Shown here: in pieces, positions 1 to 43,085 of the stretch
Layout: the number at the start of each line of letters is the position of its first letter
Position numbering within the stretch: the first letter of the stretch is position 1
IMG/VR virus record: IMGVR_UViG_3300006201_000477
Strand: one strand, 5' to 3'
Source of the DNA: a virus
Length of the DNA: 43,085 nucleotides
Made by a program: the position numbers and the translations under genes
Notes under the pieces: generated by a model
Told to the model about the DNA's origin: nothing
The model's database searches: none
The model's input: only the letters and a program-made list of their open reading frames with translations

Positions 1-22
1 ATGTAATTCCTCCTAAATTACT
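1..22. repeat. Terminal direct repeat; identical to 43064..43085
   Basis: ATGTAATTCCTCCTAAATTACT occurs at both window ends. A near copy lies at 591..612. Confidence 0.9.
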
Positions 23-123
23 TTTATCTTATTTTTCTAGCTTTATAATTTCTTGTTCTAGCATTGGCTTCCCTCCTTTTTTATGGTAAAATAAAGTATT
101 ATTATATTTATCTTCATTTTACC

Positions 124-173
124 GATTCAAATTGAATCTCTTTTACTTTTATTATAGTGATTCATTTTGAATC
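124..173 (+). promoter_or_regulatory. Cassette A control region: two GATTCA-N3-TGAATC palindromes flanking a TATAGT -10
   Basis: GATTCAaatTGAATC at 124..138 and GATTCAtttTGAATC at 159..173. TATAGT is at 153..158, upstream of the 198 start. Confidence 0.55.
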
Positions 174-197
174 TGTCAAGTATTTTTAGGAGGACAT

Positions 198-428
198 ATG
201 AAATTCCATGAACGCTTACGTGAACTTCGCCAAAATTCTTCTCTCATGCAAAAAGAAATTGCTGAATCTATAGGGGTATCCATTATCACCCTTCGACAAT
301 ATGAGCAGGGAAAACGTGAACCAAATATTGAAAAATTATTGAAACTAGCTATAATATTTGATGTATCCTTGGACGATTTATTATGTTTGGAAGATTTTAA
401 AAATTCTCTCTCAAATTCCTCTGATTGA
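198..428 (+). CDS. XRE-family HTH regulator (cassette A, plus-strand partner)
   Basis: 76 aa, with AGGAGGA at 188..194. HTH core is QKEIAESIGVSIITLRQYEQGKREP. Paralog of 737..973 and 42675..42911. Confidence 0.85.
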   Translation: MKFHERLRELRQNSSLMQKEIAESIGVSIITLRQYEQGKREPNIEKLLKLAIIFDVSLDDLLCLEDFKNSLSNSSD

Positions 429-588
429 TATGAAATAAATCTTCTAATGCATCCCATATCTTAATCGATCCAATACGTTTACCAGATTCAATTTGTCTAT
501 AACCTATTTCACTTATCTTTAAATGATCTGCAACCTCTTTCTGCGTCATGCCCGCCTTCTGGCGGGCTTCTTTCAAGTTCTTTCTCAT
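397..588 (-). CDS. XRE-family HTH regulator (cassette A, minus-strand partner)
   Basis: 63 aa, starting MRKNLKEARQKAGMTQKEVADHL. Its 3' end overlaps 198..428 by 32 nt. Paralog of 933..1124 and 42832..43062. Confidence 0.85.
   Translation of the reverse strand: MRKNLKEARQKAGMTQKEVADHLKISEIGYRQIESGKRIGSIKIWDALEDLFHINQRNLRENF
550..567 (+). terminator. GC hairpin (GCCCGCC-TTCT-GGCGGGC) followed by TTCTTTC; plus-strand-specific terminator candidate inside the minus-strand CDS
   Basis: A perfect 7-bp GC stem in an AT-rich genome. A U-rich tail follows only on the plus strand. The same stem recurs at 1086..1103 and 43024..43041. Confidence 0.5.
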
Positions 589-656
589 AACATAAATTCC
601 TCCTAAATTAACTATCCTTTTTTCTTATTACCTCCTTTACATGTTCAATTAATACG

Positions 657-671
657 CGTGCACATTGCACG
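657..671 (+). promoter_or_regulatory. Cassette B operator candidate CGTGCA-N3-TGCACG
   Basis: Perfect 6-N3-6 palindrome upstream of TATAAT at 685..690. A degenerate second copy, CGTACAattTGAGCA, follows the -10. Confidence 0.45.
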
Positions 672-736
672 TTTATTATATCTATATAATAGCGTACAAT
701 TTGAGCATAGTCAAGTATTTTTTAGGAGGAAATAAA

Positions 737-973
737 ATGTTCGGTAAAAGGCTTCGCTCTATGCGTATGAAACGTAATTTTACTCAGCCACAACTAGCAG
801 ACATGCTTGATATTGCATTGCGCACATATCAAGGATACGAAGGAGAAACTCGTTCTCCCTCTTTCGATACTCTCATTAAAATGGCGGACATATTAGATGT
901 CTCTCTTGATTATCTCTTAGGAAGAGATGACTTCATGAAAGCTCACGCAATATCCTTTGATGAATACCTGTAA
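737..973 (+). CDS. XRE-family HTH regulator (cassette B, plus-strand partner)
   Basis: ATG at 737 is preceded by AGGAGGA at 724..730. The track ORF start at 665 is an unlikely N-terminal extension. HTH core is QPQLADMLDIALRTYQGYEGETRSP. Confidence 0.85.
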   Translation: MFGKRLRSMRMKRNFTQPQLADMLDIALRTYQGYEGETRSPSFDTLIKMADILDVSLDYLLGRDDFMKAHAISFDEYL

Positions 974-1124
974 TATCTTCCAAAGTATCCCAAATTACAA
1001 AATCCCCTGTTCTTTCTCCTGCCTCAATATTTTGATAATATCTGAGGCTTATCTCTAATTTATCTGCCATATTCTGTTGTGTCATGCCCGCCCTCTGGCG
1101 GGCTTCTTTCAGGTTCTTTCTCAT
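933..1124 (-). CDS. XRE-family HTH regulator (cassette B, minus-strand partner)
   Basis: 63 aa, starting MRKNLKEARQRAGMTQQNMADKL. Overlaps 737..973 by 41 nt. Confidence 0.85.
   Translation of the reverse strand: MRKNLKEARQRAGMTQQNMADKLEISLRYYQNIEAGERTGDFVIWDTLEDITGIHQRILRELS
1086..1103 (+). terminator. GC hairpin (GCCCGCC-CTCT-GGCGGGC) followed by TTCTTTC; cassette B copy
   Basis: Same stem as 550..567. The loop differs by one base. Confidence 0.5.
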
Positions 1125-1146
1125 ACCACTCCCTCCCTTCCCTCTA

Positions 1147-1833
1147 TCACCCTAAATATGCTAACGCACTTACTACTTGCAGCCGCTTTTTGCAATCCTG
1201 ATATATGTTCTTGTAATTCTTCCCTTCCATGATCCCATCATTAATTACGCATAAAATAACATGTTCTAGCAATGACAAGTTATTAATCTGTGTTATGGTT
1301 GCTTCCTCTCTGTTAGAAATGCCTGCCATCTTGTTTGCAAGTTTAGAATATGTCATATATAGCTTGTCAGAATGAGTACTTCCCTGTCCCTTGGCATATT
1401 CCACCAGCCTTTGAATGGTGTCTGTTTCTGCCCGCCTGGTAAGCTTTCCTTCTCTTCTGCTTTCTTCCCATGCCAAAGTTGACCTTTCTCTTATGATGGA
1501 TTCCATTTCGTTAAAAGCTTCAATATACTTCCATTTCCATTCAAGGGCTTTCTTTCCTGTAAAACCCATCGCTAAAATAGAAAATCCATCACGATTCATT
1601 TCATACATTTTATTGAACTTTCCAGAACTGTCTTTATATGATTTTTCTTTGAATGACTGACCCCATTTTTGGGGTGAGCTATCATTTTTAATCTGTTCAA
1701 TTGCTCTCAATACCCTGTCATGCCGCTTTCCAAACTTCTCTGCTACCTGTAAGCTGTCACAAACAGCCTCATCATTTTTTAGATAAACTAACCCTTCTAT
1801 AATTTCATCTCCTTTACACAAAATTTTTTCCAT
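1147..1833 (-). CDS. Rha-family phage regulatory protein / antirepressor
   Basis: The N-terminus VAEKFGKRHDRVLRAIEQI matches the Rha signature. The C-terminal part resembles ORF6C/Ant-type domains. Confidence 0.75.
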   Translation of the reverse strand: MEKILCKGDEIIEGLVYLKNDEAVCDSLQVAEKFGKRHDRVLRAIEQIKNDSSPQKWGQSFKEKSYKDSSGKFNKMYEMNRDGFSILAMGFTGKKALEWKWKYIEAFNEMESIIRERSTLAWEESRREGKLTRRAETDTIQRLVEYAKGQGSTHSDKLYMTYSKLANKMAGISNREEATITQINNLSLLEHVILCVINDGIMEGKNYKNIYQDCKKRLQVVSALAYLG

Positions 1834-1970
1834 ACTGCTTCTCTACAAAGGCTTTACAGGTATCACTTACTTTCCCCTACAGGAATGCCTGTTATTTCTG
1901 TGAACTTATTAGCATAAATGCAATAGGACCATTTAATGATTTTATTAGCCTTCATCCATTGGAAGAAATG

Positions 1971-2204
1971 TCATTTGACATCACTTTTAGCGGAATCCGA
2001 TTCATTGAGTCTCGCCGGGAATGACAACAGTACTTTGTATTCACGCCGGATAACATCAAATGTACACGAAAGGTACGGCACAATATCCGCGCTTTTCATT
2101 TGCCCAAGTTCGTCAAAAAGCATTTCTGTAAACAAAGTTTGATGCTCCAAAGGGCTCCTTGCAATCTGGCTTGCTTCATACGACATTTGCATTATATCTC
2201 TCAT
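1971..2204 (-). CDS. Hypothetical early protein
   Basis: 77-aa ORF in the early-operon orientation. No motif recognised. Confidence 0.4.
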   Translation of the reverse strand: MRDIMQMSYEASQIARSPLEHQTLFTEMLFDELGQMKSADIVPYLSCTFDVIRREYKVLLSFPARLNESDSAKSDVK

Positions 2205-2387
2205 TTTCCTTTACCTCCCTTTTATACTGGCTCCTACGACTCTTTCTCTGAAAATCTCCTTTATATTCCAATCATCGGAACACTCTCAGAAAACAATTGT
2301 GACAAACATTGATTTTGATGAAGAATTGCTATTTACGAGTACAACAAGGCAGCACAGGCACTTAACGATACCGAAGAAAGCACTGGT

Positions 2388-2570
2388 TCAGAACTTTTCT
2401 AAACCGCCTGTCATTTCTGTGAGCATAGCTCTGGCAACCACTATATCCCTTAGCACTTTTGCCAGAGCTATGACTTTCTCTGTACTGCGCCCATTCATTT
2501 CCTTGCATATCAACTCTATAGCATTGTCTATCCCGTTTAAAGTTTCATTACTTACATGACATCTGAACAT
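2388..2570 (-). CDS. Hypothetical early protein
   Basis: 60-aa ORF co-oriented with the early operon. Confidence 0.4.
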   Translation of the reverse strand: MFRCHVSNETLNGIDNAIELICKEMNGRSTEKVIALAKVLRDIVVARAMLTEMTGGLEKF

Positions 2571-2674
2571 GTTCTCACCTCCTAGTTGCAGTTTTCCTAT
2601 TACTTTCCTCTTTCTGTTGGTAACTTACATTATTCGTTGTTCATGTCCGTTTTCGGTCATTTCAAATCAAAAAA

Positions 2675-2884
2675 TTACACTTTTATATTTTCAATACCAA
2701 CACCAACTTTATCACAAATTCGAACAATTTCAGAAAACCCCGCACTACCAATATTTTTTTCGTATCTACGATATGTAGTATACGGAATACCAACAAACTT
2801 GGCAAACTTTTCTTGGGTCATTCCTGCTATTGCTCGTACCTCTGCAAGTGTTACTTTTCCTGTTATTTGTATATTTTTATTCAT
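2675..2884 (-). CDS. Cro-like XRE HTH regulator
   Basis: 69 aa with HTH core MTQEKFAKFVGIPYTTYRRYEKN. Divergent from the CI-like gene. Confidence 0.8.
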   Translation of the reverse strand: MNKNIQITGKVTLAEVRAIAGMTQEKFAKFVGIPYTTYRRYEKNIGSAGFSEIVRICDKVGVGIENIKV

Positions 2885-2905
2885 TTTTTCACCTCACTTT
2901 CCTTA

Positions 2906-3019
2906 TGTCCATTTTCGGTCATATTATTATATTATCATCTATTTTATAATGTGTCAACCCAAAAACGGTCAAATATTTAAAAAATAAATATTGCAATCTG
3001 TCCATTTTTGGATTATAAT
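2906..3019. promoter_or_regulatory. Lysogeny/lysis switch: back-to-back divergent promoters with operator repeats
   Basis: Plus strand: TTGCAA at 2991..2996, a 17-nt spacer, TATAAT at 3014..3019. Minus strand: TTGACA (complement of 2952..2957), a 17-nt spacer, TAATAT (complement of 2929..2934). Operator-like sites: TGTCCATTTTCGGTCA at 2906..2921, TGACCGTTTTTGGG (complement of 2958..2971) and TGTCCATTTTTGGA at 2999..3012. Confidence 0.65.
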
Positions 3020-3046
3020 ATTAACATACAAATATGGAGGATATTA

Positions 3047-3469
3047 ATGACAGAATCAGACCTTGAATTATATGGAATCGTAGGAAAAATGTTTCGTGAA
3101 ATACGCGAAAGCAATGGTCATACACTGGAATATGTATCTAATTTTTTAGGAATTGCTCCAAAATCCTTGCAACGTTACGAATGTGGAGAGAGAAAAATAA
3201 AAGTAGAAACAATAAAATCTCTTTGTGAATTTTATAACATAAATTGTTCTTCTTTTATGAAAGAAGCCAAAACACGTTTTATTGCTGGTATTCAATCAGA
3301 ACACAAGGAAAATAATACCACAAAAGACCTAACAAATGATAAACGATTGCAAGAAATTATTGATTGCTATTATAATATGTCAGAAGAAGGAAGAGACCTT
3401 TTGTCAAAACAAGCAAAATTTTATTTAAGTGAATATAAAATAACAAAAATAGACGAAAGGGCAATGTAA
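3047..3469 (+). CDS. CI-like XRE repressor
   Basis: ATG at 3047 follows GGAGG at 3036..3040. N-terminal HTH (LEYVSNFLGIAPKSLQRYECGERK) plus a C-terminal extension. Confidence 0.8.
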   Translation: MTESDLELYGIVGKMFREIRESNGHTLEYVSNFLGIAPKSLQRYECGERKIKVETIKSLCEFYNINCSSFMKEAKTRFIAGIQSEHKENNTTKDLTNDKRLQEIIDCYYNMSEEGRDLLSKQAKFYLSEYKITKIDERAM

Positions 3470-3610
3470 TATTCCCTTCTATATGGCACAAAAGGTAATA
3501 TTATCGGTGGCGGGATTATTGAATATACAAAAACTTATAACGAAGTTATAGGCTAAAAATAATTAGATCGCTTTAGCGTTTTAATAAATATACTTCCAGG
3601 AGGAAATTAC

Positions 3611-4258
3611 ATGAAAAAATCTATTTTACTACTTACAACAATTGTGTCTCTTATTCTAGCAGGTTGTTCTTCGCCAGCTTCTACTCCAGTTGACAATTCT
3701 GCAGAACTAAAAAATCTTCAAGCACAATTAAAAACACTTCAGGCAGAAAATGAATCTCTAAAAGCACAACTTAATGAAATATCAGAAACTACACCAGAAG
3801 AAACAGTAGCACCTCAACAGGGGGTTTCCATTTCTGTAGGTGATACTATTTCTACAGATAACATAGAAATAACAATCAATAAAGTAGAATTAACCTATGA
3901 TGTATTGCCTGATGATACTTCTGGCTTTTACACACATTATGCAGCTGATCCAGGAAATGTTTATATCCATTTAGATGTAGATGTAAAAAACCTCGGAAAA
4001 CAAAATTTAAGTTGTGATAGACTTTTATCTGCTACAGCTGATTATAATAATGGTTACACCTATTCCAGTTTTGCAGCCCCGGAAGATGCTACTACTGGAT
4101 TTACATATGCAAATATTTCTTCTATAAAACCTTTAGAAACCCGTGGTATTCACTATATTTTCAAATGTCCACAAGAAGTAGAAGAAAGTACTAGTCCTCT
4201 ATTTATAACTATAGAACCATCTGATTCTAAAGATAATTATATTTTAACAATCCGATAA
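3611..4258 (+). CDS. Lipoprotein, DUF4352-like
   Basis: Signal peptide with a lipobox (LILAGC), a coiled-coil linker, then a beta-rich domain typical of DUF4352. AGGAGG lies upstream. Confidence 0.75.
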   Translation: MKKSILLLTTIVSLILAGCSSPASTPVDNSAELKNLQAQLKTLQAENESLKAQLNEISETTPEETVAPQQGVSISVGDTISTDNIEITINKVELTYDVLPDDTSGFYTHYAADPGNVYIHLDVDVKNLGKQNLSCDRLLSATADYNNGYTYSSFAAPEDATTGFTYANISSIKPLETRGIHYIFKCPQEVEESTSPLFITIEPSDSKDNYILTIR

Positions 4259-4284
4259 TAAGGAACTTTATATGCTTGATTTTT

Positions 4285-4330
4285 TTAAGGAAGCCCAGAA
4301 TTGATATTAAAATCTAACCGGCTTCCTTAA
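4285..4330 (+). terminator. Long-loop hairpin after the lipoprotein gene
   Basis: TTAAGGAAGCC at 4285..4295 pairs with GGCTTCCTTAA at 4320..4330. There is no clear U-tract. Confidence 0.3.
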
Positions 4331-4455
4331 ATGTCTAAAGAATTCTTTATTTTATACAAAATACAAATTAAAATTATAGAAATGTAGAACAACAAAATTC
4401 TATTTGAAAAATCTAACTTATGATAAACCATGATAATTACAAAAGGAAGTGTACT

Positions 4456-5082
4456 ATGGGATTTCATTTTAAAAAAAGTATTAAAATTGCACCTAGTATA
4501 AAATTAAACTCTAATCAATACTCACTAGCACAGAAGAATTTAAAAAATGTCAAAACACCCAAATATCCTTTCCTTATTACTGGAATTATATGCTTCTGGG
4601 TGTGTTTTCTTGTTGCTTGTGGAACAAATAATATGAGTACTAATACTACTTCAACACCTCAAACAACAACTCTTTCTGAAACAGAAACAATAAAAGAGAC
4701 AAATAGTATTCTTACAATGTATACAACTGCTGCCCTCAACGTAAGAAGTGGTCCTGGTACAGATTATTCTATACTGACAACATTACCTACTGGCTCTGCA
4801 GTAAATATTATTGACAAACAAGACGACTGGAGCGAAATAGAATATAATTCCGAATCTGCATATGTTTTTACTAAATATTTATCTGATTCCAACACAGTAG
4901 AAGTTGCCAGTGAAGCCCCATCTGAAACAGAAAAAAGTGCCCCTGTTACAATGGTATGGATACCATATTCCGGTTCAAAATACCATCGTAGGCAATCATG
5001 CAGTGGTATGAAAGGACCCTCTCAAGTATCATTAGAAGAAGCAATTAGAAGAGGATATTCTCCTTGTAAAAAATGTTATTAA
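4456..5082 (+). CDS. Membrane-anchored SH3b-domain protein with DUF4236-like N-terminus and C-terminal Cys/His motif
   Basis: MGFHFKKSIKIAP resembles the DUF4236 start. One TM segment follows. The SH3b-like region is LNVRSGPGTDYSILTTLPTGSAVNI. The C-terminus reads YHRRQSCSGM...SPCKKCY. Confidence 0.65.
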   Translation: MGFHFKKSIKIAPSIKLNSNQYSLAQKNLKNVKTPKYPFLITGIICFWVCFLVACGTNNMSTNTTSTPQTTTLSETETIKETNSILTMYTTAALNVRSGPGTDYSILTTLPTGSAVNIIDKQDDWSEIEYNSESAYVFTKYLSDSNTVEVASEAPSETEKSAPVTMVWIPYSGSKYHRRQSCSGMKGPSQVSLEEAIRRGYSPCKKCY

Positions 5083-5134
5083 CTTTAAAACTATACTCTA
5101 AACTTAGAAAAATAATTAATGAGAAGAGAAAATT

Positions 5135-6106
5135 ATGTATAAAATAGAAGAAAAATTGCTTGAAAAATCTAAGGAAGCGTTTTGCCTCGCAATAGAATTA
5201 TATAACAAGCCAACAATAAAATACCGTTTAGAAGGATTCAGCCATTTTATTTGTAACGCTTGGGAATTAATGTTAAAATCATATATGATAAAACTTTGTG
5301 GTGACAGTAGCATATACTATAAAGATAATCCTCAAAGAACTTTATCATTAGAAAATTGTGTACAAAAAGTATTTACCAATAATAAAGATCCTTTACGAAT
5401 TAATCTGGAAAAAATTATTGAATTACGTAATACAAGTACACATTTCATTACGGAAGAATATGAAATGGTATATATTCCTTTGTTCCAAGCATGTGTGTTT
5501 AACTTTAATGAAAAAATGATGGCATTTCACAACATTGACATGACAAATATTATCCCACAAAACTTTTTAACGTTATCTGTTAGTATGAAAGCTCTTGATG
5601 AAGCTGAAATAATAGCTAAATATCCAGAGCCTATTGCCACTCATTTGATCGATCTCAAAAATTCTGTTGATCATTTATCCATTAATAATAATGCAAAATT
5701 TGCAATAAGAATAGACCATTATCATTACATTACTAAAAACAAAGATAAAGCCACCAATATTGTACATTTTGACAAAAATGCCGACTCTGGCATAACGATT
5801 GTAAAGGAACTTCAAGATCCAAATAATACACATAAATATACTGCTAAATCTTGTATTTCTACTATTAAAGAAAGATTACAGAGAAAACATATTGAACTTA
5901 TATACAATGGAAAATCAACCAAATTTACAAGCTTTCACTTTATCAATTTTTGTAAATACTATCATTTAAAAGAAAATGAAAAACTATGTTATATTCATAA
6001 ACAATTTTCAACTCCACAATATTCATATTCACAGCAAATGATTGATTTTATAATAGATGAAATTATAAAAGATCCTGTAAACATACTGGATAACATAAAA
6101 AAATAA
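5135..6106 (+). CDS. DUF3644-like protein (accessory, possible defence-related)
   Basis: The N-terminus LEKSKEAFCLAIELYNKPTIKYRLEGFSHFICNAWELMLKSYMI resembles the DUF3644 signature. Confidence 0.55.
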   Translation: MYKIEEKLLEKSKEAFCLAIELYNKPTIKYRLEGFSHFICNAWELMLKSYMIKLCGDSSIYYKDNPQRTLSLENCVQKVFTNNKDPLRINLEKIIELRNTSTHFITEEYEMVYIPLFQACVFNFNEKMMAFHNIDMTNIIPQNFLTLSVSMKALDEAEIIAKYPEPIATHLIDLKNSVDHLSINNNAKFAIRIDHYHYITKNKDKATNIVHFDKNADSGITIVKELQDPNNTHKYTAKSCISTIKERLQRKHIELIYNGKSTKFTSFHFINFCKYYHLKENEKLCYIHKQFSTPQYSYSQQMIDFIIDEIIKDPVNILDNIKK

Positions 6107-6319
6107 GCTAACCCCAGGGGCAAAGGATTCTAAGCTTTATAGCCTACTCCTATTCAGGAACCCAGCCTTATCCTTCACGAGCTAACTTATTTATATTATA
6201 ATAATATGCCATATATTTGTCAATATATGTATCAAAATTTATAAATAAAAAGTTACCATGGCAACCCACTTTTTATAATAGAAAATATCGGACTGAAAAA
6301 AAAGAAAAAGGAGGTTCAT

Positions 6320-7795
6320 ATGAAAAATGGTGCCCTATACATTCGCGTCAGCACTCATATGCAGGATGAGCTTTCCCCTGACGCCCAAAAACGGCTCCTT
6401 CTTGATTACGCCAAAGCAAACCATATTATTGTATCTGAAGATTATATCTTTGAAGAAAAAGGGATTTCTGGGAAAAAAGCTGATAAGAGGCCGCAATTCC
6501 AGCAGATGATTGCTCTTGCCAAAACAAAGCCCACTCCCTTTGATATTATTTTAGTATGGAAATTCTCACGCTTTGCCAGGAACCAAGAAGAATCTATTGT
6601 ATATAAATCTTTGTTAAAGAAACAAGGCGTTGAAGTCCTAAGTGTAAGTGAGCCTGTAGCAGAAGGCCCTTTTGGGAGCTTAATTGAACGTATTATTGAA
6701 TGGATGGATGAATATTACTCTATCCGCCTCTCTGGCGAAGTTATGCGGGGCATGACAGAAAAAGCCCTGCGGGGTGGCTATCAGGCAAGCCCGCCACTTG
6801 GATACCGCATGGACATTCCCAAAAAACCACCTGTTATTGTACCTGAAGAAGCTGCTGCCATCCGTTATATTTTTGATGCCTATGCTAACCAGAACAAAGG
6901 AATCTTTGAGATAGCACGCGCTTTAAATGAAATGGGTTATGAAACGCAACGCCACAAACCATTTGAACGCCGTTCTGTAGAATACATACTTCAAAATCCT
7001 ATGTACTGTGGCTTGCTTAGATGGAATAGACATTGTAATGAGACAAATGAGATTAAAGATGAATCTGAATGGATTATCCGAAAAGGGGAACATCAGGCAA
7101 TTATTTCCGAGAATTTATTTAATAAAGCCCAAGAACGTTATTATACTGAATACAAGCCAAAAGGGGCAAGGCCTTCTAGCACTTATAAACATTGGCTATC
7201 TGGCCTTGTAAAATGCCCTGCCTGTGGCCGTACCATGATTGCTAAAGCAGTAAAATCTTCAGGAAGAATCCTATTCTATTTTACTTGTTATGGATATAGT
7301 AAAGGAAAATGTGCCGCCAAAACTTCAGTTGCTGCTACTAAGTTAGAGCCTGCTGTGCTCTCTTCTATCCAAGAAGCCTTCCAGGCAGAAACCTTTTCCT
7401 ATAGCAATCTTATCTCCCCTAGGCAGCCTGAATCTACTTCTGCAGAACAAAAACGTATTAACGATTTAATCCACAGAGTTACTTTTAAGGAACAGCGTGC
7501 CCGTGACGCATATATCAATGGTATTGATACTATGGAAGAATATAAAAAGAACAAGCTTCGGTTACAGGAAGAACGGCAGCGGCTAGAAGAAAAACTTGCC
7601 CTTCTCTCTCCTATTAAGCCGAATCTTTCCCCTTCAGAAGTAAAGCAGCTAATGCAAAAACGCTTGAAAAGTGTCTATGATGTGCTTCTATCTAATGCTG
7701 ATATTCCCACGAAAAACTCTACGCTCAAAAATGTAGTAGAAAAGATTATCTATAATAAAGAAACAGATACGGTAAAGCTCTATTACTATTCTTAA
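6320..7795 (+). CDS. Large serine recombinase (integrase)
   Basis: Resolvase catalytic N-terminus (ALYIRVSTHMQ). A recombinase domain follows, then a Cys zinc ribbon (CPACGR...CYGYSKGKC) and a C-terminal coiled coil. Confidence 0.95.
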   Translation: MKNGALYIRVSTHMQDELSPDAQKRLLLDYAKANHIIVSEDYIFEEKGISGKKADKRPQFQQMIALAKTKPTPFDIILVWKFSRFARNQEESIVYKSLLKKQGVEVLSVSEPVAEGPFGSLIERIIEWMDEYYSIRLSGEVMRGMTEKALRGGYQASPPLGYRMDIPKKPPVIVPEEAAAIRYIFDAYANQNKGIFEIARALNEMGYETQRHKPFERRSVEYILQNPMYCGLLRWNRHCNETNEIKDESEWIIRKGEHQAIISENLFNKAQERYYTEYKPKGARPSSTYKHWLSGLVKCPACGRTMIAKAVKSSGRILFYFTCYGYSKGKCAAKTSVAATKLEPAVLSSIQEAFQAETFSYSNLISPRQPESTSAEQKRINDLIHRVTFKEQRARDAYINGIDTMEEYKKNKLRLQEERQRLEEKLALLSPIKPNLSPSEVKQLMQKRLKSVYDVLLSNADIPTKNSTLKNVVEKIIYNKETDTVKLYYYS

Positions 7796-7807
7796 TTTTT
7801 TTCTTTA

Positions 7808-7859
7808 AAATTGTATGTTGTTACAATAAGGTTGACCGAATAGTAACAACATACAATTT
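7808..7859. terminator. 17-bp perfect inverted repeat between the convergent integrase and endolysin genes (bidirectional terminator candidate)
   Basis: AAATTGTATGTTGTTAC at 7808..7824 pairs with GTAACAACATACAATTT at 7843..7859. T-rich flanks on both sides. Confidence 0.55.
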
Positions 7860-7872
7860 ATTTCTTACATTA

Positions 7873-8763
7873 CTATATTGCTGCCCCTCTCTCATTTGTC
7901 TGAAGCATATGCCCATCTGCCGCGAACACATATAATTCTATTCCATGTACAGGACTTTCTACCGTTAATAATTCATTACAAGCCATTGCTCCAGATGATT
8001 TTAAGTAATACCTTTTTTCTTCGTCCTTTAGCCAGCCTGTCTGCATAATCCCGTTTGAATCAAAATGATACCACAGCCCATCTACTTCCTGCCAGCAGTT
8101 TTTGCATATCTCCCCATCTGCTTTCTTGTACTTCCAAATGTCCCCTTCCTGTATCCAGCCAGACTTATCCCCATAATCCACATAACATATGTTCCTATCT
8201 ACTCGCCCTGAAATCCCTGGGATACTTCCTGAATCCGTGTGCTGCCAAAGTGCCATATCCTCTCTATTACAAACCTTGTTATAGTACGCATACCATATAG
8301 CATACCCTTCTTCCCTTAACTGTGTCAAGTTAAAATATTGGTTTGCATAATCCTTATTGGTATACACCATTGGTATGTATCCTGCTCCCTTCACTTCTCT
8401 ACAAAAAGCAAGTGTCATATCCATAACCAACTGCCTTGTTACCTTGACACCTTTCCTTTCTGCATAACGAACAGAATCATATTCGAAGTCAAAAGCAATC
8501 GGATAAATAACCCTATATTTTTTTGCCTGGCTAATACAATACTGTGCTTCTCGTCTAGCCATTTCAACCGTATAAGCATAGGAGAACCAGTATAGCCCTA
8601 AAGGGATTCCCTTTTCCATACAGGCAGCAGCATAAGGAACTAGCTTCTCATCTATGTTCCCTGCCCCATATCCAGCACGAAGTATAATGAAGTCTACTGC
8701 TTGTCTTACTTTATCCCAATCTGTTACTTGATTATGGGTACTTAAGTCGATTCCTCTTTTCAC
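7873..8763 (-). CDS. Endolysin: GH25 muramidase with C-terminal cell-wall-binding repeats
   Basis: GH25-like N-terminus (GIDLSTHNQVTDWDKV...FIILRAGYG). The C-terminus has aromatic GW-rich repeats of the CW_binding_1 type. Confidence 0.9.
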   Translation of the reverse strand: MKRGIDLSTHNQVTDWDKVRQAVDFIILRAGYGAGNIDEKLVPYAAACMEKGIPLGLYWFSYAYTVEMARREAQYCISQAKKYRVIYPIAFDFEYDSVRYAERKGVKVTRQLVMDMTLAFCREVKGAGYIPMVYTNKDYANQYFNLTQLREEGYAIWYAYYNKVCNREDMALWQHTDSGSIPGISGRVDRNICYVDYGDKSGWIQEGDIWKYKKADGEICKNCWQEVDGLWYHFDSNGIMQTGWLKDEEKRYYLKSSGAMACNELLTVESPVHGIELYVFAADGHMLQTNERGAAI

Positions 8764-8969
8764 TCTTTTTCCTCCTTTAACTCTGGTAGTCCTGCTACAG
8801 ATGTTAACATAGATAAAATTCCTGCCAGTGCAGAAGCAGAGGCTACATATTTCCAGTCTACTTGTCCCATAGCCGCCGCTGTTCCAATTCCTGCGATAGC
8901 TGCCTGTGCAGTCGTTTTTAAAGCTCTAACCCCTGCTTTCTTTGTCCACTTAACCCAATCTCTTTTCAT
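8760..8969 (-). CDS. Holin candidate
   Basis: 69 aa with two hydrophobic segments and a charged C-terminus. Overlaps the endolysin start by 4 nt. Confidence 0.7.
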   Translation of the reverse strand: MKRDWVKWTKKAGVRALKTTAQAAIAGIGTAAAMGQVDWKYVASASALAGILSMLTSVAGLPELKEEKE

Positions 8970-8980
8970 CGTTTTTCCTC

Positions 8981-9316
8981 CTATAAAACCATAATTAATG
9001 CCCCTATCACAGCTCCCATAATCGTACTAATCGCCGCTGTTACCATTGCCATTTTAATCTGCTTGTGTGCTTCGGCTGGTTCCTGTTCTAGCTTCTCTAA
9101 CCGTTCCCCTTGCTTTTCTAACTCCTTCAGCATATTTCCCATATTCACCGCCATTTCTTTTACTGATACTGTTAGATCACTGATTTGGCGCACACTTTCT
9201 TCTACCAATTCCAACCTCTTATTCTGTCGGTTATTTTCATCTATCAGACGTTGATTTTCTGTCTCCATAGTCCTTCGAAACTCGTCATGCTCTGCCCTTG
9301 TAATTGCTGTATCCAT
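8981..9316 (-). CDS. XhlA-like lysis-associated membrane protein
   Basis: Coiled-coil N-terminus with a single C-terminal TM segment. It sits upstream of the holin, as in PBSX. Confidence 0.65.
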   Translation of the reverse strand: MDTAITRAEHDEFRRTMETENQRLIDENNRQNKRLELVEESVRQISDLTVSVKEMAVNMGNMLKELEKQGERLEKLEQEPAEAHKQIKMAMVTAAISTIMGAVIGALIMVL

Positions 9317-9332
9317 CTTCTTTTCCTTTCTC

Positions 9333-9482
9333 CTAATTCTCTTCCACTACCAACTCCTGCCTTCCAGCCCTTTCCAATTCTTCCTTTACTTCTTTTCTTA
9401 ACCCTTCTGGAACCTGCCTATAGCTCTTTCTTCCTGAAAGAATCTGATTCACCCATAACCTTGTAATGGCTACTTTACTCAT
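9333..9482 (-). CDS. Small conserved-position protein (XkdX position), 49 aa; not in the ORF track
   Basis: Translated by hand: MSKVAITRLWVNQILSGRKSYRQVPEGLRKEVKEELERAGRQELVVEEN. Its ATG overlaps the upstream stop (ATGAGTAA). Confidence 0.45.
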   Translation of the reverse strand: MSKVAITRLWVNQILSGRKSYRQVPEGLRKEVKEELERAGRQELVVEEN

Positions 9483-9924
9483 CTTTTTCCCCTTCCCTTT
9501 CTGTTGCATATACCTCTGTACTCATTTCCAACAAACACTCTTCCAACTGTTCTATCCACGTTCCCTGGCTATCCATATCTCTTGCCTGCTCTTCTAACTG
9601 TTCTTCTTGTTCTGCTACCTTTGCTTTTAACGCCAATACTTCTGCATCCATAGTACTTGGTGTTACCTGCTCTACTTCATATCGCTTTCCTATATAATTC
9701 ACGGTAAACTCTGAATAATTGTAATATACACATTTTGGTTTTTGATCTGTTTCATTCTCATAATATTGGATTGGTTCTTTGTTTTCATTAAGAAGCTCGT
9801 ACAACGTATGAAAATCAGCTTCTTCCTCCTTCACGATAAACCGTAATACCATTTTCCCATTTGGATACCGATATGGATAAAACTCTCTTACCTTTACTAT
9901 GGTTTGTCCTACTTGAATCTGCAT
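9475..9924 (-). CDS. Hypothetical tail-fibre-associated protein with acidic coiled-coil C-terminus
   Basis: 149-aa ORF tightly packed downstream of the fibre genes. Confidence 0.5.
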   Translation of the reverse strand: MQIQVGQTIVKVREFYPYRYPNGKMVLRFIVKEEEADFHTLYELLNENKEPIQYYENETDQKPKCVYYNYSEFTVNYIGKRYEVEQVTPSTMDAEVLALKAKVAEQEEQLEEQARDMDSQGTWIEQLEECLLEMSTEVYATEREGEKDE

Positions 9925-9946
9925 TTCTTTTCCTCTCTTCCCTTCT

Positions 9947-10540
9947 TTAACTATACATATCTCTACAAATAATATCCTTTATTTTTGTCACAGAAGAACT
10001 CACATAAATCCCTAATTCTCCTATTTTTCCCTTTAACACTACGTCATCCCCCTCATCACCAAGATAAATCCGTTTACAATTTACTGGCACAGTATCTTCT
10101 ATATACCCATAATAATAGCCATCTATCGAATCATACTCCATATATAACGTATCTGATCTGGTTCCTGTATCATATCGAAACCATGTTTCATCTTCTCCAT
10201 TGGAGCAAACATACATATCTACCGTAAACCCTTCCCCAAATGCTACATAGGTTCCATTTAACATTACCCGTATCTCTGCTCCTGCCAGCGTTTCTGCATT
10301 AGCAGCAGAATTTGAAATTGTCACATGTGCCCTATTATTCCAAACATCTCCACCAGCATAAGCAGGTCCACCACATACCGAATATAAAACTTCAATCGTT
10401 ACTCCCTCTGGCCATATCGTTTCCCATGCCCCATTTTTATAAACCTTCCCTTCTGTAATTTCCCTCCATGCCCCACTAGAATACCGTTTGATACTGCTTA
10501 CATCTTGCCATGCCCCATTGGTATATTTTTTTATACTCAT
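9947..10540 (-). CDS. Hypothetical tail-fibre-associated protein
   Basis: The N-terminus has a repeated Y-x-x-GAW-x-x-I motif. It follows fibre gene 2 after a 9-nt gap. Confidence 0.5.
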   Translation of the reverse strand: MSIKKYTNGAWQDVSSIKRYSSGAWREITEGKVYKNGAWETIWPEGVTIEVLYSVCGGPAYAGGDVWNNRAHVTISNSAANAETLAGAEIRVMLNGTYVAFGEGFTVDMYVCSNGEDETWFRYDTGTRSDTLYMEYDSIDGYYYGYIEDTVPVNCKRIYLGDEGDDVVLKGKIGELGIYVSSSVTKIKDIICRDMYS

Positions 10541-10549
10541 CTTCTCACC

Positions 10550-11029
10550 TCACCAAGCCCAAAGAACAGAACTACTAGAAGGCGTAGAAGATTGGATCGC
10601 CACTCCTTTGACACTCGTTGCCACAGGCACCCCATTGGAAAAATACACTGGCTGCATAGTAGAACCTGCATTGGCATTTAACTTATTGGCAGAACTGGCA
10701 GCTCCCCCTGCTGTAGCAGAACCTGCATAGGTATGGGTATGCCCCGTTTTTGCAAAAGCAGAAGCATGGTATCCATCTACAGTATCTGCATTACATTGAT
10801 CCTCCTCTGCTTTCGCATCCCATTTTCTCTTTTCTTCTTCGGTTACATGAACCTTCCCATCTTTCACATGTTTTTCTGTTTCTTCTACTTTCTTCTTTAA
10901 ATACACATCATTGTTTAGTAATGCCCCTTTTATCCCATTTTCTAGCTCTGCTGTTAAATACTCCTCTTCTTCTACCTGATGGATCTCCTGCTGAAACTCT
11001 GGTGGTTCTTTGATTGCTAAATTTCCCAT
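10550..11029 (-). CDS. Tail fibre protein (paralog 2)
   Basis: The N-terminal ~80 aa are alignable with 13867..14520 (M-x-NL-x-IK-x-P-x-EF...NND-x-YLK-x-K...EEEK-x-KWD). The C-terminus reads GHTHTYAGSATAGGAA. Confidence 0.7.
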   Translation of the reverse strand: MGNLAIKEPPEFQQEIHQVEEEEYLTAELENGIKGALLNNDVYLKKKVEETEKHVKDGKVHVTEEEKRKWDAKAEEDQCNADTVDGYHASAFAKTGHTHTYAGSATAGGAASSANKLNANAGSTMQPVYFSNGVPVATSVKGVAIQSSTPSSSSVLWAW

Positions 11030-11057
11030 CGCACTTTCCTCCCCTCTCTTACTCCCA

Positions 11058-11085
11058 TCAAAAAGAGCACCCTATTCGGATGCCC
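11058..11085 (-). terminator. Weak minus-strand hairpin plus U-tract upstream of fibre gene 2
   Basis: On the minus strand, GCAUCC-gaaua-GGGUGC is followed by UCUUUUUG. Confidence 0.35.
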
Positions 11086-11096
11086 TTACTTTCTAT

Positions 11097-11223
11097 TTGC
11101 AATCTATTTCTTTTTGTGTTATACTACCTTTATCAAAGGGAACACCACCCACAAAGTGGTTAGCCTCTATATTTTAAGTGAAATAACTGCCTGTCCGGCT
11201 AAGACAAGGGCAGTTATTTTTTT
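11097..11223 (+). ncRNA. Candidate antitoxin sRNA (promoter to terminator), convergent with the holin-like toxin ORF
   Basis: TTGCAA at 11097..11102, a 17-nt spacer, then TGtTATACT with its -10 at 11120..11125. Terminator stem 11181..11191 / 11209..11219 is followed by T8. CACCACCC at 11143..11150 is complementary to the toxin SD GGGUGGUG. Confidence 0.45.
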
Positions 11224-11225
11224 GC

Positions 11226-11312
11226 CTATTTCCTATTCTCTAAACAGGAGATAAGCGCAAGCAAGAATAACCCGAATGTCAACATCAATGATATTGCTTC
11301 GTATGTACTCAT
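11226..11312 (-). CDS. 28-aa hydrophobic holin-like toxin (type I toxin candidate); not in the ORF track
   Basis: Translated by hand: MSTYEAISLMLTFGLFLLALISCLENRK. SD GGGGGGTGGTG lies just upstream. An extended -10 (TGtTATAAT, complement of about 11381..11389) is also upstream. Confidence 0.6.
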   Translation of the reverse strand: MSTYEAISLMLTFGLFLLALISCLENRK

Positions 11313-11418
11313 GTGCACCACCCCCCTTCTTTGGTAAAAAGAGAGGCAAACTACCCTATCTGTGGTGTCCCTTATGTTTTATTATAACACAATCCTTCGA
11401 ATGGTTCTATTCCTTTTT

Positions 11419-11811
11419 TTATAATACTTTCTTGGCTGCCCCATTTACTCCTACATACATACTACACCTCTTTACCTTCCCATTTACCCCTGCATAGGCT
11501 GCTTGGATTGCCCTGCTTACGCCACTCACTCCTACAAAGGAACCATGGTTGTCATTACAAGCTGTGTTGCAAGTCCCTGTACAGGTTCCTTTACATGTTT
11601 TTTCACATTCTCCCTCACAGGTATCCTCACAACTTCCTTCACAATCCCCTTCACAGCTTCCTTCACAGTCTCCCCCACAACTATCTGTACATTCCGTATA
11701 ACAAGTATTGTCGCAACCATCACAATACCCTACACAACCATCATCACAACCCCCACATCCTGTACACTCCCCACAAATATTTTCACAACTATCCCCACAT
11801 TCCCACGCCAT
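11419..11811 (-). CDS. CXXX-repeat cysteine-rich protein (candidate radical SAM substrate) with a non-Cys C-terminal tail
   Basis: 22 Cys in residues 5..85. Fourteen consecutive Cys sit at exact i+4 spacing (C33..C85). The C-terminus carries two Y-x-GVNG-x-x-K repeats. Confidence 0.8.
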   Translation of the reverse strand: MAWECGDSCENICGECTGCGGCDDGCVGYCDGCDNTCYTECTDSCGGDCEGSCEGDCEGSCEDTCEGECEKTCKGTCTGTCNTACNDNHGSFVGVSGVSRAIQAAYAGVNGKVKRCSMYVGVNGAAKKVL

Positions 11812-11817
11812 TCTTTA

Positions 11818-12135
11818 TCACCCCTGTTCTCTTTCCCGAAACGTTAGGTTCAAATATTTGTTTTTCTCGGAATATGTAGTATAAATAGAGGCCAATGTAG
11901 GAAATCCTTGGTATGTTTTTACTGCCACCCCATTTTGATCTACCACTGTGATTTCTTCCATTCCTATGGTTTTATAATAATGCACTGCCTCATCTCCTGT
12001 GATACTCCCTAATACAGACATATCCACTTGTACCACTAAGGATTTCACCACTTCCTGCCCTACCAAATCAATCCTCTCATCTACACGGTTTACATGCTGA
12101 ATTTCTGTCTTTCCATCTTGTAAAAGAATTTTCAT
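11818..12135 (-). CDS. Hypothetical protein between the maturase and the Cys-rich gene
   Basis: 105-aa ORF that starts directly after the rSAM stop. No motif recognised. Confidence 0.6.
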   Translation of the reverse strand: MKILLQDGKTEIQHVNRVDERIDLVGQEVVKSLVVQVDMSVLGSITGDEAVHYYKTIGMEEITVVDQNGVAVKTYQGFPTLASIYTTYSEKNKYLNLTFREREQG

Positions 12136-13476
12136 CTAGTTTCCTCCCCCTGCTAATTCTTGTAATTTCTCATATTCTTCTTTCCTCACAATTTCTTTTG
12201 CCTTCTCATACGGCAGAAAACAACCCATTCTTTCTGGCACTCCCTTCTTCCTATAATATGTGTTCCAAAAATATACATTCGCTAATGCCCTTGCCTTATG
12301 CATCCCACAAATAAAAGTTGCCCTTTTATCTGGTGTCCCAAACTTTTGATAATTATATGCGGTGCACCAAGCACAACCATCTGCAACAGGACACAAAAAA
12401 CATTCTTCTGTTGATTGGGATTTTCTTGTAATGCCTTTTAAACAAGAAAGACAATCCTTACACTGCTTCGAAGTACCTATTCCTTCCTCTAAACTTCCAA
12501 TTACCATTGGTTCCTGCTCTGTCCCTAGAGAAGTCTCCATAAAGCGGATACAAGGGTATAGGATTCCATCTGGATCACAAGCAAGCATCCTTCCATTCCC
12601 ACCACACCAGTTTTCATTCTCACTTTCTTGTAATGGTCCAAAACTATTCTCTAAGAAAAGGGAACAATAGGTGCTTTCTACTAAATCCTTTTCGATATAA
12701 TACTTGGCAAGTTTTTTCAACTGCTGGTAAAAGATAGCTGGGTGGACTTGGTTATCCCATACATCTTCAAACACACAGTTCGCATGAATATCCCGAAACC
12801 CTATTTTATGTAAATGGATCATGGATTCATATAAGAATCGAATATTTTCCGGTGAAATGGTAACTTTTGTCCCTGTATTCCCATACTTCCTTAAACTATG
12901 CTTTACCGCTTTTTCTACAAGATCATACGAATGGCTTCCATCTGGAAACCGCCGGCAAGCATCATGCAGCTCTTTATTTCCATCAATCGTAATATTTAAC
13001 GAAGTCCAGTTCCCATACTCTTTCAAGAACTCCTGAAATCGTTTATCAAAATATAAGATCCCATTGGTACAAATCGAAAACCGATGGAACTCTAACCACG
13101 GGTGATGGAAAAGGATCATTCTTTCTGTTACATAATCACAGATTCTTCGGATTAACTCGATCTCCAACAAAGGTTCCCCTCCAATAAACTCGATCACAAT
13201 TCCCCCTGTGTTATCTTGACTGATATACTGGTCCCCTCTTGCTGATAAAAGCTGATCCACAAACTGCTTTGCTGTCTCAAAGGACATGGATTTCTTTTTC
13301 TTATGGGTCTGGTAACAATAACTACACTTCAAATTACAATCATCTGTTACCTTAAAGGTAACGGTCCTTACTGCCCTCCATGTCCCTTCTGCTACCTGCC
13401 CCTTCTTTTCCTCTAAATCAGGAAATAGCTTTGCAATATAATCTGGATAATGAATTGGTCTGTACCTTTTTATCAT
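12136..13476 (-). CDS. Radical SAM / SPASM-domain peptide maturase (anSME-like)
   Basis: CX3CX2C at C47/C51/C54 (CNLKCSYC, nt 13315..13338). C-terminal SPASM-type Cys clusters: CGGNGRMLACDPDGILYPC and CKDCLSC...CFLCPVADGCAWC. Confidence 0.9.
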   Translation of the reverse strand: MIKRYRPIHYPDYIAKLFPDLEEKKGQVAEGTWRAVRTVTFKVTDDCNLKCSYCYQTHKKKKSMSFETAKQFVDQLLSARGDQYISQDNTGGIVIEFIGGEPLLEIELIRRICDYVTERMILFHHPWLEFHRFSICTNGILYFDKRFQEFLKEYGNWTSLNITIDGNKELHDACRRFPDGSHSYDLVEKAVKHSLRKYGNTGTKVTISPENIRFLYESMIHLHKIGFRDIHANCVFEDVWDNQVHPAIFYQQLKKLAKYYIEKDLVESTYCSLFLENSFGPLQESENENWCGGNGRMLACDPDGILYPCIRFMETSLGTEQEPMVIGSLEEGIGTSKQCKDCLSCLKGITRKSQSTEECFLCPVADGCAWCTAYNYQKFGTPDKRATFICGMHKARALANVYFWNTYYRKKGVPERMGCFLPYEKAKEIVRKEEYEKLQELAGGGN

Positions 13477-13814
13477 ACAGTTCCTCCCTCTTCTACAGGT
13501 ATTGCCTTTGGTATATCCAGAAATATCACACAGATACTACAGGTACTATATTCCAATGTCCACTGGAACTTCCTGCCTACATACTCCTGAAGGATACAGG
13601 TATTCACATATTCCACCATTTGTTGGAATTCCCGATAAGAATCATCATATAACTCCTGATAATAGGAAAGGATTTCTTTGTTATAAACCCCATTCGTATC
13701 TTTTAAAATACTTCGTAGAATCTCTTTCCTTCCCCGATATAAATAAGTAGTACGTTCTATCTTGGCAGCCAGTTCTTCTGTAATGGTTATGGTTACTTTC
13801 TTTTCTTGTGCCAT
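13473..13814 (-). CDS. Small accessory protein translationally coupled to the radical SAM gene
   Basis: ATG at 13814 has an upstream AGGA. The track start at 13835 is GTG. Its stop overlaps the rSAM start (ATGA). Confidence 0.6.
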   Translation of the reverse strand: MAQEKKVTITITEELAAKIERTTYLYRGRKEILRSILKDTNGVYNKEILSYYQELYDDSYREFQQMVEYVNTCILQEYVGRKFQWTLEYSTCSICVIFLDIPKAIPVEEGGTV

Positions 13815-13866
13815 GTCTTTTTCCTTTCTTTTCACTATGAATCTTTTTCCTTCCTAAAAAATCCTC

Positions 13867-14520
13867 TTAAGAATATAATAAATACACTTCCCCATTATTT
13901 AAAGAACCAGGGACAGACGTACCAAACTTCACATTCCTCAACTTGGAAGTGGCGTAATCTGTCCCTGGTTTTACTGAAACATTCTCTGGAAAAGTACCTG
14001 CTGTAATGGTGCTTGCACTTTGTGTATGCGCTGATGGGGGCATAGAGGAAGGTAAGGTAACATCCATTCTTACTTTTTTTGTCGCATTATCCCCATTTAT
14101 GGATACATTGTCCCCTGCTACAATCTCCACCTGGGCAGTCTTACTATTTGCCTCTACCAGCACATTCCCAACTTTCACCTTACTAAAAGCGTTCTGGTTT
14201 ACTTCTGCCCCTGCTGCCACATGGTCCAATTTCTGCTTATCCTCAGGAGACATCAATCCTGCTTTTGCTTGGGTTGCTTCCTGTGTGGCAGTAGTATCCC
14301 ACTTCTTTTTCTCCTCTTCTGATACATGTATCCCTGTATCTGTCGTATGCTGATTCGAATTAAGAACCATTTCTTCCAGCTTTTGCTTCAGGTATATATC
14401 ATTATTTAAAAGCTGCCCTTTGATCTGGTTCTCGATATTGTCTGTAATCAAATCGGACTGTTTTACTTGGTACACTTCTGTTGTAAACTCTGCTGGGCTT
14501 TTGATTGGTAAATTTGCCAT
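13867..14520 (-). CDS. Tail fibre protein (paralog 1)
   Basis: Its N-terminus is paralogous to 10550..11029. It follows the tail-collar-like gene. Confidence 0.7.
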   Translation of the reverse strand: MANLPIKSPAEFTTEVYQVKQSDLITDNIENQIKGQLLNNDIYLKQKLEEMVLNSNQHTTDTGIHVSEEEKKKWDTTATQEATQAKAGLMSPEDKQKLDHVAAGAEVNQNAFSKVKVGNVLVEANSKTAQVEIVAGDNVSINGDNATKKVRMDVTLPSSMPPSAHTQSASTITAGTFPENVSVKPGTDYATSKLRNVKFGTSVPGSLNNGEVYLLYS

Positions 14521-14537
14521 GCCTTACCACTCCCTTC

Positions 14538-14918
14538 TTAAAAAATCTCCTGAATGGAAAAGTCAAAGAGCATATCATCATCTTTCCCTTTCTTAAGGAA
14601 CGTCCGATACATCACCAAATCCCCCTCTTCATCAAATAGCCCTACTTCGGAGATATATTTCTGGGCTAGTTCGGTTTTTCCTAAGCTGGACTTATATTCG
14701 CATGTGGTAGGGATTGGGTACCCATGGGAATCCACTTCCCTTCTTAACAACTCATTACGAAGAGATACTTCTTCCCCTGTTACTGGTAAGGGAGTGCCTG
14801 CCTCATCTACCCCTCCCTCTCCATAGGCTATATACTTAATTTTAGGCAGTACCATATCCCCTGCATGAGACTTGCACATCTTTTCCCTGCCTTTTTGTGT
14901 GATTACTGCATTTGCCAT
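14538..14918 (-). CDS. Tail fibre N-terminal / tail-collar-like protein
   Basis: 126 aa. The pattern ITQKGREK...IKYIAYGEGG...RNEL...VGLFDEEGDL resembles the phage tail-collar fibre domain. Confidence 0.55.
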   Translation of the reverse strand: MANAVITQKGREKMCKSHAGDMVLPKIKYIAYGEGGVDEAGTPLPVTGEEVSLRNELLRREVDSHGYPIPTTCEYKSSLGKTELAQKYISEVGLFDEEGDLVMYRTFLKKGKDDDMLFDFSIQEIF

Positions 14919-14941
14919 CTTTTTCTCCTTTCTTTACAAGA

Positions 14942-15862
14942 TTACAAAACTTCATGGATTATTTTACTATCATATTTCCTTGTCCCATTGTATTGGTATT
15001 TGCCATTATACTGTGTTAGGTGTTTCCCAACGGTTAAAGAAACTTGATAAGTTGGAACACTCCCTTTATGAGTCGTTTTTATTTTTAACCGATTTCCTAT
15101 TCCAACTTTAGGATTTGTTTCTGATAGATAAAATATCTTTGTTTCTTTATTTTTAATTTGTTGCTTTGCTTTATCATGTAACCCTATTTTAGGAATGTGA
15201 TCATATACAAACAAACGTGGGATAGAATAAGAAAGCTTCGTAGGATATAAGTCCACAAAGGAATCTGTTTTATAGCCATTATACTTATATTTATTATAGG
15301 GTGCTGTCCCATCATACATAAGATAGGGTAAATTATAACGGGGATAGAAATCATGGATAAAATTTAGTTTACTTTCTGATTTGATTTCTTCACTGACTTT
15401 TATTACCTCTCTCCTAGCATAAATAAATACTAAATTTAATGGGATCATCTCTTCTAACATGGTACGGATAACCTGTGCTTCTTTCAAGGTCCTCCCACTA
15501 ATAGCGACCTTTAACCAGTATATATCTGGATTACATATAACTTGATATTCTTCGCCTTCCAGCATAGATTGAATCCGTTCATGCAACATACGCATTGTGA
15601 AAGGCAAACGCTCATTTAGCTTTTCCTTAATACGGCAATTCCTGATTTCTAAGGAATCTGTCCTTTTAGGTTGCAATTCTAAAATTTTTTCCCACCTAGA
15701 AGCACCATACCCACTATGTAACTCTAAAAAACCTTCTTTTATGGTATTCTGGGTATCCTTCCAAAGTTGTTCTACCACATCTTGCTCTGCATCCATCAAA
15801 TGTTTTATTTCTTTTAGGTCCCCTATTACAGGAGGCAAATAATTAAGTAATTTCCTGTCCAA
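14942..15862 (-). CDS. XkdU/DUF2313-like baseplate-associated tail protein
   Basis: N-terminus LLNYLPPVIGDLKEIKHLMDAEQ. It lies directly downstream of baseplate J. Confidence 0.6.
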   Translation of the reverse strand: MDRKLLNYLPPVIGDLKEIKHLMDAEQDVVEQLWKDTQNTIKEGFLELHSGYGASRWEKILELQPKRTDSLEIRNCRIKEKLNERLPFTMRMLHERIQSMLEGEEYQVICNPDIYWLKVAISGRTLKEAQVIRTMLEEMIPLNLVFIYARREVIKVSEEIKSESKLNFIHDFYPRYNLPYLMYDGTAPYNKYKYNGYKTDSFVDLYPTKLSYSIPRLFVYDHIPKIGLHDKAKQQIKNKETKIFYLSETNPKVGIGNRLKIKTTHKGSVPTYQVSLTVGKHLTQYNGKYQYNGTRKYDSKIIHEVL

Positions 15863-16931
15863 TTATCTGCCCCCTTTCTACAATACAGTCAGTATCTAAA
15901 AATAGATTCTCTTCTGCCCCATTTATTCTGGTATCCCTAATATCTACAACTCCTTTTACGGTTAGAAAATCAGATTCAATCCTAGAAATCCTTACGACTA
16001 AATTACTTTTACTTGCCCAAGTTTGATTTAATTCTTTTACATAATTATTTAATACCTCTTCTAGGTATGGCTCTACATCTTCAAATACATACCCTTGTTC
16101 AAAAAGTAAGTTTGTATGAATATGAATCGTCACTGGAATCGCAGAACAAACATGTGCCTGATGCCCAATCGGTGCCAAACCATACCCTTCTCCAGCACAT
16201 TCCTCTGGGTCTATTTTTTCCTGTACCTGAAATACTAACTCTTCACTAGCTGCTGTATATTCTGAAGAAATAATTACACATTTTACATGCCCGCCTACCC
16301 GTTCATCTGCTTTATTTGTGGTACGGTAAACTTTACAGCCTCCAACTCCCTGTATCGCAGTAATCTTTTCTATATAATCTGCCCTGTTTCCTCCAAATGC
16401 TTTTGGAGAAAACGATTGTATATAACGTTCCCGAAATGCTTCTGTTTCTTCCTCATCTTCCCCAGGAATTAAAAGTTCTGTCAATTCTGCATAAGAAAGC
16501 CCCTGAATATAGCCAATTGGAATTAATGTTCCAAACTTCCGATTCCCTATACTTCCAGCTGCTTCACATTGTAACTGGTAGGTATGGTCCATATGATCTA
16601 ATTCTTCTAGTACTACATAATTCCATTCCTCTAAGCTAAACCGTGCACCAATAGGCACTTCTTTGTTAAATTTCCCTTTTAAAATAGCATGGCTTGCTTT
16701 TTTAGGGGAAAGCCCCCTTTCTGCCGCCCGCCGGATTAAATATTCTCTATTTGCCGTATCTGCAAAATATTGATCCAACATCCAGTCCAGTTCAATATAA
16801 AGCTGTGCCATCTCTGCAGCAGCAGGGGCTAGTGCATCCCATATAACAGAACCTTCTCGTTTATCTATGTTCATGGGTACCCTTTTCAGCAAATCCGCCA
16901 TAATGGTTTCATATGTTTTCTTTTCATACAT
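15843..16931 (-). CDS. Baseplate J-like protein (XkdT-like)
   Basis: The ATG at 16931 overlaps the upstream stop (TAATG). The region YETIMADLLKRVPMNIDKREGSVIWDALAPAAAEMAQLY is typical of baseplate J. Confidence 0.85.
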   Translation of the reverse strand: MYEKKTYETIMADLLKRVPMNIDKREGSVIWDALAPAAAEMAQLYIELDWMLDQYFADTANREYLIRRAAERGLSPKKASHAILKGKFNKEVPIGARFSLEEWNYVVLEELDHMDHTYQLQCEAAGSIGNRKFGTLIPIGYIQGLSYAELTELLIPGEDEEETEAFRERYIQSFSPKAFGGNRADYIEKITAIQGVGGCKVYRTTNKADERVGGHVKCVIISSEYTAASEELVFQVQEKIDPEECAGEGYGLAPIGHQAHVCSAIPVTIHIHTNLLFEQGYVFEDVEPYLEEVLNNYVKELNQTWASKSNLVVRISRIESDFLTVKGVVDIRDTRINGAEENLFLDTDCIVERGQIIGQEIT

Positions 16932-17335
16932 TAAAAATTCACCACCTTTTCTAATTCTATTGCCCCAAAGATAGTATGTACCATAAAAGAAACACAAACT
17001 TCGCCTTTGTTAGGGGAATCAAATTTAAAATTATCGACATGTTTAATACGATGATCCCATGTTAATGCTTCTGTAATCCTCCGTTCTAATTCAGGATATA
17101 CATAAGAAACGGCTTCCCCATACAAATCTGCTAATTCAATCCCATAGTTCCAGGAATATATTACATATTGATAGCGTTCAGTAGAAAGAATTTTATAAAT
17201 CGCTTGGATCATGGCTTCCTTTCCATCTATACCACCATCAACCTGATTACTTTGTAAATTTATTTTATAAGTATTGGTTGGTTGATTTACAATTTTTAAA
17301 TTTTGCTTTGGAAAAGCACTAATCGAGGGAATCAT
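16931..17335 (-). CDS. XkdS/DUF2634-like baseplate wedge protein
   Basis: Size, synteny and the motif GKEAMIQAIYKILSTERYQYVIYSWNYG. Confidence 0.6.
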   Translation of the reverse strand: MIPSISAFPKQNLKIVNQPTNTYKINLQSNQVDGGIDGKEAMIQAIYKILSTERYQYVIYSWNYGIELADLYGEAVSYVYPELERRITEALTWDHRIKHVDNFKFDSPNKGEVCVSFMVHTIFGAIELEKVVNF

Positions 17336-17727
17336 TTCCCTACCCTATCTATTACGATATATTTTTGTCCCTCTTGCTGCCTTAAAAGAAGCACTTCATC
17401 CCCAACAACCAACCCATTATGAACTATCAGCTTCTTTCTCCCGGCAACCTTATGGTTGTGAGAAGAAAAGGCAGCTTCCCCGCTGCCTCCACCCCTTTCT
17501 TCTGTTATCCAATCTATGCTTACTTCTGTGGTAAAGTCTGTTACGTTCCTTGTAAAGATAAGCTGTGCTTCCCCCAGCGTTATTTTCTGCTCTACCAGTA
17601 TTTTAACAGGAAAAGAACTTGTTACCTTCCCAAAACAAACCTGTACAGGCTTTGTTGCTTCTGTTGCTTCCACAGATGCTTTTTTAATTAACTTTACTAA
17701 TTCTGCCACATCAGCCAAGAAATTCAC
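17332..17727 (-). CDS. XkdR/DUF2577-like baseplate protein
   Basis: Assigned from synteny with the PBSX xkdP-xkdU block. 131 aa. Confidence 0.55.
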   Translation of the reverse strand: MNFLADVAELVKLIKKASVEATEATKPVQVCFGKVTSSFPVKILVEQKITLGEAQLIFTRNVTDFTTEVSIDWITEERGGGSGEAAFSSHNHKVAGRKKLIVHNGLVVGDEVLLLRQQEGQKYIVIDRVGK

Positions 17728-18691
17728 CCCCTCTAAGCGTTACATCCATAAAATGAGAGTCTAGCTGAAAAACATGTTTACACTTTTCCACCATCATAAA
17801 GTGGCTTATTTCCATATCCCCTAAATGTAAAATCACTAATACCATGCTGCCAGCCCTTACCCTTATATCCCCAAACACATTCGTTATTCTCAGGTTCCTT
17901 GTTTTTTTATTATAAAGGTCCAAGAGGGCATCTGCTTTTTCCTTCCCATTTTCCTCCTTGGAAAGTGTATCATAATACTGAAGGATACCCCATTCCTGAA
18001 TATGTTCGGAATCTTTTGCCATATAGATTTCCCTAGTTCCTGTCTGCTCGTTGTCATAGGTCAATTTAATTTGGTTATAGGTATTGGTATCAATACTGGA
18101 AGTGTATTCAAAATTTTCCCCAGATTCTTCATCAATCGTAAAATAAGCACCTGGTTCCCCCACATACATAGAAGATATATTTTTTAATGTCAGCTTTCCA
18201 AAGTCATCATATAATACAAACATCTCTTTTGTATTCATTAGTGTTATATCTAAGGCACTCTCTATCATATCAAACAGGGACGTATTCTCTTCTACACGGG
18301 ATGCTATTACAAAATGAGTATCTTCTAACTCCCCTGTATGTAGAGAAAAATCATCTGCCAACATTTGAATAAATTCCGATGCCGTCTTATTTTCATACAC
18401 ATAGGTATCTTTATTTTTCAAGTACCTCATTTGATCGTAAGCAGTCACAGTAATCATCTGGTCTTTATTTCTCTTTTTACTAAACACATATCCCAAAAAT
18501 ACTGGGGTTTGATTCACTTCTAAATGTACCTCTGCCCCTTCTGAAAACTGGATTATACTATCTTTCACCACTTGAAATACTAACTTTCCAGGAGTACTTC
18601 TCCTTTCCGTGGTCCATTCAATCCCTTCTTCTACAATGGGCTGATATAACTTTTCCCCTGCTGCATCAGAAATAAACAGTGCAATTTCCAT
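17711..18691 (-). CDS. XkdQ-like baseplate hub protein
   Basis: ATG at 18691 follows AAGGGGGA. The track start at 18712 is TTG. Assigned from synteny after the LysM protein. Confidence 0.6.
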   Translation of the reverse strand: MEIALFISDAAGEKLYQPIVEEGIEWTTERRSTPGKLVFQVVKDSIIQFSEGAEVHLEVNQTPVFLGYVFSKKRNKDQMITVTAYDQMRYLKNKDTYVYENKTASEFIQMLADDFSLHTGELEDTHFVIASRVEENTSLFDMIESALDITLMNTKEMFVLYDDFGKLTLKNISSMYVGEPGAYFTIDEESGENFEYTSSIDTNTYNQIKLTYDNEQTGTREIYMAKDSEHIQEWGILQYYDTLSKEENGKEKADALLDLYNKKTRNLRITNVFGDIRVRAGSMVLVILHLGDMEISHFMMVEKCKHVFQLDSHFMDVTLRGGEFLG

Positions 18692-18704
18692 TATATCCCC
18701 CTTT

Positions 18705-19388
18705 CTAAACAACTGGTATTACAAGAACTTGTCCTGGATATATGACATTAGGGCTTCCCTTTATTACCTCTTGGTTCGCATGATAAATCTCTGTATACTT
18801 GGAGCCATCACCGTAAAACTTTTTTGCAATATTCCAAAGACAATCGCCTTCTACCACTGTATATTGTTGTTGTTCTGTTGGTTCAGGGCTTGTTTCTGCT
18901 GAACGGGTTTCTTGTATAACTGCTTCCAATCCAGAATCCTGTATATCCACTATTTTTGTCTGGTATGCTTGGTATTGCTTTAATTTTATTTTTATGGTTA
19001 AATCAAACCCATTGTTGGCATCTTCTGTAATTCCATAGTCCTCCATGGAAACTTTTATATTGGTGTTAAACAGAAGTTTACCACTTGGCAAAACCCTTGA
19101 AACAATAAATTGAAAAGGAGCTTGATCCGTTTTTAATTTTTTAAAATAATCTAAAAAATATGCTGCCTCTTGGAATCCCGAACGATAAACCGCATATGGA
19201 TACCTCACTTGTGGTATCTCACATTCAAATTCAATCTCTGTCAGCCCTGCTTTTTTTAATAAATTTACTTCTCCCTCATTAATTAAAGTAATTGTTTTAT
19301 TTGCATTTTTTATCTTCATCTGCAATTTCTTTGGGGCAACTGGCAATAAACATTTTTTTAAATAAAAATCATACCCACTCCTTGCCAT
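18705..19388 (-). CDS. XkdP-like LysM-domain tail protein
   Basis: C-terminal LysM domain: YTVVEGDCLWNIAKKFYGDGSKYTEIYHANQ...PGQVLVIP. Confidence 0.75.
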   Translation of the reverse strand: MARSGYDFYLKKCLLPVAPKKLQMKIKNANKTITLINEGEVNLLKKAGLTEIEFECEIPQVRYPYAVYRSGFQEAAYFLDYFKKLKTDQAPFQFIVSRVLPSGKLLFNTNIKVSMEDYGITEDANNGFDLTIKIKLKQYQAYQTKIVDIQDSGLEAVIQETRSAETSPEPTEQQQYTVVEGDCLWNIAKKFYGDGSKYTEIYHANQEVIKGSPNVIYPGQVLVIPVV

Positions 19389-22093
19389 TACTCATGTACT
19401 CCTTCTGCTACCATGTCAACTGCTTCTATCATCGCATCTGTCAATCCTGAAACTACGCCATCTAAATCCGTGCCATTCTTAATATTATTCCGCATCCCAG
19501 ACTGATCAATATGGATTTCAGCAGTTGTAAAACGGTTGATTGTCTCCTGTTCTGCAATATCCCGTAAATATTTTAGTTCCTCGCTGGTTATGTCCATGGA
19601 ATTTGCCATTTTTCCTGTATTCGTTGCAATACTATTAATCCCTTCCCCTAAAGGACCATTGATATAATCCTCTTCAGAAGGAATATTCGATGGACCAAAA
19701 AGAGAGGTTAGATCAAAATTAGCAATTTTCTCATCAATTCCTTCCCCGAAAGAATTCCCAGCATCCCAGACATCTTTATAATCCATTCTATAGTTTATTG
19801 TTGGTGCAGAGCGATTTAGTGTAATAGCATCTTCATTTTTCCCCCAGCCTAAAACAGAACTTTGAAGCTCACTTAAACCAGATGTCCAGTCAGTCCCAAA
19901 TATAGCATCAATAATCTTAGTCACTACCATCCCAAGTGATAAAAACCATGAAATAATTTGCCCTATTAGATTTGCAACTGCTCCTCCAAAGCTGTCAAAA
20001 CCTCCATTCGCTACGTTTAATATCCATTCTACAATACCTATAAAGGGGCTTGCAAAAGACCAAACACCTTGAAGAATCGCATTAATTAACCCTATCGCCG
20101 TATTGAGTATAAACGCTCCTGCAACTGCTATTACCCCACATATGATTCCTGTTGCAGATACAGAAGCCCCAGCAAGCTTATTAAATGCTGCTACCACAGC
20201 ATAAATAATAGCAATTAATGCAATAATCAAAATAATAATCCATGTAATAGGGCAGGCAAGCAAAGCAGCATTAAAACCATACTGTGCCGCCGTTGCTGTG
20301 AAAGTTGCTCCTGCTCCCATAGCAAGAGAAGCAGCATGAATTTTTTCCGCAACTGTTTTTGCTGCTGTGACTGCTGCTGAAATTCCGGTAACTGTATTAT
20401 ACAAAAGCATTGCCCCATAATATACCATCAATGCCCCTGCCACTCCATAAATAATAGGCGATAACCACGACCAATTGTTAATCAAAATATCTGCACCAGC
20501 CCCAAGCAAATCAAAAAGCTGCATGGTTATACCAGCAGCTGCTGACAACGCCCCTATCATACCATTCACAAACTCCTGAAACCTTTCACTATTGGCAATA
20601 TCATTGCATCGTTGTAAGACAGGCTGAAATGCCATAAGGGCATGATTTTCAAAAGAGGTCCAAATCTGTTCAAAAGTTTTTGGCATATTTTCAAATTTTT
20701 CATTCGTTTCATCAGCCGCCGCAAACATAGCTGCCTTGACAATATCAGCAGTAATTTCCCCTTCCCCTGCCATTTCCCTTAATTTTCCTTTTGAAACACC
20801 TAAATAATCTGCAATTGTCTGAATGATGTTTGGGGCTTGTTCTAAAATACTATTATATTCCTCACCACGAAGAACCCCAGACCCCATGGCCTGCGTCAGT
20901 TGCAACATAGCAGCATCTATCCCTGATGCCTCTGTCCCAGCAATAATAAACTGTTTATTGACCTGTTCCATAAAGCCAATAATTTCTTCTGAACTGCCAA
21001 ACGCATCTCCTGCCATAAGCCCAAGCTTCGAAACAGCATTTGCTGTTGCTTGATAACTCCCCCTTGATCTTTCTGCTGAAAGAAAAATCATATCCTGTAA
21101 CTCTTTTGTTGACTGCAACCCATCATTCATCATATCTAGGCGGGCCGTTGTCGATGTCATTTGATCAGATATGTTTAACACATTTTTTACAGTCTGCAAG
21201 GAACCATATGTTACAGCTACCCCTTTCAACATTTGCATTAGTTTATTGGATTCCTCTTTTCCTTGCTGAATCTCCTGGTTAAACTGTCCCTGTGCATCCA
21301 CATTATCCCGGATATAACGTTCTGTACCACCAATCACCTGCTGTAAACGTAAATATGCCTCATTTGCAGACTGGACATCTAAGTTTTCTACAGCCCGGTT
21401 TAATTCCCTTTGTGTTTGGATCGCCTGGCTTAACTGTCCACGTAGTTGTTCCAATCCTACATTAGCAGTATCCGTTCCCATATTTAATGGATTACTTTCT
21501 ATTTGTTGGATACGATTCCTAATCATGTCGATCCGTACAGCCATATTGTTTAAATCCTGAAATGCCCCTGGTGGAAAAATAGTAGTATTATATGCTTGCC
21601 TTGCAATTACATCTTGTGTATTGCTCAATTGCTCCAACATGGTATTAGCACTCTGGACTTCTTGTTGAAACCGTTCTACACCAGAATTTGTAAATACTTC
21701 CAGTCTATCAGATTGCCAATGCACTAGAATTTCCACAGGTTCTGGTTGTTCTGGTTGAATAGGTACATCAACAGGCGGAGGCTGCTCTACAAAAGGCTCT
21801 GGCACATCTGTCTGTACTGGAAGCACCACTGGGGCCGAACTTTGTGGAATGGTAGGTATTTGTACTTCAGGCGCTTCCATCTCCTGTATAGCTGCATCTA
21901 ACTGTTGCACTGCAATAGTAGCCTGATTAACAGAATCCCTTGCCGCTTCCATAGAAGCTGTGTCAACAGAAGCGTTCATACCCTGACGCAAATCTTCCAT
22001 AGCAGAAAGCCCCAAATTTACGGAACTGATAACCTGATATAAAATACTTGTAAAGTTATCTTGCAATTCAATTGCTGTTCTAACGCTGGCCAT
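19388..22093 (-). CDS. Tail tape measure protein
   Basis: 901 aa with a coiled-coil N-terminus and a Gly/Ala-rich hydrophobic central region. It lies after the chaperone genes. Confidence 0.9.
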   Translation of the reverse strand: MASVRTAIELQDNFTSILYQVISSVNLGLSAMEDLRQGMNASVDTASMEAARDSVNQATIAVQQLDAAIQEMEAPEVQIPTIPQSSAPVVLPVQTDVPEPFVEQPPPVDVPIQPEQPEPVEILVHWQSDRLEVFTNSGVERFQQEVQSANTMLEQLSNTQDVIARQAYNTTIFPPGAFQDLNNMAVRIDMIRNRIQQIESNPLNMGTDTANVGLEQLRGQLSQAIQTQRELNRAVENLDVQSANEAYLRLQQVIGGTERYIRDNVDAQGQFNQEIQQGKEESNKLMQMLKGVAVTYGSLQTVKNVLNISDQMTSTTARLDMMNDGLQSTKELQDMIFLSAERSRGSYQATANAVSKLGLMAGDAFGSSEEIIGFMEQVNKQFIIAGTEASGIDAAMLQLTQAMGSGVLRGEEYNSILEQAPNIIQTIADYLGVSKGKLREMAGEGEITADIVKAAMFAAADETNEKFENMPKTFEQIWTSFENHALMAFQPVLQRCNDIANSERFQEFVNGMIGALSAAAGITMQLFDLLGAGADILINNWSWLSPIIYGVAGALMVYYGAMLLYNTVTGISAAVTAAKTVAEKIHAASLAMGAGATFTATAAQYGFNAALLACPITWIIILIIALIAIIYAVVAAFNKLAGASVSATGIICGVIAVAGAFILNTAIGLINAILQGVWSFASPFIGIVEWILNVANGGFDSFGGAVANLIGQIISWFLSLGMVVTKIIDAIFGTDWTSGLSELQSSVLGWGKNEDAITLNRSAPTINYRMDYKDVWDAGNSFGEGIDEKIANFDLTSLFGPSNIPSEEDYINGPLGEGINSIATNTGKMANSMDITSEELKYLRDIAEQETINRFTTAEIHIDQSGMRNNIKNGTDLDGVVSGLTDAMIEAVDMVAEGVHE

Positions 22094-22099
22094 TTCCTA

Positions 22100-22306
22100 T
22101 CACCTTCTTTTCTTCCCCTTGTTCGACTTCCTCTTTATTTCTTTCTCTCTTTCCTTGTCACTTTTTAGTTTCTCCTGAATGGCAGCCACAACAAATGCTT
22201 TTTCTTTCTCTTCCATTTCCAAAAAAACAGAAGGTAAAATATGTAATTTCAGAAGGGCATAATACGCAAAATTTGCTTCCCAATCCCCTTCTTCAATTAG
22301 TTTTTT
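22100..22306 (-). other. -1 programmed frameshift extension of the tail assembly chaperone
   Basis: Slippery A_AAA_AAC (complement of 22300..22306) sits immediately before the TAA stop. The -1 frame stays open for 66 codons and ends at TGA (22100..22102), just before the tape measure ATG. Confidence 0.7.
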
Positions 22307-22728
22307 GCTTCTTCTACCTTATCATGGAAAGATACGTCAAACCCTTGGAACTTTTGTACAAAAGCTGCCAGTTCATTATATTCCCCTGGCTCGTCTACCA
22401 TAGCAAGCAGTAATTCTTCTGGCGTTGCCACTCCATAAGAATCCTGCAATTCTTTATCATATAGATCTGGTACCACCACAGAAGCCGCTATCATTTTTTG
22501 GATATATTTGCTTGATTGTACCCTTGGCCGAAACATATTCGGCTTTCCAGTAATTGGAACTTCAATGGTGCACTCATCTCGGAAATTTTCATTTTCCTTT
22601 GAGGTAATATGGCGGAACTCCCATTCCAGAGGCTTCCCATTTTCATCACAAAGGGATTTTGTTGGCGCATATTTTCCATTTTTCTTTTCTTTTTTATTAG
22701 CTCTCATAAATCGACTGAATTTTGACAT
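22297..22728 (-). CDS. Tail assembly chaperone (XkdN-like)
   Basis: 143 aa, located between the tube and tape measure genes. Confidence 0.75.
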   Translation of the reverse strand: MSKFSRFMRANKKEKKNGKYAPTKSLCDENGKPLEWEFRHITSKENENFRDECTIEVPITGKPNMFRPRVQSSKYIQKMIAASVVVPDLYDKELQDSYGVATPEELLLAMVDEPGEYNELAAFVQKFQGFDVSFHDKVEEAKN

Positions 22729-22749
22729 CTTTTATTCTCCTTTTCCATA

Positions 22750-22786
22750 TCAAAAAAACACCTTCTATTTCAAAAAGGTGTTTTCA
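22750..22786 (-). terminator. Rho-independent terminator after the membrane-protein moron
   Basis: On the minus strand, AAAACACCTT / AAGGTGTTTT form the stem (22755..22764 / 22775..22784). A U-run follows. Confidence 0.65.
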
Positions 22787-22792
22787 TCATTT

Positions 22793-23482
22793 TTATAATT
22801 CCACTCTATTTACTTGTTTTACCTGCTCGACAACCTTAGGCCGTAATTTTTGAACCAATTGATAACATACCAGTGTATTAACCTGTTGATCTTTCAACAA
22901 AACTATTTTTCTTTCCCCTTGTGCATTTTCATAAATAATACTTACATAACATCTCCTATTCTTCTTCTTTTTTACCTTTGGAATAGAACCAAGGATCGCC
23001 CCTGTCATACCCATTACTGCTGCCCCTGCCATGCCTTTTATGAAACTGCTTTTTAAATATTCTGTTTCATTTATATCAAACTGGCTATTCACATCTTTTA
23101 TTTGATCAATACTTAATACATATTCACTCATGCCATATGTAATAGTAAGAGCTGTTGGCGACAATATAACCGATACATTACAATTTTCAGGAATTGGCAG
23201 CCCTCCTACATGAACAATCATACTATATCTGGAAATTCCTTCTTGTTTGTCTTTTTTTCTTTGATCTTTGTTCATTTTTGACATCTTACTAGTAATACTT
23301 ATCATCTGCAATACAAATGCAATAAATGCAGCCAATCCCCCTATACAAGTTGATGCAAATATAATAGTTCCTATACTTTGCCCTGTTTTATTAACCTGCA
23401 TAAAAAATATAGCAAGCCCAACTGTTACAATAATCCATACCAAAATAACCGTTACACAACCAATATTCTTTTTCTGATCCAT
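22793..23482 (-). CDS. Membrane protein moron (two N-terminal TM segments plus a soluble domain)
   Basis: 229 aa, inserted between the tube and chaperone genes with its own promoter and terminator. Confidence 0.7.
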   Translation of the reverse strand: MDQKKNIGCVTVILVWIIVTVGLAIFFMQVNKTGQSIGTIIFASTCIGGLAAFIAFVLQMISITSKMSKMNKDQRKKDKQEGISRYSMIVHVGGLPIPENCNVSVILSPTALTITYGMSEYVLSIDQIKDVNSQFDINETEYLKSSFIKGMAGAAVMGMTGAILGSIPKVKKKKNRRCYVSIIYENAQGERKIVLLKDQQVNTLVCYQLVQKLRPKVVEQVKQVNRVEL

Positions 23483-23511
23483 TCCATAGCCTCCGTATAA
23501 TTTATATTTTC

Positions 23512-23540
23512 ATTATACATGTAGCTATAAAGCTTTTCAA
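23512..23540 (-). promoter_or_regulatory. Near-consensus sigma-A promoter for the moron
   Basis: On the minus strand: TTGAAA (23535..23540), a 17-nt spacer, TATAAT (23512..23517). Confidence 0.55.
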
Positions 23541-23552
23541 CTTATTCCCGTT

Positions 23553-24035
23553 CTAATTAGTAAGAAATCCTTCTAAGTCCTTAAATACTTCTGGCATTTT
23601 AAAATCTTCAAAGGTAAAATCCATTTCTTCATCTAGGTATTCCCCATCTGCATCAAATTTTGCTAATATCCCACCATCTATATTACAATCCATTAAGATC
23701 ATAGTCTGGCGCCCCACTGCTGCCGTTTTATCTTCATTCGAAATCTGGATTTCAAAATAAATATCTTCCCCAGTTTCCTTATACTGCATCATCATCTGCC
23801 GGAAAATAGATGTGTTATAGTGGAAGGTTGCACTTCCTGTCCCCTTCCAGCCACATGCCTTATTCCCCTTCCCTGTTTTCCCTAAAATAGGAACCTCTGT
23901 TTTATTTTTTTCAAACTTTGCTTCCAAGTTAATGGCCTGCATAAAATTATATCTGCGTGTCCCTATGGTAATAAAACATTCCGCTAACGATGCAAATACC
24001 GTATCTTTTGCTTTCATTACTACATTCCCATTCAT
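23553..24035 (-). CDS. Tail tube protein (XkdM-like)
   Basis: ATG at 24035 has an upstream GGTGAAGGA. It lies directly after the sheath gene. Confidence 0.8.
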   Translation of the reverse strand: MNGNVVMKAKDTVFASLAECFITIGTRRYNFMQAINLEAKFEKNKTEVPILGKTGKGNKACGWKGTGSATFHYNTSIFRQMMMQYKETGEDIYFEIQISNEDKTAAVGRQTMILMDCNIDGGILAKFDADGEYLDEEMDFTFEDFKMPEVFKDLEGFLTN

Positions 24036-24051
24036 TTCCTTCACCCTTTCC

Positions 24052-25362
24052 TTATGCGATAGTACAAACCATATATAATTTAGACATAGCATTTACCACT
24101 GTTATAAAATCAGTTACTAATACTGACTTTTTTGTATTTCCTTGTTCCACCTTTACATCAGTATCTACGAAATTTTCAATAGCCCGTATCTCTTGAAGCT
24201 GTTCATGGTGCTTTACAATATCAGACCAAAGAGAAACCCTGCCAGCGGCATCATTAGGGACTACTCCTAAATACTTTGTATTAAATAATACTGCAATATC
24301 ATTTCCAATCTGGTCTATTACCCGAATGGTCTGGTTATCCTTAAAAATTTCCCCTTGTGTATCAGAAGTTGTCACCATCGTATTTATATCTTCTAATACC
24401 CGTATATCAGACCCCACCATATGGAAGGTAAATTGCCCAGATTTAATAGCAGCTTTTAACTGGTTTTGTGTATATGGCGTATCAACCATAAAATCACCAT
24501 TATATTTTTTATTCTGGTTACTTTTATTTACCGCACAACCAGCCGAAATACCTGTTACCCAATATACAAGGCTTGCCTCACTCCATTCCTTATCCAACAC
24601 TTTATTATTTACGCTAATCACGCCTAAATAATCTGCCTTAGCATAGTCATAAAGGACAAGTTGGAATTTAACCCCCATCTCATCACGCAGCCGTTTTACA
24701 AAAGAAGCAAACAATGATTTTGTTGTATTATCTGTCACTACCACTCCCATAGTATTAAAGCTATAAGATTCAATTTTATCCAGATATTCTTGATAAGCGG
24801 CACCATCTACTTCCCCATTCTCACCACCAGTGAATGGCATACCTACGGTTGCTTCCAAGGTAATTCCAGACTTCCATTTAATATATTTATTCTCTACTAA
24901 TCCTTCTGCACTAGAAACCGTTTGCTCATCTACTATGTTTGTCCCCAACAACGTTTTTACATCAAACATTGTTTCATTATCTGTATTTACTTGAATAATA
25001 ATCTTTAAGTCATTCCCGCGGATACCCGGATACTTTGCTTCTGCCAGGCTATTGCTTGCTTTTGCCCCCTTGCCATTTAAACGGTATCCATAGAATTTCT
25101 GTGTATGTAAAAATAAGTCTCGAAGCCCTTTCATCTTATCACTTGTATAGTCATACCCAAAAATTTCCATGCTGTTTTTCTGGAAATCACTATTTGTTAC
25201 TTCAAAGACCTCACCTATAACACCCCAATCTAATTCTAGGGGCATAGTTGCAATTCCCCTTTCAGAAAGTGTTGCATTTGCCGATGCCGCCGAAACAAAG
25301 TTAATATATGCCCCTGGCAACTCTTTGTTTTGAACTAAATATGTGCCACCACCTAATGCCAT
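24052..25362 (-). CDS. Contractile tail sheath protein (XkdK-like)
   Basis: 436 aa. The N-terminus GGGTYLVQNKELPGAYINFVS is typical of phage sheath proteins. Confidence 0.9.
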   Translation of the reverse strand: MALGGGTYLVQNKELPGAYINFVSAASANATLSERGIATMPLELDWGVIGEVFEVTNSDFQKNSMEIFGYDYTSDKMKGLRDLFLHTQKFYGYRLNGKGAKASNSLAEAKYPGIRGNDLKIIIQVNTDNETMFDVKTLLGTNIVDEQTVSSAEGLVENKYIKWKSGITLEATVGMPFTGGENGEVDGAAYQEYLDKIESYSFNTMGVVVTDNTTKSLFASFVKRLRDEMGVKFQLVLYDYAKADYLGVISVNNKVLDKEWSEASLVYWVTGISAGCAVNKSNQNKKYNGDFMVDTPYTQNQLKAAIKSGQFTFHMVGSDIRVLEDINTMVTTSDTQGEIFKDNQTIRVIDQIGNDIAVLFNTKYLGVVPNDAAGRVSLWSDIVKHHEQLQEIRAIENFVDTDVKVEQGNTKKSVLVTDFITVVNAMSKLYMVCTIA

Positions 25363-25363
25363 T

Positions 25364-25564
25364 TTATTTCACCTTGCCTTTCATATACTGTTCCATTCTT
25401 TCCTCTGCCTCTTTTATCGTATACTGCTCTCCATCATGGAGAAGGGCCGCTATTATATCTTTTCTTTCTTGGAAACGTTCTGATAGCAGCAGCTGTTCTT
25501 TTGAGAATTTCAGTTCCATTTTTCCATCTTGCTTCTTTTTTTCTTCCTGTATTGCTTTTTTCAT
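25364..25564 (-). CDS. Hypothetical small structural-module protein
   Basis: 66-aa charged ORF, tightly packed with its neighbours. Confidence 0.5.
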   Translation of the reverse strand: MKKAIQEEKKKQDGKMELKFSKEQLLLSERFQERKDIIAALLHDGEQYTIKEAEERMEQYMKGKVK

Positions 25565-26010
25565 TCTTTTTCCTGTCCTTTCCTAGATGTTTTAGACAAA
25601 ACCTCTTCCATAACAGGTAGAGATTCCCCTACTTTATAAACAAACATGTCATAATTCACAAAGAAATGAAGAATCCCCTCTACTACCTCATATCTCATCT
25701 TTGTGCCCATCACTAGACTATTGTCTACTTCCAGATATTCCAGACAAGAAAAAAGCTGTTCGCCAATATCATAACATTCCTTATTCTTATGCTGCTCCTC
25801 TCTTGGAAAATACTGGATACAAAACTGATTTTGCCTAAAATACTTTTTATTAAAAAACAACTTATTTGTATGGTTCAAGCACTGGATAAAAAAGCAAGGC
25901 TCTTTTAAACCTTGCTTTTTCACTTCTCTATAAATTTCATATGTATCACCAAATTTAGCATGTAAGGAAATACTGATCGATTCCATGATAGCATTTATCA
26001 CTTCATACAC
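25561..26010 (-). CDS. Tail terminator / completion protein candidate (XkdJ position)
   Basis: Assigned from synteny only. Confidence 0.45.
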   Translation of the reverse strand: MYEVINAIMESISISLHAKFGDTYEIYREVKKQGLKEPCFFIQCLNHTNKLFFNKKYFRQNQFCIQYFPREEQHKNKECYDIGEQLFSCLEYLEVDNSLVMGTKMRYEVVEGILHFFVNYDMFVYKVGESLPVMEEVLSKTSRKGQEKE

Positions 26011-26582
26011 TCCCCTAAAAATTTTTTGATTTTAGCTTCCAGTACTTTGGGGGCAATCCCCTGCATTTCTTGTTCAGATATAGTAAGCATGAACCGGCCA
26101 GGAACCCACCCCTTATGGTTTCGTGTCCTATGGCCATATTCCACATAGGAAGCATATTCCACTGGATTTATAATCTCAATTACAAGAAAGCCCCCGTAAT
26201 GGTTGATTTTCAAAGAATCTGCATAAGCAATCCCTTCACTAACAGACGATTTTCCAGTTCCGCTTTCCGCTTCCTTGTGGCTTTTAGAAGTCCAGCCCCT
26301 TCTTAATGTACCTCCCATTTTCCCTGATGGGTTTATTCTTTTTTTGTATGTGTCACCTTTTTTATGGTTTTTGGAATCCCTTTTTGCAGTCACTTCCACT
26401 TCTTTTGAATAGTCCCCTACAGGTGTCCGCTTTATGACTTTAGCAAGCAGCCTTGCGGCAAGTTCTTTCGCACACGATTCCACAAACGCTTCCACGTTGC
26501 CAGATTGAAGCTTGTTCAGTTGGTCTTGCAGTTTCTTTAAATCAGAAATAGTAAAATTTCCCATTTTCCCCATTATGCCCAC
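25998..26582 (-). CDS. HK97 gp10-like neck/tail-completion protein
   Basis: The motif AKELAARLLAKVIKRTPVGD...VEYGHRT is characteristic of the HK97 gp10 family. Confidence 0.65.
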   Translation of the reverse strand: MGIMGKMGNFTISDLKKLQDQLNKLQSGNVEAFVESCAKELAARLLAKVIKRTPVGDYSKEVEVTAKRDSKNHKKGDTYKKRINPSGKMGGTLRRGWTSKSHKEAESGTGKSSVSEGIAYADSLKINHYGGFLVIEIINPVEYASYVEYGHRTRNHKGWVPGRFMLTISEQEMQGIAPKVLEAKIKKFLGECMK

Positions 26583-26965
26583 CCCCGGAACAATTCAAGG
26601 GTAACTTCCTGATGTGTGGGGTATATGGCTGGCTTCCCACTACAGCCATATTCCTCTGTTATTCCATTTTGGGTAACAATTATCTTTGAACCGCTGTTCA
26701 CTTGGATTTCAGGAGCAAGAAACAGTTTGATTCCCTGTGAAACAACAGTTGCTGTTTCAGTGTTGGCAGCGATATTTAATTTTTCAAAAGACAGCTTGCA
26801 GGGTTGATTTTCTATTATGGTGACTTCTTTCTCCTCTGATAGTTTTGTTTTCTCGTCTTTTACAGAATGGTATTCTATAATCGTGCATACCCCCTCATAA
26901 GTACTTTCCTGCGCCCGTTTTGCCGCCTTCCTTGCGTTTTCCATTGCCTTTACCATTTGATACAC
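26573..26965 (-). CDS. Head closure / head-tail adaptor candidate
   Basis: Assigned from synteny. 130 aa. Confidence 0.5.
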   Translation of the reverse strand: MYQMVKAMENARKAAKRAQESTYEGVCTIIEYHSVKDEKTKLSEEKEVTIIENQPCKLSFEKLNIAANTETATVVSQGIKLFLAPEIQVNSGSKIIVTQNGITEEYGCSGKPAIYPTHQEVTLELFRGWA

Positions 26966-27339
26966 CTATAACAGGAAAACTCGCTTCTGCCATGCGTTAG
27001 CAGGTAATCTAAGAAATGATTTAACCTTTGCTCTGGTGTCCATGTCCCCTCCCCTGTTGCAAATACCGTATTGGTATCCCCTTCCTGGATCTGTTTGACA
27101 GCATAGTCCAGATCAAGCCTTGCCATACTATCTGGTGAAAACGTTTTCTTTGCTGTTAAAAACTCCCCCACTATCATATCTACAGCGATATTCATTAGCC
27201 CATCAGGAACCATATCGGTATGGCAGTCATTTTTTATGGTATTTTCTACCTTATGGGAAGAGAAAAGCAAGATAGCTTCATCTCCTTCCTCTAAGACATA
27301 ACCAAATGATTCCAGCCGTTCTTTCACCTGCTCCAGCAT
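26950..27339 (-). CDS. Head-tail connector candidate (gp6-like)
   Basis: Assigned from synteny. 129 aa. Confidence 0.5.
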   Translation of the reverse strand: MLEQVKERLESFGYVLEEGDEAILLFSSHKVENTIKNDCHTDMVPDGLMNIAVDMIVGEFLTAKKTFSPDSMARLDLDYAVKQIQEGDTNTVFATGEGTWTPEQRLNHFLDYLLTHGRSEFSCYRCIKW

Positions 27340-27348
27340 AGCCCCCCC

Positions 27349-27672
27349 TTAATCTTCATAAATCACTTCCAAGCCATAAGCAACCGCTGCTTCATGCTCA
27401 ATTCTACATCCTCTCGCATTTTCCCAGCCTTTACAGAAATAAGCGGCATGGCAAAGGCTCATGTTCTCCAAAGATTTAGCAAGGAAACAAAGGGGAATCT
27501 GGACAACGCTCCTTTGCTCCATGTTTTCTTTGTTGTACCATTCATCAGTAAAAAGAGTATTCACAATCTCATACCCTTTTTTCTCCAAAGCCTTGATCGC
27601 CTTTTCCCTTGTGGCGATAATTTCTGCATCCGTTTTGCCAGCCATAGGCTGACTAAGCATAGCCTTTTTCAT
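27349..27672 (-). CDS. DUF4406 / nucleoside 2-deoxyribosyltransferase-like small protein
   Basis: The pattern MLSQPMAGKTDAEI...KGYEIVN...CHAAYFCKGWENARGCRIEHEAA resembles DUF4406. Confidence 0.5.
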   Translation of the reverse strand: MKKAMLSQPMAGKTDAEIIATREKAIKALEKKGYEIVNTLFTDEWYNKENMEQRSVVQIPLCFLAKSLENMSLCHAAYFCKGWENARGCRIEHEAAVAYGLEVIYED

Positions 27673-27689
27673 TTTGTTTGCTCCTTTCC

Positions 27690-28775
27690 TTATCCACGAG
27701 AAATAATACGGGCAATTGGAATGGCTTTATGGTTGATTGTCTTGTTGTCACCGTTGCTTACCAACGCCCAGTTCCTTCCATTTTTCAATTCCTCATCGGT
27801 AGGGCTATTGGTTTTCTGTGATACTTTCAGATAGGAAATACCAGCCACACTTATCGCATTACGCTTACGAGAAATAAGAGTATCTTCCCCGCCTTTTGTC
27901 TTTGCATCACGTACCATTTCATAAGGAACCTTTGCCCCCACTGGTTCAAAACCAATCGCACCTTCCCCAAGGATATAGGTTGTGTACTTTGTGTAGGAAT
28001 CTGCGGATTCAGAACCTGCAACTACTTCAACAGGCATAGAATCATCCACGATAACCAGTCGCCCATTCCATGTACCCATTTCCAGATCACGTTCGATCCC
28101 TTCTGCATCTGTATATTTCAAATATGCCAGAAGTTTCAAATTCTCAAGGTTCGTGGCAACAGTAGAATGGCAGATCACAAGGCTAAACTTCTGTTTATTG
28201 TCGCCGCAAGCTTTCTGAATTGCCACATTCAGGGAAGTTGCGCCCATATGCTGATCTTCTTCTGTTGCACTATCAGAAATATCATACGTATGCTTATCAA
28301 CAAATTCCGCGTTCGCCGTTTTAATCTTCCCTGTCCCCGTTTCAGACATGGCAAAGATACCTTCCAGGATTGCCAACAAAGTACCCTGGTCTACCTCATT
28401 CCAGTAACGGTTGATCTGGTTTCTGACATTTGCCATAAAATCAACACCCCCGGTCACATCATAAGAGAAATCTGCCTCTGTCCAACCCTTCATACGCCCA
28501 TAAACAAAAACACCTTGTTCAAAAGTATCTGTCCTTTCAGCAGTCAGGTTCGTTTCCCCATCATAGTTCAGGGCATCTCCACCAATTAGCCCAAAAAAGG
28601 GAAGCACAGCATAAACCGTCCCCGTCTGTGAATTGGTGACAAAGGTTTCCCGTAAGCGCTGATCGGAAACAATCGCCCTTGATTCCTTTAATTTGTTTAA
28701 CTTGACATTTGGGACAGCTGACATATATTTCCCAAATGCTTTTTCATTAAAACTTTTTGCATCAAATTTTGCCAT
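27690..28775 (-). CDS. Major capsid protein
   Basis: 361 aa, directly after the scaffold gene. Confidence 0.85.
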   Translation of the reverse strand: MAKFDAKSFNEKAFGKYMSAVPNVKLNKLKESRAIVSDQRLRETFVTNSQTGTVYAVLPFFGLIGGDALNYDGETNLTAERTDTFEQGVFVYGRMKGWTEADFSYDVTGGVDFMANVRNQINRYWNEVDQGTLLAILEGIFAMSETGTGKIKTANAEFVDKHTYDISDSATEEDQHMGATSLNVAIQKACGDNKQKFSLVICHSTVATNLENLKLLAYLKYTDAEGIERDLEMGTWNGRLVIVDDSMPVEVVAGSESADSYTKYTTYILGEGAIGFEPVGAKVPYEMVRDAKTKGGEDTLISRKRNAISVAGISYLKVSQKTNSPTDEELKNGRNWALVSNGDNKTINHKAIPIARIISRG

Positions 28776-28804
28776 TTTTCTCTTTCCTTTCTAAACAATA
28801 TGTA

Positions 28805-29401
28805 TTATTCTGCATCAGGGTTATTTTCTATATAAGCAGCCAATTCTTCATAAGACATTTTAGACATATCTACTGTTGTCCCTGGCTTCCTATCCGAAGA
28901 TGCCCCTGGCTGGAATCCTTTAAAATTAGGTTTCGCTTGCTTTTCTGCAAATAAGTAGGAATCTGATTTCTGTAAAGCAGTCAGTTGATCATCCCACCCT
29001 GTCAGTTTTCCATCTTCCCCTAGCTTCACTTTAGAAATATCCAGAAGTGCTTTCACTGCCTTTGTATTCTTTGCCCCTGCTGCCGTTAATGCAGTATCTA
29101 CCGCATTATCCAGCTTTAATTGTGCTAGTTCTGCTTTATGTGCTTTTTCTTGTTCTGCATTTTGCTGCTTCATCGTTTCAATCTGCTTTTTCAATTCTTC
29201 ATTGTCGCCACTTGCCGCTTTCAGATCATCAAGTTGCTTATCTCGATCTGAAACAGACCTTTTTAATGTCTTATTTTCTTCGCTGACTTCCTCATATTTT
29301 GACTTTTCAATATAGTTTCCTAGTTCCTTTAAGGAAGCAGCTTCTGCCTTGGCTGCTAGTTCTTCGGTAATGCCAAGGGCGATAAATTCTTCTTTCTTCA
29401 T
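28805..29401 (-). CDS. Scaffolding protein (GP20-like)
   Basis: ATG at 29401. The protein is charged and coiled-coil rich, with an MKKEEFIALGITEELAAKAEAA start. Confidence 0.7.
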   Translation of the reverse strand: MKKEEFIALGITEELAAKAEAASLKELGNYIEKSKYEEVSEENKTLKRSVSDRDKQLDDLKAASGDNEELKKQIETMKQQNAEQEKAHKAELAQLKLDNAVDTALTAAGAKNTKAVKALLDISKVKLGEDGKLTGWDDQLTALQKSDSYLFAEKQAKPNFKGFQPGASSDRKPGTTVDMSKMSYEELAAYIENNPDAE

Positions 29402-29406
29402 TTTTC

Positions 29407-29682
29407 CTAATCCTTTCCTTTTAATGATATACAACAATTTTCAAATTTCTTATAGGCGTCAAGATACAATTCCTCTTTATCACCATTTAATGTCAACTCA
29501 TAATACATACCATCTGGTAACGTTGTACTAACAAGGGCTTTCCAATTTTGAAGTGTTTTACAATACCATACTACAAATACATCATCTGTTGTAATCTGCT
29601 TTCCATCCGTTTTGTCCAAATGTTTGTTCGAATAATCTTTTACAACGTCTTTTACCAACTCCAAAAACTTTTTTTCTGTCAT
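29407..29682 (-). CDS. Hypothetical small protein (DUF6275-like)
   Basis: An internal ATG at 29682 with an upstream AAAGGA is preferred over the track start. Confidence 0.4.
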   Translation of the reverse strand: MTEKKFLELVKDVVKDYSNKHLDKTDGKQITTDDVFVVWYCKTLQNWKALVSTTLPDGMYYELTLNGDKEELYLDAYKKFENCCISLKGKD

Positions 29683-29690
29683 TTCCTTTC

Positions 29691-29819
29691 TCATCCTTTC
29701 ACTTTTATAGTCTCCTGGCAATTTGGACAAACTATTTCTTTTTCATATTCAAGCAGACTACTGCAAATATTACATATTACTCGGCGTTTATCCCCATACC
29801 TAATAATTTTTACTGCCAT
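29691..29819 (-). CDS. 42-aa zinc-ribbon protein
   Basis: MAVKIIRYGDKRRVICNICSSLLEYEKEIVCPNCQETIKVKG, with CxxC...CxxC. AAGGGGGA lies upstream of the ATG at 29819. Confidence 0.45.
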   Translation of the reverse strand: MAVKIIRYGDKRRVICNICSSLLEYEKEIVCPNCQETIKVKG

Positions 29820-29887
29820 ACTATCCCCCTTTCCTGAAAATAGGCATGAAAAAAGCACCCTTGAACGTTTTTTCAAAAGTGCTTATC

Positions 29888-30292
29888 CTATATACCTGCC
29901 ATTTCTGATAGTTTCCTCTTCTGCTCCTCTATGGCATACAACTCAAATTCCCATTCTCCTGCCGGATTAATCTCTATAAGGGAAATGTTATGAAAGTAGA
30001 ATCTTTCCACAATTCCGTCATTTCGCAGAAAGTCAGAAGCCAATTCATACCTCTCCGTTTTCTGCATGGTTTCTTCCACAAGGCTACTAGTAAATTCCAT
30101 ATCCCTACACAAGACAATGGTAAAGTGTATAGATTTCTCCTTGTAACCATGTTCCCCTAGAACTGGAACTTGTGTTGATCTCTCATAAATACTGATTTTG
30201 GGCTTACAATGAGCAAAAACCACCCTCCGCCCCTGCCCTATGGCAAATAATTCACCCTTCTCGCTGAAAAGTGTATTTAATAATATTGTCAT
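29888..30292 (-). CDS. Hypothetical protein
   Basis: 134-aa ORF between the MuF region and the scaffold gene. Confidence 0.5.
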   Translation of the reverse strand: MTILLNTLFSEKGELFAIGQGRRVVFAHCKPKISIYERSTQVPVLGEHGYKEKSIHFTIVLCRDMEFTSSLVEETMQKTERYELASDFLRNDGIVERFYFHNISLIEINPAGEWEFELYAIEEQKRKLSEMAGI

Positions 30293-30390
30293 TTTTGCTC
30301 CTTTTCTTGCTGGACATATTCTTTACAATGAAAGTTCAATAAAACTACCTTAACCATTATCTAAAGCCAGTAGGCTTATGAACAATGCAC

Positions 30391-30630
30391 TCAATCATAC
30401 CAATCATCACCTTCTTCAGCTCCTAACAATTCGTCAACCGTCTTACCCGCCTGAATACATTCTTCTAAAATCTCACACCATTCATCTTCCGTAAATCCTC
30501 CTGGCTCTGTAGGTGGAAAATCATTAAACCTACTTTCATAAGTATGTATTAGTTTAACAAACCTTGATGGCTCTCTTTCCTTTTCATTAGTTATTCTTCT
30601 TAAAAACTTTGGAATCTGATCTTCTGTCAT
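30391..30630 (-). CDS. Small acidic protein, candidate immunity partner of the MuF C-terminal domain
   Basis: 79 aa. Its ATG overlaps the MuF stop (ATGA). Confidence 0.45.
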   Translation of the reverse strand: MTEDQIPKFLRRITNEKEREPSRFVKLIHTYESRFNDFPPTEPGGFTEDEWCEILEECIQAGKTVDELLGAEEGDDWYD

Positions 30631-32375
30631 TTCATTTCACCTATCACCTTCAAAAATTCTTCATAAGCATTTGGAAATATTTCTTTAATAGATTCTAGTT
30701 TTATAATATTACCTGTAGCAGAAGCACTAAAGAAATGCGCAAATGCCTCACTTCCAATTATTTCATCTGATTTCCAGTACTCCCTTTTATGTCCATACCT
30801 ACCTTTACATTTTCCTTCTGATAGTGCATCAAATAAATCAGAAAAAATATGACTTTCTTCATCAGTCGCTTTTTCAAGAAAATTCGATAATTCTTTATAT
30901 GCTTCTTTCACATTAATATTATAGTACTTTGCATAACCAGTTGTAAACACTGAAAAATCATTTTTTAAAGCATTTATAAAAGCCGTCTGTTCAGACGGTT
31001 GTCCATATATCTTATCAATGTTATGTCCCATTTCGTGAAATAAGGTTGTCCATTGTCCACGACTATCAGAAAAATCTTTTTTTAAATTTATAAATATCCC
31101 ATTTTGTGGAGAATATCTTGCTTTTCCCATAGCATTTATCTTCGCAAAAACAATCCTATCTTGATTTTCCAAAATTACTTTTTGAAATGGCAAAGAAGCC
31201 GAATTAATCACTTGCATGATAGAATCTTTGTATTTAGATTCCAAGTCTTGCAACTTAACGGGTGACTTATTTCGCGTTAATACATCAGAAGCATTTTTCA
31301 TTTTGGAAATTACTTTTTTTGCATCAGCTTCATTTTCAACAAAGGCTTTTTTCCACTCCTTATAGTTCATATCTGCTGGCACATAATAAGTCTTTCTATC
31401 CTCACCCCTTGCTGCCCTTTCCCCTACCTGTTCAAAGTTTTCATCAAAATATGGAACTGTTGTACTCCTGCAATATACATGAAAAGGCGGCGCTGTTACC
31501 CCTGCTTCAAAGTCTTTCATAAGAAACACTTTCCCGTCCATTTCCCGGCAAATATCGGACGTATGGGAATCCAGCGTTGCCACAATCTCATACTGCTCCA
31601 CATCTAGGTCATGGAAGCAGTCCTTTTGTGCTGCTGAACTGAAATAAGCTTCTTCTGTCATAACCAGCCGCCCTGCATTGTACTTAGATGTGTTCATTTT
31701 TTTCGCTATGGCATCAATCGCTTTCTGTGGGTCCTGTCCTAGTATAATATTTTGGGTTAGTTCCTTATGTACTTCTGAAATCAGCTTTTCCTTGTTATTC
31801 CAAATTCGTTCGGAGAAATTCTTTCCATCTACTGCCCAAGGCTTACGAATCACCTTTTCAACCTGCTTCTGATCTACCCCTACTATATCCCACCCTATCC
31901 CAAATCCCTTTTGAAGCTCATAGGCAGTATGATAATAACCATCTAAATAAATCCGCTTCATGGTAGAATCAATGGTATCCAACTGGTTCCCAAACAAAAC
32001 TTCCAAGCTCTGCTGTGTCTGTAGTTTTAAAGCTTCCAAACGTGTTATATGAAACTTAGCAGAAGCATTTTCCAATTCTTTCATCCATTTATTATTGATC
32101 CCATTTTCTTTCCCATACTTGATATAATCATCAACATCCCACTGAAACTCCTTTAATGTTTTTCCTGAAAGCATTTTCCGGGCTTCTGCCATGCTCACTC
32201 CATTATTGGCTGCAAACCGTTGATACCATGTGTTAATCTTCCCTTCAATTTCTTTTTGTGCCTGCCTGTATATGTTCTCCATTTCCTGATAGGCAGCCGC
32301 CCCTTTTTGATTTTGCGCTGCTTCCAGTTGTCCAAAACGCTGTTTCCAGTAATCACTATTTTTCACTAGGAACAC
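30627..32375 (-). CDS. MuF/SPP1 gp7-like minor head protein fused to a C-terminal HExxH metallopeptidase-like domain
   Basis: MuF core: DSHTSDICREMDGKVF...PPFHVYCRSTT. A C-terminal extension of about 235 aa follows, carrying HEMGH (nt 31023..31037) and a downstream GSEAFAHFF. Confidence 0.8.
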   Translation of the reverse strand: MFLVKNSDYWKQRFGQLEAAQNQKGAAAYQEMENIYRQAQKEIEGKINTWYQRFAANNGVSMAEARKMLSGKTLKEFQWDVDDYIKYGKENGINNKWMKELENASAKFHITRLEALKLQTQQSLEVLFGNQLDTIDSTMKRIYLDGYYHTAYELQKGFGIGWDIVGVDQKQVEKVIRKPWAVDGKNFSERIWNNKEKLISEVHKELTQNIILGQDPQKAIDAIAKKMNTSKYNAGRLVMTEEAYFSSAAQKDCFHDLDVEQYEIVATLDSHTSDICREMDGKVFLMKDFEAGVTAPPFHVYCRSTTVPYFDENFEQVGERAARGEDRKTYYVPADMNYKEWKKAFVENEADAKKVISKMKNASDVLTRNKSPVKLQDLESKYKDSIMQVINSASLPFQKVILENQDRIVFAKINAMGKARYSPQNGIFINLKKDFSDSRGQWTTLFHEMGHNIDKIYGQPSEQTAFINALKNDFSVFTTGYAKYYNINVKEAYKELSNFLEKATDEESHIFSDLFDALSEGKCKGRYGHKREYWKSDEIIGSEAFAHFFSASATGNIIKLESIKEIFPNAYEEFLKVIGEMK

Positions 32376-32441
32376 CGCCTTTCAGGAAGCAGGAGGCAAG
32401 CAGGTAATAAATACAAATCTGTCTGGTTGTCCATTGTAACA

Positions 32442-34004
32442 TTAAACTTCTTTCCCCTCGCTATCTGAACCACCTTCTTTCTTTATGGGGACTTTCCCTT
32501 GTTGCTTACCTGCCTTTTCCTGTTGTTCTGTCTGGAAAGGGTTATATCCCTGTTGTTCAAATTCTTCTTGTTCCTTCTCCTGCTGCTTTTCCAACCGTTC
32601 CAGTTCCCTTTTTGGATCATCAATCCAAGGGTGCTGCCCTATAATCGTTTCATCAGATAAAATTCCTACTGATTTCTGGCAATTTTCGATTACCTCTGTT
32701 TCGTTGATTAATATATCTCTATTAAAAATAATCTCTATTTTTTCTTTTTCGAATTCCCCTTGTCCCATATTAGCGAAATGGACATTTACAAACCAAAGAA
32801 TTTCTTCAAAAGCTGCCTGGAACTCTGTTTCCATTTCATTGGCATCTAAATCAATATCAGAATACATAGACTGAATATTCATCTGGTTCGGATTTCCAGA
32901 AAGCCTATCATCTTTTGCATCATATCCCATTGCATTTTCAATAAGGGCCTTTTTAAATATCTCTAAAATGGATTTATAGTTCTCTGCATTAACAGTAATT
33001 TCAAGAGTCTCTACCCCTCCTTTGGTATCTCCATCATATCGGACTTTTACTGCCCCAAATGTGGCAAGATTACGCCTAAATTCTCCTAAATCTGTACCAT
33101 CATAGTTTTTTATCACAAGGATTGTGTTCCTAGAATCTTCCTGCATTATGTTTTCAAAATCAGATAACATCATATTAATTCCATCTTGAAGTGTTTTTAC
33201 TTTTTTAATTAATGGAATCTCTTGTTCATTACACTTTAATGGAATCAGTGGTATTTTCTCCCAGTTTAATCCTATCGCTATTCCTTCTTTATCCATCACT
33301 GTTACATAAGAAGATTCATATTCTTCTTCCTCTGTACTTATATCAGGAACTAGCCTGCTGCCTTCTAAGTAAAATCTATGGATTCCTTGCAAATCATAAA
33401 TTTCTACCTTCTCATAGATTTTTGGAGTTATTCCTTCATATCCCTCCACCAAATACAGACGAACTGCAAAATCAAGGATCGTATGTTCACTATCTTTCCA
33501 AAAGGGAAGGATTTCATATCCTGGGAATAAGCGAAAATCTAATTTCCCCATCTCGTTATAGTACGGATACAGCCAAGCAATCCCTGCATTTAAAGCAGCT
33601 TTTCCCCCGTTTTTTAAGGTTTTCATAAAACGTTTCCCAAACACTTCTTTTAAAAGTTCCACATATTGGGTATTTTCTCCTTCTACCACAAAAGGCTGCC
33701 CTAGCAAATAATTGGCTTTCTGATTTACCATTTTTGCATATTGATTATCAATCAACCGGTTATTCGGCAAATTTTCTACTATTTCCAATTTTCCGCCTTC
33801 CCCTATCATGGTTCTTTTCCGAGCCAAAATATCATGTTCATTTTCATAATACAAATATCCCTTTATTTGTAAAAGCCGCTGAGGACTGTTTTTCCATCTG
33901 GCAATTTCTCTTTCCAGAAATTCCTTGTCACTCATGCGGCTTCTTGCCCCTTGTTTGATTAGGTTGTTTACTTTTGTTGTAAGAAAATCAACAAAATCTA
34001 ACAT
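32442..34004 (-). CDS. Portal protein (SPP1 gp6-like)
   Basis: 520 aa, between terL and MuF, with an acidic C-terminal tail. Confidence 0.85.
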   Translation of the reverse strand: MLDFVDFLTTKVNNLIKQGARSRMSDKEFLEREIARWKNSPQRLLQIKGYLYYENEHDILARKRTMIGEGGKLEIVENLPNNRLIDNQYAKMVNQKANYLLGQPFVVEGENTQYVELLKEVFGKRFMKTLKNGGKAALNAGIAWLYPYYNEMGKLDFRLFPGYEILPFWKDSEHTILDFAVRLYLVEGYEGITPKIYEKVEIYDLQGIHRFYLEGSRLVPDISTEEEEYESSYVTVMDKEGIAIGLNWEKIPLIPLKCNEQEIPLIKKVKTLQDGINMMLSDFENIMQEDSRNTILVIKNYDGTDLGEFRRNLATFGAVKVRYDGDTKGGVETLEITVNAENYKSILEIFKKALIENAMGYDAKDDRLSGNPNQMNIQSMYSDIDLDANEMETEFQAAFEEILWFVNVHFANMGQGEFEKEKIEIIFNRDILINETEVIENCQKSVGILSDETIIGQHPWIDDPKRELERLEKQQEKEQEEFEQQGYNPFQTEQQEKAGKQQGKVPIKKEGGSDSEGKEV

Positions 34005-34052
34005 ATTCCTTCACCCCTTGTATCCTTATTCTTTGTTGTTCTTCTGGCAGCA

Positions 34053-34783
34053 TTAATCAAAACTAAAGGCATCTGGCAGCAGAATCCTAGTGACGCCATA
34101 CCGCATAGAATCCATTCCATGTGAAAATTCATGATCTGGCTTATCGGTCAATTTTCCATCTCTATCTTTACCCCAACAATAATTATTAATCTCTTTTTTA
34201 AACTCTGTGCATTTTGGATGTACTACAATTTGATAATTCTGGATAAGCTGTATCCCATGATTTACACTATCCTTCCCTTTCCTAGAAGGCTCTGCCCGAA
34301 TTCCTTCTTCCTGTAATTCCGCTATACTCTTTGGTTCTGCACAATCACAGATAATCCTCTGCCCACCATATCCCATTTTCTTTATCTGTTCTGCAATCAT
34401 CTTATTCGTAACACCTGTTCGATACCATTCGTCAAATATGTATATCCGCATAGCAGCATTATCTACCACTTCACAAACAAACGCATTTGGGTCCGTAAAA
34501 CCAAAATCTAAGTTAAAGGCTGACTTAATCCCATTACGCCTGCGGATTTCCTCTATATCGAATTCTTCTTCCACTACATTGGTATAAATAAGTCCTTCTG
34601 CAATTCCCCATTCCCCTTCTCCTTCTATACGGTAGCGGCGTGGGTTATTCTTTTTCATCTTTAAGAAAATATTCTGATCTGCCTCATCTAACCATTCATT
34701 ACATTCCCATGTTGTAGTTTTTACGAAAACATCTTCCTCTGGCACATCAAAAAAACGAGCCTTTAACCAGCTCGTTGCACTCC
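34053..34783 (-). CDS. terL: Terminase large subunit, exon 2 (nuclease domain)
   Basis: The frame is open upstream of the track start. It reads (W)SATSWLKARFFDVPEEDVFVKTTTWECNEWL and continues into the nuclease domain. Confidence 0.75.
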
Positions 34784-35302
34784 CAAATATGTTCGCATAA
34801 CTTCGCTACAGTCATGCCGCCTTTTCGGCCGCTGCTGCTTTCACAACAGTTCAGACTATATCACAATCCTATAAAGGATTCTCCCTGTTTCGTGACGCTT
34901 GCCACTACTCTACTAATCCAAAAGAACGTTAATCGTGCTCTTTTGGCTTTCGATAGTCGTTGCACCTTTCAAAATGCTTTCCGCAAAACATAAAACTATC
35001 CCCGTTTCTCAATCGATTAGAAATCTGTTGTTGTGTCATTCCGTAAAATTCAGCACAATGGTTGAACCAACATAAATAACATCTCCTGTTTTCTTTACAC
35101 GGAAAAGATAAATAAAATATGGTTTTGCTTCCATTGGCAATATCTCCTTCTTATAGTACATATAATTTATACTATAATCAATTTATATTATCAATGTTAT
35201 TTGCACCTGACTTGGCTCATGATTGCCCTCGTCTTTACGTTAGGGTTTCCCATGAATTAAAGGAGTTTTCTGTATCAATCACCCAATACAGCCGCAAAAT
35301 TT
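34784..35302 (-). mobile_element. Group I-like self-splicing intron interrupting terL
   Basis: 519 nt lie between the two terL halves, with stops in the terL frame. The 5' exon ends in U, and CCGU can pair with the intron GCGG (U-G at the splice site). The intron ends in G. Joining the exons recreates TFNP-W-SATSW. Confidence 0.6.
34929..35134 (-). pseudogene. Decayed GIY-YIG-type homing endonuclease ORF within the intron
   Basis: AAGGAGA precedes the ATG at 35134. It encodes MEAKPYFIYLFRVKKTGDVIYVGSTIVLNFTE, then a stop. A shifted frame continues EFYGMTQQQISNRLRNGDSFMFCGKHFER. Confidence 0.4.
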
Positions 35303-35837
35303 ACGGATTAAATGTTAAAGTTATTTGCTTGAAATATCCCTCTGGCACTTCACCACGGATTGACATATCCAGCTTATTGAAATCATCTTCATTTGTAATT
35401 TCATAGGCTTCCTCGATCCACACAAAACATAACACGCCCTTATCAACCGAAATAGAAGTGATTTTCAATCCATCGTCTAATCCACGAAATAGAATTTTTT
35501 GCCCAGTATCAACCCTAGTAATCTGCATAGGGGACACCGTACACTCAAAATATGCGTCAAGCCCTAATCGATGAATGGCCCATTTTAGATCACTATACAC
35601 AGAATCTCGTAATGTATTTGAATAACGCCTAACGCATAATCCATTGCTTTGTGGATATTTGAACAACCGAACAATCATGTTCAACGCAGTTGTTTTACTT
35701 TTCTTTGAACCCCTGGAACCTTTACAAACACGGTATCGTTTCTTTGTGTGCCAAAAGTCTTTATAACCTCTCCCGACAATCGCTGGAAGGTTTATTCGAA
35801 ACGCCTCACTATTCCTCAATATCTGTCTCCCCTTCAA
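35303..35837 (-). CDS. terL: Terminase large subunit, exon 1 (ATPase domain)
   Basis: Walker A GSRGSKKSKT and Walker B-like CFVWIEEA. It ends ...ITLTFNP. The start is non-ATG: TTG at 35837, or TTG at 35819 with GGGGAG upstream. Confidence 0.8.
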
Positions 35838-36309
35838 AAATAATTGGTACTTTTATATCTACATCTAATTTATCCTTCCACATGCCTAAGTGTTTTCCCA
35901 GAAGCTCCAAGGCCTTTAACTTATCATTTAATTTAATCTCACGTTCTACTCCTTCCCCCTCCTTGGTAGGAATCACTTTCACCCTTACAGATTGAATGGC
36001 AGCAGTATCATCAAATGTCGCCCCTGCTTTTATAGTGGCATCTTTTGTATTAATTACATCTGGGGCATTGATAAAGGCGATCTTGGCAAGTTCCTGAATA
36101 ACCCGATCCTGATTTACCCCAGTTCGGCGGCTTCTTTCGGCAAGGGCTTTTTCAATCGCTTCCGCAATGTTAAGTTTTGATAAGTTTTCAGCGGCAATAA
36201 TTCTTGCATTATTTACTTTATAACCTGCCCTGATTGCGGCCTGTGTTGCGTTCAGGTCAATCAGGTATTCTTCAACAAACCTTTTCTGTTTCTCTGTCAA
36301 TTTTGCCAT
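35809..36309 (-). CDS. terS: Terminase small subunit
   Basis: LTEKQKRFVEEYLIDLNATQAAIRAGY is the canonical Terminase_2 N-terminus. Confidence 0.85.
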   Translation of the reverse strand: MAKLTEKQKRFVEEYLIDLNATQAAIRAGYKVNNARIIAAENLSKLNIAEAIEKALAERSRRTGVNQDRVIQELAKIAFINAPDVINTKDATIKAGATFDDTAAIQSVRVKVIPTKEGEGVEREIKLNDKLKALELLGKHLGMWKDKLDVDIKVPIIFEGETDIEE

Positions 36310-36344
36310 CTGGCAACACCTCCCCCTTTCAGTCAGGTTCCATT

Positions 36345-36384
36345 TATAGAAAAAACAAAAAAGAAAGGCTTTTCACCTTTCTTC
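36345..36384 (-). terminator. Strong rho-independent terminator immediately upstream of terS
   Basis: On the minus strand: AGAAAGG-ugaaaag-CCUUUCU, then UUUUUGUUUUUU. Confidence 0.65.
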
Positions 36385-36429
36385 GTTTGATTTCCTTTTA
36401 ATGGCACATTATCTGCCACTTAATTTTGT

Positions 36430-36505
36430 TTAAGACATGCACTTTTTTAAGACACAATTTTTTTATTTTAATTATACCACAAAAAAACCGGACAAAACGG
36501 ACAAC
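36430..36505 (-). promoter_or_regulatory. Candidate late promoter region with repeats
   Basis: On the minus strand, an extended -10 TGgTATAAT (complement of 36471..36479). Upstream is GTTGTCCGTTTTGTCCGG (complement of 36488..36505). Downstream are two TGTCTTAA repeats 17 nt apart. Confidence 0.4.
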
Positions 36506-36506
36506 T

Positions 36507-36965
36507 TTAATTTTTTTCTAAAAATCTGTCATTTGTTTTTCTACAACTATCTGGTGAGCCTCCTACTTTGTTTGCAATTTGTACCCATGATAACCCTTCT
36601 ATGTAACGCAATTCCAGAATTCTTCTTGTCCTGCTATCACTCACCCCTTCTATCTTCTCTTCTATTATAGTAATTAATTCTAAAAGTTCCTGCTGCCTTT
36701 CTTCTAAATTACCTATCCTTTTTTCCAACAACCTTTTCTTTTGCTCATAATATGGATAGGGAAACCCTGTGATTCTTACGGTTCCTAATGACTTTTTCCC
36801 CTTCTTCCCACAAGATACCGAATCGGATTCTAAATAGTTGCTTTGATTCATCTTTTCTATTTCTCTTTGAAGCCCCTGAATCTTTATTTCTTTTTCTTCT
36901 ATTTCTGCCTTTAAATCATTTAACTGCCCTATCAAATATTTTAAATTTGCTCCTTCATGCCTCAA
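36507..36965 (-). CDS. Sigma-70 region-4-like late gene regulator (ArpU/RinA-like)
   Basis: C-terminal RRILELRYIEGLSWVQIANKVGGSPDSCRKTNDRF. The N-terminus is coiled-coil. Confidence 0.6.
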   Translation of the reverse strand: MRHEGANLKYLIGQLNDLKAEIEEKEIKIQGLQREIEKMNQSNYLESDSVSCGKKGKKSLGTVRITGFPYPYYEQKKRLLEKRIGNLEERQQELLELITIIEEKIEGVSDSRTRRILELRYIEGLSWVQIANKVGGSPDSCRKTNDRFLEKN

Positions 36966-37010
36966 CTACATTCGCCCCTTATTCTTTATTTATTCCCGCT
37001 AAACCCTTAT

Positions 37011-37403
37011 TTACTTTCCTTTCAGTGCCTCCTTTGCTTCTTCCTCTGTAAGGAACATTGTTTTGCCAAATCTTCCTTCCATGACTGCCTGCATTAAAAA
37101 GAACATATCTATCTTAATCTCCTCAATTATTCTTCGATTCTTTGAATGATTGTATATCATATAAACAGTATCTCCCATCTTACATGGCAGCCTTATAAGA
37201 TTTCCTTGTCTTTCTAAATCCTTATATTCTGCAAGTTCTCTATTTGCTGCTGCCAGTTTTGCAGATAAAGCTTCTATGGTGTCGGCGGCTTGCAGAAATG
37301 CTTTTTCAATCTCTAAAAATACTTTTTCACTTACTTTTGCGTTGTTCCTTTGTCTCTTTCCCATTTCCCTTAATTCCTTTGCTTGCTCCGATAACATACT
37401 CAC
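37011..37403 (-). CDS. Hypothetical protein
   Basis: 130-aa ORF, co-oriented. Confidence 0.5.
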   Translation of the reverse strand: MSMLSEQAKELREMGKRQRNNAKVSEKVFLEIEKAFLQAADTIEALSAKLAAANRELAEYKDLERQGNLIRLPCKMGDTVYMIYNHSKNRRIIEEIKIDMFFLMQAVMEGRFGKTMFLTEEEAKEALKGK

Positions 37404-37717
37404 TTCAAAATCCCTCCTGCTTCCTTAACAATTTCTATCGCATTCTGGTATACATTTGCTTCTATGTCCAATATATCCACCGCAATCAGATCTCCTGCTT
37501 CATCATACTCCGCTGCCTTTTGTTCAGCACATTCAACATATTTTTCCAGTGTTTCTATTACACTTGTATTGATTGCCCGGTACCGCTGGATTTCTGAAAT
37601 TGCCTGAATCGCAATATGTAATGCCTCTTTTCTTTCTGCCAGACTATTTTCATGCAGACTATTTTTTTGTGCCACACTTATGGCTCTTAGCCACCCTATC
37701 GCTTCATTTTCCGTCAT
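37400..37717 (-). CDS. Hypothetical protein
   Basis: 105-aa ORF with a 4-nt overlap with the downstream gene. Confidence 0.5.
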   Translation of the reverse strand: MTENEAIGWLRAISVAQKNSLHENSLAERKEALHIAIQAISEIQRYRAINTSVIETLEKYVECAEQKAAEYDEAGDLIAVDILDIEANVYQNAIEIVKEAGGILK

Positions 37718-37732
37718 TCTGCCAACTCCTTC

Positions 37733-38098
37733 CTACTCCACACGGTTTTTAAACTCTCTATTCCCAAATAAATATTTCTCCATGACGTTCTGCTCATTCT
37801 GCAATCTCCGTAATGCCTTTATTAGACTTGCGTTCTGCTTGTCTGTATAAAAGTGATATACCTGCTCATATAACTGTACCCTATCTTTTGCTTTCCTTCT
37901 AGCCCTGCGGCTTTGTTGGAACTTTGTAGCAACCTTATTCCTTTCATTTTTATTGGGCGCAAGTTCTATATCATGGATAAAAGTCTGTGTTTTACTATCT
38001 TCCCTTCCTACCTCCTCATAAGCAGATTCATACTCATTCTTTGATGTCTCTAGGAAATTTAAAAATTCAGTGATGATTTCACTTGGTCTTTTCTCCAT
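37733..38098 (-). CDS. Hypothetical protein
   Basis: 121-aa charged ORF. Confidence 0.5.
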   Translation of the reverse strand: MEKRPSEIITEFLNFLETSKNEYESAYEEVGREDSKTQTFIHDIELAPNKNERNKVATKFQQSRRARRKAKDRVQLYEQVYHFYTDKQNASLIKALRRLQNEQNVMEKYLFGNREFKNRVE

Positions 38099-38139
38099 TT
38101 TTTCCTATCCCTCCTTCCTTTTTCTCTTCCTTTGTTTTT

Positions 38140-38946
38140 TTACATATAATCAAATAAACTGATTTGTCCCTGTTCTGGTTCAAAATTCATCCACAACACT
38201 TCTTTCTTTTTAGTACATACCTGTGAATAACAACTGATTTCTTTTCGCCTCCAACCCTTTAAACGACTATGATACAGGTCATTTTCATACCCTGACAACA
38301 ATACAGGTCCCTTATGGGCTAACAATATCTCTAATAATTCTTCATGTGCTTGATTATCCATCTCATGACGATATTGTTTCCCATGCCTAGTACTAAGAAC
38401 ATAAGGTGGATCTGCATAAATCAGGACATTGGAAAAACAAAACCTTTGTATTAATTCTACTGCTGGTCGATTCTCAATCTGTACCCCTCGAAGCCGTTCA
38501 GCGGCCTGTATGATTTTCTCTGGTAACTGTACCCATTCCCCTGCTGCATATGCCTTTTCCCTTCCTTGCACATCATTCTTCCAGCCTACCTTTTCTCCAT
38601 TGGTTCTGAATCCATGCCCCATATTGAGACGTATATAAAAGTTTACCGCTTGTTGAAGGCTGTCTTTTGGTATGGTGGTATAAGCTTCTTCGTACACTTG
38701 CCTAGCATATGGTATCCAGTAAATTTCATGGGCCAGTCGTTCTGGGTCTTTCTTTATCCATTCAAAGAGATTGACTACATTTCCATCTAAATCATTGATC
38801 GTCTCAATATTGGATCGTGGCTTACGAAATAGTACTGCACCACTTCCAAAGAATGGCTCTAAATAACTATGATGTTCTGGGAAAAATTGGATAATCCAGT
38901 CTGCTATCCTCCATTTACTTCCTGGATACTTCATGATTGCTTTCAT
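38140..38946 (-). CDS. dam: Orphan N6-adenine DNA methyltransferase (Dam/D12 class)
   Basis: KYPGSKWRIADWI...EPFFGSGAV (motif I) and YADPPY (motif IV). No adjacent restriction gene. Confidence 0.9.
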   Translation of the reverse strand: MKAIMKYPGSKWRIADWIIQFFPEHHSYLEPFFGSGAVLFRKPRSNIETINDLDGNVVNLFEWIKKDPERLAHEIYWIPYARQVYEEAYTTIPKDSLQQAVNFYIRLNMGHGFRTNGEKVGWKNDVQGREKAYAAGEWVQLPEKIIQAAERLRGVQIENRPAVELIQRFCFSNVLIYADPPYVLSTRHGKQYRHEMDNQAHEELLEILLAHKGPVLLSGYENDLYHSRLKGWRRKEISCYSQVCTKKKEVLWMNFEPEQGQISLFDYM

Positions 38947-38970
38947 TTTTCTACCCTCATTTATTCCCCA

Positions 38971-39894
38971 TTACCCCATTAACTTTCTTTCCAGTTCTTG
39001 AAAATCATAGGTTCGTTGCTCAAAATTATCAAAGCTCTTTTTCTCGGTTCCTATTTTTTTTACTACTGCACAGGTTCCTGCATAAGTTCCTTTTTGTTCT
39101 TCCTGCCTTTGACAATAACTCCCTCCCTGATCCTGCTGCCTTGCCAACCAATTACAAATAAACCTTTTTATCCCTCTCTTTGTTTTTCTCCTTTCTGGAT
39201 TGCTATCACACCACCCCTTCATTTTTCTTAACTCTTGCAAAATATCCACGAATGGATATAGCTGTTTCCATTCTTCTATCTCTTCTTGATAAATGGGGTA
39301 CATAGTCTTGTCATTTAAAGTAAGCTCTATCACGATATTTTCTTTCTGGGCAGCAGCCAGCTTGTCTGGCTCTGCACTAGAATATGTAGTATTCTTATTT
39401 CTCTTTTCTTTCCTTTCCTTTTCTTTACTTGTATCATTTCTGCATACATTTTTTTCATTTCTGTATGCAGAAATACTATTTTCGTATGCAATCCCCTTCA
39501 TTTTGTCCACACTAACTAAAAGGTACTCTTTTTTTACAAGGATTTCTTCCCTTCTTTTTACAACATCAAAGTATTGCTTCTGAATCCTTGCTGATGTGAG
39601 AATGGAGTATTCCTCATACATCTTGACATCAAAGATGCCATTTTTTAAGCACCTGCTTACAATATCCTTTATTAAACTGACTGTCACACCGCTGTTTCCA
39701 CCGAACCAATTCGACAAAAACAAAAGTGGACTCCTTTCAATCCATTCACAATAATAACCCTTCTCACTGTATATTTTCTGCCAGAGTCGGACAACTACTG
39801 CAAACCCTTTTACTCCATATTCTGCTTCTATTTCGGAAATATTGTCGTTCGTGTGGCAATCTAAAAGGAAACTATCCATTCCTACTTTAGCCAC
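38971..39894 (-). CDS. DUF4373-like replication initiation / replisome organiser protein
   Basis: The N-terminus FLLDCHTNDNISEIEAEYGVKGFAVVVRLWQKIY resembles the Lin1244/DUF4373 domain. Confidence 0.6.
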   Translation of the reverse strand: MAKVGMDSFLLDCHTNDNISEIEAEYGVKGFAVVVRLWQKIYSEKGYYCEWIERSPLLFLSNWFGGNSGVTVSLIKDIVSRCLKNGIFDVKMYEEYSILTSARIQKQYFDVVKRREEILVKKEYLLVSVDKMKGIAYENSISAYRNEKNVCRNDTSKEKERKEKRNKNTTYSSAEPDKLAAAQKENIVIELTLNDKTMYPIYQEEIEEWKQLYPFVDILQELRKMKGWCDSNPERRKTKRGIKRFICNWLARQQDQGGSYCQRQEEQKGTYAGTCAVVKKIGTEKKSFDNFEQRTYDFQELERKLMG

Positions 39895-39952
39895 TCTAAT
39901 CCCTCTCTTTTCTCTTATTTCTACTTAACCATTCTGCAACTAGTAGTCATGA

Positions 39953-40630
39953 TTAAGCTATTTCTTTATCAGGCTTATTCTTCAATATTCTTATGGCATC
40001 TTTTAATTGTAAAACAGACAATTCCTCTGCTTTTTCAATTTGGTATGTTCTTCTTAGGAATATCATTCCTGCCCCTGTCCTCTGACATTCTAGCATAAGC
40101 TGTTCCCGAAGCTCCTTTAATTCTTCTGTAGAAACAGATTGCTTTGTTTGCGTAAGGGATTGCTGGTTGGCAGCAGCCCCCTTGGTATCCTCCCTCTCTG
40201 TTTGACGATATTTTGTTTTATCTTTGTCCCAATAAATATCTGCCCCTATCCCTAACTGTTTACAAGCAACCGAAATCGCGTCTGTGGTTGCCATCTTATA
40301 ACACTCATCAGAAACATGTGCCCCATTCTTTTGTATCTCTACAAACATGCTGCCCCCTGTCCCTTGGATTGGCATAGACCATTCCCCATCTACTTTTATG
40401 TATAATTCAATTTTTACAAAAGCGGCAACGGTCTCTTGATAGGGTTCTAACCATTCCCTTACTGTTTTATAATACCAGCCTATTCCACATGGGCCAAACA
40501 TCTCGGTTAGCTTCTTGATTCTCCACATAGGGTTTATATCTGTCATTCCACTGATTCTTCCGCCTTGTATTCTCTTTTGTGCGGTCTGTGGCACTTCTCT
40601 ACACAAGTTGTAATAATATAGGTTTTCCAT
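39953..40630 (-). CDS. Rad52-like single-strand annealing protein
   Basis: ATG at 40630 follows AGGAGCAGGAAGGA. The motif GGRISGMTDINPMWRIKKLTEMFGPCGIGW is seen in Firmicute phage Rad52/22-type proteins. Confidence 0.5.
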   Translation of the reverse strand: MENLYYYNLCREVPQTAQKRIQGGRISGMTDINPMWRIKKLTEMFGPCGIGWYYKTVREWLEPYQETVAAFVKIELYIKVDGEWSMPIQGTGGSMFVEIQKNGAHVSDECYKMATTDAISVACKQLGIGADIYWDKDKTKYRQTEREDTKGAAANQQSLTQTKQSVSTEELKELREQLMLECQRTGAGMIFLRRTYQIEKAEELSVLQLKDAIRILKNKPDKEIA

Positions 40631-40730
40631 TCCTTCCTGCTCCTTTCTTTGTAAAAAAATACTTTTACAACAAACCATTCCCCTTTTACCTATACCATTT
40701 CATAAACTTGCTGCTTTTTCAGCATTTTTC

Positions 40731-40834
40731 TTGTATTTTCCTAAAAAATGTGCTACAATAAATACCAGTATAGGTTTTCCAAGTTACAGCTGTTGGCTCT
40801 GGTTGTGTTGTCGCACTAACCAGAGCATTTTTTT
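40731..40834 (+). ncRNA. Candidate ~70-nt plus-strand sRNA opposing the early operon
   Basis: TTGTAT at 40731..40736, a 17-nt spacer, then TGcTACAAT with its -10 at 40754..40759. Hairpin GCTCTGGTT / AACCAGAGC (40796..40804 / 40818..40826) is followed by T7. Confidence 0.35.
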
Positions 40835-40919
40835 GTCATTTCGTTACATTGCCTTATTTCAATTTATTTCATGATTTTTTCTTGTTTACCCCATGAACAA
40901 TACAAATTCTTCTTATATC

Positions 40920-41150
40920 TTATTTCATGAAATCCTTCCTTGTTTTAATCTTTCCTTTTCTTGCATAAACCGTTCTTATCTTTTTTGTATGGTTCCTTGG
41001 TTCTGTGCTATGCTTCTCATATAAGCAAAAATTCTCTTCTTTGCATTGGCTTCCAGCTTCGTCTTTCTTACAAGATGGTACCTTACCATTCCTTTGTCCA
41101 ATGCTGCCTTCTTTTCTTCCTGCTTCATGTCCTTCCTCCTCTCCCTTCAT
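40920..41150 (-). CDS. Doubtful small basic ORF
   Basis: 76 aa, K/E/G-rich, with an ATGA overlap with the upstream gene. The composition is not convincing. Confidence 0.25.
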   Translation of the reverse strand: MKGEEEGHEAGRKEGSIGQRNGKVPSCKKDEAGSQCKEENFCLYEKHSTEPRNHTKKIRTVYARKGKIKTRKDFMK

Positions 41151-41692
41151 TTTTGTTTAGAAAACCACATATTCCCTATCTGCTTCCATGCTTCTGTCCC
41201 TGGCAGGTATCCATCTGATGTAAAGTAATATATGTCAGATGGCAAATCATTATAGAGAAGTGCTGCTTGGATTGCCTCCCAGACCGAATCGGTTACTTCA
41301 TATTGGCTGGTATCCCATGCCCCATAAAACTGAATAGTGGGCTTTGTTTGATAAATGACTCCTGCTATGGTATTGGGAAAAAGCTCACTTTCTACACGGT
41401 TTAGAATGGTACATGCAATGTAATATTGAACTTCAAAGCTCTCTCCTCTAGCTTCTGCCATAATGACTTGTCCGAATATGTCCCATTCATAGCTTGTCAG
41501 AGTATAAATCCCAACTGTTTTTGTAAGAGGCATTAATTCTCCTAATTGCTCTTCTGGATCTTTTATAATATGTATAGAAGCTCTAGCCTCCTGCTTCTGG
41601 AAAGAGATCATCGTTTCTTTTTCCTGTTTATTAGAAAGAATCAAGGAAGCAAAAACCACCCCGATTATGCCATATCCTATTATTCTTATCAT
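41147..41692 (-). CDS. SleB-like cell wall hydrolase with N-terminal membrane anchor
   Basis: IMAEARGESFEVQYYIACTILNRVES..FPNTIAGVIYQ matches the Hydrolase_2 (SleB) signature. The N-terminus is hydrophobic. Confidence 0.7.
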   Translation of the reverse strand: MIRIIGYGIIGVVFASLILSNKQEKETMISFQKQEARASIHIIKDPEEQLGELMPLTKTVGIYTLTSYEWDIFGQVIMAEARGESFEVQYYIACTILNRVESELFPNTIAGVIYQTKPTIQFYGAWDTSQYEVTDSVWEAIQAALLYNDLPSDIYYFTSDGYLPGTEAWKQIGNMWFSKQK

Positions 41693-41726
41693 TATTTTCC
41701 TCTATGCTTGTCCTATGGTCTCCCGC

Positions 41727-41915
41727 CTAAGCGGTTGTTTCATTTGTTTCGTTTATATTCTCTATCCCTTCCCCTTCTTCGTCTACTAATACATATCCCA
41801 TCAGTGTAAGTGCCCTATGATTTAATTTATGGAAAAACGCTTTCCGTTTCTCTAATGGCCAAGTAGCTACATCTTCTTCTTTTCCATCTACTACAACCAC
41901 ATTCATATACTTCAC
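41727..41915 (-). CDS. Hypothetical protein
   Basis: 62-aa ORF. Confidence 0.45.
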   Translation of the reverse strand: MKYMNVVVVDGKEEDVATWPLEKRKAFFHKLNHRALTLMGYVLVDEEGEGIENINETNETTA

Positions 41916-42042
41916 ACTACTTCACCTCCTGATCTATCCTATGTCTATTTGCTTGTACCTTATTTCTTTATTTTTATATTTGCTTTTTTACACCCCTTTC
42001 TGCATTGCTGTTACCAACACTTGCTTCTAACTCTATCTTCTA

Positions 42043-42231
42043 TTACTTTAAATCAATATAGAACTGATTATCATCTTGCCATGTAAAGCTCTCAATTTCT
42101 CTATCTTCATATTCCAGAATGTGATCCTGATACCAATTCCCATGTGCAAGTACATGAAGCTCCTTATCACGAATCCATATGCTTGTATTATCATCAATTA
42201 AACTTAATTCAAAAATCTTTCCTATTGTCAT
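42043..42231 (-). CDS. Hypothetical protein
   Basis: 62-aa ORF. Confidence 0.45.
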   Translation of the reverse strand: MTIGKIFELSLIDDNTSIWIRDKELHVLAHGNWYQDHILEYEDREIESFTWQDDNQFYIDLK

Positions 42232-42280
42232 ATTTGATAACTTTCCCCTCTTCTATTTTTTCATAGATATAAATGTTTTT

Positions 42281-42577
42281 CTAAATAATTGCCCTTGTTT
42301 CATATGTTCCTAGCTCAAAATAAGGGCAGGTATCTTCTGGCACAGGATTCTTCTTTCTTCCCTTACTAACCGGAACTTGGCATATGCAATGTCCATAATT
42401 AATTGGAATATATGTTTCCTGCCCCTCTTTCCTGTAATGCTGAATGTAATTCTTACAATACTGGCAGCTCTTTGGTTTCAGAACTTTATTCTGCTCTATT
42501 TTGCTGTTAAGTCCTTCCAGAGCACTTCTTAAGGCTCTGTTTTCTCTTTCTAGCCTTATAATTTCTTGAGCTAACAT
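42281..42577 (-). CDS. Hypothetical coiled-coil / Cys-motif protein
   Basis: 98 aa with GGAGGG upstream. A truncated copy of its 5' end lies at 29..80. Confidence 0.55.
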   Translation of the reverse strand: MLAQEIIRLERENRALRSALEGLNSKIEQNKVLKPKSCQYCKNYIQHYRKEGQETYIPINYGHCICQVPVSKGRKKNPVPEDTCPYFELGTYETRAII

Positions 42578-42593
42578 CGGCTTCCCTCCTTTT

Positions 42594-42648
42594 TACATAC
42601 ATTTTGTATGTAGATTCCTTATTTAGACTATAGTACATTTTGTATGTA
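42594..42648 (+). promoter_or_regulatory. Cassette C control region: TACATACA-N3-TGTATGTA palindrome, a partial second copy, and a TATAGT -10
   Basis: Palindrome at 42594..42612. TATAGT at 42629..42634. Partial copy GTACAtttTGTATGTA at 42633..42648. Confidence 0.5.
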
Positions 42649-42674
42649 ATGTCAATAATTTTTTAGGAGGATTT

Positions 42675-42911
42675 ATGTTTAATACACGTTTACGCTCTTT
42701 ACGTATGAAACGAAAATACACCCAACAAAACATGGCTGATATGTTACAAGTATCATTAAATGCTTACCAAAAATATGAACAAGCTGAACGTTCTCCATCT
42801 CTTGATTGCCTTGTCAAATTAGCTGATATACTTAATGTTCCAACCGATTTTTTACTTTGCCGTGATGATTTTCTGAAATCTCTCGGAGTTTCCGTTGATG
42901 AATACCAGTAA
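42675..42911 (+). CDS. XRE-family HTH regulator (cassette C, plus-strand partner)
   Basis: 78 aa with AGGAGGA at 42665..42671. HTH core is QQNMADMLQVSLNAYQKYEQAERSP. Confidence 0.85.
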   Translation: MFNTRLRSLRMKRKYTQQNMADMLQVSLNAYQKYEQAERSPSLDCLVKLADILNVPTDFLLCRDDFLKSLGVSVDEYQ

Positions 42912-43062
42912 TATCCTCTAATGTATCCCAGATAACAACATCACCTATTCTATCTCCTGCTTCTATCTTCTGATAATACACAAGGCTGATATTTAATTTA
43001 TCTGCCATCTGTTGCTGTGTCATGCCCGCCTTCTGGCGGGCTTCTTTCAGATTTCTCCTCAC
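42832..43062 (-). CDS. XRE-family HTH regulator (cassette C, minus-strand partner)
   Basis: 76 aa with a GTG start and AGGAGG upstream. The protein begins RRNLKEARQKAGMTQQQMADKL. Overlaps 42675..42911 by 80 nt. Confidence 0.8.
   Translation of the reverse strand: MRRNLKEARQKAGMTQQQMADKLNISLVYYQKIEAGDRIGDVVIWDTLEDITGIHQRKLREISENHHGKVKNRLEH
43024..43041 (+). terminator. GC hairpin (GCCCGCC-TTCT-GGCGGGC) followed by TTCTTTC; cassette C copy
   Basis: Hairpin identical to 550..567. Confidence 0.5.
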
Positions 43063-43063
43063 T

Positions 43064-43085
43064 ATGTAATTCCTCCTAAATTACT
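43064..43085. repeat. Terminal direct repeat; identical to 1..22
   Basis: 22/22 identity with the window start. Confidence 0.9.

Follow-up and report, generated by a model that had tools for sequence, protein, structure and literature searches.

Tandem cassettes of convergent, overlapping repressor genes as candidate exchangeable switches in gut Lachnospiraceae phages

To our knowledge, the control of lysis and lysogeny has been worked out closely in no more than a handful of model phages, and the Firmicutes that dominate the gut are hardly represented among their hosts. In the lambdoid CI/Cro switches (lambda, 434, P22 immC), two helix-turn-helix regulators act on the same operators, and these lie over two promoters, a strong lytic one and a weak one for the repressor, that diverge from a single short region; many heteroimmune types exist, with proteins and operators co-varying. 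The secondary immunity region of P22, immI (Mnt, Arc, Ant, sar RNA), places a small maintenance repressor divergent from a strong promoter through overlapping promoters, and adds two small paralogous repressors, an antisense RNA layer, and antirepressor cargo. In P2 and 186, lysogenic and lytic transcription are opposed, and polymerase collision can couple the two states. Lambda OOP RNA, directed against cII, and "excludon" antisense arrangements involve a convergent transcript over the 3′ part of an early gene, with mutual down-regulation possible. In CTXphi, small XRE repressors (RstR) with allele-specific operators set immunity types, and mixed-allele arrays occur. Lastly, in the TF-smORF modules of plasmid-like phages, an XRE-like factor activates and the product of an adjoining, counter-oriented small ORF inactivates cI, at a variable and exchangeable locus (PMC10432266).

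The locus described here lies in a 43,085-nt window, the complete IMG/VR record IMGVR_UViG_3300006201_000477. It carries three cassettes, each with a plus-strand gene (p) and a minus-strand gene (m) for small XRE regulators. As predicted from the sequence, the cassettes recall each of the systems above (an antirepressor often follows, as in immI), and each system also differs from them. CI/Cro genes diverge from their operators, whereas p and m converge and overlap at their 3′ ends; m is not driven by the promoter that appears to be controlled; p is a single domain of 76–78 aa without a cleavable or oligomerization domain; and the cassettes, up to five of them in series, are nested in the early operon of a phage that has a canonical cI/cro pair as well. 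P22 immI uses ribbon-helix-helix (RHH) proteins in a divergent/operon layout with distinct Arc and Mnt operators, in contrast to the XRE proteins (RHH-like at some loci), convergent overlapping genes, and apparently matched specificity of the cassettes. P2 and 186 have face-to-face promoters, an overlap of tens of nucleotides between the 5′ ends, and regulators with separate binding sites; in the cassettes, it is at the 3′ ends of whole genes that the overlap lies, and a p transcript would span almost all of m. Unlike OOP RNA or an excludon, the antisense RNA would itself be the mRNA of a repressor paralogous to the target, and its putative terminator lies within the target coding sequence. 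The rstR gene of CTXphi diverges from rstA without a convergent partner, and p (66–70 bits against a cutoff of 80) is not an RstR member. Compared with TF-smORF modules, the cassette has a second XRE gene overlapping the first, and the consensus quality of its outward promoter (P_out, below) leads us to expect repression rather than activation. A literature search did not turn up any account of XRE pairs that converge and overlap in phages; the candidate papers dealt with different layouts.

Open reading frame calls place the six XRE genes in three convergent, 3′-overlapping pairs that span the circular junction of the contig, and the gene coordinates and 3′ overlaps of 32, 41, and 80 nt given in the first-pass annotation were all reproduced. 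Read along the minus strand, the series begins with a Rha-family phage regulatory gene (1147..1833, minus; Pfam Phage_pRha, 107 bits) directly upstream of m2 (933..1124, minus; 63 aa), which lies 22 nt downstream of it. Convergent with m2 is p2 (737..973, plus; 78 aa; 41-nt overlap), which has its own AGGAGG ribosome-binding site. P_out(2) then faces m1 (397..588, minus; 63 aa) and p1 (198..428, plus; 76 aa; 32-nt overlap), followed by P_out(1), m3 (42832..43062, minus; 76 aa; GTG start), p3 (42675..42911, plus; 78 aa; 80-nt overlap), and P_out(3), beyond which lie a small gene, z, and the replication genes. The phage also encodes a serine integrase and a canonical divergent switch (2675..3469), with a cro-like gene at 2675–2884 (minus) and a cI-like gene at 3008–3469 (plus). 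The proposal that m follows the early operon while p opposes it holds across loci, where the m strand carries 86% of the long-ORF coding that lies downstream of cassettes. When aligned, the three cassettes match over ~550 nt with a mean column identity of 72%.

All six proteins match HTH_3 (PF01381) above the Pfam gathering threshold (34.6–53.5 bits, with m2 at 34.6; cutoff 23). Each p consists of an HTH_3 domain and a tail of ~15 aa, and no C-terminal oligomerization or cleavage (S24) domain was found in its 76–78 aa. Within the window, identity is 36–58% between p proteins and 62–83% between m proteins; m is the more conserved partner (55–87% between m proteins versus 31–58% between p proteins). 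The sequence motifs initially proposed to unite each set are present, but the LDxLL tail is the generic end of an HTH_3 domain, and conservation of the m motif MRKNLKEARQKAGMTQ partly reflects nucleotide-level constraint, since a hairpin is encoded there. The RstR heteroimmunity repressor subfamily (NCBIfam NF041951, cutoff 80 bits) is the best NCBIfam match of p, below cutoff, with p1–p3 at 65.8–69.7 bits and m1–m3 at 29.6–33 bits. PADLOC, PHROGs, and NCBIfam otherwise returned generic HTH or repressor labels, and the PADLOC search for anti-phage defense systems matched generic HTH models (HTH_VI, RmrA N-terminus, capH, control protein) without partner genes. We also considered a type II toxin–antitoxin system with an XRE antitoxin (HigA/MqsA/HipB-like) and dropped it, as no adjacent co-oriented toxin gene was found; the sole partner of each XRE gene is the XRE gene on the opposite strand, and HipB and MqsA scores fall far under their cutoffs.

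The contig ends in a repeated region, closing on an exact terminal redundancy of just 22 nt (43064..43085 = positions 1–22), a similar copy of which recurs near position 600. These features might suggest an assembly artifact, a concern raised in the first-pass annotation, and the plus-strand frames might be chance antisense ORFs, yet either explanation is now hardly credible. Independent support comes from three contigs of other samples that span the junction or the array: L151 (JGI 3300006217) matches the window without a break from 42278 across the junction to 2285 at 99.6%, L152 (JGI 3300006145) from 43008 to 4428 at 99.96%, and L158 from 114 to 2014 at 100%. Given this coverage, the array is not an assembly artifact; arrays are also found in organisms in culture, with two cassettes each in Faecalicatena contorta JCM 6483, Lientehia hominis NSJ-141, and Laedolimicola ammoniilytica, and every p ORF scores above the Pfam threshold. 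An exact 53-nt junction pattern had no match in IMG/VR, and the junction was confirmed through a protein-anchored contig look-up. Contig L001 was discarded as proof of the junction because its alignment ends within the repeated 22-mer.

Each cassette contains three elements that the first-pass annotation had missed: a near-consensus outward promoter, P_out (TTGACA-17-TATAAT), two cassette-specific palindromic operators, and a GC hairpin with a U-tract within m codons 5–13. All promoters and terminators reported here are consensus predictions. On the minus strand, P_out(2) (686..714; TTGACT-17-TATTAT, 10/12 consensus positions) points away from p2 into m1, P_out(1) (151..179; TTGACA-17-TATAAT, 12/12) into m3 over the circular junction, and P_out(3) (42627..42655; TTGACA-17-TATAGT, 11/12) into z and the replication genes. 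Across loci, the pattern GTCAA plus ATTATA at a fixed spacing of 17 nt occurs in 135 of 138 unique cassettes; the match to consensus is at least 10/12 in 122 unique cassettes and perfect in 36. This changes the initial picture of face-to-face promoter pairs, as conservation is highest in an outward consensus promoter that diverges from p. For p itself there are two candidate promoters, one with TACAAT inside operator copy 2 and one with a −10 element overlapping that of P_out; both reach only 7–8/12, and neither is preferable. In the p1-type subfamily, promoter and operator geometry deviates in detail.

One putative operator sits within the 17-bp spacer of P_out and the other ~36 bp beyond it, covering about +8 to +26. 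In cassette 2 these are a perfect palindrome, CGTGCACATTGCACG (657–671), and a hybrid copy in the P_out spacer, CGTACAATTTGAGCA (693–707), which was read from the sequence and fits the family pattern. Cassette 1 carries GATTCAAATTGAATC (124–138) and GATTCATTTTGAATC (159–173) within 124..173; neither has an exact match elsewhere in the genome, where chance alone would give 0.15, and a match with one mismatch lies at 7051. Cassette 3 carries TACATACATTTTGTATGTA (42594–42612) and TACATTTTGTATGTA (42634–42648) within 42594..42648. Each palindrome pair is confined to its own cassette within the 43-kb genome, and at least 12 operator types occur across loci.

The recognition helices suggest which proteins read these sites. 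Within-cassette identity between p and m at recognition-helix positions was 185, compared with 120 ± 6.4 for shuffled partners (0 of 5,000 shuffles), across 47 non-redundant classes of related sequences with redundancy reduced and phylogeny uncorrected. Variable control positions had no such excess (88 versus 93 ± 6). Because the excess identity is confined to the recognition positions, we rejected gene conversion between p and m as its source. Helix residues also follow the operator: where operators end in CAC[TC], p has R and m has K at the same helix position (20/20), and where they do not, the pair is Q/Q in 107 of 115 cases. On these grounds, p and m look like a CI/Cro-type pair that recognizes the same operators in a convergent layout. 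The earlier idea of separate switch-like units with differing DNA specificities likewise gains from the presence, in each cassette, of its own candidate operators and matching p and m recognition helices.

The embedded hairpin reads as a terminator for the p transcript only. It fits the intrinsic-terminator pattern, with a 7-bp all-GC stem, a 4-nt loop, and the tail TTCTTTCA, and begins on the plus strand at 550, 1086, and 43024; the U-tract is confined to the p strand. In m2 (1086..1111) it comprises GCCCGCCCTCTGGCGGGC followed by the tail and would end the p2 transcript, whereas the m1 (550..575; minimum free energy −16.8 kcal/mol) and m3 (43024..43049) copies comprise GCCCGCCTTCTGGCGGGC followed by the same tail. 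The underlying codons, GCC CGC nnn nnn GCG GGC, are present in all three m genes of the window and in most homologues, against expected frequencies of 8e-5 under window codon usage and ~3e-3 under the codon usage of the fetched loci. Relative to synonymous recoding, the median z score is −3.0, with 73% of the 135 unique sequences lying under the 5% quantile; judged by this comparison, the hairpin is under nucleotide-level selection across the family. Rfam 15 returned two matches for positions 1–1400, both far below threshold. The suggestion that antisense transcription or transcriptional interference operates here fits a terminator-like hairpin that would let p transcripts cross almost all of m.

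A convergent p lies within 500 nt of 156 of 167 m homologues from 148 loci, with a 3′ overlap in 150 of the 167; these loci were gathered with m3 as bait, which biases the frequency of p-less or m-less variants. By gene neighborhood, Lachnospiraceae (pro)phages conserve the p/m pair as a module, and public data hold more than 1,100 protein clusters for m alone. The architecture is not unique to this phage: a single cassette is the usual condition (112 of 131 loci), and arrays are found repeatedly, with two or three cassettes at about one locus in seven and five in one relative (L151). Convergent, 3′-overlapping pairs of RHH-like genes with a common beta-strand motif adjoin XRE cassettes in 13 or more loci. 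Among GenBank phages, a distant-mode blastn search with positions 1–1300 gave no match, and tblastn with m2 gave only a partial, 38-residue match in Faecalibacterium phage Lelie and one unannotated record; tblastn of m2 against plasmids gave none. At the Lelie locus, a small gene is convergent but non-overlapping.

Cassette content varies even among phages that are 99.6–99.96% identical to the window: L001 is without cassette 1 and contains a further type, L152 bears a different type at the position of cassette 3, and L151 carries five. Breakpoints between these near-identical phages fall at the conserved 5′ end of m (the L001 overlap zone; ~43008 in L152). The cassettes are thus paralogous, as first described, but rather than deriving from recent tandem duplication they appear to be heterospecific units stacked or swapped by recombination at the m 5′ end. 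The window also bears an apparent scar of a lost small, Cys-rich z copy (29..101, minus), consisting of an 11-codon remnant ORF, MLEQEIIKLEK* (64..29), and its leader; the scar aligns to 42548–42597 and is homologous to a second z copy in L001.

From these features we consider it fairly probable that the cassette is a compact, exchangeable two-repressor "slave" switch in which p locks P_out until early transcription silences p. In a temperate Lachnospiraceae phage, the cassette would sit between the immediate-early genes (cro, Rha or antirepressor) and the replication genes, with P_out acting as a near-consensus sigma-A promoter that fires downstream. Transcription of p would run backwards from a weak promoter overlapping P_out, pass antisense over m, and end at the hairpin in m codons 5–13. 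In the lysogen, p would occupy the operators, shutting P_out and autoregulating its own gene, while antisense transcription would also damp stray m expression. Once the prophage is induced or a cell is infected, transcripts started at the main early promoter would run through m and p, so that m is made and p expression is blocked by polymerase collision and RNA pairing; m would then act on the same operators in a Cro-like manner and keep the p promoter off. As p lacks a sensor or cleavage domain, convergent transcription would be what couples this secondary switch to the main CI/Cro switch. The three heterospecific cassettes of the window would form three independent locks in series, and as a secondary effect incoming phages could meet their three repressor specificities in trans. 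Under the slave-switch reading, binding of m to both operators should also repress P_out, which leaves the release of P_out without explanation.

Other readings place the emphasis elsewhere. The cassettes could serve chiefly in superinfection immunity, with the p of a prophage shutting the matching P_out of incoming phages of the same type, arrays being specificity stockpiles under frequency-dependent selection, and internal regulation secondary; we regard this as possible, if somewhat unlikely. The many operator and helix types, the differing cassettes of near-identical phages (L001, L152, L151), and the RstR subfamily as the best match of p, below cutoff, would all suit such a role. So would the identical p1 protein on 23 or more other contigs, including an unrelated AntA-type phage, and the finding that none of 34 within-locus cassette pairs at 20 multi-cassette loci has a common p recognition helix or operator, although a rough chance estimate of 2–3 puts zero only weakly below expectation. 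Against it, most phages carry a single cassette, so that the unit must do something in its own right; read-through from the early promoter of an incoming phage could still allow its downstream genes to be expressed; and neither the conservation of m nor the convergent overlap is accounted for. Another role proposed for m, that of an anti-repressor acting off DNA by drawing p into inactive heterodimers, is highly unlikely: both proteins are single XRE domains that could pair, and m is the more conserved, but the recognition-helix positions of m track p and the operator while its other variable positions do not, which would not be expected of a protein that never reads DNA. This covariation contradicts a role confined to heterodimers.

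An induction module, in which p and the small gene after P_out act as in P22 immI (Mnt/Ant) or a TF-smORF pair, and the main repressor is inactivated by a small protein or antirepressor under the control of p, also appears unlikely. P_out would drive whichever gene comes next (z, an antirepressor, or the next m), and a layout of two genes diverging from the operators was not found. In the window, the first gene after P_out(3) is z (42281..42577, minus), whose 98-aa product has an N-terminal coiled coil and four invariant Cys; z homologues are the commonest first gene across loci (80 of 128 unique cases; a second method gave 72 of 151), and elsewhere an Ant-, ORF6N-, or Rha-like antirepressor takes this place. 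Such cargo and the published TF-smORF logic (PMC10432266) speak for the module. However, z has no recognizable family in Pfam, PHROGs, NCBIfam, or PADLOC, and its predicted structure is of low confidence (pLDDT 65 overall, ~55 over the Cys-rich region). In the window, z is missing from two of the three cassettes, whose P_out feeds the next m; a near-identical z follows both cassette 3 and cassette X in L001 and L151, so z does not vary with cassette type; and the published factor activates, whereas a consensus P_out needs no activator. The hairpin, finally, might be a recombination hotspot or cassette boundary, or an element of m mRNA stability or translation, instead of a terminator. Breakpoints between near-identical phages do fall in the m 5′ segment that bears it, and the stem could also form in m mRNA. 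The U-rich tail is nonetheless found on the p strand only, and ~100 nt of conserved sequence suffices for homologous recombination without a special site, which makes a purely non-terminator function a distinctly unlikely one. Terminator and recombination roles are not exclusive.

Returning to the slave switch, we tentatively raise a broader possibility, which is open to considerable doubt: that these loci represent an unrecognized class of exchangeable switch cassettes of gut Lachnospiraceae phages. Such a class would be defined by convergent pairs of matched specificity (XRE or RHH-like), a p terminator embedded in m, slaving through convergent transcription, swapping and stacking at the hairpin end, and multi-specificity immunity-lock arrays that turn over between otherwise identical phages. 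Its wiring, with apparently common operators, convergent overlapping coupling, and a coding-embedded terminator, is absent from the textbook switches, and since a similar wiring has seemingly been built twice from different folds, the layout itself may be under selection. Dozens of natural, orthogonal repressor/operator/promoter sets could serve as engineering parts for Clostridia. The fast turnover of heterospecific cassettes among near-identical phages points to an immunity arms race in the gut which, if true, would help explain gut polylysogeny and phage exclusion.

The six XRE open reading frames that the first-pass annotation had proposed form three convergent pairs, here called cassettes 1–3. 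The plus-strand members, p1 (198–428), p2 (737–973), and p3 (42675–42911), face minus-strand members that lie in the early-operon direction, m1 (397–588), m2 (933–1124), and m3 (42832–43062). All six were found where they had been placed, with starts set heuristically, and the 3′ overlaps of 32, 41, and 80 nt were recovered unchanged. Each protein exceeds the Pfam HTH_3 gathering threshold. Aligning the cassettes, as the annotation had advised, showed that the three ~0.55-kb units match end to end at 72% column identity, with protein identities of 36–58% among p and 62–83% among m. The annotation had also raised the concern that the array might be an assembly artefact at the contig ends. The window, with its 22-nt terminal redundancy, represents a 43,063-bp circle; because a similar string reappears near position 600, closure was checked on independent contigs retrieved via the exact p1 protein. 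L151 (JGI 3300006217) gives a single unbroken match from 42278 through the junction to 2285 (99.6%), L152 (JGI 3300006145), a 43.6-kb contig from a different sample, matches from 43008 to 4428 (99.96%), and a further locus, L158, matches 114–2014 (100%). These matches dispel the concern: the three-cassette array is real.

The window represents the genome of a temperate phage and encodes a large serine recombinase (serine integrase, 6320–7795), a GH25 lysin, and an SPP1-type portal. Its main switch is a canonical divergent pair of a cI-like gene (3008–3469, plus strand) and a cro-like gene (2675–2884, minus strand), followed by a Rha regulator (1147–1833, minus strand), after which the cassettes come directly. 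Past the cassettes, the order is z (a small Cys-rich gene), a cell-wall hydrolase homologue, a Lin1244/DnaD-like replication gene, and a methyltransferase. In the lysogeny module, between an SH3-domain gene (4420–5082) and the serine integrase, lies a plus-strand DUF3644 plus EC042_2821 restriction-endonuclease-like gene (5135–6106), possibly a prophage-borne defence or moron gene.

Using m3 as bait, we collected 68 loci from IMG/VR and 80 from species-representative genomes, nearly all from Lachnospiraceae and related gut Clostridia and including several cultured isolates. Within these m-baited loci, a convergent p-type XRE gene lies no more than 500 nt away from 156 of 167 m homologues, and the p partner overlaps the 3′ end in 150 of the 167 (median overlap, 68 nt). 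The m strand carries 86% of the long-ORF coding downstream of the cassettes. Public data hold at least 1,181 clusters of m homologues at 90% identity, all labelled merely as helix-turn-helix regulators. No close homologue was found in deposited phage or plasmid records, and no cultured phage record carries the layout. The sole deposited phage with a partial m-like match is Faecalibacterium phage Lelie (L159; PP479942.1, 31.4–32.3 kb), where a small convergent orf42 comes after orf40 and orf41, adjoining orf41 without overlap; this arrangement may be distantly related to the cassette layout.

Directly upstream of each p ribosome-binding site, pattern matching places a near-consensus minus-strand promoter, termed P_out, which reads away from p in all three window cassettes. 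P_out(1) (179..151; TTGACA-17-TATAAT, 12/12) points into m3, P_out(2) (714..686; 10/12) into m1, and P_out(3) (42655..42627; 11/12) into z. Among 138 unique cassettes, 135 have GTCAA 22–59 nt ahead of the p start, with ATTATA at a fixed distance of 17 nt upstream of it, an arrangement equivalent to TTGAC(A)-17-TATAAT read on the m strand; 122 cassettes match the consensus at 10/12 or better, and 36 match it fully. In cassette 3, the shared −10 region (42627–42634) forms a palindrome, ACTATAGT, that gives TATAGT on either strand, so that the −10 boxes of P_out and the p promoter may overlap there.

Each cassette also carries two copies of its own palindromic predicted operator, one within the promoter spacer and the other 35–36 bp further downstream: GATTCA-N3-TGAATC in cassette 1 (124–138 and 159–173), CGTGCA-N3-TGCACG in cassette 2 (657–671, with a degenerate copy at 693–707), and TACAT-N5-ATGTA in cassette 3 (42598–42612 and 42634–42648). 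No further exact match to any of these motifs was found in the 43-kb genome. Across loci, the stretches between and beside the P_out hexamers are hypervariable and palindromic, with at least 12 operator types. Most p2/p3-type cassettes have the same left half, GTACAAT, in the promoter-spacer operator regardless of the cognate half-site (e.g., 693–707 in the window), and TACAAT occurs there in 67 of 135 cassettes; this constant half may serve as the −10 box for p or be bound by some other factor.

When cassettes are listed by operator, the recognition helices of p and m both shift with operator type and are alike within a cassette, as in p1 TLRQYEQGKR and m1 GYRQIESGKR, p3 SLNAYQKYEQ and m3 SLVYYQKIEA, or p LRHYQKYESGEIEP and m LRHYQKIEYGEIGG. 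Mutual information between partners in a joint alignment is highest at recognition-helix columns (up to 1.5 bits) and low at equally variable others. Across 47 non-redundant specificity classes, nine helix positions hold 185 identical p/m residues versus 120 ± 6.4 in shuffled partners (0/5000 shuffles), and 11 variable control positions hold 88 versus 93 ± 6, in covariation tests in which relatedness was reduced rather than modelled. At one and the same helix position, p has Arg and m has Lys in all 20 of the 20 cassettes whose operators have outer bases CAC[TC], and both have Gln in 107 of the 115 cassettes with any other operator. The simplest reading of these patterns is that p and m would be selected for a common DNA target, as CI and Cro are. 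Gene conversion between p and m was considered and rejected, as it would homogenise every position and such homogenisation is absent.

Within codons 5–13 of every window m (LKEARQKAG), the plus strand contains a 7-bp hairpin with a perfect, all-GC stem (GCCCGCCYTCTGGCGGGC) followed by TTCTTTCA, located by pattern match at 550, 1086, and 43024. The U-tract is present on the p transcript only, so the hairpin reads as a predicted terminator for p alone. Its codon set, GCC CGC ... GCG GGC, would be expected at a frequency of ~8e-5 from the codon usage of the window (genome, 37% GC) and ~3e-3 from that of the fetched loci, and is found in three of three window m genes and most homologues; neighbouring codons vary synonymously. 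Lineages without CGC have also lost GCG, and some have alternative small hairpins. Folding the p strand of 135 unique m 5′ regions gave a median MFE of −14.4 kcal/mol and, against synonymous recoding, a median z-score of −3.0, with 73% under the 5% quantile of the null. By these measures, selection on the hairpin acts on the nucleotide sequence itself. At ~400 nt, the predicted p transcript would span p, continue antisense through m to around codon 5, and end before reaching the m start and upstream genes.

The same layout recurs at 13 or more loci as convergent, 3′-overlapping pairs of small RHH-like proteins (~50–80 aa) adjoining XRE cassettes, including L149 4550–4898, L023 3180–3585, L082 4781–5156, L092 4262–4574, L137 8914–9226, and L147 6878–7286. 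Pfam matches to RHH_1, Arc, and RHH_4 are all sub-threshold. Both pair members have an N-terminal β-strand motif in common (e.g., KIQTGLRI/KIQTGLRI and STQIRL/ATQIRI), and the N-terminal β-strand is the DNA-reading element of the ribbon-helix-helix fold. These pairs, which recall P22 Arc and Mnt, suggest that selection acts to keep the layout, not a given protein family.

P_out(3) reads first into z (42281–42577, minus strand; 98 aa), which encodes a Cys-rich protein with an N-terminal coiled coil and invariant cysteines C38, C41, C64, and C84. Homologues of z are the commonest first gene after P_out; they take that place in 80 of 128 unique cases when clustered by blastp and in 72 of 151 by jackhmmer, roughly half of the cassettes or more, the remainder often having an Ant/ORF6N/Rha-type antirepressor or the next m. 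The z protein matched no family in Pfam, PHROGs, NCBIfam, or PADLOC, and its AlphaFold model is of low confidence (pLDDT 65, ~55 in the Cys part).

Two cassettes are present in 13, and three in 6, of the 131 loci with a cassette, and five are found in L151, which is closely related to the window. Across 20 multi-cassette loci, no p recognition helix or operator half-site is common to any two cassettes and p–p identity within loci is 31–58%, so the arrays are heterospecific stacks, not fresh duplications; the sole exception seen is L151, in which cassette 3 and z are duplicated around another cassette. Phages 98–99.96% identical to the window differ in the type and number of cassettes only: L001 is without cassette 1 and has a second z and an extra cassette of a type not seen in the window (cassette X), which in L152 takes the place of cassette 3. 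Breakpoints map to the conserved segment at the m 5′ end (the RBS and ~26 codons, or the first ~100 nt of m), hairpin included. Between cassette 1 and m3, a remnant of a lost second z copy (29–101; the 11-codon ORF MLEQEIIKLEK-stop plus leader) implies that the ancestral repeat unit was m-p-z. L149 and others, of an unrelated AntA-type phage, carry an identical p1/m1 cassette; together with the differences among near-identical phages, this indicates that cassettes are mobile between phages. Two loci that overlap on one MAG contig (L085/L128, CAMUAR010000063.1) hold four cassettes over ~9 kb with other genes interspersed; cassettes are therefore not strictly adjacent in every case.

The anatomy, conservation, shared-specificity signal, and selected hairpin come from sequence, and from them we infer the most likely regulatory steps. 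The p protein would be the lysogenic repressor of P_out and would autoregulate at a weak overlapping promoter, its transcript being antisense to m and stopping at the embedded predicted terminator. Early transcription from the main switch would traverse m and p, such that m would be made and p extinguished by collision and RNA pairing; m would afterwards sit on the same operators in a Cro-like manner. Because p is without a sensor domain, the convergent arrangement would be the evident route for induction to reach p, and this role would account for the retention of the overlap in 90% of cases. The window's three cassettes would act as a relay of three locks from Rha to z and the replication genes. 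The main rival emphasis, that arrays may be kept for trans-acting heteroimmunity, is favoured by the heterospecific stacking and rapid turnover of cassettes and is compatible with this cassette mechanism.

By analogy, the cassette would be functionally similar to a CI/Cro region and to P22 immI, and would share with P2/186 and lambda OOP the logic of convergent transcription. It lacks two layout features that define a CI/Cro switch, namely divergent genes and a sensor domain on the repressor. Nor is p a member of the RstR subfamily. A full-text literature search found no description of this convergent overlapping layout. The cassette is widespread, undescribed in the literature searched, and directly testable in available isolates.

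Follow-up and report, generated by a model that had tools for sequence, protein, structure and literature searches.

The validated peptides TxpA, BsrG and PepG1 act as type I toxins (PMC2887945, PMC3834814), and TxpA-like peptides were previously known from Clostridiales, Lactobacillales, Staphylococcaceae and a Staphylococcus phage (Fozo et al. 2010, PMC2887945). In the bsrG/SR4 system, nucleotides 1-35 pair with nucleotides 232-262 in a helix termed P1 (Jahn & Brantl 2013, PMC3834814); binding of SR4 was shown experimentally to lengthen the SD duplex from 4 to 8 bp, and RNase III degrades the mRNA (PMC3834814). For txpA/RatA, the same work describes RNA decay only, with the SD unchanged and a translational effect not reported (PMC3834814). 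For par, the interaction as summarised there runs through 5' direct repeats and the terminator, and translation alone is inhibited (PMC3834814). Carriage of type I modules in prophages is the rule in B. subtilis and C. difficile, and a role in prophage stabilisation has been proposed for the C. difficile prophage systems (PMC6563280).

We analysed a 43,085-nucleotide stretch of viral DNA (IMG/VR record IMGVR_UViG_3300006201_000477), referred to in its whole length as the window, in which a first-pass annotation had marked a type I toxin-antitoxin-like locus. As judged from sequence and comparison with relatives, this general call is upheld. In the explanation that we consider probable, a myovirus-like prophage has acquired in its late region, as an accessory insert ('moron'), a TxpA/BsrG-family (Hol_Tox) type I toxin-antitoxin cassette, which may serve prophage retention or defence. 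Its parts are collected in Table 1.

Table 1. Features of the cassette and of the adjoining phage terminator, in window coordinates
Feature	Position	Strand	Basis or remark
Whole cassette, 311 bp, unannotated	11099..11409	.	BLASTN against related contigs; some relatives filled, others empty
Toxin promoter: -35 TAGAAC (11409..11404), 17 nt, extended -10 TGTTATAAT (11389..11381)	11381..11409	minus	predicted
Predicted toxin mRNA start	about 11375-11373	minus	
Toxin mRNA leader, 5' strand of helix P1	11342..11376	minus	minimum-energy fold
Anti-SD switch segment GCCUCUCUUUUU	11336..11347	minus	alternative folds
Ribosome-binding region AAGAAGGGGGGUGGUG, with SD GGGGGG (11326..11321)	11316..11331	minus	
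SD stretch GGGGGGTGGTG	11326..11316	minus	
Toxin ORF, 28 aa, MSTYEAISLMLTFGLFLLALISCLENRK, from ATG 11312 to TAG 11228..11226	11226..11312, including stop	minus	
Hairpin just 3' of the toxin stop: predicted antisense RNA terminator (UUAUUUUUUU, plus strand) and internal stem-loop of the toxin mRNA	11181..11219	.	
Toxin 3'UTR segment, 3' strand of P1	11134..11168	minus	fold
Antitoxin promoter: TTGCAA (11097..11102), 17 nt, TGtTATACT ending at 11125	11097..11125	plus	predicted
Predicted antisense antitoxin RNA, ~92 nt	~11132..11223	plus	promoter and terminator positions
Pre-existing phage terminator, GGGCAUC..GGGUGCUC followed by UUUUU	11058..11087	minus	downstream of the cassette

The 28-aa minus-strand ORF, its strong SD and its extended -10 promoter are all present where the first-pass annotation had placed them, and the Hol_Tox-type character that it had proposed for the peptide was borne out by an HMM search. 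Against Pfam Hol_Tox (PF16935) the 28-mer scores 44.5 bits over residues 1-22, above the cut-off of 23.3, with E=1.4e-11. As read from its sequence, the peptide has a single hydrophobic helix and the N-terminal motif M-[ST]-T-Y-E..M..F, and it ends in the polar/charged C-terminus typical of the family; an alignment with B. subtilis TxpA and eight relatives left M1, T3, Y4, E5, M10 and F13 invariant. Two NCBIfam models gave scores under their equivalog cut-offs, PepG1 (NF041589) with 27.4 bits against 70 and ComI (NF052249) with 22.3 bits against 55; the 28-mer is related to both and an equivalog of neither. It also matches phrog_9488, a PHROG family of unknown function (E=7e-10). A longer, 31-aa product from a GTG start was dropped, the start being ATG in all relatives with the SD 8-10 nt upstream. 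Exact look-up of the 28- and 31-aa products in a collection of 15 billion proteins returned no match, searches of GenBank phages by tblastn with the peptide and by blastn with the locus likewise returned none, and phmmer of the peptide against 1.8 billion representatives gave three matches, two of them short peptides. The cassette is a real but ordinary member of the TxpA/BsrG ("holin-like toxin") family, and by analogy with the validated members its peptide is predicted to be toxic.

Relatives were collected by scanning IMG/VR and a single genome for each GTDB species for degenerate DNA patterns of the peptide's N-terminus, so that M-[ST]-T-Y-E-[AS] is common to all of them by construction of the pattern scan, and the counts from the genome scan, over at least 91 loci, describe a sample and not a census. 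The first-pass annotation had looked to conservation of the ORF, and nearly all matches listed are intact ORFs, 23-49 codons long, that carry this signature. Their hosts, among the matches listed, are Lachnospiraceae and other Clostridia, Halobacillus and other Bacilli, Tissierellia, and Negativicutes that include Phascolarctobacterium and Veillonella. The cassette is also present in a mouse-gut Lachnospiraceae MAG (L081) that is 91% identical to the window over 2.5 kb, which suggests that the host of the prophage is probably a Lachnospiraceae bacterium, and in two loci (L010 and L012) that are 98% identical. Changes among these 91-98% identical copies fall at synonymous codon positions (ACA to ACG) or in hairpin loops, or they preserve pairing (C to U yielding a G-U pair); the sole replacement is G14V in L081.

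The window as a whole is a myovirus-like prophage. It encodes a portal, a major head protein, a tail sheath, a tape measure, a baseplate and a tail fibre; after these come a radical-SAM gene, a Cys-rich ORF, genes for an XhlA-like protein and for a GH25 endolysin that has choline-binding repeats, and lastly a serine integrase. The cassette lies in the late region, between the tail-fibre-like genes and the lysis genes. Two IMG/VR contigs (L003, L004) have flanks 84-90% identical to those of the window and lack exactly 11409..11099: in BLASTN the alignment runs up to window position 11410 and resumes at 11098, and at these empty sites the phage terminator comes immediately after the Cys-rich gene's stop codon. 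A clean target-site duplication was considered and dropped, since the two junctions share only a 7-nt microhomology, AATAGAA. The first-pass annotation had called the site inside a late operon unusual. The location in the late region stands, but the adjective does not, a prophage being a typical place for type I systems (PMC6563280).

The same location invites a different reading, in which the peptide serves chiefly in phage lysis, as a holin, an antiholin or a factor for lysis timing, and does not act as an addiction or defence toxin; it would be made by late-operon read-through, and the antisense RNA would only silence it in the lysogen. The XhlA-like and GH25 endolysin genes lie ~2 kb downstream of the cassette, but related phages without it keep their XhlA-like and endolysin regions (84-88% identical), which argues that the cassette is dispensable for lysis. 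In relatives the cassette can stand between the XhlA-like and amidase genes (L085) or directly upstream of an amidase gene (L076); many relatives, however, occupy ordinary, non-phage chromosomal surroundings (L054, L074, L086, L087). Late transcripts would cross the cassette, which was inserted upstream of the phage terminator, and the peptide has a weak match to the PHROG holin family phrog_3488 (E=6e-5). Yet the locus has its own predicted promoter and a predicted dedicated antisense gene, and its validated kin TxpA, BsrG and PepG1 are type I toxins. We consider a primary lysis role unlikely.

A wider role is conceivable as a long shot: the cassette might be more than an addiction module, its toxin acting as a membrane-damaging lysis-timing or superinfection/abortive factor. 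Because the insertion separates a late gene's stop codon from its terminator, long read-through transcripts of the late operon would include the toxin ORF during lytic growth, and these could outrun the antisense RNA. If this were true, the recurrent position beside XhlA/endolysin genes in L085 and L076 would be tied to function, and the ~0.3-kb cassettes would constitute a portable 'lysis-adjacent' module of Clostridia, Bacilli and Negativicutes.

The assignment to a TxpA/BsrG type I cassette draws on the RNA as well as on the peptide. A permissive Rfam scan of 10500..12000 returned one meaningful match, the BsrG toxin mRNA (RF01412), which aligned over positions 1-259 of 259 to 11377..11116 on the minus strand with 35.7 bits and E=1.8e-6, under the cut-off of 55. 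For calibration, the validated B. subtilis txpA locus (L022) scored 38.1 bits with this model and the second locus adjoining it 128.8; among the relatives, L020 reached 59.3, above the cut-off, and L014 44.2, with L014, L076, L085 and L081 at 39-44. Since validated txpA itself attains only 38.1 bits, a sub-threshold score is what a true but divergent homologue gives. A weak Rfam match of OrzO-P to the sRNA (E=3.1) was treated as chance.

For the 259-nt toxin RNA the folding energy is -90.5 kcal/mol (z=-5.6), and in the minimum-energy fold its leader and 3'UTR form P1 as a 30-pair helix, with the SD sequestered in a stem-loop on top. RNAalifold, run on a 39-sequence MAFFT alignment, recovered the structure in parts only because helices are out of register between subgroups; we instead compared duplex energies of cognate and non-cognate partners, which needs no alignment, and used a 13-sequence in-register alignment. 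Over at least 77 loci the leader/3'UTR duplex averaged -33.2 kcal/mol for cognate, -20.4 for non-cognate and -17.7 for shuffled partners, and among the matches listed the cognate duplex was the stronger in 69 of 77 loci. Across the 13 relatives in register, 82.6% of cells in the P1 region are paired, compared with 38-52% when the partner columns are slid, and the SD hairpin is paired in 79% of cells. Covariation in the same 13 relatives comprises 24 pairs altered on both sides, with none of 500 shuffles matching the observed score, and 11 of the 14 outer P1 pairs are altered on both sides.

A near-consensus plus-strand promoter converging on the toxin gene, proposed in the first-pass annotation, is present in the window and conserved in relatives. 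Among the matches listed, 91 loci had enough flanking sequence; the best sigma-70-type site opposite the toxin gene, at 50-230 nt beyond the stop, scored at least 10 in 80 of them, compared with 7 of 91 when the toxin strand of that region was scored. The predicted sRNA starts cluster 72-137 nt past the stop (about 70-140), and that of the window is at stop+93. A TG-extended -10 was the best upstream site for the toxin promoter in 63 of 91 loci, compared with 11 of 91 on the opposite strand (again among the matches listed). The -35 element of the toxin promoter in the window is weak; it falls beyond the interval 11058-11390 to which the locus had first been assigned. Promoter and terminator positions together predict that the window makes an antitoxin RNA of ~92 nt, fully complementary to the toxin 3'UTR and not overlapping the coding sequence.

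The predicted terminator of this RNA is the 39-nt hairpin just past the toxin stop, which folds at -17.9 kcal/mol on the plus strand and -18.3 on the minus strand and whose stem covaries across relatives. The hairpin had been described correctly in the first-pass annotation, apart from its T8 tail, which is in fact a run of 7 consecutive T (11217..11223, plus strand). What we abandon is its use as a bidirectional terminator common to both RNAs. Because the covarying P1 needs a toxin mRNA that extends ~45-50 nt past the hairpin, the toxin transcript would have to read through it, and a U tail (at least 7 U in 10) follows it on the antisense strand in 41 of 67 loci among the matches listed, compared with 4 of 67 on the toxin strand. 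The hairpin appears to be mainly the sRNA's own terminator and, within the toxin mRNA, an internal stem-loop. A terminator stem-loop directly after P1 was not found, and RF01412 positions 237-259 are essentially unmatched there. The 3'UTR segment contains a weak local hairpin (ACCACUU-UGU-GGGUGGU) with a CCCUUU tail (11160..11136). The nearest strong terminator, ~48 nt on, is that of the phage, which folds at -15.4 kcal/mol, is found at filled and empty sites alike and is a possible 3' end for the toxin mRNA or for late-operon read-through.

These elements suggest how the cassette would be controlled. A toxin mRNA of ~240 nt or longer would be transcribed on the minus strand from its own extended -10 promoter, its leader and 3'UTR closing into P1 with the ribosome site in the hairpin on top. 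On the plus strand the convergent promoter would give the ~92-nt RNA, which would end at the hairpin just past the toxin stop and would therefore be perfectly antisense to the 3'UTR. Pairing of this RNA with the 3'UTR would open P1, and opening of P1 would free the anti-SD GCCUCU from its 3'UTR partner; the hairpin that sequesters the SD would then lengthen from 6 to 12 bp, blocking translation. The ~92-bp duplex would be an RNase III substrate as well, its cleavage being suggested by analogy, and the toxin mRNA would thereby be destabilised.

The predicted folds of the window are consistent with such a switch. In the free mRNA the 5' half of GCCUCUCUUUUU pairs with AGAGGC of the 3'UTR, which leaves CUUUUU alone to pair with AAGAAG, upstream of the SD; once the sRNA duplex blocks the 3'UTR, the whole GCCUCUCUUUUU segment is predicted to pair with AAGAAGGGGGGU. 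The predicted cost of opening positions -16..+3 rises accordingly from 10.7 kcal/mol in the free mRNA to 19.8 once the 3'UTR is blocked. The mean cost in 41 relatives goes from 15.2 to 16.9, with higher values in 28 of 41 (Wilcoxon p=0.006) and no rise in the other 13, L086 and L087 among them although they are close relatives; not every family member is predicted to have the switch. Both anti-SD pairings are preserved in the 13 relatives in register, in 88% of cells for the 3'UTR partner and 79% for the SD. As only decay is reported for txpA/RatA, RNA decay alone could by analogy be the mechanism here, and the translational part is the less certain of the two.

The first-pass annotation had instead explained the locus by par/Fst logic, with one bidirectional terminator and a 5' part of the sRNA that masks the SD in trans through a CACCACCC/GGGUGGUG repeat. 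The 8-nt complementarity on which this reading builds is real and unlikely by chance: CACCACCC occurs three times in the window against 0.62 expected, with copies at 11143..11150 and 11316..11323, the latter being the SD complement. It is present, however, because it is the complement of the 3' strand of P1. The duplex between TIR and sRNA reaches -18.3 kcal/mol in the window, beyond the family mean of -15.5, but that mean, for the sRNA 5' part against the cognate ribosome site, scarcely differs from the -14.7 of non-cognate pairs (-12.9 for shuffled sequence), and the cognate pairing is the better one in just 44 of 78 loci among the matches listed. The 8-bp hybrid of the window yields -14.4 kcal/mol and has to meet opening costs of 4.5-10.3 in the mRNA and 7.1 in the sRNA, leaving a net energy of about -2.8 to +3.0 kcal/mol against about -102 for the 94-bp antisense duplex. 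Some toxin transcripts could end at the hairpin, where the window has a moderate toxin-strand U tail (UUAUUUCACU), yet the covariation of P1 demands read-through. The peptide is itself Hol_Tox, and a Pfam scan at E up to 10 gave that family alone, with the Fst/Ldr type absent. The match between CACCACCC and the SD is thus real, but in relatives it does not favour cognate pairs, and its energy gain is marginal; the repeat survives as a sequence feature, without the masking role given to it. We regard a par/Fst-like arrangement as very unlikely, the predicted antitoxin being complementary to the toxin 3'UTR, which is the arrangement of bsrG/SR4 and txpA/RatA.

That the locus is a decayed or chance feature, a functionless ORF beside promoter-like sites, is hardly credible: a generic promoter scan of the 5-kb region found no more sites than in shuffled sequence, but the Pfam match (E=1.4e-11), the RNA fold (z=-5.6), substitutions that G14V excepted are synonymous, in loops or pairing-preserving, and an architecture repeated, conserved and covarying over dozens of unrelated genomes place its features far beyond chance, so that comparative data already contradict this view.

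With the TxpA/BsrG-type cassette, a missing gene pair is added to the annotation of a gut Lachnospiraceae-type prophage, and the absence of the 28-mer from so large a protein collection indicates that such cassettes escape gene callers. The predicted bsrG-type RNA design, which combines a closing helix between the 5' and 3' ends, a switchable anti-SD segment and a 3'-overlapping antisense RNA, recurs well beyond Bacillus, in Clostridia and Negativicutes genomes. The comparative set should aid the annotation of type I systems and the choice of a tractable example, and the filled and empty sites in related phages offer a natural pair for effects on prophage stabilisation or lysis. Nothing here overturns current understanding; a known and well-studied type I family gains a member.

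Among described systems, the type I modules of C. difficile prophages (e.g. CD0956.2/RCd10) resemble the cassette as Clostridia prophage modules with a short hydrophobic toxin and a charged C-terminus; according to a review, however, those toxins are without sequence similarity to TxpA/BsrG (PMC6563280), whereas the peptide here belongs to that family. The par locus of E. faecalis pAD1 (fst RNA I/RNA II) has convergent transcripts around a hairpin, like those predicted here, a small one-helix toxin and one short repeat complementary to the ribosome site, but its toxin is of another family, and here the entire predicted sRNA is antisense to the 3'UTR, while the repeat lacks both conservation and an energetic advantage. 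The toxin of E. faecalis EF3263 is of the same family as the present one, and its antisense RNA, ~110 nt long (Fozo et al. 2010, PMC2887945), is near in size to the ~92-nt RNA predicted here.

The txpA/RatA pair of the B. subtilis skin element, which is prophage-like, shares the toxin family and an antisense RNA, here a predicted one, that overlaps the toxin 3'UTR, and its score with the BsrG model about equals that of the present locus. TxpA, in contrast, has 59 aa with a long C-terminal tail, compared with 28 aa here, and folding here predicts an SD change, whereas RatA is reported to act without one (PMC3834814). Likeness to bsrG/SR4 of the B. subtilis SPbeta prophage (RF01412) extends to the N-terminal signature (M-[ST]-T-Y-E...M..F), to a long 5'/3' helix P1, to an end-to-end alignment with the Rfam model, to an SD held in a short hairpin, which antisense binding to the 3'UTR is predicted to lengthen, to a convergent, cis-encoded antitoxin (a predicted one here) and to the prophage location. 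SR4 is longer than ~92 nt and overlaps bsrG only partly, whereas the sRNA predicted here, at ~92 nt, is fully overlapped and the peptide has 28 aa; bsrG has a terminator stem-loop following P1, which has no counterpart directly after P1 here; the RF01412 score is under the cut-off; and the prophage is probably one of Clostridia (Lachnospiraceae), not of Bacillus. The closest systems to this cassette are bsrG/SR4 and txpA/RatA, not par/Fst.

The heptamer AATAGAA stands at both junctions of the toxin cassette and occurs once in the empty site of the related contig L004; in L081, a 91% identical contig that carries the cassette, the left copy reads AATGGAA. A clean target-site duplication was rejected as an account of this repeat, which is instead a microhomology that may be a trace of the route by which the cassette was acquired. 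The two facing promoters have the extended -10 core GTGTTATA(A/C)T in common.

Coordinates of the cassette junctions, promoter cores, neighbouring genes and loci in relatives
Feature	Sequence	Position	Strand	Context
Large serine recombinase gene	window	6320-7795	plus	adjoins and converges with endolysin gene
GH25/choline-binding-repeat endolysin gene	window	7873-8763	minus	adjoins serine recombinase gene
AATAGAA	window	11091-11097		cassette junction
-10 core	window	11116-11125	plus	facing promoter
-10 core	window	11381-11390	minus	facing promoter
AATAGAA	window	11405-11411		cassette junction
Radical-SAM gene (446 aa), ~105-aa ORF, Cys-rich ORF	window	11419-13476	minus	between tail-fibre and lysis genes
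AATAGAA	L004	204-210		empty site
Gene trio and XhlA-like gene	L085	1788-3981		ahead of toxin cassette
Locus with hairpin insertion (~24 nt)	L087	1219-1470		loop between anti-SD and SD
Second locus matching the BsrG model	L022	1393-1665		adjoins txpA

One end of the prophage probably lies at the serine recombinase and endolysin gene pair. Within the radical-SAM gene trio, the Cys-rich ORF contains many CxxxC repeats and matched no Pfam or PHROG family. The same trio, accompanied by an XhlA-like gene, lies ahead of the toxin cassette in the related locus L085, as in the window, although BLASTN detected no DNA similarity between the two regions.

One genome stretch (L122) holds two toxin copies on opposite strands ~2.7 kb apart, MTTYEALSLMITFGILVATIISVCK and ...TIVLGCK, a pair that may represent a duplicated cassette. 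In L087 an additional hairpin of ~24 nt is inserted in the loop separating the anti-SD from the SD, and in L144 the leader has a long structured insertion; these natural variants could tune the predicted switch.

On the B. subtilis skin-element contig (L022), the Rfam BsrG model gives a second locus, adjoining txpA, a score of 128.8 bits, far higher than the 38.1 of txpA itself; this second locus is presumably the neighbouring bsrH-type module. Among the matches listed, Hol_Tox-type ORFs were also found in Negativicutes genomes, namely Phascolarctobacterium (L047, L053, L073, L075) and Veillonella (L061, L064). Several of these (L047, L061 and L073) fall, among the matches listed, within the 40 loci that have a strong duplex between leader and 3′UTR, indicating that the BsrG-like RNA design extends past Bacilli and Clostridia.

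Follow-up and report, generated by a model that had tools for sequence, protein, structure and literature searches.

A phage-type CXXX-repeat radical SAM cassette between paralogous tail-fibre genes: a candidate crosslinking system for a putatively virion-associated protein

Introduction

What does a radical SAM/SPASM maturase do among the tail-fibre genes of a phage, and is the cysteine-rich protein encoded beside it a part of the virion? This question is raised by a stretch of viral DNA of 43,085 nucleotides (IMGVR_UViG_3300006201_000477; hereafter the window), from a PBSX-like temperate myovirus of gut type, in which a cassette of four genes is flanked by two paralogous tail-fibre genes.

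A cellular counterpart of this cassette has already been catalogued by bioinformatics. The cellular CXXX-repeat system comprises a TIGR04114/04117 target, a TIGR04115 radical SAM enzyme, a SPASM-only maturase (TIGR04119) and a TIGR04116 accessory protein, and its definition is bioinformatic only. The original prediction, made from the sequence of the window, considered the chemistry of the system uncharacterised; indeed, our literature search found no paper on the CXXX-repeat family, its chemistry, a virion location or a phage version, and the one paper mentioning TIGR04115 merely tabulates domain hits. What is new here is a phage-type architecture.

Results

Organisation of the cassette

The four co-oriented, tightly coupled minus-strand genes that had been predicted are present at the expected coordinates (13835..11419), and the junctions read from the sequence agree. 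The first gene, which encodes the helper protein (13473..13835), has two candidate starts, each preceded by a purine-rich RBS: a GTG giving 120 aa, and an ATG at 13814 giving 113 aa. The prediction of a ~114-aa protein, made from the ATG start, was right about the overlap of its stop with the next start. The maturase gene (12136..13476; 446 aa), the gene of a small 105-aa protein (11818..12135) and the gene of the 130-aa cysteine-rich target (11419..11811) all have the predicted sizes.

The four genes are translationally coupled. The helper stop and the maturase start overlap as ATGA, the TAG stop of the maturase is followed without a gap by the ATG of the 105-aa gene, and 6 nt separate the stop of the latter from the start of the target gene. 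The target ORF thus starts 325 nt downstream of the maturase, with the 105-aa gene in between. Promoter and terminator scans within the cassette gave no excess over shuffled sequences.

The maturase belongs to the CXXX-repeat target family

A CXXX-repeat-target radical SAM family had been proposed for the enzyme, and a profile search bears this out: with 480.9 bits (E = 3e-144) the enzyme is well above the cutoff of 350 for TIGR04115, the radical SAM peptide maturases of the CXXX-repeat target family, and the match covers model positions 2-359 of 359. Homologues are numerous (3558 at E <= 1e-40). The radical SAM motif CNLKCSYC (CX3CX2C) lies at residues 47-54 (C47, C51 and C54), and the SPASM cysteines follow the pattern C291-X12-G-X4-C309, C359-X2-C362-X5-C368-X2-C371 and C390. 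These 3 + 7 cysteines, which include the CX3CX2C motif and the C-terminal SPASM-type pattern noted in the original prediction, are the only ones with 100% conservation among 122 non-identical homologues.

The four next-best families all score far lower: the PapB family (NF047865) with 189.7 bits (cutoff 340), QhpD with 118.2 bits (cutoff 453), the nif11-like peptide maturases with 111.9 bits and the SCIFF maturase (TIGR03974) with 110 bits (cutoff 425). The closest sequence in the PDB is that of CteB (5WGG, E = 2e-25). Since the match begins only at CteB residue 95, the maturase has no fused N-terminal RRE, a domain that occupies about 90 residues in CteB. The auxiliary cluster of CteB has an open site for a substrate cysteine, and the seven invariant SPASM cysteines of the maturase would fit a cluster of the same kind.

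A trivial explanation of the locus would be that the enzyme is an anSME, or another radical SAM protein that does not act on peptides, and that the cysteine-rich ORF is a chance low-complexity frame. The SPASM domain is indeed shared with anSMEs and gene callers skip the cysteine-rich ORF in some contigs. The anSME models are matched only weakly, with 59.6 bits for TIGR03942 (cutoff 349.45) and 42.9 bits for NF010308 (cutoff 484), whereas the TIGR04115 cutoff is passed; we therefore rejected an anSME identity, which the original prediction had named as a possible refutation. Moreover, under a stricter filter, a same-strand CXXX ORF adjoins the radical SAM gene in 142 of the 163 surveyed loci with a full radical SAM ORF; a first-pass scan had listed 212 candidate ORFs. 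Together with the conservation of the target described below, this makes the explanation barely credible.

The target is a leaderless cysteine-repeat protein

The 130-aa protein passes the TIGR04114 model (Cys-rich CXXX repeat target) with 22.3 bits against a cutoff of 20, a small margin that is expected of a repeat model of 18 positions. Its cysteine-repeat region (residues 1-86; 11554..11811, minus strand) is very acidic and contains 22 cysteines within the first 85 residues (25.9%, as against the 26 percent predicted); of the 21 Cys-Cys spacings 17 are of four residues and four are of three, in keeping with the predicted CXXX pattern. The repeats begin at residue 5, and the N-terminus contains neither a hydrophobic nor a twin-arginine segment. 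An AlphaFold2 model made without an alignment was unusable (pLDDT 35).

The C-terminal tail (residues 87-130 and the stop; 11419..11553, minus strand) contains three short '[FY]xG[VI]xGxx[KR]' repeats and is strongly conserved. It is nearly invariant across four members of the lineage, while the cysteine region varies by indels. A motif scan and a tblastn search with the tail found almost nothing; in locus L029, the protein encoded after the radical SAM gene carries a similar motif at its N-terminus. The tail may serve for docking, either to the virion or to the enzyme and helper.

Loss or frameshift of the cysteine-rich ORF in close relatives had also been named in advance as evidence against the prediction. 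In all diverged relatives examined, whose maturases are 63-70% identical to that of the window, the ORF is intact, the cysteine columns, register and reading frame are preserved, and repeat units have been gained or lost by whole-codon indels. On this sequence evidence we rejected the notion of a chance frame.

The helper protein and the 105-aa protein

The original prediction named a modification-system protein associated with the CXXX-repeat maturases. By the curated TIGR04116 model (cutoff 50 bits) the helper is not such a protein, with no match even at E <= 10; a genuine member, at 4945-5220 of the cellular-type locus L002, scores 104.6 bits for scale. Profile comparison led to the opposite answer. 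A jackhmmer search from the helper converges on 154 ORFs in 151 loci, true TIGR04116 members among them, and a profile search with the helper also returns entries named 'CXXX repeat peptide modification system protein' alongside the group of the window. Furthermore, independent profiles built from phage-only and cell-only helpers align in hhalign at 97.0% (E = 9e-11) over 84 of 91 columns. By these profile comparisons the helper is a remote homologue of TIGR04116. It is present in 151 of 165 sequence sets (window included) and its gene lies immediately upstream of the radical SAM gene in nearly all helper-bearing phage-type loci, with three exceptions.

The AlphaFold2 model of the helper, a confident one (pLDDT 84.8), is composed of one strand, a two-helix hairpin and a β-hairpin. 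Foldseek found no fold match to this model in the PDB (best E = 0.25), and the helper profile returned only coiled-coil noise from PDB sequences. Since the model resembles no PDB fold, we rejected a PqqD-like RRE as the predicted structure.

The 105-aa protein has no match in Pfam, NCBIfam or PHROG. Among 1.84 billion representatives, searched exhaustively, there were 9 matches, 7 of them full-length (95-105 aa), which define a tiny family accompanying this cassette lineage; relatives follow the radical SAM gene in L165, L167 and L168, with two copies in L165. Comparison with the small proteins found beside other phage-type cassettes gave weak to moderate hhalign matches (89.5% and 73.3%), and jackhmmer from the 105-aa protein gave no link to them. 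It is possibly a fourth, fast-evolving component of the cassette.

Phage-type and cellular-type loci

Two architectures are found among the 163 surveyed CXXX-repeat loci with a full radical SAM ORF, 98 being phage-type and 65 cellular, and the window cassette is of the phage type. Both have in common the radical SAM family, a target with a cysteine at every fourth position and homologous small accessory proteins. They differ in the place of the accessory gene, which in the phage type is upstream of the radical SAM gene and overlaps its start, and in the cellular system is downstream. With a genuine TIGR04119 protein (235 bits) as query, phmmer detected this second maturase in the 65 cellular loci, but in 0/98 phage-type loci and not in the window.

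The targets differ as well. Most cellular targets have a Tat-type leader of ~40 aa, which the phage-type targets lack: Tat-like signals were found in 52/85 cellular targets and in 1/85 phage-type targets, the latter having no Sec signals either, and genes for TatA/TatC adjoin the cellular-type locus L002. Phage-type targets have instead either a conserved N-terminal domain of ~100 aa or, as in the window, no leader and a conserved C-terminal tail. They are also ~2.4 times longer (median 245 aa vs 104 aa), with ~3 times more cysteines, and reach 827 aa and 126 cysteines. The phage-type enzymes form a separate sequence cluster (71/74), share ~38% identity with the cellular enzymes, and are extended at both termini (median 443 aa vs 408 aa).

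At least 226 IMG/VR contigs encode relatives. A nucleotide search of 50,697 phage records gave no match, the cassette was not found in any cultured phage of INPHARED, and in a protein search the only matches above 35% identity were two contigs of uncultured faecal origin, of which MT837480 is in fact a Bacteroidota-type cellular locus. The radical SAM proteins of jumbo phages (SPN3US and Erwinia phages; 23-27% identity) have no cysteine-rich neighbour and belong to a different system.

The cassette is embedded in the tail module

A tail-fibre gene had been predicted directly upstream of the cassette, and the 217-aa product of this gene (13867..14520, minus strand) matches phrog_7389 and phrog_3100, 'tail fiber protein'. 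Its stop lies 31 nt from the start of the helper gene, and its N-terminus is paralogous to the 159-aa product of a second fibre gene downstream of the cassette (10550..11029, minus strand; phmmer E = 3.8e-20), which also matches phrog_12754 and phrog_26019. Upstream of the cassette are the genes for sheath, tube, tape measure, YqbQ, sheath initiator and baseplate J. Immediately downstream of the cassette, a gap of 389 nt contains an ORF of 28 aa (11226..11312, minus strand) matching PF16935 Hol_Tox (44.5 bits, cutoff 23.3), followed by a terminator-like hairpin (11181..11219); this small ORF is probably a neighbour rather than a component of the cassette.

Such a location can be read in two ways. 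The junction of fibre and lysis genes is a classic hotspot for non-structural cargo ('moron') genes, and the cassette occupies exactly this slot, with the Hol-Tox gene and the hairpin directly after it and with duplicated fibre N-termini on both sides that could mark an insertion. The modified protein would then be no virion component but a product that works in the lysogen or is set free by lysis, for example as a bacteriocin-like, signalling or intracellular effector protein, and the cellular homologues do look exported, given their Tat signals and the TatA/TatC genes beside L002. Yet the cassette is translationally coupled to a late fibre gene with no promoter-like excess, and the phage targets come without leader, signal peptide, protease or transporter. 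The hallmarks of a secreted RiPP cluster, namely a short leader-bearing precursor, a peptidase or exporter and an RRE, are lacking in the window cassette, and neither a leader peptidase, an exporter nor a short leader-bearing precursor was found in the cassette or its neighbours.

The comparative evidence points in the same direction. In relatives of the lineage, the order of baseplate, fibre, cassette and lysis genes is conserved. Homologues of the baseplate and fibre genes of the window lie within 6 kb in 33/98 phage-type and 0/65 cellular loci, so that linkage to tail genes can be demonstrated for a part of the phage-type loci. Among the 25 PHROG families commonest in the upstream neighbours, 13 are functionally named and all but one of these are virion or tail-fibre families. 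Phages of several tail types, with at least 98 loci between them, keep the phage-type arrangement, and in the long targets of L014, L031 and L032 (809-827 aa) the cysteine repeats are joined to two fibre-like, glycine-rich domains of the ALK/LTK type. Carriage as cargo is thus unlikely. Incorporation of the target into the virion, as suggested by sequence comparison, is the reading that we favour by a modest degree of confidence, and the proposal of a virion or host-recognition component rather than a secreted RiPP gains comparative support from the scarcity of Tat-like signals, the virion-gene neighbours and the fibre-like fusions.

Discussion

The nature of the modification can be approached through the relatives of the enzyme. 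Three of its four next-best families (PapB, QhpD and the SCIFF maturase ScfB, of the CteB type) are thioether-forming cysteine crosslinkers, and from these relatives we argue, with some reserve, for thioether chemistry in the maturase. CteB/ScfB, which forms a thioether to Thr C-gamma in SCIFF, is the best match of solved structure and has the seven-cysteine SPASM architecture in common with the maturase; the SCIFF peptide has 45 aa and six cysteines, whereas the window target has 130 aa and 22 cysteines in its repeat region. QhpD offers a precedent for a radical SAM/SPASM enzyme whose stapling substrate is a protein subunit and not a secreted peptide: it installs Cys-Asp/Glu thioethers in the gamma subunit (QhpC) of quinohemoprotein amine dehydrogenase. 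This small subunit receives three crosslinks and contains no repeat array, and its context is non-viral.

The closest characterised enzyme family is that of PapB, from the PapB/PapA system of Paenibacillus polymyxa (freyrasin, a ranthipeptide). PapB, which has two auxiliary clusters, acts repeatedly on CXXXD units to form Cys-to-Asp/Glu thioethers, six in its repeated motifs (PMC12373016). The cassette differs from this system: PapB recognises the leader through its own RRE, whereas the window enzyme has none and is accompanied by a separate, predicted non-RRE helper; the PapB substrate is a short secreted peptide, whereas the phage CXXX substrates are proteins of 130-830 aa; and the i+4 residue is Asp in PapB units and Cys family-wide in CXXX targets.

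The original prediction counted the acidic residues between the cysteines among the acceptor types used by QhpD and ranthipeptide enzymes. This holds in the present lineage, where the target is unusually rich in Asp and Glu beside the cysteines (30% of non-Cys residues, the highest of 170 targets surveyed) and PapB-like acceptors are thus available, but it fails family-wide, the median being 5-6%. Since acceptors of the PapB/QhpD type are that rare, a family-wide acceptor, if any, can only be Gly, Ser, Thr or Cys. Gly, Ser and Thr predominate between the cysteines, and no residue stands out as a conserved acceptor.

This last observation would also suit a metal- or Fe-S-binding array of the metallothionein or polyferredoxin kind, for which the radical SAM enzyme would do other chemistry or assist only in loading or shaping the array, the protein perhaps still being structural. 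The extreme cysteine density (up to 126 per protein) agrees with such an array, as does the metal-stabilised fibre of T4 gp37, and the cellular homologues are Tat-exported, a route usually taken by proteins whose folding or cofactor binding takes place in the cytoplasm. Tat export does not separate the two readings, as a thioether-stapled protein would need Tat too. The three closest characterised relatives (PapB, QhpD and CteB/ScfB) all crosslink cysteines covalently, and the strict co-occurrence of enzyme, helper and target resembles peptide-maturation systems. Taken together, we regard a metal array as improbable.

The reading that we prefer, by a narrow leaning based on this comparison of enzymes and loci, is that a virion-associated cysteine-repeat module receives thioether-type crosslinks from the enzyme. 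The cassette would be expressed along with the late tail genes, giving a leaderless 130-aa protein in which cysteines recur at intervals of four (sometimes three) residues over the first 86 residues. Because the enzyme has no recognition domain of its own, the helper, a homologue of TIGR04116 whose model shows a novel fold unlike an RRE, may dock the substrate or present it to the enzyme in unfolded form; this role and that of the 105-aa protein are inferred. SAM would be reductively cleaved at the CX3CX2C cluster, the resulting 5'-deoxyadenosyl radical would take a hydrogen from a carbon near each cysteine, and the cysteine thiolate, held at the open site of auxiliary cluster I, would form a thioether. 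Each link would mean a loss of 2 Da, and the step would be repeated along the array. The end product would be a multiply stapled module, reduction-proof and protease-resistant, joining the distal tail in the fibre region through its conserved C-terminal tail. The hosts would be strict anaerobes, a setting in which disulfides are unreliable.

Hardened phage structures have precedents in the isopeptide 'chainmail' of the HK97 capsid and in the iron-binding fibre tip of T4 gp37, where crosslinks or metal stabilise virion parts. The idea is the same, but these precedents are autocatalytic or rely on simple metal binding, whereas here a dedicated radical SAM enzyme is proposed. We know of no precedent for links installed by such an enzyme in a virion protein. 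In its fullest form the proposal is speculative: a large, phage-specific branch of the CXXX-repeat systems may equip virion proteins associated with the tail fibres with a ladder of enzyme-installed crosslinks, either thioethers or other Cys-derived links. Such links would amount to the first post-translational modification of a virus structural protein by radical SAM chemistry, and in phages of strict anaerobes they would replace disulfides while being reduction-proof, with whole proteins as substrates, up to ~100 sites and a new non-RRE helper fold. We put it forward tentatively.

If true, phages of gut anaerobes harden a part of their host-recognition apparatus by enzyme-made crosslinks, and the trait would be widespread, judging from the IMG/VR contigs and enzyme homologues counted above, while absent from the cultured phages of INPHARED. 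The enzyme would then process tens of sites per protein, which bears on RRE-free substrate recognition by radical SAM maturases and could be of relevance to enzymatic protein stapling. The cassette also offers a tractable way into the chemistry of TIGR04115, a family catalogued for years: only three or four small genes are involved, the 130-aa substrate has no leader, a second maturase is absent, and acidic residues are available as PapB-like acceptors. Finally, the target genes are systematically under-called by gene finders, so that CXXX-repeat biology is largely invisible in current annotations.

A maturase cassette coupled to the late operon

The window derives from a temperate myovirus of PBSX-like type, whose gene list leads from the sheath (24052..25362), the tube (23553..24092) and the tape measure (19388..22093), through a LysM protein, YqbQ, DUF2577 and a sheath initiator, to baseplate J (15843..16997), and then to a tail protein (14942..15862) followed by a tail-collar-fibre-like protein (14538..14918). 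The cassette itself is preceded by the gene for a 217-aa fibre and followed by that for a 159-aa paralogue of this fibre and by genes for two unknown proteins. The lysis-side genes include a protein that we read as XhlA-like (Pfam gives only a sub-threshold YscO match) and a GH25/choline-binding endolysin (7873..8763); the serine recombinase (6320..7795, plus strand) and a Rha regulator are listed after them. The N-terminal parts of the two fibre proteins are alike (E = 4e-20), so that the cassette lies between two fibre paralogues, just ahead of the lysis genes.

The four co-oriented minus-strand genes of the original prediction are present in the ORF listing, and direct reading of their junctions confirmed the tight coupling. 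The helper gene (13473..13835; 120 aa if translated from GTG, 113 aa if from the ATG at 13814) overlaps the start of the 446-aa radical SAM (rSAM) gene (12136..13476) through an ATGA. The TAG stop of the latter adjoins the ATG of the gene for a 105-aa protein (11818..12135), and a 6-nt gap separates this from the gene for the 130-aa Cys-rich target (11419..11811). A purine-rich RBS is found at every start. The cassette is coupled to the late operon, and has no export or proteolysis functions with it.

Two further features were noted in the surroundings. In the 389-nt gap that follows the Cys-rich gene is a 28-aa ORF (MSTYEAISLMLTFGLFLLALISCLENRK; 11226..11312, minus strand), too short to appear in the ORF list, which matches Pfam Hol_Tox (PF16935, 44.5 bits against a cutoff of 23.3) and probably encodes a small holin-like toxin; an 11-bp-stem hairpin (11181..11219) follows it. 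At the prophage end, beside the serine recombinase, a DUF3644 and EC042_2821 restriction-endonuclease-like protein (5135..6106, plus strand; 201.7 and 108.5 bits) is accompanied by an SH3 and a DUF4352 protein, the three genes possibly forming a defence or cargo module.

The enzyme, its helper and the 105-aa protein

As had been anticipated, the enzyme belongs to TIGR04115, 'radical SAM peptide maturase, CXXX-repeat target family' (480.9 bits, cutoff 350). The next families score below their own cutoffs: PapB (189.7 bits), QhpD (118.2), nif11 maturase (111.9) and SCIFF maturase (110). An anSME identity was rejected (59.6 bits against a cutoff of 349). Both predicted cysteine patterns were found, namely CX3CX2C (CNLKCSYC, residues 47-54) and a full seven-Cys SPASM motif (C291-X12-G-X4-C309, C359-X2-C-X5-C-X2-C371, C390), and these ten are the sole invariant cysteines among 122 non-identical homologues. 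Among PDB sequences the best match is CteB, a thioether synthase (5WGG, E = 2e-25); since the alignment starts at CteB residue 95 and enzyme residue 35, nothing in the window enzyme corresponds to the N-terminal RRE of CteB.

In some phage-type homologues an intein appears to interrupt CX3CX2C. At four loci (L061, L062, L082 and L083) the rSAM ORF reaches 783-799 aa, with extra sequence after the third Cys ('CSYC' followed by 'LSGDT...') in L061, L082 and L083, and at the second Cys ('CNLAC' followed by 'FVAGTKIL') in L062; we infer the intein there from ORF length and post-motif sequence. Intein/LAGLIDADG domains were seen in P0051 (774 aa), the sole such homologue scanned against Pfam.

No curated family match was found for the helper. 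However, jackhmmer searches started from it converged on 154 ORFs in 151 loci, among them proteins above 100 bits on TIGR04116, and separately built phage-type and cellular helper profiles were aligned by hhalign with 97.0% probability (E = 9e-11, 84/91 columns); by these profile comparisons the helper is a remote TIGR04116 homologue. Its AF2 model (50-sequence alignment, pLDDT 84.8, pTM 0.71) predicts one strand, a long two-helix hairpin and a beta-hairpin. The model has no significant structural neighbour in the PDB, which argues against a PqqD-type RRE, and on this modelled basis that identity was set aside.

No family match was obtained for the 105-aa protein, and a search of 1.84 billion representatives yielded only 9 relatives. 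A gene of this type after the rSAM gene recurs within the window's lineage, and one relative, L165, has two copies, before the helper (5372..5734) and after the rSAM gene (7386..7673), which indicates a family mobile within the cassette. Its profile similarity to small 'MK[IL]x[LF]xDG...' proteins encoded next to other phage-type cassettes is weak to moderate.

Phage-type and cellular-type systems

With 3558 proteins at E <= 1e-40 this is a very large enzyme family, and at least 226 IMG/VR members were confirmed among the first 600 pattern matches. The relatives in which a lysogen could be sought are MAGs or isolates of Clostridia and Lachnospiraceae type, such as GCA_965314605.1; a homologue at 53% identity is present in Anaerolentibacter hominis. 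Using our own scripts we surveyed 80 loci from IMG/VR and 80 from GTDB genomes, and two architectures were separated, a cellular type (65 loci, from Bacteroidota and some Clostridia) and a phage type (98 loci including the window, from IMG/VR viral contigs and a few genome prophages). Cellular loci encode one to five targets (none detected in 4 loci), phage-type loci one or two (none past the filter in 17); the median target has 104 aa and 13 Cys in the former, against 245 aa (maximum 827) and 36 Cys (maximum 126) in the latter. Cellular targets carry an N-terminal leader of ~40 aa, Tat-like in 52/85, whereas the only Tat-like leader in the phage set (1/85) belongs to a truncated cellular locus. 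The second maturase TIGR04119 occurs in the cellular type and never in the phage type. The TIGR04116-like helper is encoded downstream in the former, and directly upstream of the rSAM gene, overlapping it, in the latter, with three exceptions. Median rSAM lengths are 408 and 443 aa, respectively, and 71 of 74 phage-type enzymes fall in one UPGMA cluster, at ~38% identity to cellular ones. Phage-type targets are of two forms, one (67 loci) whose N-terminus is a conserved domain of ~100 aa, and one that is leaderless, as in the window. The phage type, with no TIGR04119, an upstream helper, long signal-less substrates and a site in the tail module, is a distinct, widespread variant.

The CXXX-repeat system type is already catalogued in NCBIfam, and PGAP would give the enzyme its correct name. 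In agreement with the earlier statement that the chemistry is uncharacterised, our searches turned up no paper, whether experimental or descriptive, on this family or its phage form, and no cassette in the cultured phages of INPHARED.

On the cellular side, a highly conserved twin-arginine leader, 'SRREFFKKAAKxALPxLG', is found on the targets of L002 and on those of some 50 further Bacteroidota loci (e.g. L105, L107, L110), with tatA/tatC directly 3' of the L002 cluster. Tandem target paralogues, up to five, occur at some loci (L117, L121), and TIGR04115 and TIGR04119 are fused into one 706-735-aa protein in 14 Clostridia-type loci (L095, L096, L099, L101, L112, L114, L118, L123, L138, L146, L149, L156, L159 and L160). 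Jumbo phages, for example Salmonella phage SPN3US (L170, 137066..144316), have an rSAM gene pair with 23% identity to the window enzyme beside a DUF4376 protein; no Cys-rich gene adjoins the pair, which seems to belong to a different phage rSAM system, also unstudied.

The Cys-rich target and the virion

The cysteine richness first noticed in the target was borne out, with 22 Cys within residues 1-85, spaced by exactly 4 in 17/21 cases and by exactly 3 in 4/21. The protein scores above the TIGR04114 cutoff (22.3 against 20), and its Cys register is preserved through codon-multiple indels in three relatives of the window's lineage (L165, L167 and L168); that the ORF is spurious, or the enzyme an anSME, is hardly credible. 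The 45-residue C-terminal tail, with three '[FY]xG[VI]xGxx[KR]' units, is almost invariant in the same relatives, which makes it our leading candidate for a docking element.

Short triple repeats recur around the cassette. Three '[FY]xG[VI]xGxx[KR]' units close the target (11419..11553, minus strand), three 'K[KR]Y..GAW..[VI]' units open a 197-aa protein (9947..10540, minus strand), and the protein after the rSAM in L029 (7427..8695) has the N-terminus 'YIGVNNVAHKIKKAYIG'; these may represent a shared attachment motif. Target ORFs tend to be missed by gene callers: the intact one of L168/L169 (about 7660..8040) was left uncalled, and the exact window target is absent from a 15-billion-protein collection in which the window rSAM is on 5 contigs and the 105-aa protein on 25.

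Within 6 kb, 33/98 phage-type loci have homologues of the window's baseplate or fibre proteins, versus 0/65 cellular ones, and with other tail types the gene just 5' of the target matches tail-fibre or virion-structural PHROGs. The order baseplate, fibre, helper, rSAM, small protein, target is whole in L165, L167 and L168, at 63-70% rSAM identity. At three loci (L014, 2785..5214; L031, 2714..5197; L032, 2748..5198) a protein of 809-827 aa joins a leaderless Cys array of 230 residues to a pair of ALK/LTK-type glycine-rich domains, and endolysin and holin follow the cassette. From such gene contexts we lean slightly towards a target associated with the virion. The junction of fibre and lysis genes is a classic cargo site, and the position of the cassette there would suit cargo or a secreted product, which we consider unlikely.

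The glycine-rich domains of these fusions are PF12810 (331 bits), the fusion proteins close with a '...VYVKQNNVWIKS'-type motif, and a second GRD protein is encoded directly upstream.

Proposed chemistry

The enzyme is an rSAM/SPASM protein of the CXXX-array-associated family, with a dedicated helper and no second maturase. By analogy, repeated thioether formation seems somewhat more probable than not, as three of the four families nearest to the enzyme, and also the nearest solved structure, are Cys-thioether synthases. In CteB the substrate Cys takes an open cluster site, and the window enzyme, with only seven SPASM Cys conserved, would leave such a site for its substrate as well. The helper would stand in for the RRE absent from the enzyme. 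A precedent for repetition is PapB, which works repeatedly on CXXX-spaced motifs (PMC12373016). An array that instead binds metal or clusters is a rather improbable reading of the target.

The residues between the cysteines, mostly E, D, G, T and S, had been likened to the acceptor types of QhpD and ranthipeptide enzymes. For the acidic residues this holds in part: acidity is greatest in the window lineage (D+E 30%), which makes a PapB/QhpD-type acceptor plausible here, but D+E amount to only 5-6% family-wide, where Gly, Ser, Thr, Asn or Ala make up 65-78%, so that judged by composition it cannot be the general rule.

That rSAM-installed crosslinks are present in a virion protein we rate as somewhat less likely than not; if true, they would be the first in any virion protein. 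All sources are anaerobic habitats, in which reduction-resistant crosslinks made in the cytoplasm would replace disulfides.

What the first reader, a model, noticed from the sequence alone, without database searches (positions are those of the whole stretch)
11554..11811. Substrate architecture: N-terminal CXXX core with no leader, C-terminal non-Cys tail, 12-nt DNA periodicity
Cys occupy positions 5, 9, 13, 16, 19, 22, 26, 30 and 33, then every fourth residue to 85. That gives 14 Cys in perfect register, in units such as CEGS, CEGD, CEDT, CEKT, CKGT and CTGT.

The Cys-rich core starts at residue 5, so there is no N-terminal leader. The only non-repeat part is the 45-aa C-terminus, with two Y-x-GVNG-x-x-K(R/K) repeats. 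This could act as a follower peptide for maturase recognition or as an anchor into a fibre assembly.

The 12-nt coding periodicity also generates three spurious long ORFs on the opposite strand and in the alternative frame in the track.
Basis: seen in the sequence. Interest (0 to 1): 0.7.

Follow-up and report, generated by a model that had tools for sequence, protein, structure and literature searches.

The report
Cysteine-repeat phage protein with enzyme partner
A gut-bacterial phage encodes, among its tail-fibre genes, a small protein with a cysteine at every fourth residue next to a radical-SAM enzyme predicted to cross-link it; the pairing is catalogued but has never been studied experimentally, and its C-terminal tail looks like a reusable phage-tail module rather than an enzyme-recognition tag.

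Summary
ORF 11419-11811 (minus strand, 130 aa) has 22 Cys in residues 5-85, 14 of them in strict CXXX register. No leader is possible, and the DNA has 12-nt periodicity with shadow ORFs. Two corrections apply: the tail contains one Cys (C116), and it has three 13-14-residue repeats, not two.

The gene belongs to a catalogued but uncharacterised system. The adjacent enzyme passes NCBIfam TIGR04115 (481 bits, cutoff 350), and the peptide passes TIGR04114 (22.3 bits, cutoff 20).

New context:
- The four-gene cassette sits in the tail-fibre module of a temperate contractile-tailed phage. At least 294 viral contigs carry related enzymes.
- Repeat number varies between lineages (11, 22, 25, 30 Cys), while the tail is conserved.
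- The tail module also occurs on Cys-free proteins in phage tail modules.
- Related enzymes are paired with arrays that have neither leader nor tail.
- The enzyme has no room for a leader-recognition domain.

The "fibre anchor" reading is therefore favoured over "follower peptide", though the latter is not excluded. Thioether cross-linking is inferred from homology only (PapB, QhpD, CteB). Structure prediction of the peptide failed (pLDDT 34).

The parts
11419..11811 (-). CXXX-repeat protein gene (130 aa plus stop), predicted substrate
   Evidence: TIGR04114, 22.3 bits, cutoff 20. Frame under purifying selection. Called as 130 aa on 8 public contigs.
11557..11799 (-). Cys-rich core, residues 5-85. 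It has 22 Cys at spacing 3-4 and net charge -18. The strict CXXX register covers residues 33-85 (11557-11715).
   Evidence: TRF period-12/24/36 arrays at 11581-11682.
11422..11556 (-). C-terminal 45-aa basic tail (net charge +5). It holds three repeats: 11500-11541, 11461-11499 and 11422-11460.
   Evidence: The module also occurs on Cys-free proteins.
11818..11825 (-). Ribosome-binding site AGGGGTGA, overlapping the stop codon of the upstream gene, 6 nt before the ATG
   Evidence: Read from the sequence.
11818..12135 (-). 105-aa gene of unknown function, directly upstream of the CXXX gene. Counterparts occur only in loci with this layout (L007, L103; L008 at 30% identity).
   Evidence: No Pfam, NCBIfam, PHROG or PDB match.
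12136..13476 (-). Radical SAM/SPASM enzyme (446 aa). CX3CX2C lies at C47/C51/C54. SPASM Cys are 291, 309, 359, 362, 368, 371 and 390. There is no N-terminal RRE.
   Evidence: TIGR04115, 480.9 bits, cutoff 350. Pfam Radical_SAM. Invariant Cys. CteB alignment starts at query residue 35 and CteB residue 95.
13473..13835 (-). About 113-120-aa partner gene overlapping the enzyme start (probable start is the ATG at 13814). It lies directly upstream of the enzyme in 92 of 95 loci.
   Evidence: AF2 model pLDDT 83 with beta-alpha-alpha-beta-beta topology. No PDB fold match. Weak TIGR04116 link.
13867..14520 (-). Tail fibre protein (217 aa) immediately upstream of the cassette
   Evidence: phrog_7389 tail fiber protein, E = 9.5e-13.
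14538..14918 (-). Tail-collar fibre or baseplate wedge protein (126 aa)
   Evidence: phrog_1780, E = 5e-16.
10550..11029 (-). Second fibre-like gene (159 aa). It has the same N-terminus as the 217-aa fibre and lies downstream of the cassette.
11503..11879 (+). Shadow ORFs on the opposite strand (11503-11847, 11508-11879, 11549-11701), with 11532-11723 on the minus strand in another frame. All are artefacts of the codon periodicity.

Best explanation
The ORF encodes the substrate of a phage-borne CXXX-repeat modification cassette. The gene order on the minus strand is the about 113-aa partner, the radical SAM/SPASM enzyme, the 105-aa protein, then the CXXX protein. The cassette is embedded at the distal end of the tail-fibre module of a temperate contractile-tailed phage of a gut Firmicute, probably a Lachnospiraceae.

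Shown:
- family membership of the enzyme and the repeat;
- tight operon arrangement;
- constant position between baseplate/fibre genes and lysis genes;
- variable array length with a conserved tail;
- portability of the tail module;
- lack of a leader in the substrate and of an RRE in the enzyme.

Inferred:
- During late gene expression in the anaerobic host, the enzyme converts many of the 22 core cysteines into intramolecular thioether cross-links to nearby residues. This rests on analogy with its nearest characterised relatives, PapB, QhpD and CteB.
- That would turn the acidic array into a stiff rod resistant to reduction and to proteases.
- The basic 40-residue triple-repeat tail then docks or oligomerises this rod on the fibre or baseplate. 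In this view the tail is not a dedicated recognition tag for the enzyme.
- Substrate recognition is probably through the repeat itself, or through the small partner proteins.
For: Family membership:
- The enzyme scores 480.9 bits against TIGR04115 (cutoff 350). Its next best matches are thioether formers, all below their cutoffs: PapB 190, QhpD 118, SCIFF maturase 110.
- The closest solved relative is CteB (5WGG), E = 2e-25.
- The radical SAM and 7-Cys SPASM motifs are conserved.

Co-occurrence and position:
- A CXXX ORF lies next to the enzyme in 93 of 95 loci. The partner gene lies directly upstream in 92 of 95.
- Baseplate genes lie upstream in 54 of 77 loci and never downstream. Endolysin lies downstream in 30 of 75 and never upstream.
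- Neighbours with named PHROGs are all tail proteins.
- There is no terminator-like site inside the cassette.

Structural role:
- In six loci the CXXX array is fused to two ALK/LTK-type glycine-rich domains in an 810-830-aa protein.

Tail:
- The tail is conserved while the array length varies.
- An exhaustive search of 1.84 billion proteins finds the tail module on seven Cys-free proteins, at either end or internally. Two of these have readable contexts, and both lie in phage tail modules.
- The module is also present in non-CXXX genes downstream of the enzyme in L089 and L011.
- Related loci carry leaderless, tail-less 60-Cys arrays.

Recognition and export:
- The enzyme has only about 34 residues where CteB has about 94.
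- The partner protein does not have an RRE fold.
- No protease or exporter gene lies in the cassette.
Against: - No chemistry was observed, so thioether formation, its extent and the acceptor atoms are all inferred.
- The strict register puts a Cys at i+4, so the PapB-type Cys-X3-Asp/Glu motif is absent. The common relatives have few Asp or Glu (17% of units, against 59% in this class), so the acceptor cannot be generally acidic.
- No virion proteomics exists. The CXXX protein matches no known fibre family.
- Morons commonly sit in this same genomic slot, and a Hol-Tox moron lies right next to the gene.
- Tail conservation and the class-specific 105-aa gene fit a recognition role equally well.
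- The enzymes of tail-bearing loci cluster weakly together, as co-evolution would also predict.
- The AF2 model of the protein is uninformative.
Confidence: 0.45

Rival explanations
1. The tail is a true follower peptide. It is bound by the enzyme, or by the class-specific 105-aa protein acting as an adaptor, and it directs modification of the leaderless core. Any fibre association is secondary or absent.
For: - The tail is far more conserved than the core across four lineages.
- A 102-112-aa gene always accompanies tail-bearing substrates and sits next to them.
- The enzyme lacks a built-in RRE, so recognition in trans is plausible.
- Enzymes of tail-bearing loci group together in a neighbour-joining tree.
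Against: - The same module occurs on proteins with no Cys array and on non-substrate neighbours.
- Related enzymes are paired with arrays that lack both a leader and the tail.
- Neither small protein resembles an RRE.
Confidence: 0.25
2. The product is a RiPP-like released molecule, such as a bacteriocin, a signal or a host-fitness factor. It would be carried as a moron and liberated at lysis, and would not be part of the particle.
For: - The enzyme belongs to the RiPP-maturase branch of SPASM enzymes.
- The slot between fibre and lysis genes is a classic moron site.
- A Hol-Tox moron lies next door.
- One distant relative (L006) has a twin-arginine-like signal peptide on its CXXX protein.
Against: - The substrate has no leader, and the cassette has no protease or exporter.
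- The gene is co-oriented and tightly packed with fibre genes, with no own promoter or terminator signal above background.
- Relatives have arrays of 60-100 Cys or fusions to 600-aa fibre-type domains, far beyond RiPP size.
Confidence: 0.12
3. The protein is a non-virion assembly factor. The modified array would act as a scaffold, ruler or chaperone for fibre assembly and would then be discarded.
For: - The gene lies in a tail-fibre module.
- Small accessory genes beside fibre genes are often assembly chaperones (general phage knowledge).
- Array length varies between lineages, as a ruler might.
Against: - Fusion of arrays to receptor-binding-type glycine-rich domains in relatives argues for a permanent structural part.
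- The heavy investment in covalent modification is hard to explain for a discarded factor.
- No evidence bears on this directly.
Confidence: 0.12
4. The Cys array acts through its free thiols, for example in metal or Fe-S binding or in redox buffering, in the manner of metallothioneins. The radical SAM enzyme would modify only a few sites, or another target.
For: - The protein has 22 Cys in 81 residues and a strongly acidic core (net charge -18).
- Metal ions do stabilise some phage fibres (general knowledge, for example T4 gp37).
Against: - The enzyme and the CXXX array co-occur almost universally, and NCBIfam curators defined the pair as enzyme and target.
- The regular CXXX spacing differs from the CxC/CxxC clusters of metallothioneins.
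Confidence: 0.06

Closest known systems
NCBIfam/TIGRFAMs CXXX-repeat peptide modification system: TIGR04115 (maturase), TIGR04114 (Cys-rich repeat), TIGR04116 (associated protein)
   Same: The enzyme and the repeat both score above the curated cutoffs. The genes are adjacent. Cys occurs every fourth residue.
   Different: The system is defined only in silico, and no experimental paper was found in the searchable library.

This window shows a minority layout. The substrate lies downstream of the enzyme, is leaderless, has an acidic core and carries a C-terminal triple-repeat tail. The common layout has a roughly 105-aa N-terminal domain and lies upstream.

The TIGR04116 link to the partner gene is only marginal.
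PapB/PapA (freyrasin), ranthipeptide RiPP
   Same: This is the best-scoring characterised relative of the enzyme (190 bits). PapB makes multiple Cys-to-Asp/Glu thioethers in repeated motifs and tolerates Cys-Xn-Asp with n = 0-6 (PMC9413430). The core here is rich in Asp and Glu.
   Different: The score is below the PapB cutoff of 340. The substrate has no leader and the enzyme has no RRE. Position i+4 is always Cys rather than Asp or Glu. The gene context is a phage tail module, not a RiPP gene cluster.
QhpD/QhpC (quinohemoprotein amine dehydrogenase gamma subunit)
   Same: A radical SAM/SPASM enzyme installs several intra-protein Cys-Asp/Glu thioethers in a protein that remains a structural subunit rather than becoming a released peptide (PMC11002830). 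This is the closest conceptual precedent.
   Different: The score is 118 bits against a cutoff of 453. The substrate is unrelated. QhpC has three cross-links with long spans, not a periodic array. It is a periplasmic enzyme subunit, not a phage component.
CteB / SCIFF (six cysteines in forty-five) system
   Same: CteB is the closest solved structure (5WGG, E = 2e-25). It is a thioether-forming SPASM maturase acting on a Cys-rich peptide.
   Different: CteB has an N-terminal RRE-containing region of about 94 residues, which is absent here. SCIFF peptides have a leader and only six Cys. The TIGR03974 score is 110 bits against a cutoff of 425.
Repeat shafts of phage and viral fibres (collagen-like GXY repeats, triple beta-spiral and beta-helix repeats)
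   Same: Short-period repeats of variable copy number lie inside fibre-module proteins. In six loci the array lies N-terminal to two ALK/LTK glycine-rich domains.
   Different: The period is 4 with an invariant Cys, and a dedicated radical SAM enzyme accompanies it. No structural evidence exists that the array forms a shaft.

Membership tests
CXXX-repeat peptide modification system (TIGR04114/04115/04116) | Radical SAM enzyme scoring above the TIGR04115 cutoff | tested here: met
   480.9 bits against a cutoff of 350, covering profile positions 2-359 of 359.
CXXX-repeat peptide modification system (TIGR04114/04115/04116) | Neighbouring protein with tandem Cys-every-fourth repeats (TIGR04114) | tested here: met
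   22.3 bits against a cutoff of 20, which is borderline. Directly, 14 Cys lie in strict register, reached by 0 of 100,000 shuffles. The gene lies 324 nt downstream on the same strand.
CXXX-repeat peptide modification system (TIGR04114/04115/04116) | Third associated protein (TIGR04116) | tested here: inconclusive
   The window's partner protein gives no hit. One of 30 family members hits TIGR04116 at E = 0.005. The 100-aa family gives no hit.
CXXX-repeat peptide modification system (TIGR04114/04115/04116) | CX3CX2C radical SAM motif plus a full SPASM auxiliary-cluster Cys set | tested here: met
   C47/C51/C54, and C291, C309, C359, C362, C368, C371 and C390. All are invariant in relatives 50% identical.
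Ranthipeptide RiPP (PapB/freyrasin type) | Maturase above the PapB family cutoff | tested here: not met
   189.7 bits against a cutoff of 340.
Ranthipeptide RiPP (PapB/freyrasin type) | N-terminal leader peptide on the precursor | tested here: not met
   The first Cys is at residue 5, and in-frame stops lie 2 and 3 codons upstream of the ATG.
Ranthipeptide RiPP (PapB/freyrasin type) | RRE domain in the maturase or as a separate protein | tested here: not met
   The enzyme has about 34 residues before the core, against about 94 in CteB. The partner's model has beta-alpha-alpha-beta-beta topology and no PDB match below E = 0.3. Profile searches of both small proteins against PDB sequences are negative.
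Ranthipeptide RiPP (PapB/freyrasin type) | Cys-X3-Asp/Glu acceptor motifs | tested here: not met
   In the register region i+4 is always Cys. Asp or Glu occur at +1 to +3 in 59% of units in this class, but in only 17% of units in the common class.
Ranthipeptide RiPP (PapB/freyrasin type) | S-C(beta/gamma) thioether cross-links in the product | not testable with these tools
   This needs mass spectrometry or NMR of the modified protein.
RiPP with C-terminal follower peptide | A conserved non-core C-terminal segment specific to the substrates | tested here: inconclusive
   The tail is conserved but not specific to substrates. The module occurs on seven Cys-free proteins and on two non-substrate neighbours. 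Related arrays lack it altogether.
Phage tail-fibre structural component | Gene lies within the tail-fibre module and is co-oriented with it | tested here: met
Phage tail-fibre structural component | Sequence or fold homology to a known fibre family | tested here: not met
   The CXXX protein has no Pfam or PHROG hit, and its AF2 model is unusable. Only relatives fused to ALK_LTK_GRD domains give a link.
Phage tail-fibre structural component | Presence in purified virions | not testable with these tools
   The phages database holds no cultured phage with this cassette. The only close enzyme hits there are two unannotated faecal contigs.

The most novel reading that the evidence does not exclude
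Phages of anaerobic gut Firmicutes use a radical SAM enzyme to staple cysteine arrays of 11 to about 100 Cys with thioether bonds inside proteins that become part of the tail fibre. This would be RiPP-type chemistry used to build a virion structure, giving a redox-proof substitute for disulfides. In this window the array would be delivered as a separate leaderless protein and plugged into the fibre through a portable triple-repeat docking module.
Probability: 0.35. Interest if true: 0.8.

Novelty: new variant of a known kind. Interest (0 to 1): 0.6.

Why it matters
If the inferred chemistry and location hold, this would be the first case I am aware of, from the literature searchable here, of radical-SAM post-translational cross-linking of a phage structural protein.

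It would also give a function to a widespread system: at least 294 viral contigs carry related enzymes, yet the system is uncharacterised.

The enzyme appears to work without a leader and without an RRE, on simple four-residue repeats. That would make it attractive for enzymatic peptide and protein stapling.

The portable 40-residue triple-repeat module could be a new attachment element of phage tails.

Tried and rejected
1. I suspected that the tail resembles the N-terminal "Y-x-NGAW" repeats of the window's 197-aa ORF (9947-10540). An HMM of the tail module does not detect them (E = 3), so I dropped this.

2. I tested whether the window's 105-aa protein is homologous to the roughly 100-aa gene of the common loci. 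The HMM gives no hit, and hhalign gives 5% probability over 23 N-terminal columns. Homology is not established; the two are equivalent in position only.

3. I tested whether the partner protein is an RRE supplied in trans. The model is confident (pLDDT 83) but has the wrong topology and no PDB match. Its only fold matches are three uncharacterised gut-virome proteins.

4. I suspected that gene callers miss the CXXX gene or call a shadow frame, because the exact protein is absent from the 15-billion-protein collection. This is rejected: it is called as 130 aa in the correct frame on all 8 contigs inspected. Its absence from the collection remains unexplained.

5. I considered stop-codon recoding as the reason for the split CXXX genes in the common loci. 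This is rejected: there is a double stop TAA TGA followed by the RBS GAGGAGG, so these are two genes.

6. AF2 prediction of the CXXX protein gave pLDDT 34, so no fold search was attempted.

7. The word-indexed homolog search with the full protein returned only one hit, so the enzyme was used as the anchor instead.

8. The enzyme tree did not discriminate follower from anchor.

9. Seven literature searches found no description of this system beyond family names. The founding TIGRFAMs paper (Haft and Basu 2011, recalled from memory) is not held in the library.

Full report
**Observation**

The finding's coordinates (11554-11811) cover residues 1-86 of a minus-strand ORF, 11419..11811, which encodes 130 aa.
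- Cys lie at 5, 9, 13, 16, 19, 22, 26, 30 and 33, then at every fourth residue to 85. That is 22 Cys in the core, 14 of them in strict register.
- Shuffling the same residues 100,000 times never gives a run longer than 6.
- The coding DNA shows autocorrelation of 0.50, 0.52 and 0.48 at lags 12, 24 and 36, against about 0.28 elsewhere. TRF reports period-12/24/36 arrays at 11581-11682.
- No leader is possible. The ATG at 11811 is preceded in frame by AGA, TAA and TGA, the last being the stop of the upstream gene. An AGGGGTGA ribosome-binding site precedes it.
- The shadow ORFs are real as ORFs: 114, 123 and 50 aa on the plus strand and 63 aa in another minus-strand frame. They arise because four of the five alternative frames have 0-1 stops where 4.4 are expected.

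The Cys frame is the one under selection.
- Against the relative L007, 21 of 29 nucleotide differences fall at codon position 3. Codon differences are 18 synonymous to 6 non-synonymous in this frame, and mostly non-synonymous in the others.
- Eight public contigs differ by 0 or 3 nucleotides, all synonymous.

Two corrections apply.
- The tail has one Cys (C116), which is Thr in L008.
- The tail contains three repeats of 14, 13 and 13 residues, not two.

**What it is**

The upstream 446-aa protein scores 480.9 bits against NCBIfam TIGR04115, "radical SAM peptide maturase, CXXX-repeat target family" (cutoff 350). The ORF itself scores 22.3 bits against TIGR04114, "Cys-rich repeat-containing protein" (cutoff 20).

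The enzyme has the CX3CX2C motif (C47/C51/C54) and seven SPASM cysteines. All of these are invariant in relatives 50% identical.

Its next-best family matches are all below cutoff, and they are thioether-forming maturases: PapB 190 bits, QhpD 118 and SCIFF maturase 110. The closest solved structure is CteB, 5WGG.

So the pair belongs to a catalogued system. I found no experimental description of it in seven full-text searches.

**Context**

The window is a temperate contractile-tailed phage or prophage. It encodes portal, major head, sheath, tape measure, sheath initiator, baseplate, serine integrase and a GH25 endolysin.

The minus-strand gene order is:
1. Mu gp48-like baseplate protein
2. 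tail-collar protein
3. 217-aa tail fibre
4. about 113-aa partner gene
5. radical SAM enzyme
6. 105-aa gene
7. CXXX gene
8. a 28-aa Hol-Tox ORF with its own terminator
9. a second fibre paralogue (159 aa)
10. 197-aa and 149-aa genes
11. lysis genes

No terminator-like site lies inside the cassette.

Using the enzyme as an anchor, 294 viral contigs and several Lachnospiraceae, Blautia and Eubacteriaceae genomes encode relatives. The closest, at 88% identity, is a mouse-gut Lachnospiraceae MAG.

Across the 95 fetched loci:
- A CXXX-array ORF lies beside the enzyme in 93. The two exceptions are short fragments.
- The partner gene lies directly upstream of the enzyme in 92.
- Baseplate genes lie upstream in 54 of 77 loci and never downstream.
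- Endolysin lies downstream in 30 of 75 loci and never upstream.
- Upstream neighbours that hit named PHROGs are all tail proteins.

**Architectures**

Three substrate layouts occur.
- Class A is the most common. A protein with a roughly 105-aa N-terminal domain and a short array is followed by a second gene. A double stop and an RBS separate the two. The second gene is a leaderless array of up to 60 Cys with only a 9-14-residue C-terminal end. Both lie upstream of the enzyme.
- Class B is this window's layout. The array is leaderless and acidic, a 45-48-residue tail follows it, and the gene lies downstream of the enzyme after a 102-112-aa gene. I found it in four lineages: the window (22 Cys), L007 (25), L103/P0001 (11; enzyme 63% identical) and L008 (30; enzyme 52% identical).
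- Class C has the array at the N-terminus of an 810-830-aa protein with two ALK/LTK glycine-rich domains (PF12810, E = 7e-99).

Class B units are acidic: 59% contain Asp or Glu, against 17% in class A. In the window the core has net charge -18 and the tail +5.

**The tail**

An exhaustive HMMER search with the 45-residue tail against 1.84 billion representative proteins returned nine hits.
- One is a CXXX protein (P0001).
- One is an unrelated lectin-like repeat protein (P0008).
- Seven carry the same triple [YF]-[VI]-G-[VI]-N-G-x-[AS]-[RK]-[KR]-[VI] module with no Cys array. The module is C-terminal in P0007, P0009, P0010 and P0011, N-terminal in P0012 and P0013, and internal in P0014.

Contexts can be read for two of these seven, and both are phage tail modules. 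P0012 follows a phrog_1887 tail protein (E = 2e-37) and a minor tail protein. P0007 lies beside another phrog_1887 relative.

A module HMM also finds the module in non-CXXX genes just downstream of the enzyme, in L089 (N-terminal) and L011.

The tail is therefore a portable phage-tail module and is not specific to substrates.

It does not exclude a follower role. The tail is strongly conserved, it always comes with its own small neighbouring gene, and the class B enzymes cluster weakly together.

**Recognition machinery**

The enzyme aligns to CteB from its residue 35 to CteB residue 95. It therefore lacks the N-terminal RRE-containing region.

The partner protein gives a confident model (pLDDT 83, pTM 0.69) with a three-stranded sheet and a long helical hairpin. 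It has no PDB fold match better than E = 0.3, and only three uncharacterised gut-phage proteins match it in BFVD.

One of 30 family members touches TIGR04116 ("CXXX repeat peptide modification system protein") at E = 0.005, so that membership is inconclusive.

The 105-aa protein has no detectable relatives outside class B. It matches no Pfam, NCBIfam, PHROG or PDB entry.

**Mechanism**

The shown facts are listed above. The inferred steps are these.
- The enzyme makes thioether links from the array's cysteines to nearby residues. The acceptor is unknown. PapB's Cys-X3-Asp/Glu motif is not present, because i+4 is always Cys. PapB does tolerate Cys-Xn-Asp with n = 0-6 (PMC9413430), and QhpD cross-links a protein subunit (PMC11002830).
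- The product would be a stiff rod insensitive to reduction.
- The rod would be attached to the fibre through the tail module.

An anaerobic host suits an oxygen-sensitive enzyme, and disulfides would be unreliable in a reducing gut. That is a rationale, not evidence. The suggested structure prediction of the peptide was uninformative (pLDDT 34).

**Verdict**

The object is a minority architectural variant of a catalogued but experimentally uncharacterised system.

Two results are new here. First, the cassette is consistently embedded in phage tail-fibre modules. Second, the tail is portable.

Whether the modified protein is a virion component is the key open question.

Noticed in passing
window 11226-11312 (minus strand): A 28-aa hydrophobic ORF (MSTYEAISLMLTFGLFLLALISCLENRK) lies in the gap after the CXXX gene. 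It has a strong RBS, and terminator-like hairpins follow it (11208-11190, 11160-11144). It matches Pfam Hol_Tox PF16935 (E = 1.4e-11), so it is a small toxin-like moron inserted between fibre genes.
   Followed up: yes
window 13867-14520 and 10550-11029 (minus strand): Two fibre genes (217 aa and 159 aa) share nearly the same first 50 residues or so. The radical SAM cassette and the Hol-Tox ORF sit between these paralogues, which suggests insertion into, or duplication of, a fibre cassette.
   Followed up: partly
window 9947-10540 (minus strand): The 197-aa ORF begins with three tandem repeats of about 14 residues of the form K-x-Y-x-N-G-A-W-x-x-[VI]. They look superficially like the CXXX tail repeats, but the tail-module HMM does not detect them (E = 3).
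   Followed up: partly
L010 6322-6852 and 6862-7659 (and about 26 similar loci): The common loci carry two consecutive in-frame CXXX genes. They are separated by TAA TGA and the RBS GAGGAGG, so these are two substrates rather than a recoded stop. The second is a leaderless 60-Cys array.
   Followed up: yes
L038 4785-7214; also L048, L062, L093-L095: The CXXX array is fused to two ALK/LTK-type glycine-rich domains (PF12810) in proteins of 810-830 aa. These proteins end in a single Y-V-K-x-N-G-x-W-x-x-V-like motif.
   Followed up: partly
L006 2222-2746 (MT837480, human faecal phage contig): A distant relative's CXXX protein starts with a twin-arginine-like signal sequence (MNNKIQSRREFFKNAAKSVLPILG...). 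This hints that some arrays are exported after folding or modification.
   Followed up: no
window 13473-13835 (minus strand): The mechanical ORF starts at the GTG at 13835. Public gene calls (112-113 aa), alignment conservation and the disordered first 8 residues of the model all point to the ATG at 13814 as the real start. The stop overlaps the enzyme's start, which suggests translational coupling.
   Followed up: partly
window 11419-11811: The exact 130-aa sequence is absent from the 15-billion-protein collection. Its three cassette neighbours are present, and the gene is called correctly on 8 public contigs. The reason is unexplained; a low-complexity filter is possible.
   Followed up: partly
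window 6320-7795 (+) and 7873-8763 (-): The window also encodes a large serine integrase, and a GH25 endolysin with choline-binding repeats. The element is therefore a temperate phage of a Gram-positive host.
   Followed up: partly

What the first reader, a model, noticed from the sequence alone, without database searches (positions are those of the whole stretch)
30391..31340. MuF head protein carrying a C-terminal HExxH metallopeptidase-like domain, with an overlapping small acidic ORF (toxin/immunity-like pair)
The canonical MuF/gp7 domain ends around ...YYVPADMNYKEWKKAF. The protein then continues for about 235 aa. This extension contains HEMGH (31023..31037) and, about 85 residues later, GSEAFAHFF. 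HExxH plus a distal Glu is a gluzincin-like arrangement, reminiscent of lethal-factor-type peptidases.

Temperate Firmicute phages are known to encode MuF proteins with polymorphic C-terminal toxin domains followed by immunity genes. Here a 79-aa acidic ORF overlaps the stop codon (ATGA). Three more small ORFs, including a 42-aa zinc ribbon, separate it from the scaffold gene.
Basis: partly seen in the sequence, partly recalled or inferred. Interest (0 to 1): 0.65.

Follow-up and report, generated by a model that had tools for sequence, protein, structure and literature searches.

The report
Phage head protein with protease cargo
A temperate phage's minor head protein ends in a swappable zinc-protease domain that always travels with a small acidic partner gene, so it is most likely an untested toxin and antidote pair of the known "MuF" phage toxin kind.

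Summary
A 582-aa MuF/SPP1-gp7 gene (30627..32375, minus strand) sits between the portal and scaffold genes. Its last ~237 residues form a confidently folded domain (AF2 pLDDT 95.5) with HEMGH. A 79-aa acidic ORF overlaps its stop codon by ATGA.

The domain matches no Pfam or NCBIfam model, but it is a large family: 1,885 50%-identity clusters. H, E, H, D (SDLF) and Y (YW) are invariant, and H (GH) and E (EAFAHFF) are nearly so. Its nearest solved relatives are anthrax lethal factor and Pro-Pro endopeptidases (M34), and only marginally.

Close MuF relatives (~80% identical N-terminal region) carry other zincins, ADP-ribosyltransferase-like, CdiA-tRNase or glutamine-deamidase domains after the same Y(K/Q)EWK junction. 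DNA similarity to a sister phage stops at residue 348 and resumes two bases before the next gene. The exchanged unit is therefore exactly this domain plus ORF79.

An ORF79-family gene follows the domain in 41 of 46 loci, including a non-phage polymorphic-toxin-like locus. It also occurs as an orphan beside toxin remnants.

Verdict: an uncharacterised MuF polymorphic toxin/effector with its cognate inhibitor. This is a new member of a known kind. Toxicity, binding and packaging are untested.

The parts
30627..32375 (-). MuF/SPP1-gp7-type minor head protein gene, 582 aa, immediately downstream of the portal gene (32442..34004)
   Evidence: ORF list; Pfam PF04233 E=5e-16; TIGR01641 E=9e-24; phrog_115 'minor head protein' covers residues 5-578
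31332..32375 (-). Constant N-terminal region (residues 1-348), shared at ~80% protein identity with relatives that carry other C-terminal domains
   Evidence: blastn against L007 gives 79.5% identity over 32404..31332, then stops; hit list and C-terminal sequences
31341..31367 (-). Junction motif NYKEWKKAF (residues 337-345), after which relatives diverge into unrelated C-terminal domains
30295..31331 (-). Variable cassette: C-terminal domain plus ORF79 plus 98 nt intergenic. It has no DNA similarity to sister phage L007, while both flanks are 76-80% identical
   Evidence: blastn. The same pattern is seen in L003 vs L006: 98% identity, then unrelated sequence, then 96% identity
30630..31340 (-). 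C-terminal zincin-like domain (residues 346-582). The catalytic core is about residues 400-582. The first ~55 residues are conserved only in capsid-linked members
   Evidence: AF2 pLDDT 95.5, pTM 0.92; 1,885 family representatives; profile hit to lethal factor
31023..31037 (-). HEMGH (H447, E448, H451): predicted zinc ligands and catalytic base, lying in helix 98-111 of the domain model
   Evidence: invariant in alignments A2, A3 and A7; DSSP; coordinates checked
31014..31016 (-). D454, three residues after the motif (HExxHxxD), as in lethal factor HEFGHAVDD and in a phage-type MPTase clade described by Iyer et al. 2017
   Evidence: invariant in A7; aligned to lethal factor; PMC5512222
30831..30842 (-). 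SDLF motif (S512-F515). D513 is invariant; its role is unknown
30774..30791 (-). H529 ... Y533-W534 (GHxxxYW). The invariant Tyr lies 10 residues before the Glu. It is inferred to correspond to LF Tyr728 / PPEP-1 Tyr178, which lie 7 residues before their Glu (spacing from my own knowledge of M34)
   Evidence: conservation; the analogy to M34 is inference
30729..30749 (-). EAFAHFF (E543...): predicted third zinc ligand, in helix 192-209 of the domain model
   Evidence: E is invariant in A7 and nearly invariant in A2; DSSP
30391..30630 (-). ORF79: 79-aa acidic protein (pI 4.33), start overlapping the MuF stop (ATGA). Candidate cognate inhibitor / immunity protein
   Evidence: family present directly downstream of the domain in 41/46 loci; Mantel r=0.75 with the domain; dN/dS 0.22-0.42
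30918..30947 (-). Sigma-70-like site TTTACA-18 nt-TATAAT (11/12) inside the domain coding sequence, ~290 nt upstream of ORF79. Possible independent promoter for ORF79; weak evidence
   Evidence: the number of sites in the region is not above chance; hexamers kept in 6 of 7 relatives but they coincide with conserved F-T and Y-N codons

Best explanation
The locus is a MuF-type polymorphic toxin/effector with its cognate inhibitor.

**Domain roles.** The N-terminal ~345 residues are the capsid-targeting MuF/gp7 domain. By analogy with SPP1 gp7, this domain binds the portal, is packaged in a few copies and leaves the head with the DNA. The last ~237 residues are a zinc endopeptidase of the zincin superfamily. 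H447 and H451 plus E543 would bind zinc, E448 would be the catalytic base, and Y533 would help catalysis. The domain is distantly lethal-factor/PPEP-like.

**ORF79.** It is translated from the same late transcript by coupling (ATGA overlap). It is a small acidic protein that binds the peptidase and blocks it in the producing cell, and it protects cells that carry the gene.

**Cassette.** The peptidase domain and ORF79 form one recombination cassette. It is exchanged between MuF backbones at the conserved Y(K/Q)EWK junction, and it is shared with non-phage toxin delivery systems.

**Shown here:**
- domain anatomy;
- conservation of the catalytic residues;
- cassette boundaries;
- linkage and co-divergence of the domain and ORF79.

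**Inferred:**
- peptidase activity;
- the substrate, which is unknown;
- physical inhibition by ORF79;
- packaging and ejection.
For: **The domain is a conserved zincin.**
- The AF2 model has pLDDT 95.5. It shows three strands (64-83), then the HExxH helix (98-111), then a later helix carrying the Glu (192-209), which is the zincin core.
- H, E, H, D and Y are invariant, and H and E nearly so, across 100 diverse members.
- HExxH is present in all full-length representatives.
- In the clean profile search of solved structures the hits, apart from one unrelated protein, are lethal factor (E=0.006, aligned over strands plus HExGHxxDD) and PPEP-1/Zmp1 (E=0.15).
- The Foldseek top list is almost entirely M34 enzymes.

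**The locus is polymorphic.** After the same junction, close MuF relatives carry:
- PF18451 (CdiA tRNase-type; P0073) or PF15644 (glutamine-deamidase-type; P0127);
- ADP-ribosyltransferase-like domains;
- several other zincins.

**The cassette boundaries are exact.**
- Similarity between the window and L007 stops at residue 348 and resumes 2 nt before ORF134.
- L003 and L006 are 98% and 96% identical on either side of an unrelated domain plus small ORF.

**ORF79 is the linked partner.**
- An ORF79-family ORF lies -17 to +26 nt from the stop in 41/46 loci. This includes 20 of 21 viral loci that were not used to build the model.
- Its divergence tracks the domain (Mantel r=0.75, p=2e-4) and not the N-domain (Spearman 0.28).
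- Cassette dS between the window and L001 is 0.5, against 2.7 for the N-domain. dN/dS is 0.2-0.4 against 0.06.

**The same pair occurs outside phage heads.**
- In L020, two adjacent coding regions begin with the same helical N-domain. One continues into an ADP-ribosyltransferase (two ORFs, probably one disrupted gene). The other ends in this domain followed by an ORF79 homologue.
- The domain is also fused to RTX (4) and LXG (1) proteins.

**Orphan copies exist.**
- Intact ORF79 genes sit beside 44-aa toxin remnants (L045, L046).
- L011 has an extra ORF79 copy.

**Precedent.** MuF toxins Apk2 and Bxa are neutralised by adjacent small proteins (PMC11699363, PMC12226406). Jamet et al. report metallopeptidases in 20% of MuF toxins and a small downstream ORF in 89% (PMC5576092).
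Against: - No activity, toxicity, binding or packaging data exist for any member.
- Similarity to M34 is marginal: Foldseek E about 1 and TM 0.41, and Pfam ATLF is not reached.
- The ORF79 model is poor (pLDDT 68).
- ORF79 lies in the late operon. Whether it is expressed in lysogens, as classic immunity requires, is unknown; only a weak promoter-like site supports it.
- Jamet et al. themselves expect peptidase MuF cargo to be only mildly toxic.
- Relatives at 29-34% identity (L021-L023) have different downstream genes, so ORF79 is not universal for the wider family.
Confidence: 0.7

Rival explanations
1. The molecules and inhibitor are the same, but the purpose differs. The capsid-delivered peptidase would serve the phage at the start of infection. 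It would cleave a host defence, repressor or physiology protein, as proposed for polyvalent proteins and for 'low-toxicity' MuF cargo, rather than acting as an interbacterial toxin. ORF79 would only protect the producing cell and phage assembly.
For: - ORF79 is translationally coupled inside the late head operon, which fits protection of the producer.
- Iyer et al. 2017 predict that MuF-fused enzymes are injected effectors, and they describe a phage-type MPTase clade with HExxHxxD.
- Jamet et al. propose a lysis-lysogeny role for peptidase cargo.
- The domain is fused to two capsid-targeting families, Phage_Mu_F (27/100) and Phage_min_cap2 (18/100).
Against: - Orphan ORF79 genes next to toxin remnants, and extra ORF79 copies, point to selection for immunity on its own.
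- The same pair occurs in a non-phage toxin-like locus, and the domain is fused to LXG and RTX proteins.
- The domain is interchangeable with classic antibacterial toxin domains.
Confidence: 0.2
2. The zincin is a cis-acting processing or maturation peptidase. It would trim MuF, the scaffold or other head proteins during assembly. ORF79 would be an assembly factor or timing inhibitor, with no role as an effector.
For: - Iyer et al. 2017 propose autoprocessing roles for many MPTase domains in virion proteins.
- This head module has a scaffold protein but no recognisable prohead protease between the portal and capsid genes.
Against: - Nearly identical phages (L003 vs L006, 96-98% flanks) replace the domain with an unrelated non-peptidase domain.
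- Close relatives carry ADP-ribosyltransferase-like, tRNase or deamidase domains instead, so the domain cannot be required for head assembly.
- The pair also occurs outside phages.
Confidence: 0.06
3. ORF79 is merely a neighbouring small phage gene, or a chaperone/packaging adaptor, without inhibitor function. Alternatively, the domain is a catalytically dead structural module.
For: - No known immunity or inhibitor family matches ORF79.
- The ORF79 model has low confidence.
Against: - ORF79 is swapped together with the domain and co-diverges with it.
- It is retained with the domain in a non-phage locus and as orphans.
- All catalytic residues are invariant across about 1,900 clusters, which argues against a dead domain.
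Confidence: 0.04

Closest known systems
MuF polymorphic toxins of temperate phages (Jamet et al. 2017; characterised members Apk2 (p)ppApp synthetases and Bxa ADP-ribosyltransferase)
   Same: - N-terminal MuF domain.
- Gene directly after the portal gene in a temperate phage.
- Variable C-terminal enzymatic domain.
- Small ORF immediately downstream.
- C-terminal domain shared with other toxin delivery families.
   Different: - The C-terminal domain here is a zincin matched by no curated model. In Jamet's scheme it would count as 'extension without known domain'.
- No metallopeptidase MuF toxin has been characterised.
- ORF79 belongs to no described immunity family.
Peptidase family M34: anthrax lethal factor catalytic domain and Pro-Pro endopeptidases PPEP-1/Zmp1, PPEP-2, PPEP-3 (Pfam ATLF, PF07737)
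   Same: - HExGHxxD(D) on the active-site helix, preceded by a three-stranded sheet.
- A Tyr followed by a Glu-containing (E)(A/F)FA(E/H)xF helix near the C-terminus.
- Best hits by both sequence profile and fold among solved structures.
   Different: - The similarity is marginal: E=0.006, Foldseek E about 1, TM 0.41.
- The Pfam gathering score is not reached.
- Tyr-Glu spacing is 10 rather than 7.
- A ~75-residue helical insert carries an invariant SD(L)F motif and a GH motif not known in M34.
- The context is intracellular, capsid-borne and paired with an inhibitor.
Tox-ALFMPTase and Tox-MPTase1-5 toxin domains of polymorphic toxin systems (Zhang et al. 2012)
   Same: Zincin toxin domains at the C-terminus of polymorphic toxins, exchanged by recombination, sometimes with immunity genes.
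   Different: - Those are reported for PVC, T2SS, T6SS and T7SS delivery (Table in PMC3482391), not MuF.
- The listed immunity for ALF-MPTase is Imm-SuFu, not an ORF79-like protein.
- No Tox-MPTase family was among the Pfam matches.
Zincin-like MPTase domains of phage and plasmid polyvalent proteins (Iyer et al. 2017; Pfam MPTase-PolyVal PF18818)
   Same: - Virion-associated zincins.
- One phage clade is described with an Asp three residues after HExxH.
- One family member here is the C-terminus of a 2,005-aa protein with three HExxH motifs (P0236).
   Different: - Only 4 of 30 family members give sub-threshold PF18818 hits.
- The proposed role there is mainly self-processing.
- No dedicated small partner gene is described.
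Bacillus phage SPP1 gp7 and phage Mu gpF (founding MuF proteins)
   Same: Homologous N-terminal domain and position after the portal gene. The basis for inferring packaging and ejection with DNA.
   Different: SPP1 gp7 has no enzymatic extension. Mu F carries a different C-terminal domain (MuF-C/PBECR RNase-like, per Iyer et al. 2017).

Membership tests
MuF polymorphic toxin system (Jamet et al. 2017) | N-terminal MuF-superfamily domain | tested here: met
   PF04233 E=5e-16, above the cut-off; TIGR01641 E=9e-24
MuF polymorphic toxin system (Jamet et al. 2017) | Gene immediately downstream of the portal gene in the head/packaging module of a temperate phage | tested here: met
   Portal (SPP1_portal) at 32442..34004, scaffold at 28805..29437, capsid at 27690..28775; serine recombinase at 6320..7795
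MuF polymorphic toxin system (Jamet et al. 2017) | C-terminal extension that varies among close homologues of the N-terminal domain | tested here: met
   Relatives with 75-84% identical N-regions carry PF18451, PF15644, ADP-ribosyltransferase-like and several zincin domains. DNA break at residue 348
MuF polymorphic toxin system (Jamet et al. 2017) | Small ORF (<150 aa) immediately downstream that changes together with the toxin domain | tested here: met
   ORF79 overlaps the stop codon. 41/46 loci have a family member. Different small ORFs follow different domains
MuF polymorphic toxin system (Jamet et al. 2017) | Toxin domain shared with other polymorphic toxin families | tested here: met
   Domain fused to RTX (4) and LXG (1) proteins. 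In L020 it is fused to a helical N-domain shared with an adjacent ART coding region, with an ORF79 homologue downstream
MuF polymorphic toxin system (Jamet et al. 2017) | C-terminal domain is toxic and is neutralised by the downstream protein | not testable with these tools
   Needs expression assays.
Zincin (HExxH...E, gluzincin-type) metallopeptidase superfamily | HExxH on a helix that follows a small beta-sheet | tested here: met
   Strands 64-67, 75-77 and 81-83, then helix 98-111 containing H102-E103-x-x-H106 of the domain; invariant
Zincin (HExxH...E, gluzincin-type) metallopeptidase superfamily | Third zinc ligand (Glu) on a later helix, positioned at the metal site | tested here: inconclusive
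   E543 is invariant or nearly so and lies in helix 192-209.
Zincin (HExxH...E, gluzincin-type) metallopeptidase superfamily | Zinc-dependent peptide-bond hydrolysis | not testable with these tools
   Biochemical assay needed
Peptidase M34 / Pfam ATLF (PF07737) | Match to the family model at its gathering score | tested here: not met
   The window domain gives no ATLF hit even at E<=10. 8 of 30 family members give sub-threshold hits, best E=0.0085
Peptidase M34 / Pfam ATLF (PF07737) | Significant sequence-profile or fold similarity to LF or PPEP structures | tested here: inconclusive
   Profile vs PDB: LF E=0.006 and PPEP-1 E=0.15, with only one unrelated protein among the other hits. Foldseek: M34 enzymes fill the top ranks but E is 0.9-5 and TM about 0.4
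MPTase-PolyVal (PF18818) | Match to the family model | tested here: not met
   No hit for the window domain. 4 of 30 members are sub-threshold, best E=0.007
MuF C-terminal modules in the Pfam library | Match to any MuF-associated C-terminal domain model | tested here: not met
   No such family among the Pfam hits for the full protein or for the extension
Known immunity/inhibitor families (Pfam Imm families, solved inhibitors) | ORF79 matches a described family by sequence or fold | tested here: not met
   No Pfam, PHROG or NCBIfam hit. No recurrent Pfam family among 23 members. No PDB hit by profile or by fold with a low-confidence model

The most novel reading that the evidence does not exclude
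The domain and ORF79 define a large toxin-antidote family that no curated library holds. It is a lethal-factor-like intracellular zinc endopeptidase delivered by at least three routes: phage capsids via MuF or min_cap2, T7SS-like helical leaders, and RTX/T1SS. Its small acidic inhibitor may cap the catalytic zinc through its invariant cysteine (Cys58) or its conserved acidic C-terminal tail ending in Tyr, in a cysteine-switch-like way. In the phage, the injected protease would cleave a specific host protein at the moment of DNA entry.
Probability: 0.2. Interest if true: 0.7.

Novelty: new member of a known kind. Interest (0 to 1): 0.45.

Why it matters
MuF toxins are a widespread class of phage-borne effectors that is almost untested. 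Only a (p)ppApp synthetase (Apk2) and an ADP-ribosyltransferase (Bxa) have been characterised. About two thirds of MuF C-terminal extensions were left as "unknown domain" in the founding survey (toxin domains were identified in 34% of them).

This locus assigns a catalytic type (zincin, LF/PPEP-like) and a cognate partner to one large unknown class. That class has about 1,900 clusters at 50% identity, mostly in gut Clostridia prophages. The comparison also gives clean natural swap controls.

If the protease is active, it would be the first protease cargo shown to ride in a phage head. Its substrate would show what phages, or lysogens, gain by cutting a host protein at entry. The small inhibitor family would be a new protease-inhibitor scaffold.

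Tried and rejected
- **Curated libraries on the extension.** Pfam and NCBIfam gave no family. The only weak hits (Peptidase_M3 at E=0.007, a KH domain and Csm1_N) look spurious.
- **phmmer of the extension against PDB.** Only a spurious designed-repeat hit.
- **megablast of the region against deposited phages.** Nothing. tblastn found only Streptococcus phage Javan351 and one fecal contig at 26-28% identity.
- **hhalign against the 'classic' LF-like domains.** These domains sit on sister MuF proteins. Only the HExxH helix aligned (14 columns, 72% probability). The two zincin types are therefore not close relatives.
- **ORF79 alone.** The AF2 model has pLDDT 68 with three helices. Foldseek and profile searches gave nothing meaningful.
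- **Supplementary tables of Jamet et al.** They were truncated in the library, so I could not tell which metallopeptidase models they had scored.
- **Head-maturation protease reading.** Rejected, because the domain is replaced by non-peptidase domains in nearly identical phages.
- **ORF134, zinc ribbon and DUF6275 as part of the module.** Rejected. They are conserved next to a different cassette in L007.
Full report
**1. The observation**

The genes of this window run on the minus strand. A 582-aa ORF (30627..32375, GTG start) lies between an SPP1-type portal gene (32442..34004) and the scaffold (28805..29437) and major capsid (27690..28775) genes.

- It carries Pfam Phage_Mu_F at residues 201-306 (E=5e-16) and TIGR01641 phageSPP1_gp7 (E=9e-24).
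- The sequence ...NYKEWKKAF ends at residue 345, and 237 residues follow.
- HEMGH is at residues 447-451 (31023..31037). GSEAFAHFF starts at residue 541. That is 94 residues later, not about 85.
- A 79-aa ORF (30391..30630) starts with an ATG that overlaps the MuF TGA (ATGA) and has an AGGTGA ribosome-binding site. It is acidic: pI 4.33, net charge -12.
- ORF134, a 42-aa zinc ribbon and a DUF6275 protein follow before the scaffold gene.

A chance HExxH is expected 0.017 times in this protein.

**2. What the C-terminal domain is**

No curated library recognises it. Pfam gives only a weak Peptidase_M3 hit (E=0.007), and NCBIfam and a single-sequence PDB search give nothing. PHROG families of minor head proteins do cover the whole length (phrog_115, residues 5-578), so the extension is common among phage proteins.

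An exhaustive HMMER search with an eight-sequence profile found 1,885 representatives of 50%-identity clusters at E<=1e-3, and 791 at E<=1e-10.

- All full-length representatives among the best 147 have HExxH.
- In an alignment of 100 diverse members, the invariant positions are H, E, H of the motif, the D of SD(L)F and the Y of YW. The G of HExGH, the D three residues after the motif, the H of GH and the E of EAFAHFF are nearly invariant. A cleaner 30-sequence domain alignment gives the same picture.

AlphaFold2 with a 41-sequence alignment gives a very confident model (pLDDT 95.5, pTM 0.92). It has three short strands (domain residues 64-83), then a helix (98-111) carrying HEMGH. A helical insert follows. 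A later helix (192-209) carries the conserved Glu. This is the zincin core as described in the literature (PMC5512222). I could not measure the metal-site geometry because model coordinates are not exposed.

Evidence on the nearest known relatives:

- Foldseek against the PDB puts anthrax lethal factor and the Pro-Pro endopeptidases PPEP-1/Zmp1, PPEP-2 and PPEP-3 (all peptidase family M34) in nearly all top ranks. The scores are not significant (E 0.9-5, TM about 0.4).
- A domain-only profile against all PDB sequences returns, apart from one unrelated protein (HP0721), only lethal factor (E=0.006) and PPEP-1 (E=0.15). The lethal factor alignment runs through the strands and HEvGHliDD / HEFGHAVDD.
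- Single members give sub-threshold Pfam hits to ATLF (8 of 30), Peptidase_M91 (5) and MPTase-PolyVal (4).
- Against predicted viral structures, the best matches are 'minor capsid proteins' of uncultured siphoviruses (E=4e-8, TM 0.75).

My reading: this is a distinct, uncurated zincin family whose nearest solved relatives are M34 enzymes. It is not a member of PF07737 as defined. The Tyr ten residues before the Glu resembles the catalytic Tyr of LF and PPEP-1, which lies seven residues before their Glu. That comparison is inference from my knowledge of M34.

**3. The locus is polymorphic and the cassette is exactly domain plus ORF79**

Among the 120 best full-length matches, many share 75-84% identity with the window protein over the first ~60-78% of its length. 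They then diverge after the conserved Y(K/Q)EWK..FV junction. Their C-termini include:

- PF18451 (CdiA tRNase-type; P0073) and PF15644 (glutamine-deamidase-type; P0127);
- ADP-ribosyltransferase-like domains (P0100, P0116; PF03496 at E=2e-4);
- several other HExxH domains. Some have the classical HEFGH...ELFAEAF pattern and weakly hit ATLF (E=4e-4).

A profile-profile comparison shows that those classical domains align with the window family only over the HExxH helix. Several different zincins therefore ride on this MuF scaffold.

DNA comparison fixes the boundaries:

| Comparison | Upstream flank | Unrelated segment | Downstream flank |
|---|---|---|---|
| Window vs sister phage L007 (different domain, 50-aa downstream ORF) | 79.5% identity over 32404..31332, ending at residue 348 | 31331..30295 | 76.5% identity from 30294 (two bases before the ORF134 start) to 27026 |
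| L003 vs L006 | 98.2% identity up to MuF residue ~361 | L003: C-terminal domain plus its small ORF; L006: the corresponding, ~500 nt longer segment | 96.4% identity from 6 nt after the L003 small ORF |

ORF134, the zinc ribbon and DUF6275 are present next to the foreign cassette in L007. They are backbone genes and not part of the module.

**4. ORF79 is the domain's constant partner**

I collected loci in three ways: by exact-protein look-up, from species-representative genomes and from IMG/VR. I then scanned all their ORFs with HMMs of the domain and of the ORF79 family.

- Of 46 loci with the domain, 41 have an ORF79-family ORF starting between -17 and +26 nt from the stop codon.
- Among the 21 viral loci with a full-length domain, which were not used to build the ORF79 model, 20 have it. 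The exception, L042, has a similar 70-aa acidic ORF overlapping the stop by 4 nt.
- The family alignment shows an invariant Cys. It also shows a conserved N-terminal IPxFL(R/K), Y..F, TEP and (E)W..ILExC(I) motifs, and an acidic tail usually ending in Tyr.
- Nearly all members are acidic.
- ORF79 divergence follows the domain (Mantel r=0.75, p=2e-4; Spearman 0.66). It follows the MuF N-domain only weakly (Spearman 0.28).
- dN/dS is 0.22-0.42 for ORF79 and 0.24-0.34 for the domain, against 0.06 for the N-domain.
- Between the window and L001, the cassette's dS (0.5) is far lower than that of the N-domain (2.7). That indicates recent transfer of the cassette between diverged backbones.

**5. The same pair outside phage heads, and orphans**

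Among 100 diverse members, the N-terminal partners are Phage_Mu_F (27), Phage_min_cap2 (18), RTX repeats (4) and LXG (1). The rest have no Pfam match in the N-terminal part.

In the Lachnospiraceae contig L020, a 99-aa helical-domain ORF is followed by an ADP-ribosyltransferase ORF (PF03496, E=1.5e-28). These are probably one disrupted gene. Next comes a 374-aa protein with the same helical N-domain. That N-domain gives weak, sub-threshold hits to T7SS EspC/EspB-type families. After it come a Gly-rich linker and this zincin domain. An 80-aa ORF79 homologue follows 25 nt downstream.

Two IMG/VR prophages (L045, L046) carry, next to their holin and endolysin genes, a 44-aa remnant of the domain's C-terminus followed by an intact ORF79-family gene. 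L047 keeps only the remnant. L011 has, after its own pair, a fragment resembling the PF15644-type domain of P0127 and a second ORF79-family gene. Orphan immunity genes beside toxin remnants are typical of polymorphic toxin loci. They are hard to explain if ORF79 were only an assembly factor.

More distant members (29-34% identity; ~325-aa chromosomal proteins with a helical leader, L021-L023) have other downstream genes, including a predicted lipoprotein. ORF79 therefore belongs to the capsid-linked and closely related branch, not to the whole family.

**6. How it most likely works**

Shown here:
- the architecture;
- the conservation of the catalytic residues;
- the cassette boundaries;
- the linkage and co-divergence of the domain and ORF79.

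Inferred steps:
- MuF-zincin and ORF79 are made together from the late operon, by translational coupling through the ATGA overlap.
- ORF79 binds and blocks the peptidase. The immunity proteins of the two characterised MuF toxins are reported or modelled to act at the toxin active site (PMC11699363, PMC12226406).
- The MuF domain takes the protein into the procapsid in a few copies and it leaves with the DNA. This rests on SPP1 gp7 knowledge as summarised in PMC12226406 and PMC5512222.
- In a cell without ORF79, the zincin cleaves an unknown cytoplasmic substrate.

Whether the benefit is interbacterial competition or help for the incoming phage cannot be decided from sequence. I keep the second as the main rival (0.2). 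A role in head maturation is excluded by the natural swaps.

A sigma-70-like site (TTTACA-18-TATAAT) lies inside the domain coding region, about 290 nt upstream of ORF79. It could allow expression in lysogens. However, sites of this kind are not enriched in the region, and its conservation coincides with conserved F-T and Y-N codons.

**7. Comparison with what is known, and novelty**

The system meets all sequence-testable criteria of the MuF polymorphic toxin family (PMC5576092).

- That paper reports metallopeptidase domains in 20% of recognised MuF toxins and a small downstream ORF in 89%.
- Zhang et al. list an anthrax-lethal-factor-like toxin domain, but for PVC and T2SS delivery and with Imm-SuFu immunity (PMC3482391).
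- Per a 2024 paper, Apk2 was until then the only characterised MuF toxin, and that paper adds Bxa.
- A full-text search found no paper combining MuF, metalloprotease, immunity protein and prophage.
- In deposited phage genomes, the best match is the Streptococcus phage Javan351 'putative head morphogenesis protein' (domain HMM E=6e-27). It has an unannotated 85-aa ORF 2 nt downstream.

I therefore file the finding as a new member of a known kind. The kind is known. The particular toxin-domain family and its partner family are uncurated and untested.

**8. Verdict**

- Confidence is 0.7 that this is a capsid-targeted zinc peptidase effector with a cognate inhibitor.
- Interest is 0.45.

Noticed in passing
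window 34053..35837 (-), intron match 34832..35312: The large terminase gene is split. The N part is 35301..35837 (Terminase_3 profile positions 1-137). The C part is 34053..34745 (profile positions 160-201 plus Terminase_3C). About 555 bp without a long ORF lie between them. A full-length match to the group I intron model RF00028 lies there (39.8 bits, below the gathering score of 50; E=1.7e-8). In relative L007 the same gene is interrupted by an HNH/NUMOD4 endonuclease gene.
   Followed up: partly
L045 2980..3368; L046 802..1190; L047 2980..3114: Next to the holin and endolysin genes of other prophages lies a 44-aa remnant of the zincin domain's C-terminus. It is followed by an intact 79-aa ORF79-family gene. 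L047 has the remnant only. This looks like an orphan immunity module.
   Followed up: partly
L011 4659..5675: After the domain plus ORF79 pair comes a 112-aa fragment resembling the PF15644-type domain of P0127. An 81-aa ORF and a second ORF79-family gene (5430..5675) follow. This looks like an array of displaced toxin and immunity modules.
   Followed up: partly
L020 1659..4272: A non-phage Lachnospiraceae locus. Two adjacent coding regions share a ~100-aa helical N-domain with weak T7SS EspC/EspB-like hits. One ends in an ADP-ribosyltransferase (split into two ORFs). The other ends in the zincin domain followed by an ORF79 homologue.
   Followed up: partly
L021 1691..3725; L022; L023 600..2062: Chromosomal ~325-aa proteins with a helical leader and a distant copy of the domain (29-34% identity). 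They are followed by unrelated genes: a 197-aa ORF plus a 152-aa ORF, or a 160-aa ORF. The 152-aa and 160-aa ORFs have a lipoprotein-like N-terminus. This suggests a different immunity type, and perhaps an extracytoplasmic target, in that branch.
   Followed up: no
window 30918..30947 (-): A near-consensus sigma-70-like site (TTTACA-18-TATAAT) lies inside the toxin-domain coding sequence, upstream of ORF79. The hexamers are kept in 6 of 7 diverged relatives (TTGACA in L008). They coincide with conserved Phe-Thr and Tyr-Asn codons, so the conservation may only reflect the protein.
   Followed up: partly
window 29853..29884 (-): A terminator-like hairpin (13-pair stem followed by a T run) lies directly after ORF134 (29888..30292), in the middle of the head operon. 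ORF134 has no family match but is conserved in L007.
   Followed up: no
window 12136..13476 (-): A 446-aa radical SAM / 4Fe-4S protein is encoded within the late (tail/lysis-side) region of the phage.
   Followed up: no
window 3611..7795 (+): Next to the serine recombinase (6320..7795) lies a DUF3644 plus EC042_2821 restriction-endonuclease-like protein (5135..6106). Two other proteins sit there as well: an SH3-domain protein (4420..5082) and a DUF4352-like protein (3611..4258). This is possibly a lysogeny-expressed accessory or defence region.
   Followed up: no
L031 1975..3914: In one IMG/VR contig the MuF-zincin gene is broken into 425-aa and 136-aa pieces. The ORF79 reading frame is fused to the last residues of the domain. 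This is either a decaying toxin gene with a retained partner or an assembly error.
   Followed up: no
L048 (Streptococcus phage Javan351, MK448737.1 18952..20981): This deposited S. oralis prophage carries the same domain family on its 'putative head morphogenesis protein' (HMM E=6e-27: HEFGHQID ... SDILGAL ... YSHSLVYW ... ESEFFAHVFEA). An unannotated 85-aa ORF lies 2 nt downstream. The ORF79 model does not detect it.
   Followed up: partly
protein P0236 (2,005 aa): A 2,005-aa protein with three HExxH motifs ends in this domain (residues 1771-2000). That suggests the domain is also used in giant polyvalent-type proteins.
   Followed up: no

Follow-up and report, generated by a model that had tools for sequence, protein, structure and literature searches.

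A putative IA2-like group I intron in the tryptophan-179 codon of a phage large terminase gene

Introduction

The large terminase gene (terL) of the virus analyzed here is cut by gene callers into two or three fragments, and its two halves are separated by 519 nt that carry stop codons in the terL frame. The gene lies within a viral DNA of 43,085 nt (IMG/VR record IMGVR_UViG_3300006201_000477), the whole of which is referred to below as the window. The question raised by this locus is how one terminase could be produced from it, and a first-pass annotation made from the letters alone had proposed that the gap is a group I intron. We find the 519 nt (35302..34784, minus strand) best explained as an IA2-like group I intron lodged within the Trp179 codon of terL, the splicing of which is predicted from its sequence, and we assign this reading a probability of about 0.93.

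Results and discussion

Excision of 519 nucleotides restores a continuous terminase frame

All terL features lie on the minus strand of the 43-kb window (Table 1). The exon 1 ORF (35837..35301), whose TTG start is the ORF finder's choice and an approximation, ends in ...KQITLTFNP followed by a TAA stop (35303..35301), which consists of the last exon base, U35303, and the two leading intron bases. The exon 2 frame is open from 34805 to a stop at 34053 and reads ...SATSWLKARFFDV. When U35303 is joined to G34783, exactly 519 nt are removed and a 421-codon ORF reading ...TFNP-W-SATSWLKARFFD is obtained, in which the Trp codon U/GG (the slash marking the insertion point) and the string TFNPWSATSWLKARFFD are recreated; CCG-UGG-AGU results from one placement of the 519 nt only. 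The in-frame stops of the gap and a splice after the U following CCG, restoring TFNP-W, had both been proposed in the first-pass annotation, and both proved correct to the base. An alternative 3' splice site at the in-frame G34796 was rejected because it would add four residues (SNIF) that are found in no homologue.

Comparison with uninterrupted terL homologues, a check that had been suggested along with the intron itself, bore out the exon junction, with 42 of 42 compared sequences continuous at this point. Thousands of such homologues were returned by a database search, the best 120 of which share 81–89% identity with the spliced product over lengths of 408–421 residues. The string TFNPWSATSWLKARFFD contains no gap and hardly varies across 12 homologous proteins and 30 genomic homologues that lack an intron. 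When the 12 proteins (82–89% identity) were aligned, TFNPWSA-SWLK-RFFD was invariant and the junction was free of gaps, the gap-free motif after ligation including TFNPWSATSW. The genomic homologues were drawn from a scan of a genome collection (GTDB) that yielded 34 loci; close relatives of terL account for 30, and each of these encodes a contiguous (T/S)FNPW as ...AAYCCNT/GG.... Their source genomes include Lachnospiraceae, [Clostridium] asparagiforme, Ruminococcus, Oribacterium and others, many being mouse-gut MAGs, and none of the 30 carries an intron at the NPW codon.

The spliced product contains a complete Terminase_3 domain (PF04466; 197.9 bits, E = 1.7e-58) and a complete Terminase_3C domain (PF17288; 71.5 bits, E = 1.3e-19), both above cut-off. 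It is a Terminase_3-type (PBSX/SPP1-like) large terminase in which the ATPase and the RNase-H-like nuclease domains are both found. Trp179 falls within Pfam Terminase_3 (residues 32–236) and also within residues 33–236, which align to the first 226 residues of the phage Sf6 gene 2 protein (4idh) and which we take as the ATPase domain. Residues 255–412 match the 212-residue phage large-terminase chain 2wbn, presumably the SPP1 G2P nuclease domain. The interruption had initially been placed between the ATPase and nuclease domains, a placement that does not stand, as residue 179 belongs to the ATPase domain and follows directly on TFNP. TFNP is found ∼33 residues downstream of a Walker-B-like VWIEE, and since terminase ATPases have a coupling motif (motif III) at this distance after Walker B, it is a candidate for the coupling motif position. 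By these comparisons, the intron appears to break a conserved catalytic motif in the ATPase domain, not a domain linker, and conserved catalytic motifs are, as a rule, the targets of homing endonucleases (PMC3984707).

Could the terminase instead be made as an ATPase polypeptide and a nuclease polypeptide that assemble without RNA splicing? The gene callers do give two ORFs, of 125–178 and 230 residues. However, the break falls within the ATPase domain, in a conserved motif; the conserved exon 2 residues SATSWLKARFFD sit 5' of any start codon, with twelve conserved residues preceding the first possible one; all 42 homologues are continuous here; and the spacer has a group I architecture with covariation support (below). 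A two-polypeptide terminase is thus scarcely credible.

Table 1. Positions of the terminase exons, intron helices, endonuclease stubs and neighboring features in the window
Feature	Position	Strand	Description
terL exon 1	35303..35837	-	N-terminal three quarters of ATPase domain; ends TFNP + U of Trp179 codon
terL exon 2	34053..34783	-	GG completes Trp179, then SATSWLKARFFD; end of ATPase domain and Terminase_3C nuclease domain
Group I intron, IA2-like (putative)	34784..35302	-	519 nt; 5' AAAUUUUGCGG, 3' AUAUUUG; omega-G at 34784
P1 and internal guide sequence	35292..35306	-	CCGU (35306..35303) with GCGG (35295..35292); covariance model
P10 5' strand	35300..35296	-	AUUUU
P10 3' strand	34779..34783	-	GGAGU; first five exon 2 bases, pairing with 35300..35296
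P2	35270..35291	-	9-bp hairpin, GNRA loop
P3 5' strand	35265..35260	-	within 35217..35265
P4	35255..35250 with 35222..35217	-	
P5	35245..35242 with 35229..35226	-	short hairpin
P6	34969..35210	-	UCAGGUGC (35210..35203) with GCAUUUUGA (34977..34969); loop holds endonuclease-gene remnant
P7	34854..34958	-	GACUA (34958..34954) with UAGUC (34858..34854); pseudoknot with P3
P7.1	34946..34918	-	enclosed in P7 span
P7.2	34905..34892	-	enclosed in P7 span
P3 3' strand	34886..34881	-	enclosed in P7 span
P8	34880..34865	-	enclosed in P7 span
P9	34849..34832	-	7 bp, GAAA loop
P9.1	34829..34819	-	
P9.2	34817..34795	-	8 bp, conserved loop GUAGCGA
Endonuclease N-terminal stub	35036..35149	-	RBS AAGGAG (35149..35144), ATG 35134, 32 codons: MEAKPYFIYLFRVKKTGDVIYVGSTIVLNFTE, then stop
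Endonuclease C-terminal stub	34929..35062	-	..CAEFYGMTQQQISNRLRNGDSFMFCGKHFERCNDYRKPKEHD, then stop; frame -1 relative to N-terminal stub
Large serine recombinase	6320..7795		
Candidate type I toxin-antitoxin locus	11116..11377	-	BsrG-like (RF01412)
Small hydrophobic ORF	11321..11226	-	31 residues
Cys-rich ORF	11419..11811	-	130 residues
Sigma-70 region-4 protein	36507..36965	-	152 residues

The intervening sequence has the anatomy of a group I intron

On the minus strand, 35312..34832 aligns with model positions 1–253 of the Rfam family RF00028 (Intron_gpI) at 39.8 bits (E = 7.5e-7 over both strands of the whole 43-kb window, and 1.6e-8 when 901 nt were searched). The search with this model that the first-pass annotation had called for was therefore positive from end to end at an E-value threshold only; with default settings, which apply the gathering scores, Rfam returned no match in the window, the intron scoring 39.8 against a gathering value of 50 bits, which is an operational cut-off and not a structural feature. 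The RF00028 alignment includes two insertions, 239 nt in the P6 loop and 64 nt between P7 and P3', and the sub-gathering score is probably due largely to these, that is, to an ORF remnant and to the P7.1/P7.2 insert, respectively.

RF00028 is the sole match to the intron among 4227 Rfam families. Group II introns, IStrons and inteins were considered along with assembly chimeras as such other elements also break phage genes (PMC12350094, PMC3984707), although nothing specific points to any of them at this locus. An intein is excluded by the in-frame stops, and no reverse transcriptase or transposase ORF is present in the insert. A chimera is excluded by identical independent contigs: a 719-nt stretch is 99.7–100% identical among three independent IMG/VR contigs, and a 41-aa intron ORF is recorded on 8–9 contigs, which derive from four or more JGI samples. 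Taken together, an intervening element of some other kind is a very remote prospect.

The termini of the intron, including its final G, are as first read, and the covariance model places P1 precisely where a pairing of GCGG with exon CCGU and a U-G pair at the 5' splice site had been suggested. This wobble, U35303·G35295, is invariant in the three copies that could be aligned across P1 (see below) and identical in Bacillus phage Silence. P10 is weak, with G·U in three of its five pairs, one pair being double-changed among copies (C-G / U-A / U·G). The GAAA-type hairpins noticed earlier correspond to GNRA-type loops, namely GUGA in L2 and GAAA in L9, and to a GAAAA loop; L9 is GAAA in every copy, while L2 is GAAA or GGAA in the other copies and of the GNRA type in the window, the ORF-containing copy L052, the ORF-less copy L057 and Silence. 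P6 of the window contains one U·U mismatch and two G·U pairs where other copies show A-U. P7 is expected to be the guanosine-binding helix.

The minimum-free-energy fold (z = −3.5) recovers the local hairpins P5, P7.1, P7.2, P8, P9, P9.1 and P9.2. The long-range pairings P3, P4, P6 and P7 are missing from this fold, which is to be expected of a ribozyme with a pseudoknot.

Group I introns of subgroup IA2 have P7.1 and P7.2 between the P7 5' and P3 3' strands and no large P5abc. On the strength of P7.1 and P7.2, a short P5 and a Twort-like core, the present intron is called IA2-like.

The loop of P9.2, GUAGCGA (34809..34803, minus strand), is invariant in the window and in copies L052, L057 and L050, and reads UUAGCGC in Silence, while five of the eight pairs in the stem beneath it are changed on both sides. 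An invariant loop over a covarying stem suggests a conserved tertiary contact.

Helices covary among copies at the same codon

Searches with the endonuclease remnant and intron words uncovered diverged copies of the intron inserted at the NPW codon. Compared with the window copy (519 nt, a deleted GIY-YIG remnant in the P6 loop, 39.8 bits), L057 (IMG/VR) is ORF-less, 301 nt long and scores 64.4 bits, above the gathering score; L052 (ENA), with 3' halves L050 and L051, spans 993 nt, encodes GIY-YIG and helix-turn-helix modules and gives partial Rfam matches of 22.6–23.1 bits; and the intron of Silence spans 800 nt, carries an annotated HNH endonuclease gene and has no Rfam match at E ≤ 0.01. 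The L057 terminase is only ∼52–67% identical in aligned pieces. The L057 intron matches that of the window at every base between P6' and the start of P7.1, and likewise over J8/7 and P7'. One further sequence, L068, is identical to the 5' half of the window intron until it diverges near the contig end, and is for this reason uninformative. The single metagenome match to the exon/intron junction pattern, L053, is a high-GC sequence and was discarded as chance.

Window, L052, L057 (ORF removed) and L050 were aligned, and the structure P1, P2–P9, P7.2, P9.1, P9.2 and P10 was named on this alignment. Across 76 pairs, 98.5% of 261 cells are standard pairs and 16 of the 76 are changed on both sides, values to be read in light of there being only 3–4 independent sequences, from which the structure was itself derived. 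Neither value was reached in any of 500 shuffles, and controls in which the 3' partners were slid by 1–3 columns gave 40–47% paired with 0–2 double changes. The double changes are located in P2, P3, P7.2 (two pairs), P8, P9, P9.1, P9.2 and P10. P4 and P6 show one-sided variation only, and P1, P5 and P7 are invariant; covariation of P7 is uninformative because this helix never varies. P7.1 has an unrelated sequence in each of three copies and forms a hairpin in each (z = −2.1 to −3.4). In Silence, P1–P4, P6, P7, P7.2, P8, P9, P9.1 and P9.2 are fully paired, with P4, P6, P8, P9.1 and P9.2 differing in sequence from the window helices, and P10, as read from the sequence, is barely formed. A candidate P5 in Silence was discarded as non-nested.

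A second group I intron was observed at the Walker-B codon (..WVWI/EEAYEI) of the related terminase genes L042 and L057. In L042 it occupies about 2165..3016 (∼850 nt), carries an ORF and, at 36.9 Rfam bits, likewise stays below the gathering score. The L057 locus covers just the 3' end of this intron (1..93), in the same gene that has the NPW-codon intron. The terL gene of the window has no intron at the Walker-B site.

The P6 loop holds a deleted homing endonuclease gene

The decayed homing endonuclease ORF noticed in the first-pass annotation is a GIY-YIG gene from which most of the coding sequence has been deleted. Its N-terminal stub starts MEAKPYFIYLFRVKKTGDVIYVGST and retains, of the GIY-YIG fold, the first GIY..YVG hairpin only. 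The match to Pfam GIY-YIG is weak (E = 0.054, 14.2 bits against a cut-off of 22.6) and covers ∼25 residues of the domain. Where the two align, the stub shares 88% identity with the N terminus of P0123, a protein whose GIY-YIG domain is full. The C-terminal stub, ...AEFYGMTQQQISNRLRNGDSFMFCGKHFERCNDYRKPKEHD followed by a stop, looks like a helix-turn-helix module. Its final codons overlap P6', J6/7, P7 and P7.1, and the ribozyme bases beneath the last of them are kept in the ORF-less L057.

The L052 endonuclease, by comparison, has a complete GIY-YIG domain (29.4 bits, cut-off 22.6) and two helix-turn-helix-like modules in ∼225 residues. The BLAST alignment breaks at intron positions 242/245 against L052 positions 351/834, such that 482 nt are absent and replaced by 2 nt, which makes the net loss 480 nt. 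The deletion junction lies near 35060, and ∼160 codons are lost. The window copy has no single frame in which a complete GIY-YIG domain and a DNA-binding domain are combined, and given ∼25 domain residues and an out-of-frame C-terminal stub, what is left is a remnant and not an enzyme. With the endonuclease gene lost in this way, self-homing is not expected, and the window intron is probably unable to home on its own.

In L052 (278..951), the GIY-YIG and DNA-binding halves lie in frames that differ by −1, with the break near an A-run in a sequence of 1.4x coverage. The window stubs (35134..34929, minus strand) show the same frame relation, as the 480-nt net deletion is a multiple of three. The endonuclease frame break may be older than the deletion, or this may be a one-in-three coincidence. 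A speculative and improbable reading is that this lineage ordinarily produces its full enzyme from the −1-split halves through a frameshift or in two pieces.

The decay of the endonuclease gene is clear, P6 contains a mismatch, and the Rfam score is under the gathering value, all of which would suit a dead, non-splicing relic within a terminase pseudogene of a decaying prophage. In contrast, the core helices and joining regions are all intact and in part identical to those of the ORF-less copy that passes Rfam, both exons are full-length with strongly conserved frames, and the sequence recurs at 99.7–100% in viral contigs of several samples. A relic is thus improbable, though less far-fetched than a terminase in two polypeptides.

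Predicted route of splicing

The chemistry of splicing, and its occurrence in vivo, are read here from sequence and would proceed as follows. Ribosomes translating exon 1 of the late transcript would stop at the UAA lying across the 5' splice site. Many introns in a Bacillus cereus-group survey begin with, or soon reach, an in-frame stop (PMC2504315), and ribosome stalling has been proposed as an aid to intron folding (PMC3984707). The guide GCGG and exon CCGU would form P1 with its U·G wobble, and a free guanosine held in P7 would attack after U35303. P10 (AUUUU with GGAGU) would then align exon 2 while the guanosine in P7 gives way to the terminal G34784, and exon ligation would give CCG-UGG-AGU and one terminase of 421 residues. 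The P6 loop of the intron formerly encoded a GIY-YIG homing endonuclease of the I-TevI-like type; the net 480-nt deletion in this phage left the RBS, the 32-codon stub and the out-of-frame C-terminal stub, and the window element would still splice, without self-homing. A speculative extension, which we consider doubtful, is that the RBS, the 32-codon stub and the splice-site UAA are kept so that ribosome traffic tunes folding, making late packaging subject to a splicing-dependent checkpoint.

Relation to known phage introns

The closest precedent is Bacillus megaterium phage Silence (KT001912.1), whose terminase gene has been described as interrupted by a group I intron (PMC4599081) and whose terL is annotated as a joined CDS. 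The terL genes of Silence and the window are of the same family and are interrupted at the same point, after the U of ...AAC CCG U/GG, in the Trp codon that follows (T/S)FNP. The two introns have in common P1 and its guide (CCGU with GCGG), the P3 and P7 strands, an ORF in the P6 loop and a UAGCG loop in P9.2. They differ in length and endonuclease type (800 nt with an HNH gene versus 519 nt with a GIY-YIG remnant), Silence is without an obvious P7.1, and its P4, P6, P8 and P9.1 sequences are unlike those of the window. The terminases are only 44–62% identical over two aligned halves, and the hosts are Bacillus in one case and gut Clostridia in the other.

Other group I introns in terL have been reported from prophages of the B. 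cereus group (term-IVS1 and term-IVS2), coliphage K1E and Streptococcus thermophilus phage 2972 (PMC2504315, PMC6356513, PMC3984707). As compared by description, none of these is placed at the present codon in the literature. Some terL-type introns bear endonuclease genes, and homologous introns may bear different ones (PMC2504315, PMC6356513, PMC3984707).

The anatomy is also reminiscent of the T4 td intron, and each of the two introns occupies a conserved phage gene. The td intron sits in the thymidylate synthase gene, is of the IA2 type with P7.1 and P7.2, and encodes in its P6 loop the GIY-YIG endonuclease I-TevI with a C-terminal helix-turn-helix. Whereas the td endonuclease is intact and drives homing, the window enzyme is without everything beyond the first beta-hairpin.

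Within a collection of cultured phages, the closest cores are those of the Intron_gpI-annotated introns of Twort-like Staphylococcus phages, with ∼80% identity over P3–P5 and P7–P9. These introns score 69–106 bits on RF00028, are ORF-less and 220–300 nt long, and are clustered beside a virion structural-protein gene, not in terL, with P1/guide sequences that differ from that of the window. Weaker core matches were found in Dickeya phage introns, and more in Escherichia and Bacillus phage records. When the surrounding 13 kb were compared with cultured phages by megablast, the matches were just intron-core stretches of ∼50–60 nt, and thus no close relative exists among those phages; the closest cultured-phage terminases share at most 54% identity.

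Since phage terminase introns are already known, one of them at the same codon, and terL group I introns are well documented, the element in the window is genuine but ordinary. It points to no new mechanism and opens no long-standing question. Its significance is in part one of annotation, as the correct product would be one 421-residue enzyme where gene callers split the gene and default Rfam misses the intron. The comparison also places one intron lineage at the same terminase codon in phages of Bacillus and of gut Clostridia, the states of which (an HNH gene, a GIY-YIG gene, a deleted remnant and no ORF) compactly exemplify a cycle of endonuclease gain, swap and loss.

Phage context of the intron

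By gene content, the window resembles the genome of a temperate tailed phage, encoding a large serine recombinase, a Terminase_2 small subunit and an SPP1-type portal. The carrier is a phage of gut Clostridia, with Lachnospiraceae as the probable host family.

Directly upstream of the small terminase gene and of the packaging genes lies a gene for a protein with a coiled-coil N terminus and a sigma-70 region-4 helix-turn-helix (PF08281, 27.8 bits), which may be a late-gene regulator.

A candidate type I toxin-antitoxin locus is situated in the gap between ORFs 10550..11029 and 11419..11811. It matches the full BsrG model with 35.7 bits (gathering 55; E = 5e-5 for the window), and its small ORF encodes a hydrophobic peptide, MVHMSTYEAISLMLTFGLFLLALISCLENRK, with an above-cut-off match to Pfam Hol_Tox (PF16935; 44 bits, E = 2e-11). 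The adjacent Cys-rich ORF, for which no Pfam match was found, encodes a protein with a very high content of Cys, Gly, Asp and Glu and with CxxxC-type repeats (MAWECGDSCENICGECTGCGGCDDGC...). Tandem DNA repeats with periods of 12, 24 and 36 occupy 11581..11682 within this ORF.
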